64,000 bases of DNA from Chthoniobacterales bacterium. GTDB lineage: Bacteria > Verrucomicrobiota > Verrucomicrobiia > Chthoniobacterales > DASVRZ01. The position numbers were made by a program, and so were the translations under genes. The first letter of the stretch is position 1. Every line of letters begins with the position of its first letter. This document shows, one piece after another, positions 1-64,000 of this stretch. The notes below the pieces were generated by a model, which worked only from the letters and a program-made list of their open reading frames with translations, had not been told where the DNA came from and did not search any database. The DNA is taken from assembly GCA_036388355.1 (NCBI GenBank), contig DASVRZ010000079.1, positions 17 through 64,016 on the forward strand. Reading direction: 5' to 3'.

Positions 1-1098
1 CATTGACCAGCGTATGTCCGCTCAAGTTTGCGGTGCTAAATTGATCATTAATGGACATCGTCCCGGCGCTCCCCACGTAGGTCGTGCCACTCCCTGTCAG
101 CGTCCCTGCCCAGTTGCCGGCGCCGTTGAAGGTGAGTGATCCCTGGTTAGTGGTTGTGCCGGCGATGCGTACCACTCCCGCCCCTGTCGTCACCACCGTG
201 CCCCTCACCTCGCCATATTGAAAAGAGGCCACCGCGCCACTCGCCACGTCAAACTCACTCCCAACTTCTCCGGTGTAGATCCCGTTAAAATCCGTATATC
301 CGCCGCTCACTTCCACCCTCCCGGCGTTGGTAAATGCAGCACTAATACCTGCCCAACTGGTGCCAGCTTTGCTGAATGTGCCTTCGTTTCTAAAAACATT
401 ACTCCCCAACCCCGAGGCACTGATCTGTGAGGATGAACTTCCTACTAGATTAAACTGACCCTTGTTTACCAGTGTCGCGCCGTTACCTAAATCCAATCGG
501 GAGGTATAAAACTGATTCGGCCCTGTAGCTCCTATATTGACGACCCCATCATTGACCAGCGTATGTCCGCTCAAGTTTGCGGTGCTAAATTGATCACTAA
601 TGGACATCGTCCCGGCGCTCCCCACATAGGTCGTGCCACTCCCTGTCAGCGTCCCTGCCCAGTTGCTGGCGCCGTTGAAGGTGAGTGATCCCTGGTTAGT
701 GGTTGTGCCGGCGATGCGTACCACTCCCGCCCCTGTCGTCACCACTGTGCCCCTCACCTCGCCATATTGGAAAGTGGCCACCGCGCCACTCGCCACATCA
801 AACTCGCTCCCGGTCTCTCCGGTGAAGATCCCGCTAAAGTCCGTATTCCCACCGCTCACTTCCACCCGCCCCGCATTCGTAAATGCAGCACTTACACCAA
901 CCCAGCCCGCTCCCGCTTTTCTGAAAATCCCTTCGTTCACAAGAACGCCGGTCCCCATCGCAGAACCCCTGATTTGCGCAGATGAATTTCCACCGGCATT
1001 GAACAGCCCCTCGTTCACCAGCGTTGCTCCGGCGTTCAGAACTATAGTGTCTAGCAAAGTGACGGACCCAACGGTGATGCTGGTACTGACGATAGCCG
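1..1098 (-). repeat. Tandem 549-bp (183-codon) intragenic repeat, two copies
   Basis: The sequence starting at 1 (cattgaccagcgtatgtccgctcaagtttgcggtgctaaattgatca...) recurs from 550. The first ~260 nt differ at only a handful of positions. The rest of each unit is diverged but colinear at protein level. Confidence 0.85.
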
Positions 1099-1261
1099 TA
1101 CTGCCACTACCGATATCTGCCGCTTCAACGGACGAGTCAGGAACGTCCGAAGGGGCCCACTTACCCGCGTCCTCCCAATTTCCCTCGCCTCCAATCCAGG
1201 TAGCGGCCTGAGCCGGAAGCAACGAGAGGGAGGTTAGCAGGAAAACGGATCGTAACAGCAT
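1..1261 (-). CDS. Secreted large repeat protein, N-terminal part (the gene runs off the left edge); resembles autotransporter-associated beta-strand repeat proteins
   Basis: Absent from the ORF track because it has no stop codon in the window. The minus frame is open from ATG 1261..1259 to position 1. It begins MLLRSVFLLTSLSLLPAQA/ATWIGGEGNWEDAGKW, a signal peptide. G/T/N/S-rich units follow (..TNAGRVEVSGG.TDF.GI.TGE.GSEFDVASGAVA.FQYGEVRGTVVTTGAGVVRIAGTTTNQGSLTFNGA.NWAGTLTGSGTTYVGSAGTMSI.DQFSTANLSGHTLVN). Plus-strand ORFs 218..430, 633..1211 and 767..985 are its shadows. Confidence 0.8.
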   Translation of the reverse strand, partial: MLLRSVFLLTSLSLLPAQAATWIGGEGNWEDAGKWAPSDVPDSSVEAADIGSGSTAIVSTSITVGSVTLLDTIVLNAGATLVNEGLFNAGGNSSAQIRGSAMGTGVLVNEGIFRKAGAGWVGVSAAFTNAGRVEVSGGNTDFSGIFTGETGSEFDVASGAVATFQYGEVRGTVVTTGAGVVRIAGTTTNQGSLTFNGASNWAGTLTGSGTTYVGSAGTMSISDQFSTANLSGHTLVNDGVVNIGATGPNQFYTSRLDLGNGATLVNKGQFNLVGSSSSQISASGLGSNVFRNEGTFSKAGTSWAGISAAFTNAGRVEVSGGYTDFNGIYTGEVGSEFDVASGAVASFQYGEVRGTVVTTGAGVVRIAGTTTNQGSLTFNGAGNWAGTLTGSGTTYVGSAGTMSINDQFSTANLSGHTLVN

Positions 1262-1266
1262 AACGT

Positions 1267-1287
1267 GACCCGCAAATGAAGCGGGTC
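1267..1287 (-). other. Intergenic hairpin between aspS stop and the repeat-protein start
   Basis: GACCCGC-aaatgaa-GCGGGTC, a 7-bp stem. No clear U-tract, so terminator function is uncertain. Confidence 0.3.
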
Positions 1288-1297
1288 GCGTGCCATG

Positions 1298-3085
<1,788 letters not shown>

Positions 3086-3192
3086 GGGAGGGGCACCATA
3101 TCGAAAATCGCAGGCATGTGAAGCACGCATTCTTTCCGAAGGATGATGCGAGATGCGGAATTGCCGTTTGTTTAGCCGGCTTTCGGCAGCGT

Positions 3193-5031
3193 CTAATCCA
3201 CGGATTTGGACGCCTTGGGCGCGCTCGCGGCGGCCAGTCTCTTCGCTTTATAGAGCGCCGCCTTCTGATTGTATTTTGCGACGGCAGAAGCGTTTGCCGT
3301 GTCGAGAGCAGCCCGCTCTTTCTTCAGTTCGTTGAACATTTTCAACAACTCCCGGTCTCGGCTTGCTTTGGCTGGCGAAGGCTCCGCTGTTGCCGATTTT
3401 GAGGGTCCGCCGAGGAGCGTCGCGCCTGCTGTTTTCACGGCAAACGCTTTGCGTTGTTTCTCGTAGGAAGCCACCCGTTGCTTGAAGTGATAACGGGCTG
3501 TCGGGTGATCGCGCCGCAAGAGTCTTTGTTCCTGCCTGAGTTCTTCGGCCCACCCGAGCAACCAATTTTTATCTCCCGCTTGCAAGGATTCCGTCTGCGT
3601 CTTCGGCCCGACTTGTGTGACCTCTAGAAACGCCACTCGGTGCTCCGTGGTGCCGGTGACCAGCTCGAGCGCGTCCAGCGGAGACATCGAAGGCACGGCC
3701 GATTTCCATACCTTGAATGACGCCATCGGCATGAAGGTGTTGCCAGCCCAGCCAAGGGTGTTCCAGAGAACCATCGCCACGACAAGGAAACCGACGGCGC
3801 GCTCGTTGGTAATCTGAAATCGCTCAGCAGCCACTTTGCACCAGCGGGCCAGCAAGGAGATGAAGGAAACAGCGAGAACTCCCATCCATAAACGAGAGCC
3901 GAGGCCACGGACCAAAACAGCGCTCATCCAGACGAGAGGGAGGTAATAAAGCAGGGACACCAGCAGGAACAGAAGGACGCTGCGAAAGGTGCGGACCTGC
4001 TTGCCGATGATCCAGCAGGTTGAGTAGATAGCCAACAGCGCAGCGATCAACCCGATCAGGGCTCTCTGCATGATGTAGCTTCCGAAGCTGTCTGCGACCT
4101 CCACATCCACGGAAGGTGTGGTCGTTTTTCCATCAGACGTGGAACTCACCTCGGTCCACTTGAATCGGAAAGTGACGGCATCCGAAGCGTGCTTCTGTGC
4201 AAAGGAAAAGGGCATTTTTGCGTAGCCGAAGTCGCCCCAGTTCATGCCCCAGCTATTGCGCAGGAGGAAATGACCTTGCATCGGATTGGTCGGGGATAGC
4301 TCGTAACCGGTGAGGACGATCATATGGAAGCCACTCATGGGAGCTTCTTGCAGTTCGTTATTCTGATTAAGCGCACGTTCCGGATCCGCCCATTCCGAGG
4401 CGAGACAAACAGGCTGGTTTTTAGCGAGCGTTTTGCAGATTCGGAAGATTTCCTCCGGTGTCTGACCAATTCTGCCGCTCGATTGGACGACGTGCTCCGT
4501 GACGACCGCTGGCATTTTCCTGGCATCTTCGATCGCTAGATCTGTCGGCTCGATGATGATATCACTGCTCTTATACGGCATCGCTTCCTCGCTACAGACT
4601 TTGTAGAGATGGAATGCCATGGCTAACTGCGGAATGGTGAGCCCCAGGTGAGGAGTCCCTCCCGCTTTCTGGGCGGCCCAGAGCGTGTATTGCTCTGAGA
4701 TGTCGATGTCGTTGCCCAGGCGTCGTTGTTGGAATTCCAGGACGCTGGTTGCAGAAAAGGCGGCACACGAATTCCGAGATCCCTGCTGCACGAAGTTCAA
4801 CTGTAAATCCTCCATCTCCCGCCGCATGTCCACCTTCGGGGGAAGCGATGCCCAATCCAATTGCTCAACAGGGATTCCGCCGGTTTTTACTCCGGGAAGT
4901 AAATTTCTGAAATGGAAGAGGTTTTCGGTCACCGGGTCTAGGGCGAGACCGGTTTGCGCCAGGTGCAAGAACGCGGCGATCCCCACGAGAAGCGTTCTCG
5001 TCATGCGCGAGAGAAGGAAATCGAAGCTCAT
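3193..5031 (-). CDS. Membrane-anchored papain-like (C1 family) cysteine peptidase with multi-pass TM region and basic C-terminal tail
   Basis: Catalytic signature QGSRNSCAAFS (Gln + Cys), FHMIVLTGYE (His), LLRNSWGMNWGDFGY (Asn-Ser-Trp-Gly). About four hydrophobic helices follow (IGLIAALLAIYSTCWII, VLLFLLVSLLYYLPLVWMSAVLV, LWMGVLAVSFISLLA, VGFLVVAMVLWNTLGWA). The tail is K/A-rich. Start placed at ATG 5031 (MSFDFLLSRMTRTLLVGIAAFLHLAQTGLA). The longer track ORF (to 5106) would run into the groEL terminator hairpin. Confidence 0.75.
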   Translation of the reverse strand: MSFDFLLSRMTRTLLVGIAAFLHLAQTGLALDPVTENLFHFRNLLPGVKTGGIPVEQLDWASLPPKVDMRREMEDLQLNFVQQGSRNSCAAFSATSVLEFQQRRLGNDIDISEQYTLWAAQKAGGTPHLGLTIPQLAMAFHLYKVCSEEAMPYKSSDIIIEPTDLAIEDARKMPAVVTEHVVQSSGRIGQTPEEIFRICKTLAKNQPVCLASEWADPERALNQNNELQEAPMSGFHMIVLTGYELSPTNPMQGHFLLRNSWGMNWGDFGYAKMPFSFAQKHASDAVTFRFKWTEVSSTSDGKTTTPSVDVEVADSFGSYIMQRALIGLIAALLAIYSTCWIIGKQVRTFRSVLLFLLVSLLYYLPLVWMSAVLVRGLGSRLWMGVLAVSFISLLARWCKVAAERFQITNERAVGFLVVAMVLWNTLGWAGNTFMPMASFKVWKSAVPSMSPLDALELVTGTTEHRVAFLEVTQVGPKTQTESLQAGDKNWLLGWAEELRQEQRLLRRDHPTARYHFKQRVASYEKQRKAFAVKTAGATLLGGPSKSATAEPSPAKASRDRELLKMFNELKKERAALDTANASAVAKYNQKAALYKAKRLAAASAPKASKSVD

Positions 5032-5099
5032 TTGCGAGCACTCCTGAAGCAGGTTCGACGCCAGCAGCGTTCTGTAACTTCTGGCGGAAAAACTATACA

Positions 5100-5137
5100 G
5101 AAACAAAACAGCCGGACCTCTTGCGAGATCCGGCTGT
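5100..5137 (-). terminator. Rho-independent terminator downstream of groEL
   Basis: Minus strand: ACAGCCGGA-tctcgcaagagg-TCCGGCTGT followed by TTTGTTTC. Confidence 0.7.
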
Positions 5138-5175
5138 TTGAAGTTTGGCTTTGTTTGGTTAGCTGAGAGCTGGAC

Positions 5176-6834
<1,659 letters not shown>

Positions 6835-6854
6835 TTATTTGGGTTGGTTAAGTG

Positions 6855-7148
6855 TTAGCCAATGATGCCGAGGATGTCGTCCTCACGCATGATGAGATAG
6901 TTTTCGCCATCGATTTTGATCTCGGTGCCGCCGTATTTGCTGATGAGAACTTTGTCGCCGACTTTGACGGTGAATTCAGATTTGATACCGTCTTCATTGG
7001 TTCTACCAGTGCCGAGGGCCACGATGGTGCCTTCCTGTGGTTTTTCTTTAGCGGTGTCAGGAATGATGATTCCGCCTTTTTTCACTTCTTTTTCTTCGAG
7101 CGGCTGCACGATGACGCGGTCGCTGAGTGGTTTTACGTTAATTGCCAT
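6855..7148 (-). CDS. groES: Co-chaperonin GroES (Cpn10)
   Basis: [49 protein letters not shown]... Start moved to internal ATG 7148; the track ORF adds 16 codons. Confidence 0.95.
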
Positions 7149-7198
7149 ACTAGGATTATTTTTCCGTGTGTGTTTGTTTTGTGGTTTGTCTAACAAGA

Positions 7199-7226
7199 CC
7201 GTGCAACCGGGTTAGCGCTTGCACGG
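7199..7226 (-). other. Hairpin between dnaK stop and groES
   Basis: CCGTGCAA-12 nt-TTGCACGG. The U-tract is weak (tcttgtt). Possible attenuator or weak terminator. Confidence 0.3.
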
Positions 7227-7242
7227 CCGAAGTTAGATAAAA

Positions 7243-9234
<1,992 letters not shown>

Positions 9235-9353
9235 TTACATAACTCCCTCGCCTTTAACCACTTGCGACATATCCCAACTTGACCTTTCGAGCTGAATAGC
9301 GCCATGTTGACACACTGCGCCACATCGTTTGGCTCAAGTCTCCGGGATCTGGT

Positions 9354-9392
9354 CACGAAAAAAGCCAGTCTTCCCGATAGAAAACTGGCTTT
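9354..9392 (-). terminator. Rho-independent terminator after the thioredoxin-fold gene
   Basis: Minus strand: AAAGCCAGT-tttctatcgggaag-ACTGGCTTT followed by TTTCG. Confidence 0.65.
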
Positions 9393-9410
9393 GCTTCAAG
9401 TCTGGTGGTC

Positions 9411-9647
9411 TTACCTCAAGACGCTCAGATCAGCTCCGAAGTTGATGTGATACGGCAAGTCACCAACTACAAGGGCCGGCACGGATTTGACTCCGGCTGA
9501 TTCGGCTTCGGGAACCCGGCTTTTTTGTTCACCGAGGTGGACGATCTCGACATCGAAACGCTGTGGATCGAGTGCGGCAGCGAGATTGTGTTCGGCAGAA
9601 ATGCAGACGGGGCATCCGGCATGGTAGAATGTGGCTTTTGTTTTCAT
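9411..9647 (-). CDS. Small thioredoxin-fold / glutaredoxin-like protein
   Basis: 78 aa, N-terminal FYHAGCPVC (CxxC redox motif) and ...VKSVPALVV... typical of single-domain thioredoxin-like proteins. Confidence 0.7.
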   Translation of the reverse strand: MKTKATFYHAGCPVCISAEHNLAAALDPQRFDVEIVHLGEQKSRVPEAESAGVKSVPALVVGDLPYHINFGADLSVLR

Positions 9648-9672
9648 GTGTAGTTTCTAGTTTTCAGTTGAT

Positions 9673-9691
9673 GAGAGGCGTATCGCCTCTC
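9673..9691. promoter_or_regulatory. Perfect 8-bp inverted repeat in the divergent promoter region (candidate operator)
   Basis: GAGAGGCG-tat-CGCCTCTC lies between the divergent thioredoxin-like gene and hxlR. A nearby direct repeat GTGAGCA..GTGAGCA is at ~9728-9750. Confidence 0.25.
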
Positions 9692-9801
9692 GTCTTCAGC
9701 ATTGCTCTGGGTGAATAGCCGGGAAAGTGAGCACCTTTCAGTGAGCAGGCACCGTTTTGTGCCCATGCGGATTTTCTACGGTTTGTGCTATTTTCCGTCC
9801 G

Positions 9802-10143
9802 ATGAATGCAAAGTATCTGACCGTGAAAGAGCGCAACAGCTACCGCAGTCTTGAAGACGTCATCGGCTGTAAATGGTCGGCTGGGGTCGTAGCCGCTCTA
9901 GGCAAGGGTGTGCATCGTCCGGGAGAACTGGAGCGATTCATCCCTGGCATTTCGACGAAAGTGCTTATGGAACGCCTCCGCAAGCTGCTCGAATATGAAC
10001 TCATAACCCGCACGGAACTCCCAGGGCAGGTGCTGCATGTTGAGTATCATCTTACCTCAGTAGGTCAGCGACTGGCTGGAGTCATCGAACAGATCCAAGC
10101 GCTCGGAGCCGAACACGTCGCGAACAATCACAAAGCTTTGTGA
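9802..10143 (+). CDS. HxlR-family (MarR-like winged helix) transcriptional regulator
   Basis: SLEDVIGCKWSAGVVAALGKGVHRPGELERFIPGISTKVLMERLRKLLEYELITRTE...VEYHLTSVGQRL. Start moved to ATG 9802. Confidence 0.85.
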   Translation: MNAKYLTVKERNSYRSLEDVIGCKWSAGVVAALGKGVHRPGELERFIPGISTKVLMERLRKLLEYELITRTELPGQVLHVEYHLTSVGQRLAGVIEQIQALGAEHVANNHKAL

Positions 10144-10847
10144 AGTTACTCAGCATCCAGGTCGGACTGCCGCGGAGTTATGGAAACGAAAATGCAGAGA
10201 ATGCGCATGATCGCCTCTGGACCACCGGCTTTTACAAAGAACCAGTAGGAGGTCCGGTCTTTGCGGGTTACACGCATCTGGAGGGCGATGGACAAGCCGA
10301 TTTGCAGAATCACGGAGGTCCCGATAAAGCCATCAACGCTTATCCGCAGGACTATTTTGCGGCTTGGGAAGCGGAACTCGGCATCTCCATACCCCATGGA
10401 GCTTTTGGAGAAAACCTCACAACGTCGGGCTTGGTAGAAACGGAGGTTTGTGTAGGCGATGCGTTTCGGCTCGGTGAGTCAATTCTACAAATCTCGCAGC
10501 CGCGCCAACCTTGCTGGAAACTGGCACGGCGCTGGAGGATAAAAGACCTCGCGGCTCGTGTCGAAAAAACGGGACGGACTGGCTGGTATTTTCGCGTGTT
10601 AACCGAAGGCGAGATCGACGCACCGGCTAATTTTTTCCTGCTCGAGAGGCGGCATCCCGAATGGACAATTGCTGCCGCGAACGAAGTGATGCACCACCGG
10701 CCAACGGACTGGGAAGCGGCACGACTCCTCGCCGCGTGCCCGGCCCTTTCGGAAAGCTGGAGAAAGAGTTTATCCCGCCGCGCCACCAGCCAATCGGCAG
10801 CAGACTCCCAGACCCGGCTTGAAGCCCCTAACTACCGGTATCCATGA
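10140..10847 (+). CDS. MOSC domain-containing protein (YiiM-like)
   Basis: GTG start overlaps the hxlR stop (GTGA). MKLLSIQVGLPRSYG...LEGDGQADLQNHGGPDKAINAYP...GENLTTSGL...LQISQPRQPCWKLARRW...TGRTGWYFRVLTEGEI. Confidence 0.85.
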   Translation: MKLLSIQVGLPRSYGNENAENAHDRLWTTGFYKEPVGGPVFAGYTHLEGDGQADLQNHGGPDKAINAYPQDYFAAWEAELGISIPHGAFGENLTTSGLVETEVCVGDAFRLGESILQISQPRQPCWKLARRWRIKDLAARVEKTGRTGWYFRVLTEGEIDAPANFFLLERRHPEWTIAAANEVMHHRPTDWEAARLLAACPALSESWRKSLSRRATSQSAADSQTRLEAPNYRYP

Positions 10848-11823
10848 TCTGCTGAAGCTTTCTGGTGGACTCTTTCGCCGCCGAAATGATGTTCCAGGCG
10901 AGAAAACCCACGATGATCAGGTAAATGATCTTCGGCATCCAATCTCCCACGGCTTCGATTCCGCGGAGTGCTTTGGCTTCATATTCACTGGCTGATCGCA
11001 GGAGCTCCGTGTCGAGGCTGCCGGTTTGTTCTCCAATGACGAGGCTGCGGACTAATTCCGACGGCAGCACATCGAGCTTCGCGAGCTCGGGGCCAACGGC
11101 TTCCCCCGCCCTGATTTGAGGGAGAGTGCGGCGGATGCCTCGGGCGATCCGCGCGCTGGCGGAGGCTCGCGCAGCCGTGTCGAGGCTGTCCATCACGTTC
11201 ACGCCAGCATCGAGCTGCATCTGATAGGTGGTGCAAAACCGGGAGAGCGCCAGAGACCGGCGAATCCCTCCAAAGAGCGGCAGCATTCCTAACAACCCAT
11301 CAAGAGTGGTTGAATGAACCGCTAGTTTAATGATCATGCGGGAAAGGATCAACAACCCGAAGCTCACAAAATAGAACGAGCCCAATTGCCACGCGATGTC
11401 GGCGAGAATTTCCGGCGGCGATCCTCCTTGAAAAAACCTCGGGACCGATAGCAACACGATCCCGAAGTGCAGCATGAAAAACGGGTAAAGCGCCTTGCGA
11501 ATAATCTGGCCGCGTACCGCATCTAGCTGCGCGTAATAGCGGCTTAGGAAATCGCAGCCACGCTGCATCTGGCCGCTCCGTTCACAAGCCGAAATGAGCG
11601 CGACCTCCATTTCGGAGAAAGGCATTCCATATGCGGAAAAGCTCTCCGTGATATTAGCATCGTCCAACGCATACGACTGAAACTTCTTCAGAATCCTCCG
11701 CGTGGTGGAGCGGGGCCGCGCCGAAAGCATCGTCTCGATCGACCGCAAAAACGGAAAGCCCGCCGTGAGCAGCTTCCCGAGTTCATCATAAAATCGACTG
11801 CGTTCTGAGAGGGACAAGTTCAT
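10828..11823 (-). CDS. Type II secretion / type IV pilus platform protein, GspF/PilC family (orphan)
   Basis: Two T2SS-F-type repeats (..FSEMEVALISACERSGQMQRGCDFLSRYY.. and ..LPSELVRSLVIGEQTGSLDTELLRSASEY..) separated by TM helices. No cognate ATPase or pseudopilin genes are adjacent. Confidence 0.7.
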   Translation of the reverse strand: MNLSLSERSRFYDELGKLLTAGFPFLRSIETMLSARPRSTTRRILKKFQSYALDDANITESFSAYGMPFSEMEVALISACERSGQMQRGCDFLSRYYAQLDAVRGQIIRKALYPFFMLHFGIVLLSVPRFFQGGSPPEILADIAWQLGSFYFVSFGLLILSRMIIKLAVHSTTLDGLLGMLPLFGGIRRSLALSRFCTTYQMQLDAGVNVMDSLDTAARASASARIARGIRRTLPQIRAGEAVGPELAKLDVLPSELVRSLVIGEQTGSLDTELLRSASEYEAKALRGIEAVGDWMPKIIYLIIVGFLAWNIISAAKESTRKLQQIMDTGS

Positions 11824-11856
11824 TGGAAATCTTTCCCTGGTCTTCCAGCCCCGCGG

Positions 11857-12630
11857 TTACCGAATGATGCCGCGCTGGCTCGTCGTCACGAAGTCGATGA
11901 GCAAACGCCCCTCAACGGTGTGACCCAGCTTTTTATCCATCTCAGCGACGGCTTGTTTCACGTTCAGGTTCGAGCGGTAAAGAATGCGATAGGATTCCTT
12001 GAGCGTCTTAAGCTGCTCCGGAGTGTAGCCGCGGCGTTCGAGGCCGACACTATTCACCCCGCGAATCTCCGCGGGATTACCGTCGGCAATGAAAAACGGA
12101 GGCACATCCTGGACGATCTTCGAGCAGCCACCGGTGATCGCGTGTGCGCCAATCCGGCAGAACTGATGAATCGCCGTCAGCCCGCCAATGTTAGCGTAGT
12201 CACCGACTTCCACATGGCCTGCGACAGTGCCGTTGTTAGAAAAGATCACGTGATTTCCCACGATGCAATCATGGGCAATATGACTGTAGCTCAGGAAATT
12301 GCCGTCGCTGCCCACTTTCGTCATCTGCCCGGCCGCCGTGGCGCGATGCACCGTGCTGAATTCCCGAAAAGTATTCCGATTGCCAATCTCCAGATAGGTC
12401 GGCTCCGCCAGATACTTCAGATCTTGGGACCGCTGGCCGATGCAGGCGTAGGAGTAAAACTGATTCCCGTCACCAATCTTGCTCGGCCCGAGAATCGTGA
12501 CGTGATGTTGCAGCCAGCAATTGTCGCCGACGCTAACATTGTCACCAATGATGCAATACGGCCCGATCTCCGTCCCCTCGCCTATGGTGGCGGACGGACT
12601 AACAATCGCGGTGGGGTGAATCTGCGCCAT
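11857..12630 (-). CDS. lpxA: Acyl-ACP--UDP-N-acetylglucosamine O-acyltransferase
   Basis: MAQIHPTAIVSPSATIGEGTEIGPYCIIGDNVSVGDNCWLQHHVTI... left-handed beta-helix hexapeptide repeats, LpxA length. Confidence 0.93.
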   Translation of the reverse strand: MAQIHPTAIVSPSATIGEGTEIGPYCIIGDNVSVGDNCWLQHHVTILGPSKIGDGNQFYSYACIGQRSQDLKYLAEPTYLEIGNRNTFREFSTVHRATAAGQMTKVGSDGNFLSYSHIAHDCIVGNHVIFSNNGTVAGHVEVGDYANIGGLTAIHQFCRIGAHAITGGCSKIVQDVPPFFIADGNPAEIRGVNSVGLERRGYTPEQLKTLKESYRILYRSNLNVKQAVAEMDKKLGHTVEGRLLIDFVTTSQRGIIR

Positions 12631-12635
12631 GCGAG

Positions 12636-13955
12636 TTAGACATCGATGAAGCCGAACATCAGCTCGCCTTCGCTCACCACTTCGTTATTCACCAGGCATC
12701 GGCAGGAAGCTTTGCCGACGTTCCGCCTCGCCTTCAGCAACTCCGCTTCGATGAAAAGCGTATCGCCAGGCATAACCGGCTTCCGCCATTTCACCTTGTC
12801 CGCGCTCATGAAATAACCGATGCGCCCGTCGCCGGTGATTTTTTTCAGCAAAATACTCGCGACCTGAGCCATCGCCTCCACTTGCAAGACGCCCGGCATC
12901 ACGGGATGACCTGGAAAATGCCCTTGGAAATACGGTTCGTTGATCGTCACCGACTTCACACCCGTGCATTTCGTCTCCCCAACGAAGCTCACGATACGAT
13001 CCACCATGAGGAACGGATATCGATGCGGCAGCGTCGCCATCACTTCCTTGATGCCCATGCCTTCGTCCCCCTTCGGGATGGCCGTGGGCGGCGTGAGCGC
13101 CACGAGATCCGCCGCACGTTTGGAAATAACCTTAGCGAGCTCCGCATTCGGCCCGTGCCCAGGCCGTACCGCAATAATGTGACCGCGCAGACGCTGACCG
13201 GACAAAGCCAGGTCCCCAATAATATCGAGGATCTTATGGCGCACGAACTCCTCCTGAAACCGCAGCGGCTCCTTGCTGAGAATCGCCTCGCCGCGCACCA
13301 CGATCGCATTTTCCAGACTGCCTCCCTTGATCAACCCCTTTTCCATCAGCGGCTGAACGTCTTCGTAATAAACAAACGTCCGCGCCGAAGCGATTTCCTT
13401 CTCGTAAATGGCTGGCGTGATCTCCGTGCTGTAAAATTGGGTGAAACGCCCTTCCGGACCCACATTCGTGCAGGAAATCCGAAATTTGTCGTCCGGCACG
13501 ATGGTCAACAGCGAGCCGCTTTTCGTCTCGATATGAATCGGCTCGCGCACCCAAAATTCGCTGCGCCGCACGTCCTGCTCCACGATGCCCGCCTTCTTGA
13601 TCAGCTCCACGAACGGCCGCGCGCTGCCGTCGCCGATCGCCGGTTCGTTCGCATCCATCTCGATGAGCGCATTGTCGACGCCCATGCCGACTAGAGCGGA
13701 AAGCACGTGCTCCACCGTATGAACCTTCACATTTCCCTCGGCCAACGTCGTCGCGCGCTCGACAAATTTCACATTCTCCACCTTGGCATCGACGGTCGGC
13801 TCATCGGGCAAATCGATGCGCTTGAACTTAAATCCATGTCCCGGAGGCGCAGGTTTGATCGTCAGCGTCACCTTTTCCCCGGTGTGGAGCGAGGAGCCGG
13901 CAAGGGAGGCGCTATTGGCCAGAGTCGCTTGAAATACGGAATCGGAGGAAGGCAT
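12636..13955 (-). CDS. lpxC: Bifunctional UDP-3-O-acyl-GlcNAc deacetylase / 3-hydroxyacyl-ACP dehydratase (LpxC-FabZ fusion)
   Basis: N-terminal LpxC (HTVEHVLSALVGMGVDNALIEMDANEPAIGDGSARPFVE). C-terminal FabZ hot-dog (LPHRYPFLMVDRIVSF...GHFPGHPVMPGVLQVEAMAQV). Confidence 0.93.
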   Translation of the reverse strand: MPSSDSVFQATLANSASLAGSSLHTGEKVTLTIKPAPPGHGFKFKRIDLPDEPTVDAKVENVKFVERATTLAEGNVKVHTVEHVLSALVGMGVDNALIEMDANEPAIGDGSARPFVELIKKAGIVEQDVRRSEFWVREPIHIETKSGSLLTIVPDDKFRISCTNVGPEGRFTQFYSTEITPAIYEKEIASARTFVYYEDVQPLMEKGLIKGGSLENAIVVRGEAILSKEPLRFQEEFVRHKILDIIGDLALSGQRLRGHIIAVRPGHGPNAELAKVISKRAADLVALTPPTAIPKGDEGMGIKEVMATLPHRYPFLMVDRIVSFVGETKCTGVKSVTINEPYFQGHFPGHPVMPGVLQVEAMAQVASILLKKITGDGRIGYFMSADKVKWRKPVMPGDTLFIEAELLKARRNVGKASCRCLVNNEVVSEGELMFGFIDV

Positions 13956-14233
13956 GGGAGGGCAGTTTTATCATCCGGCGCGGCGGATTGCCAAGGCAAA
14001 GAACTTCGGTGAGAAAATCCAAACCGCCGCAGCGATTGCCTCCGAATAATTAATGTGAACGGGAGCCCACGAGGCGATGTCAAACTCGCCAGTGCTACCG
14101 CACAAAATTTGTTAGTGAGGTTAAGGAACAAGGCAAGCGAAGGCTGCAGATGAGTGTCTGCAGCCTTCGTGTTTTCCCGGGTCAGAGGACACTGACGGCT
14201 CCAGGCGCCCGGTGAGTTGTCCGCAGCAGCGAA

Positions 14234-15697
14234 ATGCGCTATCTTCACGGCCCGCAAATGAACGCTGCCATCATCGACCCCTCCGCTCCTCCCGCTGCCG
14301 CTCCCAAGGTGGGAATGATTTCCCTCGGCTGCGCCAAAAACCTCGTCGATGCGGAGTTGATGCTCGGCAGCATTCTCGCCCATGGGATGGAAATCACCTC
14401 CGACGCCGACGACGCCGATGTGCTCATCGTCAACACCTGCTCCTTCATCGACTCTGCCAAAGAGGAATCCATCGACGCCATTTTCGAAGCGCACGAAGCC
14501 CGTGGAATGAAGCGCCGCCCGGGGCAAAAACTCATCGTCAGCGGCTGCATGGCCCAGCGTTTTTCGAAGGAACTCAGCGGCGAAATGCCCGAAGTCGATG
14601 CCTTCATGGGCCTCGATCAAGTCGCCCAAGCTGGAGACATCGTCGCTCAAGTGCTCGCTCGCCCGCGTATTGCGCTGGAGCCGAACCCCGCCGTCACCGA
14701 CGAAAACTGGCAGCCGCTGAACCTCGTCACGCGCAAGCCGGTTTACATTCCCGACTACGACACCCCGCGCTTCCGCCTCACCCCGGCGCACTCGGCTTAC
14801 GTGAAGATCGCGGAAGGTTGCAACCACCCGTGCAGCTTCTGCGTCATCCCGCAGATGCGCGGGAAACATCGCTCCCGCTCCATCCATTCGGTCGTCACCG
14901 AAATCCAGAACCTCGTCGCGGAAGGCGTCAAAGAATTCAACCTCATCAGCCAGGACACCACCTACTACGGCATGGATCTTTGGGAGCAAAAAGCCGGGCC
15001 GACGCAGCCGGTCGACTCGCAGCGGGGCGTTTCCCTCGTCCATCTGCTCGAAGCCATCGACCAGATCCCCGGCGACTTCTGGGTCCGCCTGCTCTACACC
15101 CACCCCGCGCATTGGAGCGACGAACTCATCGCCACCATCGCCCGCAGCAAACACGTCGCGCGTTACATCGACATGCCGCTGCAGCACATCCACCCCGAGA
15201 TGTTGCTCACCATGCGCCGCGAAACGACCAGCCAGCACATCGTCGATCTCATCGCCCGCATCCGCGCTGGCATTCCGGGCATCGCCATTCGCACCACCTT
15301 CATTGTCGGCTTCCCCGGAGAGACCGAGGAACATTTCGAGGCCCTCCTCAATTTCATCAAAACCACCCGCTTCGAGCGACTCGGCATCTTTACCTACTCT
15401 CAAGAGGAAGGTTCCCGCGCGGCGAAAATGGAAAACCAGCTGCCGGGCAAGGTCCGCCAGGCGCGTTATCGCAAAGCGATGAAACTCCAGCAACGCATCG
15501 CCGGAGAGATCGCCGCCGCCAACGTCGGCAAAACCATCCGCGCCATCGTCGATAGCCCGCTGGTGGCAAGAAGCGAAGCCGACGCCCCCGACGTAGACGC
15601 CCGCATCATCCTCACCAAGCCCGCGCAAGTCGGCGCCTTCGTAAACGTGCAAATCACCGGCACCCAAGTTTACGATTTGGTTGGCGAAGTCGTGTAG
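14234..15697 (+). CDS. rimO: Ribosomal protein S12 methylthiotransferase
   Basis: MISLGCAKNLVDAELMLG (UPF0004 domain), radical-SAM CNHPCSFCVIPQMRG, C-terminal TRAM. Start uncertain (ATG 14234, 14258 or 14315). Confidence 0.92.
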   Translation: MRYLHGPQMNAAIIDPSAPPAAAPKVGMISLGCAKNLVDAELMLGSILAHGMEITSDADDADVLIVNTCSFIDSAKEESIDAIFEAHEARGMKRRPGQKLIVSGCMAQRFSKELSGEMPEVDAFMGLDQVAQAGDIVAQVLARPRIALEPNPAVTDENWQPLNLVTRKPVYIPDYDTPRFRLTPAHSAYVKIAEGCNHPCSFCVIPQMRGKHRSRSIHSVVTEIQNLVAEGVKEFNLISQDTTYYGMDLWEQKAGPTQPVDSQRGVSLVHLLEAIDQIPGDFWVRLLYTHPAHWSDELIATIARSKHVARYIDMPLQHIHPEMLLTMRRETTSQHIVDLIARIRAGIPGIAIRTTFIVGFPGETEEHFEALLNFIKTTRFERLGIFTYSQEEGSRAAKMENQLPGKVRQARYRKAMKLQQRIAGEIAAANVGKTIRAIVDSPLVARSEADAPDVDARIILTKPAQVGAFVNVQITGTQVYDLVGEVV

Positions 15698-15725
15698 ACC
15701 TCGCTCTCCCCGCGGAGCTCAATAG

Positions 15726-16316
15726 TTAGGCATCACGACCGATTTTGGTCGCGATGATCAAGCCGGTCGCCCAGCAGAGTTTGGTAACCCTCAATTCAGC
15801 CCGGCTCTCTAGCTCCGCAATCAGGCGTGGAACCTTTGGAGCGTGATCTTCCGGCCAGTTAGGCTGCGGCAGTAGGTCGTCAATAATGTAAAGTCCGCCT
15901 GGCGCAAGCAACGCGAGAGCCTCTGGCAAATGCGTGAACTTACCGGGCCAGGTATCCGCATAGATGAAATCAAACGACCGCCCCTGTGACCGCTCCAAAA
16001 AAGCCGCGCCATCCTCGTGGTAAAAAGTCACTCGAGGGTCACCGGCCAAATGCTGCTGCGCGATGGCGAGCACAGTGGCGTCGCTCTCCACCGATTCCAG
16101 GACCGAGTCGGCATCCATACCAGCCAAAATTGAAGCCGTGCCAAGTCCAGTGCCCGTGCCAAGCTCCAGCAACTTCCCACGCGGTTTCGACGCTGCGAGA
16201 GTGCGTAGCAACGAGCCCGTTAGCGGGTCGGAAGCCATGTTGAAGCCGAGTGTCCGCGTCTCCGCGGAAATCGCATCAAGCAGGCCGGGCCGATTGGGAA
16301 TGTCATGGTCGTTCAT
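15726..16316 (-). CDS. Class I SAM-dependent O-methyltransferase (family 3-like); last cassette next to rimO
   Basis: LLELGTGTGLGTASILAGM (SAM motif I), ...FDFIYADTWPGKF..., LLAPGGLYIIDD. The stop TAA lies within gttaggc 15725..15731. Confidence 0.8.
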   Translation of the reverse strand: MNDHDIPNRPGLLDAISAETRTLGFNMASDPLTGSLLRTLAASKPRGKLLELGTGTGLGTASILAGMDADSVLESVESDATVLAIAQQHLAGDPRVTFYHEDGAAFLERSQGRSFDFIYADTWPGKFTHLPEALALLAPGGLYIIDDLLPQPNWPEDHAPKVPRLIAELESRAELRVTKLCWATGLIIATKIGRDA

Positions 16317-16332
16317 GGCTAAACCTGGATTA

Positions 16333-16361
16333 TGCTAACCTTTAGGTCCGGGTGGCTAGGC
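16333..16361 (-). repeat. Truncated attC-like site
   Basis: Minus: GCCTAGC-cacccggacctaaag-GTTAGCA. Only the two core-like heptamers remain. Confidence 0.4.
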
Positions 16362-16380
16362 TCCATTTCCATTTCCATGA

Positions 16381-16919
16381 TCACCCATTCTGCGGATTCA
16401 CCAACGCGTTCACCGTGTGATCCACATAGTGATCATATAGCCATTCTGCATCGCGAAGTACACCCTCGCGGGTAAACCCCAGGCGATCGGGAATGGCCTG
16501 ACTTTTCAGATTCTCCGTCGCCACCATGATCTCGATTCTGTTCAGGCGATACTCGGTGGACGCGTGATCCACCAAGGCACGACAACACTGCGTCATGATG
16601 CCTTTGCCTTCCGAACCCTTGGCGAGCCAATAACCGGGAAAGGCAATCCTGCTTTCCCAATCAATCCGGTTATAGCCAATTACCCCGCAGAGAGCCTCTT
16701 GATGCCAATACCGCATACAAAAGTGCCTACATCAGCAAACGCCCGGAGACTCGAGGCGATGAATGCCGCCGAATCCTCCTCGCTTTGGGTCTCGTCCAGC
16801 CATGGCAACCATCGGAGCAAGTGATCCCGATTTACGTCGGTCACACGGAAAAGCTCCTGCGCGTGTTGCTTCTGCAAAAGGCGCAGCTGGATGTCATTGG
16901 CTAGGTGGTAAGGAAACAT
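16381..16919 (-). pseudogene. RimJ/RimL-type GNAT N-acetyltransferase, disrupted by a 1-nt frameshift near 16707
   Basis: ORFs 16680..16919 (MFPYHLANDIQLRLLQKQHAQELF...FADVGTFVCGI) and 16381..16716 (..WHQEALCGVIGYNRIDWESRIAFPGYWLAKGSEGKGIMTQCCRALVDHAS...NLKSQAIPDRLGFTREGVLRDAEW) are the two halves of one GNAT. They join if ggtattggcat were ggtatttggcat. Confidence 0.75.
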
Positions 16920-16931
16920 TTCTCTTCGGGG

Positions 16932-16991
16932 AACAAACTCACGCAGCAGACGCGACAGCTTCGAGCCATCCGCTACGGCGCTTGGTTAGGC
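16932..16991 (-). repeat. attC-like site (degenerate 3' core)
   Basis: Minus: GCCTAAC-caagcgccg-TAGCGGATGG...GCGTCTGCTG-cgtga-GTTTGTT. It overlaps the last 6 codons of the VOC gene. Confidence 0.5.
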
Positions 16992-17401
16992 GAGTTCATC
17001 GTGCCGCCACTTAAGCCCGAGGACGACCAAAAAAACAAAACGTAGCCATCGGCATCTTTGACCTCGAACCCGCGCAAACCGTCATGAGTGTCCTTGAGCG
17101 GTTGCGAAAACGCCACATTGCGCGATGCAAACTCCGCCGCCAGCGCATCAGGATCGGGAACGTGAAGGTAAGCGTCCCACCGCGCAGCCGGTTCTTGCCT
17201 ATAGTTGGGACTTGGAGCGACCCCGACGCTTTTCAGCATGAGCATCGCGCCACCGCGGGACACCATGCCGAAAAAAGGATTCTCCGCAGGCTCCTGAAAA
17301 GCGATCTCGAATCCAAGCGAGTCGCGGTAAAACGCAAGTGCTAACGCCGCATGCCGCACGATGAAGAACGGCGAAATGCTGGATATTTCTGGTGGTGTCA
17401 T
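16973..17401 (-). CDS. VOC / glyoxalase-bleomycin-resistance family protein (cassette)
   Basis: SPFFIVRHAALALAFYRDSLGFEIAF...GGAMLMLK...FEVKDADGYVLFF, a paired beta-alpha-beta-beta-beta pattern. Confidence 0.8.
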   Translation of the reverse strand: MTPPEISSISPFFIVRHAALALAFYRDSLGFEIAFQEPAENPFFGMVSRGGAMLMLKSVGVAPSPNYRQEPAARWDAYLHVPDPDALAAEFASRNVAFSQPLKDTHDGLRGFEVKDADGYVLFFWSSSGLSGGTMNSPNQAP

Positions 17402-17421
17402 TTTGCAATTGGACGATATCT

Positions 17422-17521
17422 GCCGGGCGACCTCAAGCTCAACACTGACTCCGGGATCGCACGGACGCTGCGCAGGCAGACGTGACGGCCCGGAGCAGTT
17501 TGCTGCAGCGTCTCGTTAGGC
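17422..17521 (-). repeat. attC-like site (100 bp)
   Basis: Minus: GCCTAAC-gagacgctg-CAGCAAACTGCTCCGGG...CCCGGAGTCAGTGTTGA-gcttgaggtc-GCCCGGC. The 3' core is degenerate. Confidence 0.6.
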
Positions 17522-17533
17522 AACGTTGATTAC

Positions 17534-17848
17534 TCACGGCGCTCTCGGAGTGTAGGAAGAGGACCAACGCTGCATCTCAGCGGCCAACTCAGGAGCGATA
17601 TTGATCCACGTCGTGGAAGGTGTGTGTCGTAGCTCGTAGGCTTGGAGTTCGGCAGCACTGACAATATGTTTAAACCACTGCAGATAACTCCACTCGCGCG
17701 GCTTGGGGGAATGGAGATGACGGCGAATCGGCTCCCAATGAACCTCGACGGCCTCGCGATAGATGTAAGGAAGGGTCGCGATGCTCGGGCGGACGTAGAG
17801 ACGCTCCTGCTCGTCTATCCCGACTTCAGCGATGGAATCCGTGGTCAT
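17534..17848 (-). CDS. Hypothetical protein (cassette ORF)
   Basis: 104-aa ORF with no recognisable motifs. Its only canonical start (ATG 17848) lies inside the loop of the preceding attC-like site. Confidence 0.45.
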   Translation of the reverse strand: MTTDSIAEVGIDEQERLYVRPSIATLPYIYREAVEVHWEPIRRHLHSPKPREWSYLQWFKHIVSAAELQAYELRHTPSTTWINIAPELAAEMQRWSSSYTPRAP

Positions 17849-17878
17849 TCAGGCATTCGCTGCAGCGCGAGGTTAGGC
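17813..17878 (-). repeat. Compact attC-like site (66 bp)
   Basis: Minus: GCCTAAC-ctcgcgctg-CAGCGAATGC-ctgaATGaccacggatt-CCATCGCTGA-agtcgg-GATAGAC. Confidence 0.65.
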
Positions 17879-18229
17879 ATTTCCGGCCGCACAGCCAAAC
17901 CCGAGGTGATTGCCGTCAGGATCCACTGTCTCAAAGTCTCTCATCCCGTAGTCGTAGTTTCGTGGTTCGGCCTTGATAGTCGCCCCTTTGGCCTTGATCT
18001 CCGCGTAGTAAGAATCCACCTCATCGCAGAAAATGTAAGCGGTTCCTCCGCCAACGGGTCTGTCCTGGATTGAGTGACCAGAAAGATGCAGGCATGCCCC
18101 TCCAAGTTTAACGCCAGCGTAATCGCCGAAGCGGAAATCCTCAGAAAAACCGAGAATCTCAATGTAGTGCCTGAGGGCTGAATCTAGATTCGAAACTTGA
18201 AAGACGGGTGCTATGTTTTGAGTATTCAT
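17873..18229 (-). CDS. VOC / bleomycin-resistance-like glyoxalase family protein (cassette)
   Basis: PVFQVSNLDSALRHYIEILGFSEDFRFGDYAGVKLGGACLHLS...YGMRDFETVDPDGNHLGFG. Confidence 0.8.
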   Translation of the reverse strand: MNTQNIAPVFQVSNLDSALRHYIEILGFSEDFRFGDYAGVKLGGACLHLSGHSIQDRPVGGGTAYIFCDEVDSYYAEIKAKGATIKAEPRNYDYGMRDFETVDPDGNHLGFGCAAGNA

Positions 18230-18265
18230 GGGGTGAATTGGTTAAAGATGTTGTAAGGGAATTCC

Positions 18266-18299
18266 TCCTAACGACCTCAAGCTCGGCAAGTGATTAGGC
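18266..18299 (-). repeat. Truncated attC-like site (3' arm only)
   Basis: Minus: GCCTAAT-cactt-GCCGA-gcttgaggtc-GTTAGGA. Confidence 0.45.
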
Positions 18300-18773
18300 G
18301 ACTCGTTCATGGCGGAGTTGCTTGTGCATCGAAAACCGGCGGAGGTAAGCGCCTCGGCACTCGACGCACTCCTCGGCATCGAGTTGAAACCCTTGACTAT
18401 CAAAGAATGCCCTGGCTGCAAGACTAACGTGGGCGGTAACGCTCGGCACCCCGTCGGCCAGCAAAGCGGACTCGACGTGCTTGTAGAGGCTACTGGCCAC
18501 GCCACGACGGGCAAACGATGGATGAGTGAAAAGAAAGTCAATGTAGCCAGCGGGCGTGTATGAGGCGAAGCCCACGAGAACGCCATCCGACTCGGCGACG
18601 ATGGTGTGAAGCGGCGCAAGACGCTCCTCCCAGCGAGCCGCATCATCCGTAAGCGGTGCCCATGCGGCGATCTGATCCGCCGAGTAATAGGACGCTGCTA
18701 AAGTGCGAATCGAAGCCCTGTATATTTCGGCGCGACGAGGCAGATCGCCGGGTTCAGATGGTCTTACATTCAC
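18294..18773 (-). CDS. GNAT family N-acetyltransferase (cassette)
   Basis: (GTG)NVRPSEPGDLPRRAEIYRASI...TIVAESDGVLVGFASYTPAGYIDFLFTHPSFARRGVASSLYKHVE. The start was trimmed from 18884 to GTG 18773, because the upstream 37 codons translate the attC-like repeat. Confidence 0.8.
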   Translation of the reverse strand: MNVRPSEPGDLPRRAEIYRASIRTLAASYYSADQIAAWAPLTDDAARWEERLAPLHTIVAESDGVLVGFASYTPAGYIDFLFTHPSFARRGVASSLYKHVESALLADGVPSVTAHVSLAARAFFDSQGFQLDAEECVECRGAYLRRFSMHKQLRHERVA

Positions 18774-18790
18774 AGGCAGTGCGTAGAGGT

Positions 18791-18892
18791 GTCTAACAAC
18801 ATCGATCTCAGCAATGCAGAGGGACAGGCGGGGCTCCTGCGTATGCCAGGGACGTCTGCAGCCCTGCCATCCGCTGTAGCACATGGTTAGAC
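18791..18892 (-). repeat. attC-like site (102 bp) with perfect terminal inverted cores
   Basis: Minus: GTCTAAC-catgtgcta-CAGCGGATGG...CTGCATTGCTGA-gatcgatgtt-GTTAGAC. Confidence 0.7.
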
Positions 18893-18917
18893 GGCGTTGA
18901 GATGTGAGTCGCGCCGT

Positions 18918-19178
18918 TCATTCTTTGCGGGCGTCATCCGACTGGAGCTTTGAGGCACCGACCGCCGAACCGATCAGAAAGAGAGCGAAAAGGATGGTGA
19001 AGCCACAGAGCATAAAAAAGCAAACGTTGCCGATGCTGCTTGCGGCTCGCCCGAACCCGAAGACCGCACAGAACATTCCTATAGCGGAGGTAAAGACGGT
19101 AGATACGAAGGCAACTATGCTGGCTGTGCCCAGCTTGCGCTGAGCCTTCATTCCTTTGATCAAATTTTCGAGCTTCAT
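18918..19178 (-). CDS. Small two-TM membrane protein (cassette)
   Basis: 86 aa with two hydrophobic helices (GTASIVAFVSTVFTSAIGMFCAVFGF; VCFFMLCGFTILFALFLIGSAV). Confidence 0.5.
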   Translation of the reverse strand: MKLENLIKGMKAQRKLGTASIVAFVSTVFTSAIGMFCAVFGFGRAASSIGNVCFFMLCGFTILFALFLIGSAVGASKLQSDDARKE

Positions 19179-19199
19179 TATGTTTATAGAGTGGAAATT

Positions 19200-19247
19200 G
19201 CCTATCGATCCAAGCTCAGCACAAGGTCTGGCATGGCCGTGAGTAAC
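19200..19247 (-). repeat. Truncated attC-like site (3' arm only)
   Basis: Minus: ...CCTTGTGCTGA-gcttggatc-GATAGGC. No RYYYAAC core next to the upstream stop codon. Confidence 0.4.
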
Positions 19248-19748
19248 TCAATGGCGCACAATTGAAACTGCATAAGGGTGAACATGCATTGTCCCATGGG
19301 ATAAAGCCCTGAGGTGGCGTATCGCCTCACGCAAAGATTGGTTCTCTAGGCGGAGCGTGAATACCGGCTCTGGGGACGGAGGGGCAGAAATAGTCTTGAG
19401 CACCAGATTGACGCCGCGGTCACGCGGACGGTCCGCCATCTTATCGCTCTGTTTGGCAGCCTCTCGCAAAACCTGGACCGCCTCCTGAATAGTTGCTTCG
19501 CGTATGTTAAATACGGGAATGACAATCCTATCGAGCTTGCGTTCAAGTAGGGCTTGTGCTGATCGCTCTGGGCTAATCGCTTTGTAAGATCGAGTAGCGA
19601 GTGAAGGCCGTTCCGGAGCAGGCGACGGCTGTAGATAAATTGGGGGGTTAGCGGGGAGAATCAGATCGCGCGGCGCTGAGTCGCCATACATCAATTGGGG
19701 AATGATGAGAGCCGCTAAAAGCAGAAGTGTTTTTGTCACGGTGAACAA
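19248..19748 (-). CDS. Secreted hypothetical protein
   Basis: TTG/GTG start, signal peptide (FTVTKTLLLLAALIIPQLMYG). Mature part contains IVIPVFNIREATIQEAVQVLREAAKQS..GVNLVLK, reminiscent of short secretin/STN-like N-domains (weak inference). Confidence 0.5.
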   Translation of the reverse strand: MFTVTKTLLLLAALIIPQLMYGDSAPRDLILPANPPIYLQPSPAPERPSLATRSYKAISPERSAQALLERKLDRIVIPVFNIREATIQEAVQVLREAAKQSDKMADRPRDRGVNLVLKTISAPPSPEPVFTLRLENQSLREAIRHLRALSHGTMHVHPYAVSIVRH

Positions 19749-19760
19749 TGTAAAAGCGCC

Positions 19761-20078
19761 CTACCGCGTTGTTCCTGGAATCCCATTCACGGAAACAGCG
19801 CCCGTCTGGTGGATCGTGACCGTGTCTCCGCTCTTCACAAAGCCATAGTTGTTGCCGTCCACGGTCAACTGCCCGCCCTACTCGGTAATGGAGAGCGAAT
19901 CGCCCGTGAAGGAGAAGCTGTCGCCAGACACATTCGTGGAGCTCGATTTCTGGACGGGCAGTTCGTAGGTGATGCCGCGAGTTTGGACCTTGGAGCCCGC
20001 AGTGCCGCTGCTGCTAACGTTGGGCTTGCAGGCGGCCAGGCAGGCGACCAATAGCGTGTAGAGAATGAGTTTGCGCAT
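19761..20078 (-). pseudogene. Small lipoprotein with an in-frame TAG (19878..19880); intact 66-aa version is 19878..20078
   Basis: MRKLILYTLLVACLAAC (lipobox). After ..DSLSITE-TAG the frame stays open for 38 more protein-like codons (GGQLTVDGNNYGFVKSGDTVTIHQTGAVSVNGIPGTTR) up to TAG 19761. Confidence 0.4.
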
Positions 20079-20114
20079 AGTTTTATGAGGATGACGATTT
20101 TGCGGCCAAGGTCT

Positions 20115-20627
20115 TCATGTTTGGTATTTTGTTACTCTGATCTGAGCAAGAACATGGGAAATGCGGGACTCCAGGAGCGAATCATCACCTGCATTTTCGA
20201 TCACTTGGTGCGGAATCGTCGGTAATTCAAACTGCGGATTGATGATCTCCCCATAATAGGCGGTAGCTAAGTGACCGGTCCGTTGCTGAAGCCGCTCCGA
20301 AATCAGCATCGGAGTGCTTTTAACCCAAACAAAATCCAACCCAGGGATAGCCTCGCGGACTTTCTCCCGATGCCTATTCTTAAACAACGCCTGCGCAACG
20401 CAAAAATGCTCGTGCGTTGCTTCCAGTGTCTTGATGCGTGAGATGATTGCTTCTGTAAATTCGTCTCGCATGTCGTCGCAGATCGGCTCCTGCTTTTCTA
20501 TAGCCTCTCGGATGCGTGGAGGCAGGTCGTGGTCGGCGTCGTGAAAATGGATCCCAAACCGCGAGTTCAGCAGCGAGCCAATATGAGTCTTCCCGGAACC
20601 AATCTGGCCAAAGAGCATGATCTTCAT
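20115..20627 (-). CDS. Gluconokinase (GntK/IdnK)-family P-loop kinase
   Basis: MKIMLFGQIGSGKTHIG (Walker A), FHDADHDLPPRIREAIEKQEPICDDMRDEF and CVAQALFKNRHREKV...FVWVKSTPMLISERLQQRTGH are colinear with GntK as I recall it. Confidence 0.7.
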   Translation of the reverse strand: MKIMLFGQIGSGKTHIGSLLNSRFGIHFHDADHDLPPRIREAIEKQEPICDDMRDEFTEAIISRIKTLEATHEHFCVAQALFKNRHREKVREAIPGLDFVWVKSTPMLISERLQQRTGHLATAYYGEIINPQFELPTIPHQVIENAGDDSLLESRISHVLAQIRVTKYQT

Positions 20628-20634
20628 TTTTTCT

Positions 20635-20670
20635 GCCTAACGAGACAAGCTCAGCGATGCGGTGTTGGCT
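20635..20670 (-). repeat. Truncated attC-like site
   Basis: Minus: AGCCAAC-acc-GCATCGCTGA-gcttgtctc-GTTAGGC. Confidence 0.45.
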
Positions 20671-20676
20671 GTTGCG

Positions 20677-21159
20677 TCATTCGGCGGTGAAATGCCTGCG
20701 ATACTTCACGAAGGCACGCTTGGTGTCGCTGGTAAACCCGCACCGCCGGAAAAAGGAATGGGCAGCCTCGCGTTTGGTGCTGCTCAAGAGCATGAGCTTG
20801 GTGCAGTCGTGGGCACTGGCCAACCGCTCCACGTGACCCAGCAGAAGACGGCCAAAGCCACGTCCACGCATCGCCTGCGTCACGATGACCTTCTCGACTA
20901 CACCAAAGGGTTGCGTGCGATACATAGCATCCGGGCAGATGGTCAGAAGCGCGGTTGCACAAACGCCACTCTCGGCCTCGGAAACAAGAAGGTGACTAGT
21001 CGGTGAATCGTAGAGCGTGGCAACCTGCTCCGGGAGGACGCGAATGAGTGGGTCAGAAACTAACTCGCGGTAAAGGTTCTCGATGGCTGGGGCGTCGTCC
21101 GCTGTGGCTTTCCGGATGGCGGATGGCGTCGCTTGCAGATGGTTTTGGCTTTCGTTCAT
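20677..21159 (-). CDS. GNAT family N-acetyltransferase (cassette)
   Basis: MNESQNHLQATPSAIRKATADDAPAIENLY...VEKVIVTQAMRGRGFGRLLLGHVERLA (Q/RxxGxG/A acetyl-CoA motif). Start moved to ATG 21159, 17 nt after the GTTAGGC core. Confidence 0.85.
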   Translation of the reverse strand: MNESQNHLQATPSAIRKATADDAPAIENLYRELVSDPLIRVLPEQVATLYDSPTSHLLVSEAESGVCATALLTICPDAMYRTQPFGVVEKVIVTQAMRGRGFGRLLLGHVERLASAHDCTKLMLLSSTKREAAHSFFRRCGFTSDTKRAFVKYRRHFTAE

Positions 21160-21176
21160 GGGAGACGGGTAGCGAT

Positions 21177-21305
21177 GCCTAACGAGACACAAGATCAGCT
21201 GCCGCGAGCCCAATGCAATTCCGTTCGCACGCACGACGTGGATGACAAACACCCAGAGCGTAAATCGCAGGCTTGCTCGCGGTCAGCTGCATCGCCTGGT
21301 TAGGC
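21177..21305 (-). repeat. Best-preserved attC-like site (129 bp)
   Basis: Minus: GCCTAAC-caggcgatg-CAGCTG(A)CCGCGAGC...GCTCGCGGCAGCTG-atcttgtgtctc-GTTAGGC. The 7-bp terminal inverted repeats are perfect. The inner arm is 14 bp with one bulged A. Confidence 0.75.
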
Positions 21306-21713
21306 GTTCGGACGCTGTGTATAGGTGGGAAGATCATCGCAGATCGGGATCCAAGGAAGCTTGTCTTCGGTCCAGATATGACGTTGAGGCGTGACCTGCC
21401 GTGGATCATCAAAGCTGGCAACGGTCGCGCCAATAATCGGCGCTTCTTCGGCCCTCAGGAAGAAGAGCTGCGTGCCGCAGTTCTGGCAGAAATGTCTGAT
21501 CCGCTCATTCTGCACATGCAATTTGGGGGCGCCCGCGACAATCTCGAAGTGGTGCCTTTCGAAGCCAGCCCAAGTAACGAAGGGCGCTCCGGCTGCCCGC
21601 CTGCAATCGTCACAATGGCAGTGGAGGACGCGCTGGCAGTCGAGCTGACCACGAAACCGAATGGCGCCACAAAAGCAGCCTCCCTCGATAGAAATGCGAT
21701 TCGAGCCGCTCAC
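21300..21713 (-). CDS. GFA family protein (glutathione-dependent formaldehyde-activating / CENP-V-like Zn-binding fold) (cassette)
   Basis: (GTG)SGSNRISIEGGCFCGAIRFRG...HCHCDDCRRAAGAPF...FCQNCGTQLF. Start trimmed from 21779 to GTG 21713; the upstream codons translate the attC-like repeat. Confidence 0.8.
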   Translation of the reverse strand: MSGSNRISIEGGCFCGAIRFRGQLDCQRVLHCHCDDCRRAAGAPFVTWAGFERHHFEIVAGAPKLHVQNERIRHFCQNCGTQLFFLRAEEAPIIGATVASFDDPRQVTPQRHIWTEDKLPWIPICDDLPTYTQRPNA

Positions 21714-21721
21714 AGTAAAAC

Positions 21722-21824
21722 CCCTAACGCCCTCCAGTTCAGCGATGCGAAGGGATGAACCGGGCTCCTGCGTATGCACGAGACGTGCGTAGACCGGAGC
21801 ATTCGCTGCAGCGCTTGGTTAGAG
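21722..21824 (-). repeat. attC-like site (103 bp)
   Basis: Minus: CTCTAAC-caagcgctg-CAGCGAATGC...GCATCGCTGA-actggagggc-GTTAGGG. The L-arms pair with one extra A. Confidence 0.7.
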
Positions 21825-21830
21825 AGAAGG

Positions 21831-22126
21831 TTAGTGGTCATGAAACTTGCCTTTCACTCGGCTATCGGCGCCGAAAAATACCTTCACGCTGCACCACTTC
21901 AACCGTAGAAATCCACCGTAGAAAAACACAGTCGTATCTGGAGCGTCACGGCGCACCGCGTTTGGGACCCCAAGAAGATCCCGAACCTGCACCTCGGTCA
22001 TGCCGTTGGTAACCTGCGCAAATCTGCCCGTGGCGACTGCCTCGCTGGAAACAAAGAATATCACGACGCAATACCGCCAACCACCAGAGCAGCAAGCAAT
22101 CTCGAAGTGTTGGTCTTCCGTTTCAT
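21831..22126 (-). pseudogene. BamE/SmpA-OmlA-like small envelope protein, apparent 1-nt frameshift near 22064
   Basis: ATG 22126 (14 nt after the GTTAAGC core) opens MKRKTNTSRLLAALVVGGIAS-TGA. The track ORF 21831..22064 continues in the -1 frame with (V)IFFVSSEAVATGRFAQVTNGMTEVQVRDLLGVPNAV.... Joined, they give one signal-anchor helix plus a BamE-like domain. Confidence 0.5.
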
Positions 22127-22140
22127 GGCAGCGTCATAGT

Positions 22141-22225
22141 GCTTAACGTCCCTAACCTCAGCGAAGCGCGGCTCGGGCGCGCCTCCTGCGCAGGCCTGAG
22201 CATTCGTTGCAGCGCATGGCTAGGT
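22141..22225 (-). repeat. attC-like site (85 bp)
   Basis: Minus: ACCTAGC-catgcgctg-CAACGAATGC...GCTTCGCTGA-ggttagggac-GTTAAGC. Confidence 0.65.
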
Positions 22226-22624
22226 GCTTCGGGGTGTTGGAGGTTGAACGCCGATGAATCGGCGAAGGTAGTCGTAATCCGGCGGCTCTGAGCTGACCTC
22301 GATGATGTCCTCGCCGCAGCCTGTGCGGGCGTCGGCAATGCCGATAGCGAAGTCGTGGTGGAACTCGCGACGCAACTCGGTGCAAAAGCCAACGACTGCC
22401 TCCACGTCTGTGAACCAACCGGGCGGCTCGTGATACGGTTCGGGCAGAGAAAGGTTAAGTCCCAGCTCCCAGTCATCGGCGCCACGCTGCTGATTGACAA
22501 CCCAAACGTCGGGGCTGTGCCACTGCCGACTTGCGATGAAGCTGTCGATGCGTTCGGCAACCTGTTCCGCGACGCCGCTAAACTCCGGTCCGATGGCATA
22601 AGCATACAGTGTGTGGTGAGCCAT
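22220..22624 (-). CDS. Hypothetical protein (first cassette-like ORF)
   Basis: 134-aa ORF with ordinary composition and no motif I recognise. It is followed by an attC-like site. Confidence 0.55.
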   Translation of the reverse strand: MAHHTLYAYAIGPEFSGVAEQVAERIDSFIASRQWHSPDVWVVNQQRGADDWELGLNLSLPEPYHEPPGWFTDVEAVVGFCTELRREFHHDFAIGIADARTGCGEDIIEVSSEPPDYDYLRRFIGVQPPTPRST

Positions 22625-22731
22625 GCAGTTGGGATTAGAAGCCTATGGTTCAAGGGAGCCGCGAGGGTAAACGCGGAATCTACACGGCAGCGAATGGGGG
22701 TGCGTTGCCCGATTTCGTGGAAAAGGGTCGC

Positions 22732-25700
22732 TTAACTAAGGCCATTCAATACGGCGATGAGGCGTTCTTGAGCAGCTTGATTCTGACGGAACCAATCTGT
22801 GGACCAAATTCGGTAAATTTTCCACCCGCGTCTTTCCAAGACTTCTTGCCGCAAGCGATCACGATCCCGAACCGTCTTGCCGGAATGATACATCGCTCCG
22901 TCGCATTCGATGCCTAGGATGAACTCGCCTGGCCGGGCGGGATGCTCCACACCTATGTCGATACGGTAGCTGCTCACGCCCACTTGCGGCACTACTCGGA
23001 AACCAGCGCTGTGAACAACGCGCATGACGGCTTCTTCAAAATAGGAATCCGGAGCTTGGCCAGTAATCTGTCCGTTGTCCGCAAGAACCTGAGTCTGGGC
23101 GAAACGCAGATAGTCACGAAGGTCATTAACACCATTTGGTTCCCCGGGCCGCCCCAAGATTTGATCATGTGTCATAGAACTAAAAACCTCCAGGCGCCTC
23201 TTGGCTCTTGTGAATAGTACGTTCAGCCGGCGGCGACCACCTGCGCCAGCAATAGGTCCAAATCGCTGCATGATCTTGCCTGTGTTCAGATCGGCACCAT
23301 ACGTGCAAGAGATAAAAACCACGTCGCGTTCGTCGCCCTGGACATTCTCTAGATTCTTGACTGCAAAGGGCTCTTTGGGGTGCTGACGAGCTTCTTCCAA
23401 TCGCTCAAGAAGCTCCTCATCTTCCGCGGCATACTTATCAACTAACGCTTCGATAAGCTCTTGCTGCGGCCGATTGAAGGTCGCAACGAGGAGGGTTTCC
23501 GTAGAGTTCTCCACCAGATGATGCAGGGCCGCGCGGGCCACCATTTCGGCTTCAATCTCATTCACACGTGCACCAGCTTTGTAACGCCCCTCAGGAAGAT
23601 GGTGAAACTTGATACCAAGCCTGCCTGCTTTGTCACTGGCAGCAGGGAAGACAATCAGTTCCTCGTCATAATAAGCATAATTTGAAAACCGGATTAGGCT
23701 TTCATGCTGACTGCGGTAGTGCCACAGAAGGCGCTGGGCAGGTGGAAAGGCGTTCCTGGCGCATTCAAGAATTGACTCTGAATCTTGTGCTACCCCGCGG
23801 CCCGTAGCTTCTTCATCGGTATCGTCTTCATCGTCCTCATTCAGAGTGCGGCTCCAATAACTGCTAGGAGGCATCTGCTTTGTGTCCCCGACAACGACAA
23901 TCTGCTTTGCACGAGCAACCGCTCCGAGAGCGTCTTCGGGCCTGATCTGAGAGGCTTCATCCATCACGACAAGGTCGAAAGGGGTGCAGCTTGGGTCCAG
24001 ATATTGCGCAACTGACAGCGGACTCATCATGAGGCACGGCTTCAAGGCCACAACTGAACGCCCGGCGCGCTGCATGAGCTGACGAATGGGGATATGCTTG
24101 GTTTGCTTATTAACCTCGTTGCGGAGGAGTGGCCACTCGCTCCACACTTTCACTGGCCCCACCCCATTTCCAGCAGGCACACGACGTTCTGCCGCTCGCT
24201 GCGCGACTAGAATCTGAGACTGCTTCAATAGTTCACGGTCTGTGATACGAAAGCTGTCAGTTAGGTGTTGGTGGGATTGGTGGGTGAAGGTTTCAAGCTC
24301 CCGGAAAGTTCTCAAAATCTCGTAGCCGTAGAACTCACTTACTGCGAGGTCGAATGCCTCGTGTGCCTGCTCCGGTGGCAACGTGCCATCGATGACCTGA
24401 TCGACAGCGAAACGCGCGGCCAATTCATCTGCCCGTGTATAAAGCTTCCTAAAAAGCGCCCACTGCTGCAGGAGATGTGCTTGCGCTTTGAAGGTGCGAA
24501 TACGGTCTACGCGTTCTGTCCAAGACGCTTCAGAAGAGCCCCAGAGCCATTGCTTATCAATGGTGCCGTATCCCTCCAGACGGGTAACGATGGATCGGCA
24601 TGTGGAAATACGCTGGCGAAACTTCAGAAGCATGGCGCCAACTCTGGAAACACGATCAGCTATATTACCACCGAGCACCCACTGAAAAAGTGGAGAAGGG
24701 AAATCGAGAGCACGAACGTCCTCGACCCATTTTTGCGTTACTGAAAGGCCCTTCCAATCGCTTGAGAGTCCACGCGCATGTTTACCAGCTACTCTTTGAA
24801 ATCCTTCATTAGAGGAGACCGAGTGCTCAAGCCGCTCAGCCGTGATGATATGCCCCGCGGCTTCGCTCAGGTCGGAAAAGGTGCTGCTCTTTTGAACCGC
24901 CACTGCAAAAACCGCGTCTAGGGTCTGACGGAGCCAATTCGACCACTCTTCTGTTACGCGCCGAAGTTCCATGAGTTCAGTGTCCCGATAGGGCCTACCA
25001 TTAAAAAGCGGCTCTATTATGGTATTCGCGCCTTCAGCGCACCCGTCGAGCCGGCGGAGCAGAACTTCGACGCTCACTGTTAACTCACGCACCCTCTGCT
25101 GGACGTCAGGTTGCGCAACTCTTTCGACTGTTTCCCACGGCAGCGCTTCCTGTGTCATCGCTAGTCCCCAATCGATGGCACCAGACAACGTGAGCCAATC
25201 CGTTTTGAGACCGGCAAAGCCCGGTCCCAGCACGTCTCTCAAAGCCGCGCGAGAAGCGAAATCTTCAGTAGCTAAGCTCCACTGCTCGAGCTTTTCCAAT
25301 GATTGGAGAATAATCGGAAACGCGAAAAGGCTTCGAGATTGAGTGAACCCCAGCACATCTTTCCGGGCTTCTCGGTAATCTCGACTGAAGATAGAGAACC
25401 AGCGACCGCCCGTTGCTCGGAGGCACTTCTTTAACTGACCCACACCGTCGGCGTTCGGCGCATCAGCCATGGCAAACATCGTCTCCAGACTTTTTCGTGC
25501 ATCAGCTAGTTTAGCCGCTTCCGCCTTAGCACCTGTGAATACGTTGCGGGCGTTTGGAAAGCGGTGTTCTGGGGTAAGTAGACGTTCGATCGATCCTGGT
25601 GCAGAACCGCAAACTCGCAGTCGGGGGAGAAATCGCTCCAAATCGTGAAGCGTGGCGGCGGCACCGAGTCCCAATTCTGCAATCGACTGCGCCAGAATTA

Positions 25701-27804
25701 CCGCCTCGCTTGCCAACTCGGTGACTTCCGCAAGCGATGGCAAGCTCTCCTGCAGGATTGAAATCGGAGTGTCTCCGAGACGTTGTGCGATGGCAGTCTC
25801 GCTCGACTGTTGCAACCACTGACCTAGGCCACCGCGAGAGATGGCACCACTGCTTAAAACTTCAGCGGCTTCCTGCAAATGCTCCTGGCTGGCTTGCGCA
25901 TTCTTGATGATCTGAAGGAGCGCCGTCGAGTTCTTTACCGAAACAAGATGAGGAACGATCTCAGGAATGAACCCCACGGGTATCTCTGGTAGCGACTCAG
26001 GTCCCGAATTCAAGGAGCATTCGAGAAATGCAGGACCGGGGCACGCGGAAGGTGCAGTTGTTTCATCGAACAGGGCGGCGTCCGTGGCGGCTCCTTCCAG
26101 TTCCTCCGCCAGCTCGCCAAAGATACGTTCTATCGCTAGTTCGTCCCCCGCTCGAGTTTGCTCGCACAAGAATCCTTTCCAAGGATGATCTCGGAAGTCT
26201 GCGGGGTTTTGTAGATGCCGACCTATCTCCTGCAAGCAGGTGAGCGCATCATCAAATTTATCGGCGTCGATTTCCAGTCGCGTTAACGGATCGCGAATCG
26301 TCGGGATAGCTTGCCCGCGGAGGGCTATCGCGCGGCCCATTATCCTAAACGCGGCTTCTGTGCGTGGGCCAAGGCACCGGCCACATGCCTCTAGATATTG
26401 GTTAAGCTGGCTAACCTGTTGCCGCCACTTCCTCCGCGTTGAATCAAACTGATTCGCTGTTGGGGCTGACCAGTGGATCCTCCGTTGCATCGCAGAATGA
26501 ACCTCTTGTTTGCGGGTCTTGTGACTGTGGAGTTCCAAACAGAATTCTCCTAATCCAACGACATCTAAATTGCGCTTCACCACCTCGAGTGCAGCAAGCT
26601 TCTCAGATACAAAAAGCACCGTTTTTCCTTGGTGAAGGGCTGCGGCAATTATGTTCGTGATCGTCTGGGACTTGCCCGTTCCCGGTGGCCCCTCAACCAC
26701 AAGATTGCGGCCCTCCCAAGTCTTGAGAATGGCCGTATGCTGCGAACTATCAGCTTCTACGACGAGCGGGATGTCGTGTGCAACAGGATGGTCATCAGTT
26801 ACTTCGACTCCGCCGTATCCTACTTCTTCGGTTTCAATCACACTTCCGTCGAGGATCTGCTGGACGAGGGGATTTTCCAGGAGACCGCATCCTTCCGGCC
26901 ACTTGGCAGGATCTAGATCGATATACATCCGCATTTTGGCGAAAGAGAAGAAGCTAATAAAGGCCGTGTCTTCAACTTGCCATCCATCCCTTCCCCGAAC
27001 AGCCCTCTCAACCTCGGAAAGGTATCCCTGCACGTCCGTGAACTCCTCGCTAAACCTCGGTAGATCTAGGCCGAAGTCCGTCCGAAGCCGCTCGATAAGC
27101 GAGAGATTTGGGTAAAGCTCTCCCCCATCATGCATTACGGTGTAGTGGCGAGTGGTCCCGGCACCTACTTCTTTTTTCCTCTCGATGAGAATCGGTATCA
27201 GCAACAGAGGCGCGCGGCGGTCTTGTTCAGAATCGTCACTCTCCCGCCACCGAAGAAAACCTAAGGCTAGATAAAGATGGTTGATGCCTGTCTCATCCGA
27301 GACGGCCTTAGCTTCCCGCCGGATGTACTCAGCGCGTGCTTCCAGATCGCCGTCATCGTGGCTACAGACGATCTGTCGCCGTGCCGAAGCTTTCTCCACA
27401 TCCCCACGCGACGCTATCTGCGGCTCCGAAGCCACGCTCGGCTTTTTCCGTTTGCTTAGTTCTCCTTTGACGAGGTATTGCACCCCCGGTTGAAGCCGGA
27501 GCTGTTTATCCTCATCCTCGGTGAGCTTTGAAAAGAGCTCACTGAGGTTTGGAAGGGTCACCTCAATGCATGATTTCTTAGGAGGGCGAAAGCTAACTAG
27601 CTTGTTTCGATTGCTAATATCAATTAAGCGCTTCCGCAGGACGTCAAGATGATGCGCAATGGTTTCTGGGGCAGATGACACGGGGTGTAGAGGACCTTCT
27701 AAAACGACTTTCTTCAACCAAATTCCCCGCAGCGAGATCCGTTGCTCGCGAGAGCGGTGATCGGAATCCCGAGATTCAAGACCATAGCCGCGGCGGGTGA
27801 GCAC
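22732..27804 (-). CDS. Giant SF1 (Upf1/DNA2-like) helicase fused to a C-terminal Vsr/DUF559-like endonuclease fold (DUF4011 - AAA_11/AAA_12 - REase-like architecture)
   Basis: N-terminus: RNKLVSF...HLYLALGFLRWRESD..RRAPLLLIPILIERK. Helicase motifs: VVEGPPGTGKSQTITN (Walker A), LVVMDEASQIRPEDALG, VVVGDTKQMPP, LLWHYRSQHESLIRFSN, VQGDERDVVFIS, RRLNVLFTRAKRRLEVFSS. A ~700-aa insertion separates the two RecA halves. C-terminus: YRIDIGVEHPARPGEFILGIECDGAMYHSGKTVRDRDRLRQEVLERRGWKIYRIWSTDWF. GTG start at 27804 is uncertain. Confidence 0.85.
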   Translation of the reverse strand: MLTRRGYGLESRDSDHRSREQRISLRGIWLKKVVLEGPLHPVSSAPETIAHHLDVLRKRLIDISNRNKLVSFRPPKKSCIEVTLPNLSELFSKLTEDEDKQLRLQPGVQYLVKGELSKRKKPSVASEPQIASRGDVEKASARRQIVCSHDDGDLEARAEYIRREAKAVSDETGINHLYLALGFLRWRESDDSEQDRRAPLLLIPILIERKKEVGAGTTRHYTVMHDGGELYPNLSLIERLRTDFGLDLPRFSEEFTDVQGYLSEVERAVRGRDGWQVEDTAFISFFSFAKMRMYIDLDPAKWPEGCGLLENPLVQQILDGSVIETEEVGYGGVEVTDDHPVAHDIPLVVEADSSQHTAILKTWEGRNLVVEGPPGTGKSQTITNIIAAALHQGKTVLFVSEKLAALEVVKRNLDVVGLGEFCLELHSHKTRKQEVHSAMQRRIHWSAPTANQFDSTRRKWRQQVSQLNQYLEACGRCLGPRTEAAFRIMGRAIALRGQAIPTIRDPLTRLEIDADKFDDALTCLQEIGRHLQNPADFRDHPWKGFLCEQTRAGDELAIERIFGELAEELEGAATDAALFDETTAPSACPGPAFLECSLNSGPESLPEIPVGFIPEIVPHLVSVKNSTALLQIIKNAQASQEHLQEAAEVLSSGAISRGGLGQWLQQSSETAIAQRLGDTPISILQESLPSLAEVTELASEAVILAQSIAELGLGAAATLHDLERFLPRLRVCGSAPGSIERLLTPEHRFPNARNVFTGAKAEAAKLADARKSLETMFAMADAPNADGVGQLKKCLRATGGRWFSIFSRDYREARKDVLGFTQSRSLFAFPIILQSLEKLEQWSLATEDFASRAALRDVLGPGFAGLKTDWLTLSGAIDWGLAMTQEALPWETVERVAQPDVQQRVRELTVSVEVLLRRLDGCAEGANTIIEPLFNGRPYRDTELMELRRVTEEWSNWLRQTLDAVFAVAVQKSSTFSDLSEAAGHIITAERLEHSVSSNEGFQRVAGKHARGLSSDWKGLSVTQKWVEDVRALDFPSPLFQWVLGGNIADRVSRVGAMLLKFRQRISTCRSIVTRLEGYGTIDKQWLWGSSEASWTERVDRIRTFKAQAHLLQQWALFRKLYTRADELAARFAVDQVIDGTLPPEQAHEAFDLAVSEFYGYEILRTFRELETFTHQSHQHLTDSFRITDRELLKQSQILVAQRAAERRVPAGNGVGPVKVWSEWPLLRNEVNKQTKHIPIRQLMQRAGRSVVALKPCLMMSPLSVAQYLDPSCTPFDLVVMDEASQIRPEDALGAVARAKQIVVVGDTKQMPPSSYWSRTLNEDDEDDTDEEATGRGVAQDSESILECARNAFPPAQRLLWHYRSQHESLIRFSNYAYYDEELIVFPAASDKAGRLGIKFHHLPEGRYKAGARVNEIEAEMVARAALHHLVENSTETLLVATFNRPQQELIEALVDKYAAEDEELLERLEEARQHPKEPFAVKNLENVQGDERDVVFISCTYGADLNTGKIMQRFGPIAGAGGRRRLNVLFTRAKRRLEVFSSMTHDQILGRPGEPNGVNDLRDYLRFAQTQVLADNGQITGQAPDSYFEEAVMRVVHSAGFRVVPQVGVSSYRIDIGVEHPARPGEFILGIECDGAMYHSGKTVRDRDRLRQEVLERRGWKIYRIWSTDWFRQNQAAQERLIAVLNGLS

Positions 27805-27840
27805 GCTCTATGTAGAAACCCAAACCCGTCGATTCCCCGC

Positions 27841-27889
27841 AAAACGGAAACTGCCGGAGCCTGCGTCTCTACAACGTTGGCTCCGGCAG
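27841..27889 (-). terminator. Rho-independent terminator after the PG-binding protein gene
   Basis: Minus: CTGCCGGAGCC-17 nt-GGCTCCGGCAG followed by TTTCCGTTTT. Confidence 0.7.
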
Positions 27890-27908
27890 GTGTCCTATCA
27901 AATTTGTC

Positions 27909-28445
27909 TTAGTAACCGAGTCCGAAATTCACGATCAAGCGGCCATCAACTTCGCCGTCACGACGCCACCCGCGGTTGGATTGGTAGCTGACGAGCGCAG
28001 CGCGGCTGCCGGGGCCCCAAATACCGTCGAGGGGTCCGCGATAGTAGCCTTCGCGGCGGAGGACGACTTGGAGATCGTAGTAATTGTAGCCGTAAGGGCG
28101 GTCCTCATAGACGACGACGCGGCGCGGGTAACGGCTCCGGTAGCTGAAGTCTCCGCGGCGGTTGCGATAATCGCGTCCGTCGTCGGCGTATTCCCGGGTC
28201 ACCACCACGCGGCGGTCCACGACGACTTCGCGGCGATCTCTATCGTAGCGATCTCCGTCTCTGCGGTCGTTGTCGTAACGGGTAACGGTGCGGCGATCTC
28301 CGTCGCGGACGACCACGACGCGTTCGGCGTTGGCGCGGCGCTTCTTGTCTTTTTTCTTGTCCTTGTCTTTGGCTTCCGCGGCGGGCGCGGTGAAGACGAA
28401 GGCCAGACAGGCGAGCGTGAGAAAGGGCAGAGTTAGTTTTTTCAT
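27909..28445 (-). CDS. Secreted protein with Arg/Asp-rich low-complexity region and C-terminal peptidoglycan-binding-like domain
   Basis: Signal peptide MKKLTLPFLTLACLAFVFTAPAAEA, then KDKDKKKDKK, RD-rich repeats (DRRDGDRYDRDRRE..). C-terminus LQVVLRREGYYRGPLDGIWGPGSRAALVSYQSNRGW..DGEVDG (PG_binding_1-like). Confidence 0.7.
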   Translation of the reverse strand: MKKLTLPFLTLACLAFVFTAPAAEAKDKDKKKDKKRRANAERVVVVRDGDRRTVTRYDNDRRDGDRYDRDRREVVVDRRVVVTREYADDGRDYRNRRGDFSYRSRYPRRVVVYEDRPYGYNYYDLQVVLRREGYYRGPLDGIWGPGSRAALVSYQSNRGWRRDGEVDGRLIVNFGLGY

Positions 28446-28708
28446 AGTCTGGGGTTCGACTCCGGGGAGCAGCGTCTATTCATTAAACGGCTCCCTATGC
28501 CTTCTGAGTGCATTTAACTCAGGTTTTGCCCTTAGACCTTCTAAGGCTGTGATTAGGAGCGGTCGGATGGGAGGGTGTTCCTCCGCCGGAAGAGCGTAGG
28601 GCTCCTGCTGGAGCACCGCGCCTTCCGTGCTTGGACGATTGGGACGCGGAATATCAGCGCTCCCCGTTAGCTCGGCTCCGACTTTGACCGGATGCGGGTC
28701 ACCTTCCG

Positions 28709-30754
28709 CTACTCGGCTCGGTTTGGGGAGAAAAGCGTCTCGGCAGCGGCGAGTTGGCTCTGGTGGCCGAGGAAGATTAACTGGTCGCCGGGTTGCAGTT
28801 CCTCGTCCGGTCCTGGGTTGAGGATGCTCCCATTCTCCCGTTCGATGCCGACGATGCTCGCGCCGGTGCGGCTGCGGATTTGCAGTTCGGCGATGAGTTT
28901 TCCCGCTGCGGGGGAGCCGATGACGATGGGGATGGTGCGCAAACTGGCCTCACGCAGAAGGGAAGGCAGCGGGAGCGGGGAGGGTGCTTCGCCATGGTGC
29001 CGCTCGATCTCGGGTTGCGAGAGGGTGGTTTGGAGGGCGTATTGCGCGCCCGCGTAGAGTCGGATGAAGGGTCGGCGCAGAAGAATGAAGGCCGCCACCA
29101 GGACGAAACCCAGCGCGATGAGGATTTTCCCCGAAGGGAGAATGGTGGTGCTGAGGAGCAGGACGATGAGGATGAGCAGGAGCGAGCCGGCGATGACGAC
29201 GATGCTGCCGATCACGGAGCGGAGGGCTTCGGTGCGTTCGCCGGCGAATTTGCGTTTGACCGTAATCTCGCCAATGAGCAACGCGACGGCCTGGAGCTTG
29301 CGGAAGACGGCAATGAAAAGCGGCAACGCGAGGAGCATGGCTCCGAGCCAAAGGGCGGCTTTGAGGGTCTCGGGTCCGCCGGGGATCTCGGTCCAGCGGG
29401 CGAGAACGCGCGGGCGCAAGTAAACGGCTGCAAGGAAGATGGCGGTGACGAGAAGGAGGTTGATGGCGATCTGCCAGCCCCAGCGTTGCAGGAGGCGGAC
29501 GGCGGTGGAGTTGCGGTCGTTGCCGTTGCGCTGGCCGATCCAGCGGGTGTAATCGTCGAAGGAATTCAGGAGGGTGCGCGGGAGGCAGCGTTCGAGGAAG
29601 GCGGCGACGGCGTCGGAGCCTTTGATGCGGTAGGGCGTGGCGAGAGTGGTGAGGACGGAAACGGCGACGGCGATGGGATAGAGGAATTCGCTGGTGGTGC
29701 GGAGGGTGAGTCCGAGCGAGGCGATGATGAAGGAGAACTCGCCGATCTGCCCGAGGCCCATGCCGACCTGCAGGGCGGAGCGGCGGTCGTTGCCCGCGAC
29801 AAAACTGCCGAGGGAGCAGAAGAGGATTTTCCCGGCCATGACGACGACGGTGAGGATGAGAATCGGCCCGATGTATTTCAGGAGCAGAGCGGGATCGATG
29901 AGCAGACCGATGGACACGAAGAAGACGGCGCTGAACATGTCGCGCACCGGATGCATGAGCGTCTCGATGCGGATGATCTGGCGGGCTTCGGCGATGATCG
30001 CGCCGATTAAGAAAGCGCCGAGGGCGACGCTGTAGCCGAGTTGCGCGGCTAAAAGCGACACGCCGAAACACAGCCCCAGCACGGTGATGAGGAGCATTTC
30101 GTTGCTCTTAAAACGGCTGACATAATCGAGCAGACGCGGGACGACGATGAGCCCGACGATGAGTACGGTGCCGAGGAAGGCGCCGAGCCGCAGCATGGTG
30201 ATCGCGATGTCTCCGGCGGCCAGCGAACCAGTCGTGGCGAAGCCGGAGAGCAGCGCGATGATGATGATGGCGACGATGTCTTCGACGATGAGAATGCCGA
30301 AGATGAGTTGGGCGAAGCGTTCGCGGGTTTTCCCAACTTCCTCCAGCGCCTTGATGATGATGGTGGTGGAGGAGATCGAGATGATGGCGCCGAGGAAGAC
30401 GCTATTCATGAGGCCCCAGCCAAAGAGCTGTCCGAGGCCGTAGCCGGCGAGGAACATTCCGGGGATCTCGAAGAAAGCGACGATGAGCGCGGTGGTGCCG
30501 ACTTTTCGAAGTTTGCGCAGGCTGAATTCGAGGCCCAGGGCGAACATCAGGAAGACGATGCCCAGCTCGGAGAGGGTCTCGATGGTGGCGCGATCCGCGA
30601 TGAGCGGAAACGGCGGCGTGTGGGGTCCGATGATGAGCCCGGCGAGGATGTAGCCCAGGACGACGGGTTGTTTAAGCCGCCGAAAAACGATGGTGACAAT
30701 CGCCGCCACGACCATGACCACTGCGAGGTCTTGGAGAAGGGTGGCGTGCGGCAT
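28709..30754 (-). CDS. Monovalent cation:proton antiporter-2 (Kef-type) with C-terminal RCK_C/TrkA-C domain
   Basis: LLQDLAVVMVVAAIVTIVFRRLKQPVVLGYILAGLIIGPHTPPF, about 12 TM. C-terminus GSPAAGKLIAELQIRSRTGASIVGIERENGSILNPGPDEELQPGDQLIFLG. Confidence 0.9.
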   Translation of the reverse strand: MPHATLLQDLAVVMVVAAIVTIVFRRLKQPVVLGYILAGLIIGPHTPPFPLIADRATIETLSELGIVFLMFALGLEFSLRKLRKVGTTALIVAFFEIPGMFLAGYGLGQLFGWGLMNSVFLGAIISISSTTIIIKALEEVGKTRERFAQLIFGILIVEDIVAIIIIALLSGFATTGSLAAGDIAITMLRLGAFLGTVLIVGLIVVPRLLDYVSRFKSNEMLLITVLGLCFGVSLLAAQLGYSVALGAFLIGAIIAEARQIIRIETLMHPVRDMFSAVFFVSIGLLIDPALLLKYIGPILILTVVVMAGKILFCSLGSFVAGNDRRSALQVGMGLGQIGEFSFIIASLGLTLRTTSEFLYPIAVAVSVLTTLATPYRIKGSDAVAAFLERCLPRTLLNSFDDYTRWIGQRNGNDRNSTAVRLLQRWGWQIAINLLLVTAIFLAAVYLRPRVLARWTEIPGGPETLKAALWLGAMLLALPLFIAVFRKLQAVALLIGEITVKRKFAGERTEALRSVIGSIVVIAGSLLLILIVLLLSTTILPSGKILIALGFVLVAAFILLRRPFIRLYAGAQYALQTTLSQPEIERHHGEAPSPLPLPSLLREASLRTIPIVIGSPAAGKLIAELQIRSRTGASIVGIERENGSILNPGPDEELQPGDQLIFLGHQSQLAAAETLFSPNRAE

Positions 30755-30805
30755 CGCGTTCCATCGGGTGCCACCGGGAGAAATTCAAGCGCGGATGTGA
30801 ACGAA

Positions 30806-31765
30806 CTAAGACAAAGCTTCCAGCACGCGGCGATAGGGCGAGGGAATGGGGAGGTCGGCGAGTTCCGCGGGAGCGAACCAGCGGATGGGTGCATTGGTGG
30901 ATTTCGCCGGGTAAATTTCCAGGGTGACGCGGTAGCGCGTGATGCCGTAGCGGTGGGTGATAATCGGCATTTCGAGCATGTCGGGGACGTGGGTCATGGC
31001 GGGGAGAATCCACATTCCCTGCCAGGGGTTTTCCGTGCGCTGTACGAGAGCGACGAGGTCGCCGTTGGTGATGTGCAGCGCGCGCTCGACCTTCTGCGTG
31101 ACGGCAGCTTTCGGGCTTTTCACCGGCAGGCGCGCGGGGTCGCTGCCGGAGAGGAACGCGAGGCAGTGCGTGTTCACGGGGCATTCCTCGCACTTCGGTT
31201 TCGGCGTGCAGATGAGGGCGCCAAGTTCCATCAGAGCCGCGTTGAATTCCCCGGCGTTTTCCTTCGGCAACAACTGCGCGGCAAACGCCCAGATCTTGGC
31301 GCGTCCGTCGGTGGAATCGATCGGAGCCTGAAAGTCGAAGAGGCGAGCGAGTACGCGGGCAATGTTGGCGTCAACGATAGGCACGCGGGCGTTTCCCGAA
31401 AACGTGAGGATGGCACCGGCCGTGTAGTCGCCCATGCCGGGGAGGCGTTTCATGTCGGCGAGGTTGTCTGGGAAGCGGTCGCCGATTTCCTGGGCGGCGC
31501 GCTGCAGATTGCGAGCGCGGGAATAGTAGCCCAGGCCCTGCCAGAGACTCAGGACGTCCTGCTCGCTGGCCGCGGCAAGACTTTGGACGGTGGGAAATCG
31601 GAGCATCCAGCGGTTGAAATAAGGAACGACGGTGGCAACTTGCGTCTGCTGAAGCATGAATTCGGAAACCATGATCGCGTAAGGATCGGTCGTGCGGCGC
31701 CACGGCAAATCGCGCGCGTGCTTGCGAAACCAGGCGCGGAGTTGCTCGGTGAACTGCGGATTCAT
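30806..31765 (-). CDS. mutY: A/G-specific adenine DNA glycosylase
   Basis: LPWRRTTDPYAIMVSEFMLQQTQVATVVPYFNRWMLRFPT...GLGYYSRARNL, Fe-S cluster CTPKPKCEECPVNTHC. Confidence 0.93.
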   Translation of the reverse strand: MNPQFTEQLRAWFRKHARDLPWRRTTDPYAIMVSEFMLQQTQVATVVPYFNRWMLRFPTVQSLAAASEQDVLSLWQGLGYYSRARNLQRAAQEIGDRFPDNLADMKRLPGMGDYTAGAILTFSGNARVPIVDANIARVLARLFDFQAPIDSTDGRAKIWAFAAQLLPKENAGEFNAALMELGALICTPKPKCEECPVNTHCLAFLSGSDPARLPVKSPKAAVTQKVERALHITNGDLVALVQRTENPWQGMWILPAMTHVPDMLEMPIITHRYGITRYRVTLEIYPAKSTNAPIRWFAPAELADLPIPSPYRRVLEALS

Positions 31766-31903
31766 GGGAGAGGATTAAGCACGAAGAGGCAGCGGCACGA
31801 AGGCGAAAACGCGTGGGCGGGTGAATTCCCGCGGAACAGCAGCTTCGCGATCGCCGCCCGCTTTTGGTTGGTGTCGCGGCAGGTTGGTGATTACGTTTCC
31901 GCG

Positions 31904-32863
31904 ATGCCGCTCACTACCCACACCGCCGCGCTGACTCCCGAGCAGGCGCGGAAGTTGCGCGTGTTGCTGGAGGAGGACGGCTTTGAGTTTTCCGAGAAGC
32001 CTTACACGCTCTACGCCGCGACCAAAGGCAAGCTGAACGTGGCGGTATATGAGAAGGGTCCGAAGGTGGTCTTGCAGGGAAAAGACACGGAGGAGTTCCT
32101 CACGTTTCGGCTCGAGCCGGAGATCCTCGGCGAAGCGAAGTTTGGCTACGAGGAAGAGCTGAATCCGGAAATGTTCTCGCCGCATTTCGGGGTCGACGAG
32201 AGCGGCAAAGGGGACTTTTTCGGGCCGCTCGTAGTCGCTGGCACCTATGTGGATCGGGAGCTGGCGCACGCTTATAAAGCGGCGGGTGTCCAGGACAGCA
32301 AATGCATCACCAGCGACGCCAGCATTCGCAAAATCGCCAAGGCCATTCGCGAAACGCCGGGCGCAGTTTTCGACGTCATCCTGATGTCGCCCCAGCGTTA
32401 CAACGAGCTTTACGACAAGTTCGACAGCCTGAACCGGCTGCTCGCCTGGGGCCACGCGCGCGTCATTGAAAACCTGGCGGAGCGCCGCCCGGATTGTCCG
32501 AGGTCGTTGTCGGATCAGTTTGCCGACCCGAGCCTCATTAAGAAAGCGCTGCTCGAGCGCGGCAAGCTGCTGCAGATCGACCAGCGCACGAAAGCGGAAT
32601 CGGACATCGCCGTAGCGGCCGCCTCCATTCTGGCGCGCGATGCTTTCATCGATTGGATGGATCGGGCTGGGAAAAAACTCGGGCTCCCGACGCTGCCGCG
32701 AGGCGCTTCCGCAGCGGTGCGCGAGCTGGCGGAGAAGCTGGTGGCGGAGCGCGGCCCGGAGTTTCTCCAGCTCTCATCGAAGACGCATTTCAAAACGGCG
32801 CATGAGATTGCCCCCGAGACGTTTCGTCTGCGCACGAAGCCTTATTTCCGCAAAAAAGATTGA
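31904..32863 (+). CDS. rnhC: Ribonuclease HIII
   Basis: N-terminal DUF3378-like domain (KLRVLLEEDGFEFSEKPYTLYAATKGKLNVAVYEKGPKVVLQGK), then FGVDESGKGDFFGPLVVAG, ...DSK..., LAWGHARVIENL. This is the C-terminal 319 codons of track ORF 30308..32863; the rest of that ORF is antisense shadow. Confidence 0.88.
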   Translation: MPLTTHTAALTPEQARKLRVLLEEDGFEFSEKPYTLYAATKGKLNVAVYEKGPKVVLQGKDTEEFLTFRLEPEILGEAKFGYEEELNPEMFSPHFGVDESGKGDFFGPLVVAGTYVDRELAHAYKAAGVQDSKCITSDASIRKIAKAIRETPGAVFDVILMSPQRYNELYDKFDSLNRLLAWGHARVIENLAERRPDCPRSLSDQFADPSLIKKALLERGKLLQIDQRTKAESDIAVAAASILARDAFIDWMDRAGKKLGLPTLPRGASAAVRELAEKLVAERGPEFLQLSSKTHFKTAHEIAPETFRLRTKPYFRKKD

Positions 32864-33008
32864 TGCGCATTTGCGACTTGCCTTTGCGAGCCGTTCCTCC
32901 TTATTTTCCTGCGCGAACAAGGGGCTTTTCAGGGGATCACCGCGAGGATTTTCCATGGCAGGCTGCGTCGAAAACCAGGCATTAACCACTTCAACCAAGG
33001 AACACACG

Positions 33009-33344
33009 ATGGGCAATCTCACCAAGCGGGACATAGTGGTTAAGATCAGCAACGAGACCGGCGTGGTGCAGCATCAGGTCTTTGAGATCGTGCAGAAAAC
33101 CCTGGATTTGATTACGGAGAGCCTGGCGAATGGCGACGACGTGGAGCTTCGTAATTTCGGGATTTTCGAGGTGCGCCTCACCAAAGCTCGCATCGGGCGT
33201 AATCCGAACCAGCCCGGCAGCAAATACGACATCCCGCCGCGTGCATCCGTGAAGTTCAAATCAGGAAAAATCATGCGCGACCGCGTTGCGACGCTTTCTG
33301 GCAGTTTGAAACGGGCCGCCGCTGAGGCTGAGCGGATCAGTTAA
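33009..33344 (+). CDS. HU/IHF-family DNA-binding protein
   Basis: MGNLTKRDIVVKISNETGVVQHQVFEIVQKTLDLITESLANGDDVELRNFGIFEVRLTKARIGRNPNQPGSKYDIPPRASVKFKSGK. Confidence 0.92.
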   Translation: MGNLTKRDIVVKISNETGVVQHQVFEIVQKTLDLITESLANGDDVELRNFGIFEVRLTKARIGRNPNQPGSKYDIPPRASVKFKSGKIMRDRVATLSGSLKRAAAEAERIS

Positions 33345-33478
33345 GCGCAGCTCAACACATGAGACGAGCGCTTCTCATGATTAGAGCGCTGGGGATTGTA
33401 AGTGGATTGTGGCTCATCTGCTCAACAGTCCTGTGGTCTATCAAGTTGAGTTCGGTTTTTTCGAACTTTTAGAACGGC

Positions 33479-33694
33479 GTGCAAATTTTAGCGGTTGTCC
33501 TTGAACTCAGTGCCCCCACTCTCGTTATCGGGGTTCTTTTGCTCCTCCCCTGGAGCCGTCTCAGCTCCGCTTGGGTTTGGTGGCCCCTGTTCTCCGTCTT
33601 CACCATAGTTGCCGTTCTGTGGATCCGTTGGGTGTTCCTTCGTCACATGACTCCTTGGCGGACGGGCGTTCTCTGGCAAAAGGGAATTCTGTAG
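33479..33694 (+). CDS. Small hydrophobic protein (doubtful)
   Basis: 71-aa GTG-initiated ORF with two hydrophobic, Trp-rich stretches. No homology is recognisable by eye. Confidence 0.25.
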   Translation: MQILAVVLELSAPTLVIGVLLLLPWSRLSSAWVWWPLFSVFTIVAVLWIRWVFLRHMTPWRTGVLWQKGIL

Positions 33695-33861
33695 TCGATC
33701 GCCATGTACTCGGCTTTTTTCATCGTCCAGCTCGCGGCCATCTACCTGCTCCGGCGTTTGCAGTTCCCCACGCCCCCTCAACAGCCTGCGTAACACCGCA
33801 AGCTTCTCGTTTCTGTCGGGAAAGACTTCCCGAGTCCGGGGGTTTCCGACATACGTGATGC

Positions 33862-34956
33862 GTGTCCGAAGTTGTCGCCTCCCCCAAACATAGTTGCCCC
33901 TCCTGCGGAGCGCAGGCTCAGTGGGAACCTGCTACACAAACGCTCCGCTGCCCCTTTTGCGCCACCGTTTCCCAATTCCACGAAACTGCCACGGGTGAGA
34001 TCCAGGAGAACGACCTCGCCACGGCCTTGCGCAGCATTCCCGATTCGCAGCGGGGCTGGGCGCCCGAGCAAATCACCGTTAAATGCCAGAGCTGTCAGGC
34101 CATCAGCGTCTTTTCAGCAGGACGCGTCGCGCAGCGTTGCGATTTTTGCGGCTCCCCCGCCCTGGTCCCTTACACCGAAACGCAGGCGCCGATCCGACCC
34201 GAGAGCGTGCTGCCGTTCAAGATCGCCGAGGCCACCATCCGGGAAACGATCCGCCAATGGTACGGCTCCCACTGGTTGGCTCCTAACAAACTGAAAAGCC
34301 GCGCCCTCACCGACACCTTGCACGGGGCGTATCTCCCCTACTGGACCTTTGACGCGCAGGCGCATGCCGACTGGACCGCCGAAGCCGGTCACCATTACTA
34401 CGAGACGCAGAGCTACCGCGACGCCAACGGCCGCACGCAAACTCGCCAGGTGCAAAAAACCAGGTGGGTGCCTGCCTCTGGATCGCTGGATCATTTCTTC
34501 GACGACACCCTCGTCTCCGGCTCGCGAGGGGTTCCCGCTGATCTTCTTGCAGAGGTGGAGCCTTTCCCAACCACGACGGATCTCGTCCCTTACAGCACCG
34601 CTTTCCTCTCTGGCTGGGTCGTGGAGCAATACCAGATCGATCTCGTCGCCGCCCTGCAACACGCCCGGGCCACGATGCATTCTCAACTGGAAACGCTCTG
34701 CAGCCGCGAAGTTCCGGGCGACACTCAGCGTGGCCTCCAGGTGGAAGCCGATTATACCGGGCAGACCTTCAAGCACATTCTCGTGCCGGTGTGGCTGCTC
34801 ACTTACACCTACGGCTCGAAGAATTTCGTCGTCGTCATCAATGGCTACACCGGCAAAATCGCTGGAAAATATCCGCTGAGCTGGGTGAAAATTCTTTTGA
34901 TCAGTCTCGCAGTTCTCCTCTTGCTTGGCATCATCATTGCTGCAAGTCAGAAATAA
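33862..34956 (+). CDS. Double zinc-ribbon protein with C-terminal membrane anchor (hypothetical)
   Basis: CPSCGAQ..(17)..CPFC and CQSCQA..(14)..CDFC, a conserved central region, then C-terminal TM WVKILLISLAVLLLLGIIIAA. GTG start. Confidence 0.7.
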   Translation: MSEVVASPKHSCPSCGAQAQWEPATQTLRCPFCATVSQFHETATGEIQENDLATALRSIPDSQRGWAPEQITVKCQSCQAISVFSAGRVAQRCDFCGSPALVPYTETQAPIRPESVLPFKIAEATIRETIRQWYGSHWLAPNKLKSRALTDTLHGAYLPYWTFDAQAHADWTAEAGHHYYETQSYRDANGRTQTRQVQKTRWVPASGSLDHFFDDTLVSGSRGVPADLLAEVEPFPTTTDLVPYSTAFLSGWVVEQYQIDLVAALQHARATMHSQLETLCSREVPGDTQRGLQVEADYTGQTFKHILVPVWLLTYTYGSKNFVVVINGYTGKIAGKYPLSWVKILLISLAVLLLLGIIIAASQK

Positions 34957-34958
34957 TT

Positions 34959-35996
34959 TTGGACTCTCCACTCACCAAAGCCCTTATCCTCGACCGGGAA
35001 CTTCAGCCGCTGGAGATCCCGGTAGCCGCCCGCGCCCTTCTCTCTCCCAACGTCGATGACGCCCCCAAGGCAGCCTTCCTCCGTGCGCTCCGCCTCCGCG
35101 GGGAAACGGTCGCGGAACTGGCTGGCTTCGTAGAGGCATTTCTCGAGTGTGGCATTGATCCACAGCTCACTGTCAAAGGCCCGACCCTCGACGTTTGCGG
35201 CACCGGCGGCGACGGCTTGCAGCTTTTCAACGTCTCGACCGCAGCCATGTTCGTTCTCGCAGCCGGTGGAATCACCGTTCTCAAACATGGGAACCGCGCC
35301 ATCACTTCGAAATCCGGCGGCGCCGATGTCTTGGAAGCGCTCGGCATCCAGATCGAAACCACACCCGCCATCGTGCAGCGATGCGTGGCCGAGGCGGGTT
35401 GCGCGTTTTTATTCGCCCCGACGTATCACCCGTCGTTCAAAATCATCGGCCGCGTGCGCCGTCAGCTGGCCTCCGAAGGCACCACCACGATGTTCAACCT
35501 GCTAGGGCCGCTCCTCAATCCGGCCCGGCCCACGCACCAGCTCGTCGGAATTTTCTCAACCGAGATGCAGGAAAAATACGCCGCCGTTCTCCGCAAGCTC
35601 GGCCGCAAAGCGGCTTGGGTCGTTAATGGCACCACAGCGGACGGTCGCGGCATGGACGAGCTCTCCACTCTCGGTGCCACGCGCGTCATCGCGCTGGAAA
35701 ATGGTGTGACCCGCCGTTTCACCGTGAAGGCGAACGTGCGCGAAGAACGTGACCTCCATGCCTTGCGCGGCGGCGACGCCACTGCGAACGCGGAGACACT
35801 GGAAAAACTACTCCGCGGCTCCGAAAACATGGAAGCCTTGCGCGAGATCGTCGCCTTAAACGCCGCCGCGGGATTCGTTCTCACAGGAGCAGCTCCCGAC
35901 CTGAAGACCGGCACAGAAAAAGCTTGGGCAATCATCGAAGCCGGCACCGCCTGGCCCAAGGTCGAAGCCCTCCGCAAAGTGAGCCGCAGCTCATAA
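34959..35996 (+). CDS. trpD: Anthranilate phosphoribosyltransferase family protein
   Basis: DVCGTGGDGLQLFNVSTAAMFVLAAGGITVLKHGNRAITSKSGGADVLEALG...FLFAPTYHPSFK...TMFNLLGPLLNPA. Likely TTG start at 34959, just after the preceding stop. No other trp genes are adjacent. Confidence 0.85.
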   Translation: MDSPLTKALILDRELQPLEIPVAARALLSPNVDDAPKAAFLRALRLRGETVAELAGFVEAFLECGIDPQLTVKGPTLDVCGTGGDGLQLFNVSTAAMFVLAAGGITVLKHGNRAITSKSGGADVLEALGIQIETTPAIVQRCVAEAGCAFLFAPTYHPSFKIIGRVRRQLASEGTTTMFNLLGPLLNPARPTHQLVGIFSTEMQEKYAAVLRKLGRKAAWVVNGTTADGRGMDELSTLGATRVIALENGVTRRFTVKANVREERDLHALRGGDATANAETLEKLLRGSENMEALREIVALNAAAGFVLTGAAPDLKTGTEKAWAIIEAGTAWPKVEALRKVSRSS

Positions 35997-36160
35997 ACGT
36001 TCAGTAGTCTATTACGAGTCTTTGCGGATTGCTGAGGGCATTGTTTCCACTCGAAAACCAGGCAAGGTCGCTGTGGGAACACATTGTCCCTTTGCTCCTG
36101 AACAAGTGAGGGCTGAGCCAAACTTCTATCTGAGAAACCGTCCCTGACCGTATGGAAGGC

Positions 36161-37720
36161 TCACTGACTAGGTGGTAACTGTCCTGCCGCCCGGCTCGCC
36201 TGCAGCAGGGTCCTCTCTATGTAGACGTGAGTGTAGCGGCCCGCCGGAATCGGGAGACGCTCGTAGCGAGCGTGGAAGGCTTCGGCCTCGGCGGCGTCTC
36301 GGAACGTGTGATACTGGCGCTCCGACTGCTTGATCACGGTCTGTGTAGCCGGATCGGATTCGAGGCAAACGACACTCGGCTGCTCACGTCGCAGCAGGTC
36401 GCTGAGATATCCCATTTCACCCGGAGGCGCCAGATTCAGCACCCCCGTCGAGACCAGCCCGACCGAGTCGATTACCCGCAGCCCGCTCGTGTAACCCACC
36501 AGGCCGATGTCTCCGAGCATGATTGACTTTGCGCCGGGAATGGCGCCCACGTAGGCCGCAAATCGCTCCATTTCGGGCAACTTTCGCTTCAGGTAGTCAG
36601 CTCTATGAGGAAGCGCGAAAGCAATGCTGCCGATGCAGGCCAGGGCGAACGCGGCCATCGTGAGTGGCCGGGGAATGCGCCAGCCGATGCGTTCAATCAG
36701 GCGAGTGCACCCATCCAGCACCGCGATAAAGAAGCAGAGCGACGTCGGTATGGTGTACCAACTAAAAATCCGGATCGGCTGCCCGGCAACGTAAAAGGCC
36801 CACGCACAGAGGTAGAAAGCAGGCGGGATCAGAAGGAAGGAGCCTTCGCGGAAGTTCTGGACCAGGCTGAAGCAAAGGAGAGCGACCCCGAGCAGCGCAA
36901 ACACGACCAGAAAGAGTCTCGTTGAACCAGACCAGTTGACATAGGAAATGTCTGAAAAGCCAAACGCGAGCAGGACGTTCTTATCCCAAGGGCTGGTTGA
37001 AAAGCCGCCCCATGCCGCTTGGGTAACGTGAGCAGACTTCGCCAGCATTGATTGGGCTAACACCGAGCCATAGTAGGCGTAGGTGCTGCAGACCCAAACC
37101 GCCAGGAGCGCCGCACCGAGCAGTACGCTTTTCCAATAGAGCTGTTTACCTTTGATAACGGCAAACAGCCCAACCAGCGCGAGAAAGAATACTCCCTCTG
37201 GGCGAACGAGGATGGAAACCGTGGCTAAGACGATGGCAGGTCCATATCTTTCCTGCGCCAAAAGATGGAGTGTCCCGAAAATGACAGCCAGCACTAGCGT
37301 CGTCTCCAGTCCGCTGAGAGTCGCGTCGATGTAAGGGAAGTAGAGCAGGAGTAACACCGGCACTGCGCAGAGGAGATGGCGGCGTAGGAAGAGCTGGATC
37401 GCGAACCACGCTGCGATCGCGAAGAAACCATAGTTAAATACGCTTTGCAGCAGGCGAGTTGAGACACCTTGGAACAGGTATTTCGCCGCTGCGAGCAGGC
37501 TTTGAAACAGCGGGGAGGTAAAGCCAATGACTCGCTCACCGACATTATAAACAAGGCCGTCTCCGCGCGCGAAATTCTCCGCATAGCGCATGGTGATATA
37601 CGCATCGTCGATGAAGTATTTATAGACCGTTGAGGAGAAGACGAGACGAACCGTGAGCCCGAACAAGATCAGAAGCAACGCGGTGACGACGGGACGGTTG
37701 AGCAATCTTGCCATTGGCAT
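36161..37720 (-). CDS. Polytopic membrane protein, GT-C-type glycosyltransferase-like
   Basis: At least 10 TM helices. N-terminal loop motif FIDDAYITMRYAENFARGDGLVYNVGERVIGFTSPLF resembles polyprenyl-phosphate-dependent glycosyl/arabinosyl-transferases (inference). Confidence 0.6.
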   Translation of the reverse strand: MPMARLLNRPVVTALLLILFGLTVRLVFSSTVYKYFIDDAYITMRYAENFARGDGLVYNVGERVIGFTSPLFQSLLAAAKYLFQGVSTRLLQSVFNYGFFAIAAWFAIQLFLRRHLLCAVPVLLLLYFPYIDATLSGLETTLVLAVIFGTLHLLAQERYGPAIVLATVSILVRPEGVFFLALVGLFAVIKGKQLYWKSVLLGAALLAVWVCSTYAYYGSVLAQSMLAKSAHVTQAAWGGFSTSPWDKNVLLAFGFSDISYVNWSGSTRLFLVVFALLGVALLCFSLVQNFREGSFLLIPPAFYLCAWAFYVAGQPIRIFSWYTIPTSLCFFIAVLDGCTRLIERIGWRIPRPLTMAAFALACIGSIAFALPHRADYLKRKLPEMERFAAYVGAIPGAKSIMLGDIGLVGYTSGLRVIDSVGLVSTGVLNLAPPGEMGYLSDLLRREQPSVVCLESDPATQTVIKQSERQYHTFRDAAEAEAFHARYERLPIPAGRYTHVYIERTLLQASRAAGQLPPSQ

Positions 37721-37941
37721 TAGTTATCGGAGGATCAAACCAACCTCAAGCGCGGAGCACCGGCTGCTTGCCACATGCTCTTGTGGAACGGGCGTTAATG
37801 GACGCTCACACTCTGCGGTTGATCAGCCGTCTGCCGCCAGCTTTGCGCGCCCAGTCGCCTTGAACTCTGTAGCTTGGGATGAGAAGGTCAGCTGTGTAAG
37901 GATCGGCGTCTCAACAGCGCCGCATCCGAACTGTCCACGAG

Positions 37942-38703
37942 CTAAACTGCGCGGCTGGGCAAATGCTCCACGCAGTATTCCTCGCCGTCGGCTGAGACGC
38001 GGAAATCCAGGTCTGGATCCGTGGCTTCTGTGCGTTTGCAGATGTGGCAGCAATGGAGCGTTTCCTCTTCCGGCCGCGCTTTTTCGCGGAACTCGTGTTG
38101 CCGCTGGGCAATCTCCTGCCGGTTTTGAAACGCCTTCACCATATCGACCCCGAAAAAGAGCAGGTAATTCGCCAGGCACAGGCCCAGCATCCCGTAATTT
38201 GCGAGACTCCCAGCGACAGCAATGTTCGCCACCAACGAAAAGATGGCGATCCATTTTACCTTTACCGGAATGAACAGAAGCAAAATTTGCTCGTCGGGAA
38301 AAAGCGTGGCGAACGCCAGAAGCAGCGAGAGCGACAGGTAGATTGGCGTTCCGACAGCGCCAAAAGCGAAAGTGGCCACCACGGTGGCGAGCCATCCCAT
38401 CAGATAAAAAAGCGTGAGCCGGGTCGCGCCCATGGCTTGTTCCAGCGAGGTGCCGATGAAGAAAAGAAGCATCAAAGCAAAGATCCAAAACAGGCTGTAA
38501 GTCGAAGGAATGAAGGCAAAAGTGAGGAAGCGCCAGAGTTCTCCTTGCAAGACTTTGTGCGGCTCGAGCGCCATCATTTCCCGGGTCTCCGGCATCGCCA
38601 GACCGATGATGAATGCCGCTGAACTCAGGAACGCGACGTAGCGAATGATTCCTGGGATGGCAATGGGCGCGGCGGCGCGTTCGAGTTTATTAAGCAGGGA
38701 CAT
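37942..38703 (-). CDS. Rhomboid-like polytopic membrane protein with C-terminal Cys-rich (zinc-ribbon-like) tail
   Basis: GELWRFLTFAFIP (rhomboid TM2-type motif) and six hydrophobic helices, but no GxSG seen. Tail: LHCCHICKR...EEYCVEH. Confidence 0.6.
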   Translation of the reverse strand: MSLLNKLERAAAPIAIPGIIRYVAFLSSAAFIIGLAMPETREMMALEPHKVLQGELWRFLTFAFIPSTYSLFWIFALMLLFFIGTSLEQAMGATRLTLFYLMGWLATVVATFAFGAVGTPIYLSLSLLLAFATLFPDEQILLLFIPVKVKWIAIFSLVANIAVAGSLANYGMLGLCLANYLLFFGVDMVKAFQNRQEIAQRQHEFREKARPEEETLHCCHICKRTEATDPDLDFRVSADGEEYCVEHLPSRAV

Positions 38704-38831
38704 TAAGAAAGAGGCTACGGCGGTGGTTGCGAGAGGAATGTGGTGGATTCCTGTATATCTAAAACGCTCCTCGCGGGGAGAGAAGCTATGATTTTTTTGA
38801 CTTCTCTCCAGGCCACCCCTACAAAACCTTT

Positions 38832-39911
38832 GTGTCTGACTCCTCCCATCGCACCCCGCTTTACGACGAACACGTCCGCCTCGGCGGGAAAATGATCGAG
38901 TTTGGCGGGTGGGAAATGCCCGTCTATTACACCAGCATCATGGAGGAGCATCTCGCCGTGCGTGCAGCAGTCGGCGTGTTCGACATTTCGCACATGGGTC
39001 AGATTCTCGTCTCCGGGCCAGACGCTGCGACGTTCCTGAATCGGGTTCTCACGAACAACATCACGAAGCTCGCAGTGGGGCAGGGTCAATACACGTTGCT
39101 GCTGAACCAAAGAGGCGGCGTGATCGACGATCTCATCGCCTATCGGCTCGACGAGCATCTGTATTTTCTGGTGGTGAATGCGTCCAGGATCGAGGCGGAT
39201 TTCACCTGGCTGGAGCAACAGCGGGACGGCGAGGATATGGAGATCTCCAACCAGAGCGCCGACTACGCGGGGCTGGCGGTTCAGGGTCCAACAGCCGTGG
39301 CGTTACTCACCAGTTTTCTCGGGGCTGAGCTCCCGCCGCGCAATGGAATGATCGAAGTCGTGGCGCACGGCGTTAGCTTTTTGGTGGGTCGCACGGGTTA
39401 CACCGGGGAAGATGGCGCGGAAATTTTCTTCGCCACGCCCGAGGCCGTGAAGGTCTGGCAGAAGCTGCTTTCGCTTCGCGCGAAGCCTTGCGGATTAGGT
39501 GCGCGCGACACGCTTCGACTGGAGGTCTGCTATCCGCTGAATGGATCGGATCTCTCGCCGGAACGCACGCCTTTGGAAGCCGGCTTGGGACTTTTTGTCG
39601 ATCTGGCGAAAGGTCCATTCGTCGGCCGTGAGACATTGCAGGCGCAGAAAGCCTCCGGTATCACGCACAAGCTCACGCCATTTACGATGACCTCGAAAAG
39701 CCCGCCTCCGCGGTCGCACTACCCGGTGCTGATCGGCGGCGAAGTGGTGGGCGAAACGTGCAGCGGCGGACTTTCCCCAAGCCTCGGCTGCGGGATCGGA
39801 ATGGCTTATTTACCCGTCTCCGCAACTCCCGGCACGGAGCTGGAGATCGATGTGCGCGGGCGGAACTTTCCTGCCATCGTGGCGAAGAAACCTCTTTATC
39901 AAAAATCATGA
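38832..39911 (+). CDS. gcvT: Glycine cleavage system aminomethyltransferase (T protein)
   Basis: TPLYDEHVRLGGKMIEFGGWEMPVYYTSIMEEHLAVRAAVGVFDISHMGQI.. GTG start. Confidence 0.95.
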   Translation: MSDSSHRTPLYDEHVRLGGKMIEFGGWEMPVYYTSIMEEHLAVRAAVGVFDISHMGQILVSGPDAATFLNRVLTNNITKLAVGQGQYTLLLNQRGGVIDDLIAYRLDEHLYFLVVNASRIEADFTWLEQQRDGEDMEISNQSADYAGLAVQGPTAVALLTSFLGAELPPRNGMIEVVAHGVSFLVGRTGYTGEDGAEIFFATPEAVKVWQKLLSLRAKPCGLGARDTLRLEVCYPLNGSDLSPERTPLEAGLGLFVDLAKGPFVGRETLQAQKASGITHKLTPFTMTSKSPPPRSHYPVLIGGEVVGETCSGGLSPSLGCGIGMAYLPVSATPGTELEIDVRGRNFPAIVAKKPLYQKS

Positions 39912-40288
39912 ACGTCCCCGAAAAACTGAAATACGCTGAATCCCACGAGTGGGTTCTCCTCGAAGGCGACATTGCGACCGTCGGGATCACCGAGCACGCG
40001 CAAGCCGAGCTGACGGACATTGTTTACGCTGAGCTGCCCATGGTCGGCCGCCGCGTGGTCGTTAAGGAAACAGTCGCCGTGGTCGAATCTGTGAAAGCGG
40101 CAAGCGACATCTATTCTCCCCTCAGCGGCGAAGTCACCGAGGTGAACGCTGCCTTGGACAGCAATCCCGCGCTCCTCAACAGCGATCCCTTCGGCGAAGG
40201 CTGGCTTTTCAAATTGAAGATTGCAGACGCGTCCGAGATGGAATCTCTCAAGAGCGCAGCGGGTTACGAAGACCAGATCCGCGGATAA
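39908..40288 (+). CDS. gcvH: Glycine cleavage system H protein
   Basis: MNVPEKLKYAESHEWVLLEGDIATVGITEHAQAELTDIVY...VESVKAASDIYSPLSGEV (lipoyl-Lys motif). ATGA overlap with the gcvT stop. Confidence 0.95.
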   Translation: MNVPEKLKYAESHEWVLLEGDIATVGITEHAQAELTDIVYAELPMVGRRVVVKETVAVVESVKAASDIYSPLSGEVTEVNAALDSNPALLNSDPFGEGWLFKLKIADASEMESLKSAAGYEDQIRG

Positions 40289-40346
40289 AGCACGCTGAGC
40301 GGATACCAGTTTCCTGCGCCGCCATTGGTTCCGGAATTCCGCCGCT

Positions 40347-40375
40347 GTTGACAGAGCGGCCATTCGCCTCTATTC
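40347..40375 (+). promoter_or_regulatory. Candidate sigma70-type promoter upstream of rpoZ-smpB
   Basis: TTGACA(40347..40352)-17 nt-TATTCA(40370..40375), ~34 nt upstream of the rpoZ ATG. Confidence 0.35.
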
Positions 40376-40408
40376 ATCCGGTTCCTTTTAATCCGCCATT
40401 CCATTTTC

Positions 40409-40618
40409 ATGAACAGTCTGCTCGTCGAAGAAGCCCATAAAATCATCACCAACAGCCAGGTGCTCATCAACGTCGTCTCCAAGCGCGTTCGTCAGCTCAG
40501 CTCCGGTGCCCGGCCGACCGTCGAAGTCGGCCCGAAAATGGGACTCTCCGATATCGCGCTTCAGGAAATCATTGAAGGCAAGCTCCGGCTCGATCTTTCC
40601 GAGCCCGCAATCGTTTAA
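40409..40618 (+). CDS. rpoZ: DNA-directed RNA polymerase subunit omega (probable)
   Basis: 69 aa. NSQVLINVVSKRVRQLSSGARPTVE...LSDIALQEIIEGKL fits the RpoZ pattern. Confidence 0.65.
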   Translation: MNSLLVEEAHKIITNSQVLINVVSKRVRQLSSGARPTVEVGPKMGLSDIALQEIIEGKLRLDLSEPAIV

Positions 40619-40640
40619 TCGAGGTTGATCCGGCCAGATC

Positions 40641-41126
40641 ATGGCTGAAAAAGAGAAACGGGCGAAAACCCCGGAGATCACCACCAACCGCAAGGCGCTG
40701 CGGGACTACTTCATTGTCGAGCGGTTTGAAGCCGGCATCGAACTGAAAGGCACCGAGCTCAAGTCCATCCGGGCTGGTTTTGCGAATCTCACCAACGCGT
40801 TTGCGCGTGTGGACAACGGCGAGGTGTTCCTCATGGACGCCGACATTCGCGCCTACGATAACGCCAGCCATGAGCAGCATGTGCCCAAGCGCCCGCGGCG
40901 TTTGCTCCTCCACAAAGCGGAAATCCAGAAACTCTTCAGCGCCACCGCCATCGAGGGACAAACCATTGTCGCCCTCGGGATGTATTGGAAAAAGAGCCGC
41001 GTCAAAGTCGAGATCGGCATCGGCAAAGGCAAGGTGTCGCACGACAAACGCGCGGATCTGAAGGAAAAAGCCACCAAGCGCGAAACGGATCGCGAAGTGG
41101 CGCGCTTTAATAAGCACCACACGTGA
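40641..41126 (+). CDS. smpB: SsrA-binding protein
   Basis: NRKALRDYFIVERFEAGIELKGTELKSIRAG.ANL..AFARV.NGEVFL....I..Y......H...RPRRLLLHKAEI. Confidence 0.95.
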   Translation: MAEKEKRAKTPEITTNRKALRDYFIVERFEAGIELKGTELKSIRAGFANLTNAFARVDNGEVFLMDADIRAYDNASHEQHVPKRPRRLLLHKAEIQKLFSATAIEGQTIVALGMYWKKSRVKVEIGIGKGKVSHDKRADLKEKATKRETDREVARFNKHHT

Positions 41127-41193
41127 ACGCCGCTGAATTGTAACGCGCTGGAGAGACTGGCGCGATGTTTCCCCTTCCCCTGCGCGGCGTGGG

Positions 41194-42906
41194 GTGTTAG
41201 AGAAACCTTCCGTGTCTCGCTCGTTTGCCACCACTCTCCTTGTGGCCGTTGCGCTCTTCTTCGGAGCGTTCTTTTTCTATCCCATCGGGCTGACGGTGAG
41301 CGGAGCTTTTCGCGATGCCGCAGGCGGATTTACAATGGATTACGTCGCCGAGGTCTTTCTGAACCCGGTATACCGCGAAGGATTACAGAACGGCTTTCTT
41401 CTCGCGGTGTGCAGCACGGCCGCCAGCATTCTTCTCGCGCTGCCGCTAGCGTGGCTGGCGGATCGGTTCGATTTTCCGGGGAAGAAACTCCTCACCGCGC
41501 TCGTGCTGGTGCCGATGATTCTGCCACCGTTCGTCGGAGCCATCGGCCTGAAGCAAATCCTTGGAATGCAAGGATCGCTCAACGCGCTGCTTATCCAACT
41601 CGGCCTCATGGATCCCGATCATCTGGTGGACTGGCTGGGCAACGGCCGCTTCTGGGGCATCGTCGCGCTGAACGCGTTGCACCTTTACCCGATCCTCTTT
41701 CTGAACCTCACCGCCGTCCTTGCTAACATCGACCCGGCCCTGGAGGAGGCGGCGGAAAATCTCGGCTGCACCGGCTTCCGGAAGTTTTGGAAAATCACTC
41801 TGCCGCTTATCATGCCGGGGTTTTTTGCGGGCGGCACGATCGTCTTTATCTGGGCCTTCACGGAACTCGGCGTGCCGCTGATGTTTGACTACGTGAGGGT
41901 CACGCCGGTGCAGATTTTCCACGGCATCAAAGATCTCACGGGCAATCCGTTTCCGTACGCGCTGGTCGTCGTCATGTTGATCAGCACGATGTTGCTCTAT
42001 CTCGTGAGCAAGCTGCTCTTCGGCCGCAACAGCCACGCAATGATGTCCAAAGCGACGAGTTCTGGCGGAGCGCGTCCGGCTGGGAAATGGGTGGGCTTCC
42101 TGTGCTTTGCGGCCTTTGCTGGCGTCACGGCATTGGCTGTAGTGCCTCACGTCGGCGTCGTCCTCGTTTCGATCTCGAGCGACTGGTATGCGACCATTTT
42201 TCCGGCTGGGATTACGGCGCAGCATTATCATGATGCGCTCGGACATGGGCTCACCGTTCCATCCATTTCCAATAGCCTGAAATACGCGTCGATCTCTACA
42301 GCTATCGATCTGCTCCTCGGCACCGCCATTGCTTACATCGTGGTGCGTACTAACTTACGCGCACGGCACGTCCTGGATGCCGTAGCCATGCTGCCGTTGG
42401 CCGTCCCCGGTTTGGTGCTCGCCTTTGGCTACATCGCCATGACTCAAGAGGGGCGGCCATTTGCCTGGATGAATCCGACCGTCGATCCGACTCTCCTGCT
42501 GGTCATCGCCTACTCGGTGCGGCGCCTGCCGTATGTGGTGCGCGCGGCCGCGGCGGGCTTCCAGCAAACCAGCGTCACGCTCGAAGAAGCCGCGCAAAAT
42601 CTGGGCGCTTCTCCGCTCCGCGCGCTGCGCAAAATCACTCTCCCGCTCATCACGGCAAACCTGCTCGCCGGCTGTTTGCTCGCATTCTCCTTCGCGATGC
42701 TCGAGGTCTCCGACTCCCTCATCCTCGCGCAAAAGCAGCAGCATTTCCCGATCACCAAAGCGATCTACGAACTCTTCCAACTTCTCGGCGAAGGCCGCTT
42801 CGTTGCTTCCGCGCTGGGGGTGTGGGCGATGGTTTTCCTCGGCACGACGATCCTCGGCGCGAGCGTCATCTTGGGAAAAAAGCTGGGCTCGATCTTTCGC
42901 ATTTAG
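41194..42906 (+). CDS. Fused two-domain ABC transporter permease (FbpB/ThiP-like)
   Basis: Two MetI-type permease halves, each with an EAA loop (LEEAAENLGCTGFRKFWKITLPLIMPG; LEEAAQNLGASPLRALRKITLPLITAN). No ATPase or binding protein is adjacent. Confidence 0.85.
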   Translation: MLEKPSVSRSFATTLLVAVALFFGAFFFYPIGLTVSGAFRDAAGGFTMDYVAEVFLNPVYREGLQNGFLLAVCSTAASILLALPLAWLADRFDFPGKKLLTALVLVPMILPPFVGAIGLKQILGMQGSLNALLIQLGLMDPDHLVDWLGNGRFWGIVALNALHLYPILFLNLTAVLANIDPALEEAAENLGCTGFRKFWKITLPLIMPGFFAGGTIVFIWAFTELGVPLMFDYVRVTPVQIFHGIKDLTGNPFPYALVVVMLISTMLLYLVSKLLFGRNSHAMMSKATSSGGARPAGKWVGFLCFAAFAGVTALAVVPHVGVVLVSISSDWYATIFPAGITAQHYHDALGHGLTVPSISNSLKYASISTAIDLLLGTAIAYIVVRTNLRARHVLDAVAMLPLAVPGLVLAFGYIAMTQEGRPFAWMNPTVDPTLLLVIAYSVRRLPYVVRAAAAGFQQTSVTLEEAAQNLGASPLRALRKITLPLITANLLAGCLLAFSFAMLEVSDSLILAQKQQHFPITKAIYELFQLLGEGRFVASALGVWAMVFLGTTILGASVILGKKLGSIFRI

Positions 42907-42990
42907 CTCTGCCGAGGCTGGACGTTTTCCGTCGCGGCAGCAACATGGCTGCTGCTTTTGCGCGCCAACACCGTTACCAACTACGTCACT

Positions 42991-43320
42991 GTGAAAACCG
43001 TCCTGCTGCTTCTGATCTCCAACATTTTCATGAACCTCGCATGGTATGGCCATCTGAAATTCAAAAGCTCGCCGCTCTGGATCGCCATCCTCGCAAGCTG
43101 GGGCCTCGCCCTTTTCGAATACATGTTCCAAGTGCCGGCCAATCGCATCGGCGCGCGTCAATGGGATGTAGCCCAGCTCAAGATTCTGCAAGAGGCGCTG
43201 ACGCTCGCCGTTTTCTGCGTGGTGGCTTACTTCATGTTCGGCACGCCATTCTGGAAATGGAATTATCTCTGCGCCTACGTCTGCATCATGGGTGCCATCT
43301 TTTTTGCCTTCAATTTCTAG
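42991..43320 (+). CDS. DMT-superfamily small membrane protein (DUF486)
   Basis: (GTG)KTVLLLLISNIFMNLAWYGHLKF...FEYMFQVPANRIG. Start trimmed to GTG 42991. Confidence 0.75.
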   Translation: MKTVLLLLISNIFMNLAWYGHLKFKSSPLWIAILASWGLALFEYMFQVPANRIGARQWDVAQLKILQEALTLAVFCVVAYFMFGTPFWKWNYLCAYVCIMGAIFFAFNF

Positions 43321-43374
43321 TCTGCTGGGACTGGCTTTGTCCGGCCCTCTCAGCCAAACTCCGCTCCCTTAGTC

Positions 43375-44319
43375 ATGGCTCAATTTCCCAAAGAACAATC
43401 CGCCGACGGTAAATTTCAGCGCCAAGGCGACGCCTTCCGCAACTGGGTGCGTCGCGACGGCAGCTCCGAGTTCGCCGCTGAAGCCGGCCGCTATCATCTG
43501 TATGTTTCCCTCGCCTGCCCGTGGGCGCATCGCACCATTCTCCTGCGCACTTTGAAGGGATTGGAAGGCGCCATCGGCATGACCGTCGTGGATCCTTACC
43601 GCGACGAAAAAGGCTGGGCCTTCCGTGAGGGACCGGGACATTCAACCGACCCGATCAACCGCTTTCAGTTTCTGAGCGAAGCCTATCGCGCAACAGATCC
43701 TGACTACGACGCCCGCGTCACCGTACCCGTTCTTTGGGACACGAAAACCAGCCGCATCGTGAGCAATTCCGATGACGACATTATGCGGATGCTCAACAGC
43801 GAGTTCGACGCGTTTGCCAAGAACACCGTGGATTTCTATCCGGCGGATCTCCGCCCGAAAATCGACGCCATCAACACGCTGATCTACGACTCCGTGAACA
43901 ACGGCGTTTACCAGGCGGGAATTGCCACCAGCCAGTTTGCCTACGAGACCGCCGCCTACGCCATCTTCGACACGCTCAATCAACTGGAAGCGCTTCTCGC
44001 GGAGCGGCGTTACCTTTTCGGCGACCGCCAAACCGAATCCGACTGGCGCCTTTTTCCCACGCTCATCCGCTTCGACGAAGTCTATCACGGCCACTTCAAA
44101 TGCAATCTGCGGCGGCTCGTTGATTACCCAAATCTCTTTGCCTACGTCCGGGATCTTTACCAGCAACCCGGCGTGGCAGAGACCGTGAACTTCGGCCACA
44201 TCAAGTGCCATTACTACCAGACGCACGATGAGATCAATCCCAACCGGATCATTCCGCTCGGACCGATGATCGACTTCAGCGCTCCGCACGGTCGGGAGAA
44301 TTTGGTCATGCAGTCCTAG
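43375..44319 (+). CDS. Xi-class glutathione transferase / glutathionyl-hydroquinone reductase (YqjG/ECM4-like)
   Basis: GRYHLYVSLACPWAHRTILLRTLKGLE (CPWA active site), ...VPVLWDTK... Confidence 0.9.
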   Translation: MAQFPKEQSADGKFQRQGDAFRNWVRRDGSSEFAAEAGRYHLYVSLACPWAHRTILLRTLKGLEGAIGMTVVDPYRDEKGWAFREGPGHSTDPINRFQFLSEAYRATDPDYDARVTVPVLWDTKTSRIVSNSDDDIMRMLNSEFDAFAKNTVDFYPADLRPKIDAINTLIYDSVNNGVYQAGIATSQFAYETAAYAIFDTLNQLEALLAERRYLFGDRQTESDWRLFPTLIRFDEVYHGHFKCNLRRLVDYPNLFAYVRDLYQQPGVAETVNFGHIKCHYYQTHDEINPNRIIPLGPMIDFSAPHGRENLVMQS

Positions 44320-44332
44320 TTGGCTTGCCATT

Positions 44333-45043
44333 ATGAAACTCCTCCGCTCAGAGCTCTTCGTCTTTTTCGTCGTTCTTGGTTCGCTTGTCGGGTGCTGCGC
44401 GAAACCTGCGGCGCCGACCGAGCCCCCTCCAAAAATCCGTGTTGCCTGCGTAGGAGACAGCATCACGCAAGGCGTCGGCGCCGAGAGGGGCCGCTCTTAT
44501 CCGGCTCAACTTCAGGAGCTCCTTGGCAAGCATTGGGAGGTGGGAAATTTCGGAGTGAGCGGACGGACGTTGCTGCGCAAAGGCGACCATCCCTATTTGA
44601 AAGAACGCGCCTTCAAGAAAGCCCAGGCCTTTAACCCAAACGTTGTCATTATCATGCTCGGGACCAACGACACCAAAATTGGGAACTGGAGGTATAAAGC
44701 TGACTTCGCCAAGGATTACTCCGATCTCATCAAAACGTTTCTAGCATTGAAAACCCGGCCCAAGGTTTATATCTGCCGCCCGATTCCCGTCTTCGGAAAT
44801 GGCCTCGGAGCTATCAACGAGGCCGCCCTACAGGAGCAAATGCCCATCCTCGATCAACTGGCTCAACAGCTGCCCGTAGGGATCATCGATATGCATGCTG
44901 CCCTGGCTGGCCACGCGGAAACAGTGCCCGACAATGTCCACCCCAGCACCGAGGGCGCTGCTCTCATGGCGCGCGCTGCCAGTAAGGTTCTCCTGAAAGC
45001 TTTCTCTGCAACTCAGATAGCCGCCGAAAAGGCTGCCCCCTAA
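44333..45043 (+). CDS. SGNH/GDSL hydrolase-type esterase, lipoprotein
   Basis: Lipobox LGSLVGC, block I ACVGDSITQG, IIMLGTNDT, C-terminal D..HP. Confidence 0.85.
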   Translation: MKLLRSELFVFFVVLGSLVGCCAKPAAPTEPPPKIRVACVGDSITQGVGAERGRSYPAQLQELLGKHWEVGNFGVSGRTLLRKGDHPYLKERAFKKAQAFNPNVVIIMLGTNDTKIGNWRYKADFAKDYSDLIKTFLALKTRPKVYICRPIPVFGNGLGAINEAALQEQMPILDQLAQQLPVGIIDMHAALAGHAETVPDNVHPSTEGAALMARAASKVLLKAFSATQIAAEKAAP

Positions 45044-45105
45044 GCTGATAAAATAATCGATTGGTCGTCTTCTAATAAAAACCCCCACCGCACCGTCTCC
45101 TCCGT

Positions 45106-46539
45106 ATGAAATCCATCTTCACCGTCCTAGCTCTCAGCGTCACCAGTTCTCTCGCTCAATCGCAACCCGCGCAGCAGCCGGGTGTGGCTCTCACTATCTA
45201 TAACCAAAACTTCGGCGTGGTGCGCGAAACGCGGAACCTTTCCATCACCGACGGCAGCGTGCGCTTTCAGGATGTCGCGAAGCAGATCGACCCGACGAGC
45301 GTCCACTTCCTTTCCTTGACCGATCCTGACGCAAAAGTGCTGGAGCAAAACTACGAATACGACCTCGTCTCCGCCGACAAGCTTCTTGAAAAATACATAG
45401 ATCGCGATCTCACGGTGAAGACGGCAGGCGGCGCGATTTACACCGGAAAATTGCAGAGTTTCGACGTGAACCAAATCGTTCTCGCGCAAGCAGATGACAA
45501 AGGTCTCGCGATGATTCAGCGTCCGCAAAATGTGGTCGATATTCAGTTTGGAGCGTTGCCCGAAGGCCTCATTACCAAGCCATCACTCGTCTGGAAAGTA
45601 GCGACGGCCAAGCCCGGCGAACAGACTGTGGAGATCGCCTACCAAACCCAAGGCCTCGGCTGGAGCGCTGATTACAACCTGGTCCTGAACCCAGATGAAA
45701 CGAAGGCCGATCTGGGCGGGTGGGTCACGATCAACAATCAATCCGGCGCCACATACAAAGACGCGAAACTGAAGCTCGTCGCTGGTGATGTGAATCGGGT
45801 GCAGCCGCAGGCGAAGGATGCACAAGGCATGGGAACACGGATGGTCATGGCCGAAGCTGCCCCCGCCGAAGCAGGCTTTGAGGAGAAATCCTTCTTCGAG
45901 TACCACCTCTACACCCTAGGCCGCCCGGCGACCGTCGCGGAAAACCAGACGAAACAAATCGAGCTTCTCTCCGCGCACAACCTTCCTCTTAAGAAACTCT
46001 ACCTTTACAACGGTCTACCGCAGATGCGTTTCTACGGCGGGCTTCAAACGGACGAAAACTTCGGCTCCGAGGAATCCAACAAGAAGGTGAAAGTCTTCTT
46101 CGAGATCAACAACTCCAAGGAGAACAACCTCGGCATGGCCCTGCCGAAAGGAAAGATCCGCATCTCCAAGCGTGATCCTGCGGATAACTCACTGGAGTTC
46201 GTCGGCGAAGACGAAATCGATCACACGCCCAAGAACGAGAAAATCCGCATCACCACCGGCGACGCTTTTGACATTGTCGGCGAACGCAAGCGGACGAACT
46301 ACACGGTGAACACCCGCGGCAGAGTGGCGACGGAAAGTTTCGAAATCAAAGTCCGCAACCACAAGGACACCCCCGTCGAAGTAATCGTCAAAGAGACGCT
46401 CTACCGCTGGAACCAGTGGGAAATCACCGAGTCCACCGACAAGTGGAACAAGGAAGACAGCAACGCCATCCACTTCCCCGTCACCATCGACAAAGACGGC
46501 GAAAAAGCCCTTACCTACACGGTGAAGTACTCTTGGTAA
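45106..46539 (+). CDS. DUF4139 domain-containing secreted protein
   Basis: Signal peptide. LTIYNQNFGVVRETRNL...VHFLSL... and WSADYNLVL... are typical of the DUF4139/MuiA-like family as I recall it. Confidence 0.75.
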   Translation: MKSIFTVLALSVTSSLAQSQPAQQPGVALTIYNQNFGVVRETRNLSITDGSVRFQDVAKQIDPTSVHFLSLTDPDAKVLEQNYEYDLVSADKLLEKYIDRDLTVKTAGGAIYTGKLQSFDVNQIVLAQADDKGLAMIQRPQNVVDIQFGALPEGLITKPSLVWKVATAKPGEQTVEIAYQTQGLGWSADYNLVLNPDETKADLGGWVTINNQSGATYKDAKLKLVAGDVNRVQPQAKDAQGMGTRMVMAEAAPAEAGFEEKSFFEYHLYTLGRPATVAENQTKQIELLSAHNLPLKKLYLYNGLPQMRFYGGLQTDENFGSEESNKKVKVFFEINNSKENNLGMALPKGKIRISKRDPADNSLEFVGEDEIDHTPKNEKIRITTGDAFDIVGERKRTNYTVNTRGRVATESFEIKVRNHKDTPVEVIVKETLYRWNQWEITESTDKWNKEDSNAIHFPVTIDKDGEKALTYTVKYSW

Positions 46540-46598
46540 GGCTCTGATCCTCCGGCGGGGGAGGGTCTTTAGAAGGCTTTCTTCGAGGCGGCGGCCAA

Positions 46599-48467
46599 CT
46601 ATTCGACCGGCTCTTCTTTAGCGCCGATCAGGTTGGCGGCGGCTTCCCATTTCGCGCTGGCGCGTTCGAGGCTGGTGCTGACGGCCATCAACTCACGGTT
46701 CAGTCGGAAGGCGAGGCCTGAGTCGCTCTGCGCTTCGCTCGACTCGAGACGGGTGGAGAGGTCGCTCTGCTGTTTCTCGAGCGAGATGACTTCCGCTTCG
46801 AGGGCGGCGACTTCTTTCTCGGCGGCCCGCTTCAAGGCGTTAGCGGCGGCGCGTTCGGCCTGGACGCGTTTGCGTTCCTCCCGCACTTCACGCATGGAGA
46901 GTCCCTTCGCAACGACGGGGCCGGCTTTCACCTGCTCGACCTGCTCCATAGGACGTCCCGAAGTGAGCCCGGCCCGCTCGGTGAGGGCGTTGGTTTTATC
47001 GAGGAAATATTGGTAATCGCCGGGGTAGGCTTTGATCGCGCCGGAGTGAATGTGCAGCACGCTGGTAGCGAGTTGGCGGATGAAATAGACGTCGTGGCTG
47101 ATGAAAAGGAGCGTGCCTTCGTATTGCTTGAGCGCCTCGATGAGCGCGTCGATGCTGGCGATGTCGAGGTGGGTCGTCGGCTCATCCATGAGGAGGAAAT
47201 TCGGCGGATCCAGGAGGAGTCTTACGAGGGCCAGGCGGCTTTTCTCACCACCGCTGAGGACGGCGACAGGCTTGAAAACGTCGTCTCCGCGGAAAAGGAA
47301 GCTGCCGAGGACGGTGCGGGCGGTTTCTTCTGAAACCGGATTCGGCATGTCCTGCACAGCCTGAAGCACGGTTTGCTTGAGGTTGAGCATCTCGACGCGA
47401 TTTTGCGAGTAGTAGCCGGGTTTGACGTTGTAACCGAGTTCGCGCTCCCCTTTTTGGATGTCGAGCACGCCCGCCAGCAGCTTCAACAGGGTGGATTTTC
47501 CCGCTCCGTTGGGTCCGCAAAACACTGTGCGCTGGCCTTTTTCCACCGTGTAGTCGAGGCCCCGGTAGACGACCGATTCGCCATAAGCATGATCCACCCC
47601 GGTAAGATTGATGACCTTTTGCCCGGACTTCGGCGGTGAGGGAAAGCGGAAGCCGATGGTTTTTCCTGCCGCCACCGGAGCCTCGATCTTTTCCATGCGA
47701 TCGATCTGCTTCAGCTTGCTCTGCGCTTGAGACGCTTTGCTGGCTTTGGCGCGGAAACGGTCGGCGAAACGTTGCAGGGTTTCGATTTCCTTCTGCTGGT
47801 TCTTGTAGGCGGAGAGAAGCTGTTCGTCGCGCGCAATGCTCTGCCCGACGTAGGCGGAATAGTTGCCTTTCCATCGGGTGAGGCGGGAATGTTTGATCTC
47901 GACGATGGAGCCGACGAGGCGGTCGAGGAAATCGCGATCGTGCGAGATGACGACGATGGCGCCGGGGTAACGGCTTAGATATTCGCGAAACCAGACGAGC
48001 GTTTCCAAGTCGAGATGGTTCGTGGGTTCGTCGAGAATCAGGAGATCGGGCTCCTGCACGAGCAGACGAGCCAGATGGGCGCGCATGACCCAGCCGCCGC
48101 TCAGGTGCCGTGCCGGACGGTCGAAATCGCTCGCGCGAAAGGCGAGTCCGTGCAGGATGCGTTTTGCCTTGGGCTCCATCTGGTAATCGTCGGGATCGAC
48201 GTTGTGCGACATCGCGACCTCTAGAACGGTCTCGTCGCCGACGGGAGCGGTTTCCTGCGGAAGGAAGCCGAGCGTGGCGCGTTTATCGAAGCTGACACTG
48301 CCCTCGTCAGGCGAGGTTTCTCCCATGATGAGAGAGATCAAAGTGGATTTGCCCGCGCCGTTGGGTCCGACGAGGCCGATGCGTTCGCCGACGTTGACTT
48401 GAAGGGAAGCGTCCTGAAAAAGGGTGCGGCCGCCGTAGGATTTCGAGAGTTTGGAGACGGTAAGCAT
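46599..48467 (-). CDS. ABC-F family ATPase (two ABC domains plus C-terminal coiled coil)
   Basis: GLVGPNGAGKSTL / LSGGWVMRAHLARLL / LILDEPTNHLD and GPNGAGKSTLLKLL / LSGGEKSRLALVRLL / LLMDEPTTHLD. Start moved to ATG 48467. Confidence 0.93.
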   Translation of the reverse strand: MLTVSKLSKSYGGRTLFQDASLQVNVGERIGLVGPNGAGKSTLISLIMGETSPDEGSVSFDKRATLGFLPQETAPVGDETVLEVAMSHNVDPDDYQMEPKAKRILHGLAFRASDFDRPARHLSGGWVMRAHLARLLVQEPDLLILDEPTNHLDLETLVWFREYLSRYPGAIVVISHDRDFLDRLVGSIVEIKHSRLTRWKGNYSAYVGQSIARDEQLLSAYKNQQKEIETLQRFADRFRAKASKASQAQSKLKQIDRMEKIEAPVAAGKTIGFRFPSPPKSGQKVINLTGVDHAYGESVVYRGLDYTVEKGQRTVFCGPNGAGKSTLLKLLAGVLDIQKGERELGYNVKPGYYSQNRVEMLNLKQTVLQAVQDMPNPVSEETARTVLGSFLFRGDDVFKPVAVLSGGEKSRLALVRLLLDPPNFLLMDEPTTHLDIASIDALIEALKQYEGTLLFISHDVYFIRQLATSVLHIHSGAIKAYPGDYQYFLDKTNALTERAGLTSGRPMEQVEQVKAGPVVAKGLSMREVREERKRVQAERAAANALKRAAEKEVAALEAEVISLEKQQSDLSTRLESSEAQSDSGLAFRLNRELMAVSTSLERASAKWEAAANLIGAKEEPVE

Positions 48468-48510
48468 TTGGGGCGTGAGACATAGCTTCATCCGGGGTAA
48501 TAGTCAAAGG

Positions 48511-49257
48511 ATGCCAGTCAAATACCCGACTCTGGAGCAGCGGTTGGCACTGCGTGAACGTCCTGCGGCACGGTGTGTGATGCGGCAGGTGTGGCGCGAG
48601 TTGCTCTTTCTTCACTGGAGATATGAGCCGGGGGAGATTCAGCGATTGCTGCCGCCGGGGCTGACAGTGGATTGTTTTGACGGTGCTGCCTGGGTGGGCA
48701 TCGTGCCCTTTTTCATGTGCGGTGTGTGCCCAGTGTGGTGTCCGCCAATGCCGGGATTGTCCAATTTCCTGGAGCTGAATGTGAGGACGTATGTGCACGA
48801 CGAGAAGGGAGTGCCGGGGGTGTGGTTTTTCTCGCTGGATGCTAGCAATGCCGTCGCGGTTTTCCTCGCGAGGACGTTTTTCGGGCTTCCCTACTATCGC
48901 GCTCGGATGCGTGCGCGGGCGACTCCTGCCACGTTGGATTACTGGTCGCAACGCGGTGAGCTTCCGCCAGATCATTTTGTGTATCAGCCGGTCGGGCCCG
49001 CAAGATTTGCAGAGGCCGGGTCGCTGGAGTTCTTTCTAGCTGAACGTTACTTGCTCTATAGCTACGATGCGAAAGCTGGTCGCCTCTCCTCGGGACGTGT
49101 GCATCATCGCCCTTACCCCTTGCAGGATGTGAAAGTGCTGGAACACAGCACACACCTTTTAGCTCCGGCAGGGTTGTCTCAGGTGACGACTCCATTCGAC
49201 CACGCCGTCTATGCCCGGGAAGTCGATGTGGAGATCTTCGGACTGCGCCATCAGTAG
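48511..49257 (+). CDS. DUF2071 (YqjF-like) family protein
   Basis: WRELLFLHWRYEPGEIQRLLPPGLTVDCFDGAAWVGIVPF...GVWFFSLDASN...GLPYYRARM. Start moved to ATG 48511. Confidence 0.75.
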   Translation: MPVKYPTLEQRLALRERPAARCVMRQVWRELLFLHWRYEPGEIQRLLPPGLTVDCFDGAAWVGIVPFFMCGVCPVWCPPMPGLSNFLELNVRTYVHDEKGVPGVWFFSLDASNAVAVFLARTFFGLPYYRARMRARATPATLDYWSQRGELPPDHFVYQPVGPARFAEAGSLEFFLAERYLLYSYDAKAGRLSSGRVHHRPYPLQDVKVLEHSTHLLAPAGLSQVTTPFDHAVYAREVDVEIFGLRHQ

Positions 49258-50054
49258 CGGAAGGTGAGCGAGGCCCAATAGCTATGATAGCCCGCCAAAG
49301 GCCCTTCCTTGGGAGCATCGGGAACAATCTTCACCGATCGGATGTGCCACTGGCCGTCGCGAGTGATCGGCAACGCACAACGTCCCCGTGCATCGGTGAT
49401 TCGTGACGAGGTGGAAACCTTTCCATCCAGCTTGTGAATGGAAGAGACCTTCGCTCCAGCCGCTGGTTTACCTCGAAAGAAAACTTTCACCACTAGCTCG
49501 CCTCCATCGATGGCGTAGGGGTTATCAACCGGAACAATCTCGTATTCCTCCCCGATCTTTTTAGTGGCTGTGTCGCCGGGGGTGTCGCCCACCTGCAGCA
49601 GCGTCTTCATGAAACGCGCATACCTTTCCCGAACCCGGGGCTTGCTGGGAGGAAGTTCCTGATCGCTGATCACAGCGCCTTCGCTGGCCGCATACTGGAG
49701 AAACTTGGCCCTCCCGAAGCGGACCTCTGAGGGAGTGCGTTCCATGGTGACTAACACTGTCCCCTCTTTGGAGAGCGGGAGCCTCGCCGCGGGCATGGCC
49801 TTCTCTTCACCGCTCACGAGCAGGTCCTTGAACTTGCGCGACTGTCCGTAGCAACGAAACTGCGCCGTCCGGGCGATCTGTAGGGGTTTCTCGTTTCCCT
49901 CTGTTGCTGGATCCCCAAACATTAGTTTGACCGCCGCGCTGTGCCCGGTCTGGTAACGCGCTTCGTCAACCTTTAGCCAGTAGTCGTGCGCACACGACGG
50001 ACGCACGAGAAGAATTATCGTTAGCAGGAAGACCAGCGCAGCGGGTAGCTTCAT
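49251..50054 (-). CDS. DUF4198 domain-containing periplasmic protein
   Basis: Signal peptide followed by AHDYWLKVDE..., the N-terminal His motif typical of DUF4198 / NikM-like proteins. Confidence 0.7.
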   Translation of the reverse strand: MKLPAALVFLLTIILLVRPSCAHDYWLKVDEARYQTGHSAAVKLMFGDPATEGNEKPLQIARTAQFRCYGQSRKFKDLLVSGEEKAMPAARLPLSKEGTVLVTMERTPSEVRFGRAKFLQYAASEGAVISDQELPPSKPRVRERYARFMKTLLQVGDTPGDTATKKIGEEYEIVPVDNPYAIDGGELVVKVFFRGKPAAGAKVSSIHKLDGKVSTSSRITDARGRCALPITRDGQWHIRSVKIVPDAPKEGPLAGYHSYWASLTFRY

Positions 50055-50098
50055 GCGCCCTAGTTATCCCGCGGAGTGCGTTTTGTAAATCGTTTACG

Positions 50099-50740
50099 TC
50101 ACTCTCCAACAATCGATTTCGCAAGGAACTTCACTAGCTCCTGTTTGTTCGGCAGGTGCAGATTACGATCGGGCGTGGTCCAGGTAAATCCCGGGCCGTG
50201 CGCGGCACCATTGAGAACACACGCATCCGTGCGGCAGCTGCGGATTTGCTCATGCGCTTTCTGCAACACCTCCGCAGGCGTACCGGTCAGTTCGTATTTC
50301 CAGCCGGTAATCTGCGCGTGAGGAAACAAGCGGCGCAGCTCAGGAATGATCTTTCGCGCTGGTCGGAGAGTGATGTGAAGCTCAGGTGTTGTGCTTGGGA
50401 TCTTCGCCCCGTCAACGGCCTCTCCACGAAGATTGGTGACGGAGCTCACCTCGAAATCAGTGAGTGCCGCAGCATGGAAAAAATGGCTTACCTCACGCGT
50501 CGCCGAAATGTTTTCCAAGATCCGCAGCACGTCGTCGTTCGAGAAAAAGCTTTCGCAGCTTGCTGCCGCTGCAATCGGGAATGTGGCTCCTTCTCCTTGA
50601 AGGCAGATCACTTCGTGACCTGCGGCCAGGAGCGCGTCCACTAACAATGCTCCCAGTTCACCTGTCGAGAAATTGGTAATCCGCCGGACATCATCGATGC
50701 GCGTCGATGCGGGACCGCAGGTGACAACACAGAGGCTCAT
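50099..50740 (-). CDS. coaB: Phosphopantothenate--cysteine ligase-like (CoaB/DFP C-terminal domain)
   Basis: VVTCGPASTRIDDVRRITNFSTGELGALLVDALLAAGHEV. ATGA overlap with the birA stop. Confidence 0.7.
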   Translation of the reverse strand: MSLCVVTCGPASTRIDDVRRITNFSTGELGALLVDALLAAGHEVICLQGEGATFPIAAAASCESFFSNDDVLRILENISATREVSHFFHAAALTDFEVSSVTNLRGEAVDGAKIPSTTPELHITLRPARKIIPELRRLFPHAQITGWKYELTGTPAEVLQKAHEQIRSCRTDACVLNGAAHGPGFTWTTPDRNLHLPNKQELVKFLAKSIVGE

Positions 50741-51498
50741 ACGGTGAGAAGAGTGACCTCGCCGGCCGACACGAGGATTTCCTCGCCGGAAGCCTGTAAT
50801 ACTCTCAGAGCCCCGCTCCCATCAAGCCCGGTTACGGTCCCGGTAACACGCTCGCAACCCATCTCCACTGCAATCTCGCGATTCAAAAGGACGCTGCGGC
50901 GCTGACACTCCTCCTTCACGTTCGTAAAGCCGTCTGGGAGCGTTAGATAAATACGATCCAGCGCATCGAGAATGGACGCCGCGAGCTCCGCCCGATCAAT
51001 TTCCTTGTTGGCGAACATTGCTAGTGAACCGGCTCGTTCCCGTAACTCTTCCGGGAAGTCTTCTACCTGCTGAAAGACATTGAGTCCTATGCCAACTACT
51101 AGAAACTGTTTGCCGGCTTCGCAGAGAATTCCCGCGACTTTCCTTCCGTCGATGTAGATATCGTTCGGCCACTTGATTCCAACCGGCAGGTCCGTCAAGT
51201 TATCCAGCGCACGTGCGACTGCGCATGCGGCAGCCAAGCTCATGCGCGAGATATCAGGCCAGCTGGGGCGCAGCAAAATGGAGAAGCTAAGACTGTCGCC
51301 GGCGGTCGATTGCCAGGAACGCCCCAAGCGGCCGCGGCCCTTGGTCTGAGTCTCCGCGAAGATAGCGAAGCCTTCCGGTGCGCCTTCGTTTCCTAACTGC
51401 GACGCCAGGTCGTTGGTAGAGGTGAGCTCCTGATAGACGCGCGTCGGCCGGCCGATGATCCGGCTCGTGAGAAGACTGCTAATGCGCCCCGCCGTCAT
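50737..51498 (-). CDS. birA: Biotin--[acetyl-CoA-carboxylase] ligase
   Basis: ETQTKGRGRLGRSWQS (GRGRxGR motif), ...IKWPNDIYIDGRKVAGIL. Confidence 0.92.
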   Translation of the reverse strand: MTAGRISSLLTSRIIGRPTRVYQELTSTNDLASQLGNEGAPEGFAIFAETQTKGRGRLGRSWQSTAGDSLSFSILLRPSWPDISRMSLAAACAVARALDNLTDLPVGIKWPNDIYIDGRKVAGILCEAGKQFLVVGIGLNVFQQVEDFPEELRERAGSLAMFANKEIDRAELAASILDALDRIYLTLPDGFTNVKEECQRRSVLLNREIAVEMGCERVTGTVTGLDGSGALRVLQASGEEILVSAGEVTLLTV

Positions 51499-52319
51499 GT
51501 GAGTTCCAATGAGAAATCAACGGCGCGTGCCGAATGAGTCAATGCGCCGACGGAAATGAAGTCCACTCCTGTTGCCGCGATCGCTGCGACCGTTTCGAGA
51601 TTCACGCCGCCGCTTGCTTCCAGCAGAACGCGTCCGGCATTTAATGCTACGGCCGCGCGCAGCTGGTCGAGCGACATATTATCCAGCAGGATAACGTCAA
51701 CTTGGGGGAGCTTTAGGAACGACGCCACTTGATCGAGATGATCCGCCTCAAGTTCGATGCGGGTGTTAGGATGATCCTGTTTAAAACGGCTGATGGCCTC
51801 CTGAAGATGAACCATGTTGCCGTTGGCCAGCAGGTGGTTGTCCTTCACCATGACCATATCGTAGAGACCGATGCGATGGTTGGTTCCCCCGCCTGCTTTT
51901 ACGGCCGCTTTCTCCAGCAACCTCAGCCCGGGCGTGGTTTTGCGCGTGTCGAGAATGCGGGCCTTCGTTCCGGAAATCGCGGCCACATACTTGGCGGTGA
52001 GCGTGGCCACGCCAGAGAGGCGTTGCAGGAAGTTGAGGCCTACGCGTTCTGCAGTGACGATAGATGCCGTCTTCCCCGCAATGGTTAACACCGTGTCGCC
52101 ACTCTGGAGCTGATCACCGTCCTTCCGATGGATGCTCACCTCAAGGGACGGATCCACTCGTTGGAAGGTTTCAGCGGCGGTTTCGATGCCGGAAAGGGTC
52201 GCATTCTCCTTTGCGAAGATTCGCGCGGCGCAGACACCGTCAGGATCAATGAAATAACGCGCGGTGAGATCTCCGGTGCCTATGTCTTCGGCTAAAGCTA
52301 GTGCGATTGGATCGTGCAT
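51495..52319 (-). CDS. nadC: Nicotinate-nucleotide diphosphorylase (carboxylating)
   Basis: EDIGTGDLTA..., RKTTPGLRLLEKAAVKAGGGTNHR.GLYD..MVKDNH, ...LDNM... Confidence 0.95.
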   Translation of the reverse strand: MHDPIALALAEDIGTGDLTARYFIDPDGVCAARIFAKENATLSGIETAAETFQRVDPSLEVSIHRKDGDQLQSGDTVLTIAGKTASIVTAERVGLNFLQRLSGVATLTAKYVAAISGTKARILDTRKTTPGLRLLEKAAVKAGGGTNHRIGLYDMVMVKDNHLLANGNMVHLQEAISRFKQDHPNTRIELEADHLDQVASFLKLPQVDVILLDNMSLDQLRAAVALNAGRVLLEASGGVNLETVAAIAATGVDFISVGALTHSARAVDFSLELT

Positions 52320-52322
52320 GAG

Positions 52323-53660
52323 TTAGAAAAAGGCGGGCTCAGGAGCCCGATAGAGGGAGCGACCTCGGACGAAGGTCTCGAGCACATTGGCTGCATTCGC
52401 GCGATAGACGCAAAGTGCAATGAGGTCTTCCGCGGATAGTTCGGAGCCGCCGCGGCCGAGTTTGCGATACGGGAGAAGACTCGCTATATCGATCACCGTG
52501 ATGTCCGCTTCCTTGCCCGCGTGTAGCGTTCCTATTTTTGCCGATTTTCCCAAAACATCGGCACCGCCCGCGGTCGCCAGGTGAAATGCTTCTGCCGTGG
52601 AAATGGGAGCTAGCTCCGGATCGTAGTAAGATCGTGCCTGTTGCGATTCGACAGCACTGCGCATGACTTGCCACAGGTTGATCTCTGGGCCAGCCGCAAC
52701 GTCAGATCCGAGCCCGACGGTAAGGCCGCGCTGACGCCAAGTGAAAAGCGGCATGATTCCGCTGCCCAGAAAAAGGTTCGAGGTCGGACAATGCACGATC
52801 CTGCTTTGCCGCTCCCGAATGACGTCCGTCTCCCGTTCGGAAAGATGAATGGCGTGACCTAACAACGTCTTCGCTCCCAACAATCCACATTGATCGTAAA
52901 CATCCGTGTAGTCCCGCATGTTAGGAAATAAATGCCGCACCATGTCGATCTCGGTCGTGTTCTCGGAGAGATGCGTCTGCACGTAAGTGCCGTATTGCGT
53001 CGCGAGTTCCGCCGCACCGCGCATCATTTTTTCGGAGCAACTCACCGCGAAGCGCGGGCTGACGGCATATTCCAGCAAACCTTCATTGGCGCCGTGCCAT
53101 TTCTTGATGAGACGCTCTGTTTCCAACAGTGAAATGGAGAGAACCTTGCGCGGCTGCAGAGAACCATAGGAGCCGACATCCATCATCACCTTCCCAATGA
53201 TCGCGCGCGTACCTTTCTTCTCTGCTGCGGCAAAGGCGGCATCGCAGCTATCCTCGTAGATGGCGGTAAAGAGTCCAATGCTAGTCGTTCCGTGGCGGGC
53301 CACTTCATCGAAGAACAGCGCAGACTGCTTTTTTGCAATGGCGCCGGTGAATTCCTTCTCCACCGGAAAGATATGCCGACGCAGCCACGGCAGCAGTTCC
53401 CCGCCCGCTTTGGCGACGGAAGGATACTGCGGAAGATGAGCGTGAAGATCGATCAAGCCGGGAACGACCAGCGCGTGAGGTCCGTGCAGCCAACGGATTT
53501 TGTCGGGGCGCGGTGTTTTCCTAACCGTGTCGTAGTCGCCCATCTCGGCGATCTTTCCGTTTTCGATGACTAAAGCGCCGTCGGGCCAGCTTCGCAGAGT
53601 GCCAAAGATCGGAGCATCGATGAGATAGCCGCGAATTCCGAAAGCCGGGGTGTCAGACAT
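52323..53660 (-). CDS. Amidohydrolase-superfamily deaminase (guanine deaminase / chlorohydrolase-like)
   Basis: PGLIDLHAHLPQYP (HxH metal motif), ...VQTHLSEN..., HAIHLSE..., GSDVAAGP. Confidence 0.85.
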   Translation of the reverse strand: MSDTPAFGIRGYLIDAPIFGTLRSWPDGALVIENGKIAEMGDYDTVRKTPRPDKIRWLHGPHALVVPGLIDLHAHLPQYPSVAKAGGELLPWLRRHIFPVEKEFTGAIAKKQSALFFDEVARHGTTSIGLFTAIYEDSCDAAFAAAEKKGTRAIIGKVMMDVGSYGSLQPRKVLSISLLETERLIKKWHGANEGLLEYAVSPRFAVSCSEKMMRGAAELATQYGTYVQTHLSENTTEIDMVRHLFPNMRDYTDVYDQCGLLGAKTLLGHAIHLSERETDVIRERQSRIVHCPTSNLFLGSGIMPLFTWRQRGLTVGLGSDVAAGPEINLWQVMRSAVESQQARSYYDPELAPISTAEAFHLATAGGADVLGKSAKIGTLHAGKEADITVIDIASLLPYRKLGRGGSELSAEDLIALCVYRANAANVLETFVRGRSLYRAPEPAFF

Positions 53661-53693
53661 GGCGCCGGAGGAAGACCAACCACATGCTAGCTC

Positions 53694-55832
53694 TTACTTG
53701 AACAGCTTTTCGAGGGCTGGATCGGGTTCCGCGCCCAGGGCGACGGCTTTCTCATAGCACTCGCGCGCTTTATCCAGCTGCGGCGGTTCGCTCGTGGCGT
53801 AAACCACAGCGAGGTTGAACCAGGCGTCGGGATATTGCGGATTGAGAGTGGTCGCTTTTTCGAGCTCTTTGACCGCGGCTTCAAACCAGCCTTTTTGGCT
53901 GGCCGCAATGCCGAGGTAATTGTGAGCCGTCGCGCTGGTCGGATCGATAGTGATCGCGTGTGTGAGGGACTCGATGGCTTTCTCGAATTTGCCCTGGCGA
54001 TAGTAAACGATGCCGAGCGTGCAATTCACGAAGAAATCCTTCGGAGCAATGGCGGCGGCCTTAGTGAGCGCTTTTTCCGAAGGAACCAGCTTGCCCATCT
54101 TGTAATTCACAACGCCGAGATTGGAGAGGGCGTAGAGATTGTTAGGATCGTCTGCGAGGATCTCGTTATAGGCGCGTTCCGCGTCAGGCAGTTTGCCTTG
54201 ATCAAACAGCTTCTTCGCCCGGGTGACCAGCGAGGCGTATTTATCGGGAACAGTGAGAGTCGGTGTCGGATTCGCTTCTGCGGCGGGGCTCGGAGCTGGC
54301 GTGGCCCCGGCGGTCGTGGAAGGTGCCGTCCCTGGAAGAATTGGGCGGACGTTATCCGGGTCGGTCTGCGTCATTTCGACAGAGAGGCCAGGGCCGCTGG
54401 CGTCGAGAACGGCGAGTTCCGGCTCCTTGAAGAGTTTGCGTTCTTCATCGGAAAGTTGCAGCGTCGCGGCGCCGAGGACATCGACCTGATCTAGCAAAGC
54501 CTGCGATTTCCCTTCGATGCGGGCCAGCTCTTCAGCCACGATTTCGCGGGCCTGGTTACGTTTGACCTGATCTTTGATCGTGCGGATAACGATGCCGCGG
54601 AGGAGATCGTTCTCGCTCTTGAGCTGCAAGGTTTCCTCTTCGCTGGCGCCTTTCTTGCGAGCCTCTTCCAATTCTTTGTTAGAGGTTTCCAGCTGGGCTT
54701 TCAGCTCCTCGATGTTTGTCGCATCGACCTGGGTCTGGTCCTTGGCAGCACTGAGCTGTTTTTGAATGTCCGCGATCTGGGTCTTCAGCGCTTCGACGTC
54801 GGCTGGCGCCGGACGCTCGCTCAGATCGGCGACTTGTCGTTCGGCTGCGTCGAGTTTGGCGGTGAGAGTGGCATTGGCTGCAATCGCTTGGTCAGCGGCG
54901 GCTTTGTCCTGCGTGGCCTTTTCGAGATCAGCCAGGGCTGTGTCGCGCGCCTGGACGGCCTCGGCTTTCTCTTTGACTGCGGCGTCCCGCTCTTGCACCG
55001 CAGCATCGCGGTCTTGAGTGGCCTTCGCGGCGCGTTCGTTGGCTTGGGCGACCGTTTTGGAAAGTTCGTTGGCTTCGTCTTCGACGAGGTTCGCGTCAGC
55101 AGCGCGTTCTGAGAGCTTTTGCTTCAAGGAAGCGACGCTCTTTTTCAGGGTTTCGATAGCCGCGGCGTCTTTCTTCTGAGCGCTGGAAGCTGTGCGCAGA
55201 CGATCCTCGGTCTGGGCCACTTGGGAACGCAGCTCGGCGACGGCCACGCGGCTTTGATCGACCTTTTTCAGCGCCTCGCGGAGGTTTGCGGAGGCAAACT
55301 CATACTTTTGGGTGAGGTCGTTGTTTTGCGCGCGAAGGCGTTTGATCTCCAGGCGTGCTTCGGTCACCTGACGCCGGAGTTCTGCGGCCTCAGCGCTGCC
55401 AGCTGGGCCAGAGATTTCTGGGAGTGGCTCGTCGGGAACCGGCGGCGGCGTGGGTTGGCGGCTGGGCGTTGCCCCCGGAATGAGCGACTCGTCGTCACCC
55501 GGCTTTGCGGGCAAGAGCGAAGGATCCCGCGTGGTGGTGGACTCGAGCTTGGAAATGAATTCGGCGGTCTTCTTGGATCGATATTCGCGAACGAGCGGCT
55601 GCCATTTCGGCGAATCGGCCTTGATCTGGTCCAGCAGGCCGGCTGCAAAACGGAATTTCGCCAGCGCTTCCTGAGGTTTGCCATCGGCGGCGAGTTTCTC
55701 TCCAGATTGGCTCGCCAGGAGCGCTTGCACGAAGATGTCGGACGGGTCCTGAGCCGCAAAACCAGGGGTCGCCATTTGAGTCCACAGGCAGGCTGCGAGG
55801 AAAATGGGATACAGGATGCGGGGGCGCTTCAT
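53694..55832 (-). CDS. Secreted TPR-repeat protein with long central coiled coil
   Basis: Signal peptide MKRPRILYPIFLAACLWTQMATPGFAA. Central heptad-rich A/E/K/Q region. C-terminal TPRs (AERAYNEILADDPNNLYALSNLGVVNYKMGK...). Start moved to ATG 55832. Confidence 0.8.
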   Translation of the reverse strand: MKRPRILYPIFLAACLWTQMATPGFAAQDPSDIFVQALLASQSGEKLAADGKPQEALAKFRFAAGLLDQIKADSPKWQPLVREYRSKKTAEFISKLESTTTRDPSLLPAKPGDDESLIPGATPSRQPTPPPVPDEPLPEISGPAGSAEAAELRRQVTEARLEIKRLRAQNNDLTQKYEFASANLREALKKVDQSRVAVAELRSQVAQTEDRLRTASSAQKKDAAAIETLKKSVASLKQKLSERAADANLVEDEANELSKTVAQANERAAKATQDRDAAVQERDAAVKEKAEAVQARDTALADLEKATQDKAAADQAIAANATLTAKLDAAERQVADLSERPAPADVEALKTQIADIQKQLSAAKDQTQVDATNIEELKAQLETSNKELEEARKKGASEEETLQLKSENDLLRGIVIRTIKDQVKRNQAREIVAEELARIEGKSQALLDQVDVLGAATLQLSDEERKLFKEPELAVLDASGPGLSVEMTQTDPDNVRPILPGTAPSTTAGATPAPSPAAEANPTPTLTVPDKYASLVTRAKKLFDQGKLPDAERAYNEILADDPNNLYALSNLGVVNYKMGKLVPSEKALTKAAAIAPKDFFVNCTLGIVYYRQGKFEKAIESLTHAITIDPTSATAHNYLGIAASQKGWFEAAVKELEKATTLNPQYPDAWFNLAVVYATSEPPQLDKARECYEKAVALGAEPDPALEKLFK

Positions 55833-56077
55833 ACAGGCGGCTCGCAGACTAGCGCATGGCCACAGGCTTGGCAACCGCAGACCTCCTGCGGATCAGCGGG
55901 TAAAAAGGCGGTTGGAAAGGCTGTCCTCGTTTCTAAATTGTCACTTTCAAAAGAGGGGCGCCTCATTGACACCTCGAAGGCGGAATGTTAGCGTCTGCGC
56001 ATTCCAATCCGGGAGAGCGCCAGTTCCTCACAAGAGTTGGTCCAACCGCCCGGTTTGGGAAACGCTCAGGGTAACTT

Positions 56078-56692
56078 ATGCAAGCCACCTTCGATCATCC
56101 CGTGCTCGTGCTGAACCGGCTCTGGCAGGCTGTGAATATTTGCAGCGTGAAGCGGGCGTTTACGCTCCTTTTCCAGCGGCAGGCGCAGGTCGTCTTTGCC
56201 GAGACGGGCAATAATTTTGCCACGCACGATTTCGAGAGCTGGCGCGATGTTTCCGACCGGATTCCCGAGGAGGAAATGGTTCACACGATCCATTTTAAGG
56301 TGCGTATTCCGCGCATCATTGTCCTTATGATGTTCGACCGGATGCCGAAGAAAGAGGTGAAATTCACCCGCCACAACATCTTCGAGCGAGATAAGAATAC
56401 CTGCCAATATTGCGGCAAAGTTTTCGAGAGGAAGGATTTGAACCTCGACCACGTGATCCCACGTGATAAAGGCGGGCAGACGACTTGGGAGAACATTGTT
56501 TGCTCGTGCATCCCGTGCAATACGCGGAAGGGCAACCGGCTCTATTACGAGGTGAACATGCATCTTATCAAGAAGCCGAAGCGACCGAAGTGGAAGCCGT
56601 TCGTGAATCTGACCTTCAATGGTCCGCAACACGAGAGTTGGCGGCATTTCATCGATCTGGCGTATTGGAACGTGGAGCTGGGGGATTCCTGA
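56078..56692 (+). CDS. HNH endonuclease family protein
   Basis: CQYCGKVFERKDLNLDHVIPRDKGGQTTWENIVCSCIPCNTRKGNR (CxxC...DH...N...CxxC HNH core) preceded by a ~100-aa N-terminal domain. Confidence 0.85.
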   Translation: MQATFDHPVLVLNRLWQAVNICSVKRAFTLLFQRQAQVVFAETGNNFATHDFESWRDVSDRIPEEEMVHTIHFKVRIPRIIVLMMFDRMPKKEVKFTRHNIFERDKNTCQYCGKVFERKDLNLDHVIPRDKGGQTTWENIVCSCIPCNTRKGNRLYYEVNMHLIKKPKRPKWKPFVNLTFNGPQHESWRHFIDLAYWNVELGDS

Positions 56693-56880
56693 AGGGCAGC
56701 TGCCGGGGACACGGTCACTCCTAACTCTGTCGCGGAATGACAGGTGAGGGTAAGGTCGATCCGCTACGCCTCCGCATTCTTGCAGGCCATTTCACAAGAG
56801 GTTGCGTTGACCAATTCCTTCGCCCCGAATGTTAAACTCGAAGAGGATTCGATTTACTTTTCAAGTGCTGAGAGCTAAGT

Positions 56881-57804
56881 GTGGCTGCGATGTTTAGCGT
56901 GACAATCCTGGCCAGCAGCAGTGGGGGAAATTGCGCGCTGCTCACGACCGCGAAACGGAAGTTTCTCGTGGATGCCGGACTTAGCGCGCGACAAATTGCC
57001 GTGCGGCTCGAGTCGGTCGGAGTCACGTTGGGTGAACTCGACGGCATTTTCATCACGCACGAGCACATCGACCACGTCGCGGGTCTAGCAACGTTGCTGA
57101 AGAAGACGGATCTCCCTGTTTATTGCAATTCTCAGACCGGTAATGCCCTGCGCAGCAACCTGCCGGATTATCGGCGCTTGCAATTCTTTCAAACCGGCGC
57201 GGAATTCACGGTGGACGATCTCACCGTGCAGACGTTTCACATTCCGCACGACGCCGTGGATCCGGTGGGTTACGCCTTCCATTGCGGCGACGATTGCATC
57301 GGCTTCCTCACCGATCTCGGCTACGCCACGGCGCTGTCGATCGAGCGCGTTCGGGACGCCCATACGTTAGTTCTGGAGAGCAACCATTGCGAGAAGCTGC
57401 TCCAGGATTGCCCGAAACGCCCCTGGTCGCTCAAGCAGCGGATTCTTTCCCGGCACGGGCATCTTTCAAATACGGCAGCGTCCAATGTTGTTCACCATTT
57501 GCTCGAGCGGAATCTGCGCCAGCTCATCCTGGGTCACCTCAGCCGCGACTGCAACACGCCGGAGATCGCCCTCTCCACCATGCGCCAAAAGCTAGTGGCT
57601 CTCGGCGTGTCCGACGTGGAGGTGCATTGCGCTTCCCATGCCGAGGTGAGCCCCCGATTCGCCGTGCAACCCAGTCGTGCGCCCGCTGCCGACCGGCAGA
57701 GTGCAAGCGAGGTAAATCCAGTTAGCGACGACCAGAAATACCGCCGCACCCCGCAGTATGTGACCGAGCTTTTCCGGGAATTTGCCGCAGCGGACGCGGC
57801 GTAA
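56881..57804 (+). CDS. MBL-fold metallo-hydrolase
   Basis: LVDAGLS...ELDGIFITHEHIDHVAGL (HxHxDH). The C-terminal ~50-70 codons are low-complexity and overlap the convergent DUF2752 ORF, so the true 3' end is uncertain. Confidence 0.8.
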   Translation: MAAMFSVTILASSSGGNCALLTTAKRKFLVDAGLSARQIAVRLESVGVTLGELDGIFITHEHIDHVAGLATLLKKTDLPVYCNSQTGNALRSNLPDYRRLQFFQTGAEFTVDDLTVQTFHIPHDAVDPVGYAFHCGDDCIGFLTDLGYATALSIERVRDAHTLVLESNHCEKLLQDCPKRPWSLKQRILSRHGHLSNTAASNVVHHLLERNLRQLILGHLSRDCNTPEIALSTMRQKLVALGVSDVEVHCASHAEVSPRFAVQPSRAPAADRQSASEVNPVSDDQKYRRTPQYVTELFREFAAADAA

Positions 57805-58107
57805 ACGGAACGTCAGGACCACCGCGGAGTAGGCCGCGAAGCAAGTTCCCGCCACCCCGGCGAGAAACAGCATTGGGTTACAGCGAACGGCGAGGGCTAA
57901 GTCGCCGTTTACGAGCGCACGCACCATCCGCGTGCCTCCACAAGCCGGGCACGGCCAGCCAGTCCATGTGGCGAACGGACATACCGGCAGCGGAAGGCCC
58001 ATTTGCAGCCAGAAAACTCCCAATGCCGCCGCGGCCAACGAGACCCATAACCAAAGCAACTCCACATCTGTTTCCCCTGGAGCCAGGGGTCGCAGATAGA
58101 ATTTCAT
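57592..58107 (-). CDS. DUF2752 domain-containing membrane protein
   Basis: LPVCPFATWTGWPCPACGGTRMVRALVNGDLALAVRCNPMLF. The 3' end probably comes earlier than annotated. Confidence 0.7.
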   Translation of the reverse strand: MKFYLRPLAPGETDVELLWLWVSLAAAALGVFWLQMGLPLPVCPFATWTGWPCPACGGTRMVRALVNGDLALAVRCNPMLFLAGVAGTCFAAYSAVVLTFRLRRVRCGKFPEKLGHILRGAAVFLVVANWIYLACTLPVGSGRTTGLHGESGAHLGMGSAMHLHVGHAESH

Positions 58108-58110
58108 CGC

Positions 58111-59022
58111 TTAGGACTTTTTCAGAGCCTCATTGAAGGCGTTCATGAACTCCGGATTTCCAGACATCGCCTGAAAGAAGAAGTAAAAGCCGACGCCGCA
58201 GAGTCCGCAGCAAAGAACGAGCGGCAGCAGAATCGCCGCTACGGCTTTGCCTGTGCTGATTTCGTGAACTTTGGACAAGCCGATGGCGCCCGAAACAATG
58301 GTCCAAAAGAATGAAATAATTCCTCCACAGCAAGGCACCAAATTCACCAACGCGCAAGAACCTGCGACGTAGCAATAGACGCGATAAGTAGCCTCGAAAG
58401 GTTTCTTTGCGCCGCCGAGAAGCATCAGAGAAAGGTGCCAGAGGCCGCTATTCAAGAAAGAGGCAATGAAAAGGACGATCGGCAAAACGATCAGCAGGAT
58501 GACGATCGTTGCGCCGAAGCCCATGCTCTGCGCGGCGAAGAGTTTAGCCACGGCAGGATCCTGCGTTGCCGCAAAGGAACTCATCAGCGGCTGAATGGCC
58601 AATTGCAAGCCCATGCCCAACGCGGTGCCCAACAAGGTGGCGAGCAACATGTAAACAAAAGGAGTCATGTAGCCGCCCGTCGCTTTCATCCGGCTGAACG
58701 TCTCCGAAGGTTCGGTGAGCACCTCCTTCACAGTGGATCCAAACGCGCTCAGGAAGCCGACCTGCTCCTTCTGCTCCCAGGAAGGGAGATCGCTTCCCAG
58801 CGTAGCGGGGCTTAGCTCTGGAGCGGTTCCCATGAGCGGCGGGAGAGTCCCAGCCGGAACGGAAAAATCGGCCCACACTTCCAATGGCTTCCAATTTTCC
58901 ATTCCCGTGCGCCAGGCCAGATCAGTGCCCAGGAAGCGGCCGCTATCAAGTCCTGCCTGGACTTCAGCCGCGGTAAAAGTTCCTAGATTCTGACCCGCGC
59001 GGTTGATGTGGATGTCGCTCAT
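58111..59022 (-). CDS. GYF-domain (DUF4339) / Yip1-family membrane protein
   Basis: N-terminus HINRAGQNLGTFTAAEVQAGLDSGRFLGTDLAWRTGMENWKPL (GYF_2), then five TM helices of Yip1 type. Confidence 0.75.
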   Translation of the reverse strand: MSDIHINRAGQNLGTFTAAEVQAGLDSGRFLGTDLAWRTGMENWKPLEVWADFSVPAGTLPPLMGTAPELSPATLGSDLPSWEQKEQVGFLSAFGSTVKEVLTEPSETFSRMKATGGYMTPFVYMLLATLLGTALGMGLQLAIQPLMSSFAATQDPAVAKLFAAQSMGFGATIVILLIVLPIVLFIASFLNSGLWHLSLMLLGGAKKPFEATYRVYCYVAGSCALVNLVPCCGGIISFFWTIVSGAIGLSKVHEISTGKAVAAILLPLVLCCGLCGVGFYFFFQAMSGNPEFMNAFNEALKKS

Positions 59023-59031
59023 GCGCCTTGT

Positions 59032-59778
59032 CTATCGAGATTCCAGTGCAGCGTCAATCTCCCGCCAGCTTGTCAACCGCAACCCGGCAGGCAGCTCCCC
59101 TTCCCTCGGACCATCCACGCCGGGATGATAATAAATTTCCGCCATTTCGTAGGAGCGGGCGGCTAGAAGCAGACGGGCAAATGCCGCATCATCCACCTTG
59201 CCGGTTTCGCGTAAACCGAACGTACGATCGGCAAACTGCACATTGCCGAGTTGCTTACGTGCGCTAGCGCTGAGCTGATTAAAGATCCAACCCAGAAGGC
59301 CTGTGTTCTGTGTCTGCAAAAGCCGCACCGCACGAAAGCCGTGCCTCCTCGCTATCGGCAATGTCTCTTGGAAAATCGTCGGATGCAGATGCAAATGCGT
59401 GTGGCCGTCCCAATACACCGGCGGAAATCCTGCTGCTAAAAACAGAACAAACTGCTCTTCAATTTCCGCCCGCAACGCAGCGCGCAAACGGGCGTCCGCA
59501 AAATATTTCACCCCCGCCAACGCGGGGCTGGGCTCGAAGTTTCCCTCAGTATCCGTGAGTTCCGTCTGCCCTCCACGTGCGGCGGTGCAGAGCGTCAGAT
59601 GCAGGCCAACGCACAGGCCGGGATTCCGCAGAGCGATGCGTTTTGCCTCATCCAAACAGCGACCGTGAATCATGAGGCTTGCTTGGCTCAATCGCCCCGC
59701 CTGATACTGCGCTTCGACGGCTTCATTGACCTCATGACTTGCGCCAAAATCGTCGCCGGTGATGAGCAGTCGTGTCAT
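59032..59778 (-). CDS. hpnK: ChbG/HpnK-family (YdjC-like) carbohydrate deacetylase
   Basis: MTRLLITGDDFGASHEVNEAV...GLHLTL...DGHTHLHLHP. Start moved to ATG 59778. The 158-codon upstream extension in the track overlaps hpnA on the other strand. Confidence 0.8.
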   Translation of the reverse strand: MTRLLITGDDFGASHEVNEAVEAQYQAGRLSQASLMIHGRCLDEAKRIALRNPGLCVGLHLTLCTAARGGQTELTDTEGNFEPSPALAGVKYFADARLRAALRAEIEEQFVLFLAAGFPPVYWDGHTHLHLHPTIFQETLPIARRHGFRAVRLLQTQNTGLLGWIFNQLSASARKQLGNVQFADRTFGLRETGKVDDAAFARLLLAARSYEMAEIYYHPGVDGPREGELPAGLRLTSWREIDAALESR

Positions 59779-59820
59779 TTCCGCACCCACTACAACACGC
59801 CCTCTACCGAAATGGAAAAC

Positions 59821-60828
59821 CTCTTTCGCGATCTCTTCCGAGACCAGGTGGTCGTGGTCACCGGCGCGCGCGGTTTCATTGGCAGCCATGTCGCGGATCA
59901 ACTCGTGCAAAGTGGTGCACACGTGCGGGCGCTCACCCGTTCGTTGCAGGCCCCGCGAGGAAAATTTGCTGCGGCGCTGGAGTGGTTCGAAGGCGACGTG
60001 ACGGAGATCGAAACGCTGCGCAAACCCTTCGCTGACGCCCGTTACATTTTCCACGTCGCGGGCGATTACCGCTTCTGGGCGCGCGATCCGCAGACCATCT
60101 ACCGGAGCAATGTGGCGGGCACTGAAAACGTTCTCCAACTCGCCGGCACGGTGGGCGCAGAGAAGATCGTCGTCACCAGCACCCAGGGTGTGCTTGAGCC
60201 GGGAACGCTGGAAAATCCGGGCGGCGAAACGCGGCGGATCTCCGCTGTGCACGGGCCGTACAAATCATCAAAGCTGGCCGCACACGATGTCGTCCAGAAG
60301 CATCTTGCGCAGGGCGCTCCCATCGTTTCCGTCTTGCCGGGCGCACCCATCGGAGAGAACGATTTGCGCCCGACTCCAACCGGCGCGGTCATCGTTCGGT
60401 TTCTGAAAGGACAGCTTCCGATGCTCGCGCAGACCGGTCTCTCTTTCGTCGATGTGGGCGACGTGGCACGCGGCCATTTGCTCGCGCTCGCTCACGGAAA
60501 AACCGGCCAGGATTACTTGTTGGCTGGTCGCAATCTTTGGCTCCAGGAATTTCTCCAACTGCTCGCGCCGTATGCGAAACATCCCGTGCCGACAAGATAT
60601 GCGCCGGTCTGGTTAAGCCGAATCGCAGCGTTCGGGAGCGAAAGCTGGCACCGGCTGATTCGCTCCGATGCCGATCCATTTATCACCATGGAAAGCGTGC
60701 GGATGTCGGAGCGTCCGTACTTTTTCTCGTCGGCTAAAGCAATGCGCGAACTCGGCTACACCCTCTCCCCGCTAGAGAACGCAGTGGAGCGCGCCGTCCG
60801 AGATTTCCGTCATCGCGGCGTGCTATGA
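59821..60828 (+). CDS. hpnA: NAD-dependent epimerase/dehydratase (hopanoid-associated sugar epimerase HpnA-like)
   Basis: VVVTGARGFIGSHVADQLV (Rossmann GxxGxxG), ...YKSSKLAAH (YxxxK). Start moved to ATG 59821. Confidence 0.8.
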   Translation, partial: LFRDLFRDQVVVVTGARGFIGSHVADQLVQSGAHVRALTRSLQAPRGKFAAALEWFEGDVTEIETLRKPFADARYIFHVAGDYRFWARDPQTIYRSNVAGTENVLQLAGTVGAEKIVVTSTQGVLEPGTLENPGGETRRISAVHGPYKSSKLAAHDVVQKHLAQGAPIVSVLPGAPIGENDLRPTPTGAVIVRFLKGQLPMLAQTGLSFVDVGDVARGHLLALAHGKTGQDYLLAGRNLWLQEFLQLLAPYAKHPVPTRYAPVWLSRIAAFGSESWHRLIRSDADPFITMESVRMSERPYFFSSAKAMRELGYTLSPLENAVERAVRDFRHRGVL

Positions 60829-62030
60829 TCTGGCTGCTAGTTGGGCTTGTTCTCATTGGCTTCGCCTACGATTGGGTCACAACGCTTTGGCTCACAAATT
60901 GGCTGAGTGGAAACCACATTCTTGGTGGCGACCACGCGAGTCCGCCCAACCCGGAGCCAATCCCAACCGGAGAATTGGCTCTACGTGAAGCGCAGGCTGC
61001 TCACCTCGTGCAGCCGGCTGCCGGACCAGCGCCCCAGCAGAACAGGCGAGCCGCCTGTGCTCCCCAGATTCCAGCGATCACGTATTTCCGTCCGCTCAAA
61101 ACCGGAGTCCCGCAGTTAGAGGTAAAACTCCGTGCGTTCTTCAGTGTTATAGACCACGACGATCAGGTGCTCATCGGCATCCACGAAGACGATTTAGCTT
61201 CGGCGAGTCAGGCCCAGGCTGCGCTTGCTGTGTTTTCCGAGCAGGATATCCAAATCGTTTTTTGCCGCCGCGATGTCGCCCGCAATCCCAAGATCAACAA
61301 GCTCCTCCAACTCGCTCCGCTTGCGCGACATGAGCATTGGATCGTCGCGGATAGCGAGCTTGAAAACCCTGCCGAGTTCCTGCCGGAATTCGTCAACGAA
61401 TGGACCGCCGGGCAGTTTCCCGTGCTGAGCGCCCCGTATCGTTTTCGCCATCTAACTCTTGCCACAGCTCCCGTCCTGCACATGCTGCTCCCAGGACTTG
61501 CCGTCTTGCAACGCACCGGAAAAATCACAAACACGCTCGGTGCCGCTCTCGCTGTCACCCGCGCTCACATTGCACAACTGGGCGGCTGGGAATCGCTCTC
61601 CGATGAACTTGCGGAAGACTACCAACTCGGCCACCGCCTTGCCGCTCAAGGCGTCCCCGTCCGTTTCTCGCGCACTGTGGCTGCGCTAGATAACGACCCC
61701 GCCACAGTCCTCTCCACCTTCCACCAGCTGCACCGGATTAGCGCCACCTACCGCCGCTGCCAGCCGCTCGGATTCGCGGGTTCTCTCGTGCTCCACTCCA
61801 TCTTCTGGAGCCTCCTCGCAGCGAGCCTGCATCCGATTGGCTGGGCTGCACTCGCCCTCGCATCCGTCTCCCGAGTCATCGTGTGCCAACGCCGCGCGCA
61901 GCTTCTCGGCTGGTCCATTCCGTTTCCAAAAATCCTGTTCCTCATCCCCGTCTCCAGCCTTCTCGATACAGTCTTCTGGTGCCTCGCCTGGCTGCCCCTC
62001 CCGATCCACTGGGCGGGCCGACGCTGGTAA
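60825..62030 (+). CDS. hpnI: Glycosyltransferase, ceramide-glucosyltransferase-like (HpnI-like)
   Basis: ATGA overlap with hpnA. N-terminal TM, ITYFRPLKTG..., NPKINKL, C-terminal TM helices. Assignment rests on context with the HpnK/HpnA homologues. Confidence 0.65.
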   Translation: MIWLLVGLVLIGFAYDWVTTLWLTNWLSGNHILGGDHASPPNPEPIPTGELALREAQAAHLVQPAAGPAPQQNRRAACAPQIPAITYFRPLKTGVPQLEVKLRAFFSVIDHDDQVLIGIHEDDLASASQAQAALAVFSEQDIQIVFCRRDVARNPKINKLLQLAPLARHEHWIVADSELENPAEFLPEFVNEWTAGQFPVLSAPYRFRHLTLATAPVLHMLLPGLAVLQRTGKITNTLGAALAVTRAHIAQLGGWESLSDELAEDYQLGHRLAAQGVPVRFSRTVAALDNDPATVLSTFHQLHRISATYRRCQPLGFAGSLVLHSIFWSLLAASLHPIGWAALALASVSRVIVCQRRAQLLGWSIPFPKILFLIPVSSLLDTVFWCLAWLPLPIHWAGRRW

Positions 62031-62071
62031 TTTAACTGTGCGCGCCAGGCGTGCACAGCTAGGGTAGCCGA

Positions 62072-63466
62072 ATGCTCCTGACGTTCTCCACGACGCATTC
62101 GCCTGCGAAAGATCTTGGTTTTCTGCTCCGCAAACACCCGGCGCGGGTGCAGTCGTTCAACCTCTCGTTTGGCAAAGCACACGTCTTCTATCCCGAAGCC
62201 ACCGTGGAAAAATGCACAGTGGCTCTCCTCGTCGAAGTGGATCCCGTAGGGCTGGTCCGCAACCGCCGCGGGCCCTCCGGCGAAGGCGGCGCTCTTGATC
62301 AATACGTGAATGATCGTCCTTACGCCGCCTCGTCTTTTCTGAGCGTAGCCATCGCTGAAGTCTTCGGCACCGCTCTCGCCGGCAAGAGTAACGAACGGCC
62401 CGAACTTGCCGAGCAGGTGATGCCTTTTGAAGTCACTTTGTTCGCGTTGCCTTGTCGCGGCGGCGCGGAGTTTCTGAGGAAATTGTTCGAGCCTCTCGGC
62501 TACGAAGTCACAGCCGAACGTGCCACGCTGGACGCCGAATTTTCCGACTGGGGCGACAGTGTTTATCATGACGTGAAACTCCGCGGACACGTTACGGCGC
62601 GACAACTTCTCGCGCATCTCTATGTGCTCGTGCCGGTCCTCGATAACGAGAAGCACTACTGGGTCGGCGACGACGAAGTCGAAAAGCTCTTGCGCCACGG
62701 AACAGGCTGGCTGCCAACGCATCCCGAACGCGAAACGATCGCACGCCGCTACTTGAAGCACCGCCGCAGCTTGTTCGATCGCGCGCTGGAGCAGCTCATC
62801 GAAGGAGATCAGCCAGACGCCACTGCTGAGCAGGAAGCTGCAGAGGAGGCTCTCATCGAGCGCGCCATCAGCCTCAACGAACAACGTCTCGGAACCGTCC
62901 TAGCCACAGTGAAAGGAACCGGCGCGGCACGCGTCCTCGACCTCGGTTGCGGAGAGGGACGACTGCTCCGCGCGCTCCTGCAGGAAAAGCAATTCACCGA
63001 GATTGTAGGGCTGGATGTTTCCCATCGCTCCCTTGAGATCGTCCGCGACAAACTGCATTACGATCGCCTGCCGCCGATGAAGCAAAAGCGGCTGCAGCTT
63101 CTGCACGGCTCCCTCATCTACCGCGATCAACGTCTGGCTGGATACGATGCCGCCGCGGTTGTGGAAGTCATCGAGCATCTCGATCCTTCCCGTCTCGCCG
63201 CGTTCGAGCGCGTCCTTTTTGAGTTCGCCCGCCCGACGCACATCATCATCACCACACCTAACAGCGAATACAATGTGCGCTGGGAAACATTACCGGCTGG
63301 CGAGTTTCGCCATCGCGATCACCGCTTCGAATGGAGCCGATCGGAGTTCCAGGATTGGGCGAGTCGCAACGCCTCACGCTTCGGTTACAGCGTGCGCTTT
63401 CTTCCGGTCGGGCCAGACGATGCCGAGGTTGGTTCCCCCACCCAGATGGCTGTGTTTGCATTATGA
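62072..63466 (+). CDS. hen1: 3'-terminal RNA ribose 2'-O-methyltransferase Hen1 (bacterial RNA repair)
   Basis: MLLTFSTTHSPAKDLGFLLRKHPARVQSFNLSFGKAHVFYPEA (bacterial Hen1 N-domain) plus C-terminal MTase VLDLGCGEGRLLRAL...AVVEVIEHLD. Confidence 0.88.
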   Translation: MLLTFSTTHSPAKDLGFLLRKHPARVQSFNLSFGKAHVFYPEATVEKCTVALLVEVDPVGLVRNRRGPSGEGGALDQYVNDRPYAASSFLSVAIAEVFGTALAGKSNERPELAEQVMPFEVTLFALPCRGGAEFLRKLFEPLGYEVTAERATLDAEFSDWGDSVYHDVKLRGHVTARQLLAHLYVLVPVLDNEKHYWVGDDEVEKLLRHGTGWLPTHPERETIARRYLKHRRSLFDRALEQLIEGDQPDATAEQEAAEEALIERAISLNEQRLGTVLATVKGTGAARVLDLGCGEGRLLRALLQEKQFTEIVGLDVSHRSLEIVRDKLHYDRLPPMKQKRLQLLHGSLIYRDQRLAGYDAAAVVEVIEHLDPSRLAAFERVLFEFARPTHIIITTPNSEYNVRWETLPAGEFRHRDHRFEWSRSEFQDWASRNASRFGYSVRFLPVGPDDAEVGSPTQMAVFAL

Positions 63467-64000
63467 AAACGATCACCATTCCTGAGCTTTCGCTGGTGGT
63501 TTTGATCGGGGTTTCCGGCTCCGGCAAAAGCACCTTTGCGCGCACGCATTTCCTGCCGACCGAAGTGCTTTCCTCCGATGCCTGCCGGGGAATGGTGTCA
63601 GACGACGAGAACAACCAGGCGGCCACAAAGGACGCTTTCGACCTGCTGCACTTCATCGCACGCAAACGTCTCGCTGCAGGAAAGCTAACAGTTGTTGATG
63701 CCACCAACGTGCAGCCGGAATCGCGAAAAGCCTTTGTCGAAATTGCACGGGAATTTCACTGCCTGCCAGTCGCCATCGTGCTCGACCTTCCGGAGCGAAT
63801 GGCACATGAGCGCAACCAAGCGCGGGAAGATCGTGCGTTCGGACCGCACGTGATTCGCCAGCAATCCCAGCAGTTGCACAAGGCGCTGCGCAAGCTACCG
63901 AAGGAAGGCTTCCGCCATGTGCACGTGCTGCATACCGCAGAGGAAATTGATTCGCTGGTGATCGAGCGGCAACCGCTCTGGAATAATCGCAAACAGGAGC
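63463..64000 (+). CDS. pnkp: Polynucleotide kinase-phosphatase Pnkp, N-terminal part (runs off the right edge)
   Basis: Not in the ORF track (no stop in window). ATG 63463 overlaps the hen1 stop (ATGA). MKTITIPELSLVVLIGVSGSGKSTFARTHFLPTEVLSSDACRGMVSDDENNQ...VVDATNVQ, the P-loop kinase module of Pnkp. Confidence 0.85.
   Translation, partial: MKTITIPELSLVVLIGVSGSGKSTFARTHFLPTEVLSSDACRGMVSDDENNQAATKDAFDLLHFIARKRLAAGKLTVVDATNVQPESRKAFVEIAREFHCLPVAIVLDLPERMAHERNQAREDRAFGPHVIRQQSQQLHKALRKLPKEGFRHVHVLHTAEEIDSLVIERQPLWNNRKQE

Follow-up and report, generated by a model that had tools for sequence, protein, structure and literature searches.

The question raised by this locus is whether a tight series of short ORFs, lying between rimO and a giant helicase gene and separated by similar imperfect palindromes, represents the cassettes of an integron, and where, in that case, the integrase is. 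The window, i.e., the whole stretch of 64,000 nt that was analyzed, comes from a MAG of Chthoniobacterales (Verrucomicrobiota), an uncultured soil bacterium, which bears out the PVC-type host supposed in the first-pass annotation of the sequence. We conclude that positions 15725-22735 are very probably a CALIN, namely what is left of an array of some 12 integron cassettes in the Chthoniobacterales chromosome.

Layout and cargo of the array

The layout described earlier, about 12 short minus-strand ORF units between rimO and the helicase gene, was confirmed, with about 14 short ORFs or ORF fragments recognized on that strand by ORF and Pfam reading. At its distal end the array is convergent with rimO (14234-15697, plus strand; Pfam UPF0004, Radical_SAM and TRAM_2), a conserved chromosomal flank sharing 81% nucleotide and 91% amino acid identity with rimO of the relatives L090-L092. 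Upstream of the array lies a minus-strand gene of 1690 aa (22732-27804) with DUF4011, SF1 helicase and MTES_1575 nuclease-like assignments in Pfam, which is not a cassette. The heptamer GTTAAGC at 22736-22730 had been read as a further core; this reading was not upheld, as the letters belong to the conserved serine and stop codons of the helicase gene (AGT TAA, with AGT TGA in a homologue) and no cassette junction is demonstrable there.

Following the minus strand, the first cassette ORF (22220-22624, 134 aa) has no known family and is the sole member of its own 90%-identity cluster. It is followed by a BamE-like small lipoprotein (21831-22124; Pfam BamE 1.3e-4, below cut-off), whose signal peptide and domain lie in differing frames, an apparent frameshift on sequence reading, by a protein of the glutathione-dependent formaldehyde-activating enzyme family (GFA; 21300-21713, Pfam 3.3e-25), and by a called GNAT acetyltransferase gene (20677-21159, 160 aa; Pfam Acetyltransf_1 1.4e-13). 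Pfam and sequence reading then delimit a block of three ORFs without internal attC site (19248-20627), comprising a P-loop kinase (20115-20627), a lipoprotein-like ORF interrupted by a stop codon in frame (19878-20078) and a fragment of the Amuc_1098 family (19248-19748). Next are a predicted membrane protein of 86 aa without family (18918-19178), a second called GNAT gene (18294-18773, 159 aa; Acetyltransf_10/_1), a VOC/glyoxalase protein of 118 aa (17873-18229), and an Hfx_Cass5 integron cassette protein of 104 aa (17534-17848; PF18287, 9.5e-21). The latter ORF and its R'' recur as an 84% nucleotide-identical module, among other neighbours, in contig L100, which bears an array with attC sites of the same family. 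The series ends with a second VOC protein of the glyoxalase-bleomycin resistance fold (16973-17401, 142 aa; Pfam Glyoxalase 2.2e-9), a GNAT (Acetyltransf_3) in two overlapping frames (16381-16919), an apparent frameshift split alike in two independent gene calls, and a class I SAM-dependent methyltransferase (15726-16316, 196 aa; Methyltransf_24/25). The cargo named at first is thus largely correct (three GNATs, two VOC/glyoxalase proteins, GFA, the methyltransferase and small lipoprotein or membrane ORFs), although the P-loop kinase and Hfx_Cass5 had been overlooked. Moreover, the stops at 15726, 17873, 18294 and 21300 are, as noted, the TAA of GCCTAAC or GCCTAAT in R''. Start codons had been placed 7-36 nt past the 3' core, which is true of six of seven sites but not of site A, where the first ATG comes 3 nt after the core and a signal-peptide ATG 16 nt downstream of it.

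Identity and state of the attC sites

The bottom strand of an attC site, here the plus strand of the window, folds into an imperfect hairpin with a variable loop, in which an unpaired spacer lies between the R box and an L box bearing two flipped-out bases. The tyrosine recombinase IntI recognizes this hairpin and cuts between A and C of AAC, by which cassettes are excised and inserted. Each unit of the array consists of a short ORF with an attC site behind it, and we propose that the sites of the window have been recombined by an IntI, past or present.

The R''-L''...L'-R' layout was identified as that of attC by two family-specific covariance models built from foreign attC sites, with additional structural support. 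Model R1 was trained only on attC sites of other genomes and run with filters off; three of its ten training sites had been retrieved with a pattern derived from the window, a dependence from which model R2, trained only on the five attC sites of integron L105, is free. Both matched the same seven places, all on the minus strand: the six sites first listed, reproduced to the base, and a 34-nt remnant. In the rest of the 64 kb the next best match of R1 had E=0.2 and R2 gave none below E=0.1. Likewise, the pattern CTAAC-N5-GCTGCAGCGAATG with up to three mismatches occurs six times, always on the minus strand and within 16967-22223, against 0.16 occurrences expected.

The anatomy agrees with published attC sites in its RYYYAAC/GTTRRRY R box, L box, variable loop and total length of 85-129 nt. 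The 3' unpaired spacer measures 8-9 nt in the window sites, the usual length being 5-6 nt. Among 24 members of the family, 93% of cells are paired compared to 24-37% with slid partners, compensatory changes occur at 12 of 20 pairs, and none of 500 shuffles matched these values. The L box has two bulged bases, at positions 16 and 23, and the stem that separates them is 6 bp long, which matches the published geometry of the extrahelical bases in attC (PMC5027507; PMC7439510). The first bulged base is a bottom-strand C in most window sites; this base is described as "usually G" (PMC5027507). Folding had been suggested as a check; the DNA fold of site C recovers both boxes, and the energies of individual sites are mostly no better than those of shuffles (z=-2.3 for C, -1.8 for B, and -0.1 to -0.9 for A, E and H).

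Three of the sites are intact. Site B (21722-21824, 103 nt) is the best preserved, with 54.3 bits and E=6.4e-13 in R1 and 42.9 bits and E=4.1e-10 in R2. Site C (21177-21305, 129 nt; R1 38.5 bits, E=2e-8) pairs at 7/7 positions of the R box and 14/14 of the L box, the latter with a compensatory CAGCTG/CAGCTG, and site E (18791-18892, 102 nt; R1 42.5 bits, E=1.5e-9; R2 4.6e-6) at 7/7 of the R box. Three more are recognized by the models in weakened, cleavage-dead or half form. Site A (22141-22225; R1 27 bits, E=3.5e-5; R2 2.3e-5) is weakened, with R'' ACCTAGC, 5/7 pairs in the R box and 10/14 in the L box. Two of the six sites first described as full required correction: 17422-17521 (site H; R1 35.7 bits, E=1.2e-7; R2 E=0.0011) is of full length, but only 4/7 R box positions pair and R' is mutated to GCCCGGC, so that the GTT cleavage core is absent. 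The match at 17813-17878 (R1 E=0.005) extends into the Hfx_Cass5 coding sequence, its apparent 3' arm being the conserved coding start, and only the half-site R''+L'' at 17853-17878 (site G) remains.

Six shorter remnants or bare cores complete the inventory, all on the minus strand. Remnant F (18266-18299, 34 nt; R'' GCCTAAT ... GAGCTTGAGGTC GTTAGGA) reached E=0.019 in R1 and E=0.02 in R2. Site I (16936-16991), a pattern match with three mismatches, retains R''-L'' and part of a loop similar to that of an attC in L006, the 3' arm being gone; its R1 value (E=4.7) is not significant alone. Conversely, remnant D (20635-20685; GCATCGCTGAGC-N8-GTTAGGC, an exact pattern match, R1 E=0.84) lacks the R''/L'' arm, and K (19199-19232; GCTGAGCTTGGATC GATAGGC), 86% identical to the 3' end of D, is a possible 3' remnant with a non-significant R1 value (E=7.2). 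A 29-nt remnant at 16333-16361 (GCCTAGC-N15-GTTAGCA) was found by sequence reading, without covariance-model support, and the terminal core GCCTAAC (15725-15731), which holds the methyltransferase stop, has lost the remainder of its attC and lies only 27 nt from the rimO stop. Nearly every gap had been stated to hold a palindrome; two gaps, 20115-20078 and 19878-19748, contain no attC site.

The array shows decay: apart from the intact B, C and E, every site is weakened, cleavage-dead or truncated, and three ORFs appear to be disrupted. Since every required feature is present only at these three sites, most cassettes are now fixed.

Integrase, origin and alternative explanations

As first reported, no integrase is in view: tblastn with IntI1 gave no match in the window, the same query finding intI pieces in L003, L005 and L009, and no Phage_integrase domain was present in Pfam scans or gene-call Pfam lists of the window and 10 kb past its right end (about 74 kb contiguous). 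Lacking a tyrosine recombinase over this range, the array is a CALIN by definition, i.e., a cluster of attC sites lacking an integron integrase, as defined for IntegronFinder (Cury et al., 2016; PMC4889954). The first-pass annotation had left the choice between a CALIN and the distal part of a sedentary chromosomal integron; the latter is unlikely for the present locus because the helicase and conserved chromosomal genes close the array upstream and close relatives lack it. In L090-L092, whose RimO is 91% identical and whose upstream synteny is conserved, Band_7 and PagL take the place of array and helicase gene, which marks a lineage-specific insertion of 12.2 kb containing both. No attC match occurred at four helicase loci or at a further 80, more distant, rimO loci. 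Neither recombination nor an excision circle nor cassette polymorphism was observed, and the three assemblies from this population do not differ.

That the repeats are instead a dispersed REP/MITE-like element, or terminator hairpins shared by short genes, is largely refuted and extremely improbable. They are imperfect palindromes in intergenic gaps past stop codons with mostly unremarkable individual fold energies, yet all lie within a single stretch of 7 kb, on one strand and in one orientation relative to the ORFs, and none occurs in the remaining 57 kb, the 10-kb extension or the relatives; the dispersal named beforehand as the counter-case was not seen within the 64 kb. Furthermore, they show no T-run and no terminator excess, possess RYYYAAC/GTTRRRY cores and the 16/23 bulge geometry, and were found by models trained on intI-adjacent arrays.

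It is rather unlikely that the array remains active as a satellite of a complete integron, its cassettes being excised and reshuffled in trans by an intact intI elsewhere in the genome, from which it was split by rearrangement or by which it was inserted at a secondary site. Both events are among the CALIN origins considered by Cury et al. (PMC4889954), who found about half of CALINs in replicons also encoding IntI; B, C and E are structurally intact, and the integrase of L105 serves the same attC family. Against this stand the poor state of most sites and the three apparently disrupted ORFs, the invariance of the three assemblies, the lack of intI in the contiguous sequence, and the explanation of the putative G|TT junction at the helicase stop by conserved codons. 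We consider it improbable, too, that a single mobile or defence island brought in both helicase and array, with the helicase/nuclease functionally tied to the cassettes: the two are adjacent, co-oriented, similar in GC content (0.53-0.58) and both missing at the locus in relatives, and the helicase family moves between contexts, but homologues of 72-78% identity have no nearby attC, other attC-bearing loci have no such helicase, and neither model found an attC upstream of it. Returning to the decayed CALIN, the array may have arisen when its integrase was lost or became separated from it. With no IntI encoded nearby, any cassette movement would need an integrase in trans, and cassette expression might be driven by read-through from the helicase gene, which has the same orientation, or by promoters of the cassettes themselves.

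Comparison with known integrons and CALINs

The attC family, at first thought private and undescribed, is neither confined to this genome nor without integrase: the exact 19-base R''-L'' pattern and the covariance models located it in Verrucomicrobiaceae, Chthoniobacteraceae and Rhodoferax MAGs, an unclassified MAG and metagenome contigs. It adjoins intI twice, near full length in L105 (ENA ERZ25067479 contig_8; TIGR02249 positions 1-74 and 80-313 of 315, 281 bits against a cut-off of 265) and as an N-terminal fragment in L009 (with L005, MAG MFD04580.bin.2.110). These arrays share with the window the consensus GCCTAAC-N5-GCT[G/C]CAGCGAA ... TCGCTGAGC-N8-9-GTTAGGC, identical bulge positions and co-oriented short ORFs in tandem. 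The L105 and L009 arrays begin beside a divergent intI, whereas that of the window begins beside the helicase gene, and L105 has the canonical bottom-strand G at bulge 16 where most window sites have C. Classical 59-be primers HS286/HS287 match only with at least four mismatches (no indels allowed).

Sedentary chromosomal integrons of Vibrio and Xanthomonas have homogeneous, host-specific attC sites. The array resembles them in its chromosomal location, the likeness of its attC sites to each other and a cargo of GNATs, VOC/glyoxalase proteins and many unknowns. Contrarily, it has no intI, about ten sites rather than tens to hundreds, no conservation in close relatives, and an attC family that spans phyla instead of being taxon-specific.

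Integrons in Verrucomicrobia and Planctomycetes, as well as the abundance of CALINs, were already known (Cury et al., 2016; PMC4889954). Like the CALINs described there, the array has two or more attC sites spaced by less than 4 kb, no nearby intI and mostly non-resistance cassettes and, like 95% of them, no recognizable intI pseudogene within 10 kb. There is no essential difference from the CALIN definition, the array being more eroded than the definition demands, and it is an ordinary instance of a well-known kind.

attC sites between rimO and the helicase gene

The interval between rimO (14234-15697, plus strand; UPF0004/Radical_SAM/TRAM_2 by Pfam) and the gene for a 1690-aa DUF4011/SF1-helicase/MTES_1575 nuclease-like protein (22732-27804, minus strand) holds about 14 short ORFs or ORF fragments, all on the minus strand. 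Within this array (15725-22735), the repeat block CTAAC-N5-GCTGCAGCGAATG (up to 3 mismatches) is present in six copies, on the minus strand only and all within 16967-22223, as compared to 0.16 copies expected by chance. Rfam at gathering thresholds gave zero matches in the window. A search with the exact R''-L'' pattern of the window returned seven stretches across 185,579 species genomes, derived from Verrucomicrobiaceae, Chthoniobacteraceae, Rhodoferax, Syntrophobacteraceae and Anaerolineae MAGs and, twice, from one unclassified MAG. At least four of these seven stretches terminate in GCTGAGC-N-GTTAGRC. In the unclassified MAG the sites (n = 10) are arranged as a tandem array, which begins beside a divergently oriented ORF that aligns to positions 1-77 of the integron-integrase model TIGR02249 (E = 7e-25).

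Two covariance models were used as surrogates for the IntegronFinder attC model. The first, R1, was built from ten foreign sites only, with a 7-bp R box, a 13-bp L box and two bulges on the 5' arm; 94% of cells in its training structure pair, as compared to 24-41% with slid partners. Run on the whole window with filters off, R1 detected site B (21722-21824, E = 6.4e-13), site E (18791-18892, E = 1.5e-9), site C (21177-21305, E = 2e-8), site H (17422-17521, E = 1.2e-7), site A (22141-22225, E = 3.5e-5), site G (model match 17813-17878, E = 0.0046) and a 34-nt remnant, F (18266-18299, E = 0.019). All of these matches are minus-strand, and no other place in the window scores better than E = 0.2. 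Apart from remnant F, these are exactly the six attC sites delimited in the first-pass annotation; likewise, the four stop codons that it had singled out are the TAA of GCCTAAC/GCCTAAT. Because three R1 training sites came from the window-derived pattern, a cleaner model, R2, was trained on five attC sites of L105 alone, a locus on contig_8 of ENA ERZ25067479 that was reached by a search with the N-terminal IntI fragment of locus L009, other returns likewise being short fragments only. On the window, R2 found the same seven positions (E 4e-10 to 0.023) and nothing else below E = 0.1.

In the R box of attC sites, the ORF-proximal inverse core RYYYAAC (R'') pairs with the distal core GTTRRRY (R'). 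This pairing is complete (7/7) in sites B, C and E, reaches 5/7 in A and G and 4/7 in H. For the L box, two or three extrahelical bases on the R''-L'' arm are described, the first at position 16 and the last at position 23/24, with a required 6-bp stem separating them (Nivina et al., PMC5027507; PMC7439510). Counted from the first base of R'', the bulges of all full sites of the window fall at positions 16 and 23 and are separated by a 6-bp stem, which is exactly the geometry described by Nivina et al. The bulges lie on the AAC-bearing arm of the top (coding) strand, which makes the plus strand of the window the recombined bottom strand and the cassette orientation canonical. Across 24 family members, in an alignment that had been fitted to the model, 93% of cells pair as compared to 24-37% with slid partners, and in 12 of 20 pairs both partners have changed, values reached by none of 500 shuffles. 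The L box of site C reads CAGCTG/CAGCTG in place of the consensus CAGCGA/TCGCTG and still pairs at 14/14 positions. Single-site fold energies were unremarkable except for C and B, with the R and L boxes often missed by DNA folding, and as the single-site folds were mostly shuffle-like, the comparative structure was relied on instead.

The unpaired central spacer of attC sites usually comprises about 5-6 nt per arm, and the sites span about 57-141 bp in total, their terminal structure being variable. In the window, the spacer is 5 nt on the 5' arm and 8-9 nt on the 3' arm, as the L box is delimited here, an asymmetry kept across the attC family, also beside intI. The five full sites measure 85, 100, 102, 103 and 129 nt, with 28-71 nt between the L-box arms. 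Compared to the classical 59-be primers HS286/HS287, their 3' ends have 4-7 and at least 9 mismatches without indels and are not regarded as matches. The first-pass observation is accurate, and the core of its reading, an integron-type cassette array, is right.

Class of the element and its decay

An integrase gene was searched for by tblastn with the IntI1 sequence; its validity as a probe is indicated by the recovery of intI pieces in L003, a Verrucomicrobiaceae MAG locus, and in L005 and L009, both from MAG MFD04580.bin.2.110. No IntI-like sequence was found in the window, and neither Pfam scans nor the domain lists of the gene calls contained a Phage_integrase domain in the window or the 10 kb past its right end, in agreement with the first-pass observation that no integrase is in view; intI is absent within 15 kb on one side of the array and about 51 kb on the other. 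A weak Phage_int_SAM_1 match of the ORF at 16680-16919 (E = 0.0017, below the cut-off) does not reflect an integrase: the ORF encodes the N-terminal part of a RimJ-like GNAT.

A complete integron would be expected to have intI, encoding a tyrosine recombinase with the IntI-specific domain, adjoining the first cassette, along with attI and Pc. Here, the first cassette lies directly against the stop codon of the helicase gene and no attI or Pc was recognised in the window, features for which we know of no general model; with no intI in the window or the 10-kb extension, the locus does not qualify as a complete integron. A sedentary chromosomal integron is present in all genomes of a species or has more than 19 attC sites (Cury et al., 2016; PMC4889954); the array has about ten recognisable sites and remnants, and it is missing from the closest relatives identified, in which RimO is 91% identical (aa). 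A dispersed repeat of the REP/MITE type would be scattered over the genome in many copies, in either orientation and irrespective of where genes end. The copies here all share one strand, and genome-wide dispersal, which the first-pass annotation had raised against its own reading, is not borne out by the window or the 10-kb extension, where none lies outside 15.7-22.3 kb. A CALIN is defined by two or more attC sites, with less than 4 kb from each to the next and no intI in the vicinity (Cury et al., 2016; PMC4889954). With five full-length sites and the remnants within 7 kb and no intI near, the array is a CALIN by this definition. Among 2484 genomes, the same study counted 279 CALINs; it also recorded integrons from Verrucomicrobia and Planctomycetes.

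Sites B, C and E are intact. Site A is weakened, its R'' reading ACCTAGC and its pairing reaching 5/7 in the R box and 10/14 in the L box, and site H, although of full length, has its R' mutated to GCCCGGC, so that the GTT cleavage core is gone. Site G is a 5' half-site only. It precedes an ORF at 17534-17848 matching Hfx_Cass5 (PF18287, 'Integron cassette protein', E = 9.5e-21), the closest homologue of which (80% aa identity) lies on contig L100. The two loci share 84% nucleotide identity over window positions 17852-17516, a block that starts 4 nt ahead of the ATG of Hfx_Cass5 and extends to the R'' past its stop, and the R''-L'' arm is absent upstream of the same coding sequence in L100, which identifies the apparent L'/R' of site G as the start of the Hfx_Cass5 gene. 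Weaker R1 matches correspond to remnants D (3' half, 20635-20685), I (5' half, 16936-16991) and K, a possible 3' remnant (19199-19232; R1 match 19200-19232) with an E value, 7.2, that is insignificant alone. By eye only, an R''-N15-R' remnant was read at 16333-16361, and a bare R'' lies at 15725-15731, 27 nt from the rimO stop.

Among the cargo, Pfam and NCBIfam recognised GFA, three GNATs, two VOC/glyoxalase proteins, a P-loop kinase, a SAM methyltransferase and an 86-aa membrane ORF. Three ORFs look disrupted. One GNAT (16381-16919) is split by an apparent frameshift, and its two parts are annotated as separate genes in each of two independent assemblies; a BamE-like lipoprotein ORF has its domain in one frame and its signal peptide in another. 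The ORF at 19248-19748 resembles a gene fragment, aligning to the Akkermansia Amuc_1098 family (type IV pilus outer-membrane protein) only over positions 241-354 of 805. It lies in a 1.4-kb block (19248-20627) of three ORFs without internal attC. Promoter and terminator scans showed no excess relative to shuffles. Overall, the array is a decaying CALIN and not a working integron; its half-sites, mini-remnants, lost cleavage core and broken ORFs offer a clear snapshot of cassette-array decay after presumed integrase loss.

Chromosomal neighbourhood in relatives

The host is recorded as 'MAG TPA: Chthoniobacterales bacterium', and the same DNA was found in one ENA contig and one JGI contig, a single mismatch being seen over 21 kb. 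Relatives from the 90%-identity RimO cluster share the upstream synteny (T2SSF, LpxA-like, LpxC/FabZ); the LpxC-FabZ gene is fused (12636-13955, 439 aa) and kept in relatives. Downstream of rimO they carry genes for Band_7, PagL and then PG_binding_1, the last of which can be aligned to window 27909-28153, which implies that 15694-27908, i.e., the array plus the helicase gene (12.2 kb), is lineage-specific. A scan of metagenomes for RimO yielded 80 loci at 65-74% identity with no shared synteny and no attC matches; given this distance and the missing synteny, they are uninformative on cassette shuffling.

Arrays that travel with the helicase gene were considered and rejected, since homologues at 72-78% identity occur in unrelated contexts without attC: beside PIN/VapB genes in L096 and in a phage-like block in L099. 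The helicase gene itself is thus variable in location. Similarly, the GTTAAGC at the helicase stop (22736) was considered as a G|TT insertion junction. A 78%-identical homologue ends in ...AGT TGA at the place of the ...AGT TAA of the window, so that GTTAAGC is native coding sequence and a junction is unsupported. Two further segments, 28154-37972 and 41125-46596, lack an equivalent in L090, a close relative, showing the chromosomal neighbourhood to be generally mosaic.

Further to the right, a gene for an HNH endonuclease adjoins one for a metallo-beta-lactamase-fold protein that also matches PF23023 Anti-Pycsar_Apyc1 (about 56078-57804; 4007-5733 in L093, a contig reaching past the right end of the window). 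A Hen1-like RNA methyltransferase gene (62072-63466) is followed by one for an AAA_33/Metallophos/PNKP_ligase protein (L093 10001-13938), and the two make up the bacterial Pnkp/Hen1 RNA-repair pair.

Integrons sharing the attC family

The first-pass suggestion of a private, undescribed attC family does not hold: the family is present in Verrucomicrobiaceae, Chthoniobacteraceae, Rhodoferax and unclassified MAGs and, in L105, beside intI. There (5870-10990), two adjacent intI ORFs of 82 and 243 aa match TIGR02249 positions 1-74 and 80-313 of 315 (281 bits, cut-off 265), with at least five attCs of the same family (58-78 bits) oriented divergently from them. The split of intI is possibly due to a long-read indel. 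L105 is a canonical integron using the attC family of the window; its array contains inserted IS110-family and DDE_Tnp_1 transposases. In L003 (JAIXQH010000023.1, 371-2795), an intI C-terminal remnant is followed by three attC sites downstream on the same strand, hence the integrase reads towards the cassettes, in the 'inverted' orientation. Contig L100 bears attCs of the same family (814-937, E = 1e-6) and neighbouring ORFs unlike those of the window. Its Hfx_Cass5 module provides the single direct sign that units of the window array were exchanged as cassettes; the other cassette proteins of the window had no homologue in other attC-bearing loci.

None of the features of the array alter existing knowledge of integrons. 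What it adds for Chthoniobacterales is a documented cassette array together with a usable attC alignment and model; it also shows one attC family common to Verrucomicrobiota, a betaproteobacterial MAG and other bacteria. The first extrahelical base of attC sites is 'usually G' (PMC5027507). On the bottom strand, position 16 is C in five of six window sites, in most Verrucomicrobiota sites and in 18 of 25 family sites; L105 sites have the canonical G, and both C and G types are found in the L005 array. It is conceivable, if rather doubtful, that the window attCs represent a sub-type with C, not canonical G, as first extrahelical base on the recombined strand, dominant in the Verrucomicrobiota arrays seen, mixed with the G type in at least one integron (L005) and common to Verrucomicrobiota, the Rhodoferax MAG and unclassified MAGs. 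Such a sub-type would mark a cross-phylum cassette pool of soil and freshwater and an IntI lineage either indifferent or adapted to the base at position 16. Taxon-specific attC models cover 11 taxa, Verrucomicrobia not being among them, and attCs were found to group by environment rather than by phylogeny (PMC8352920), a picture that the cross-phylum spread of the present family fits.
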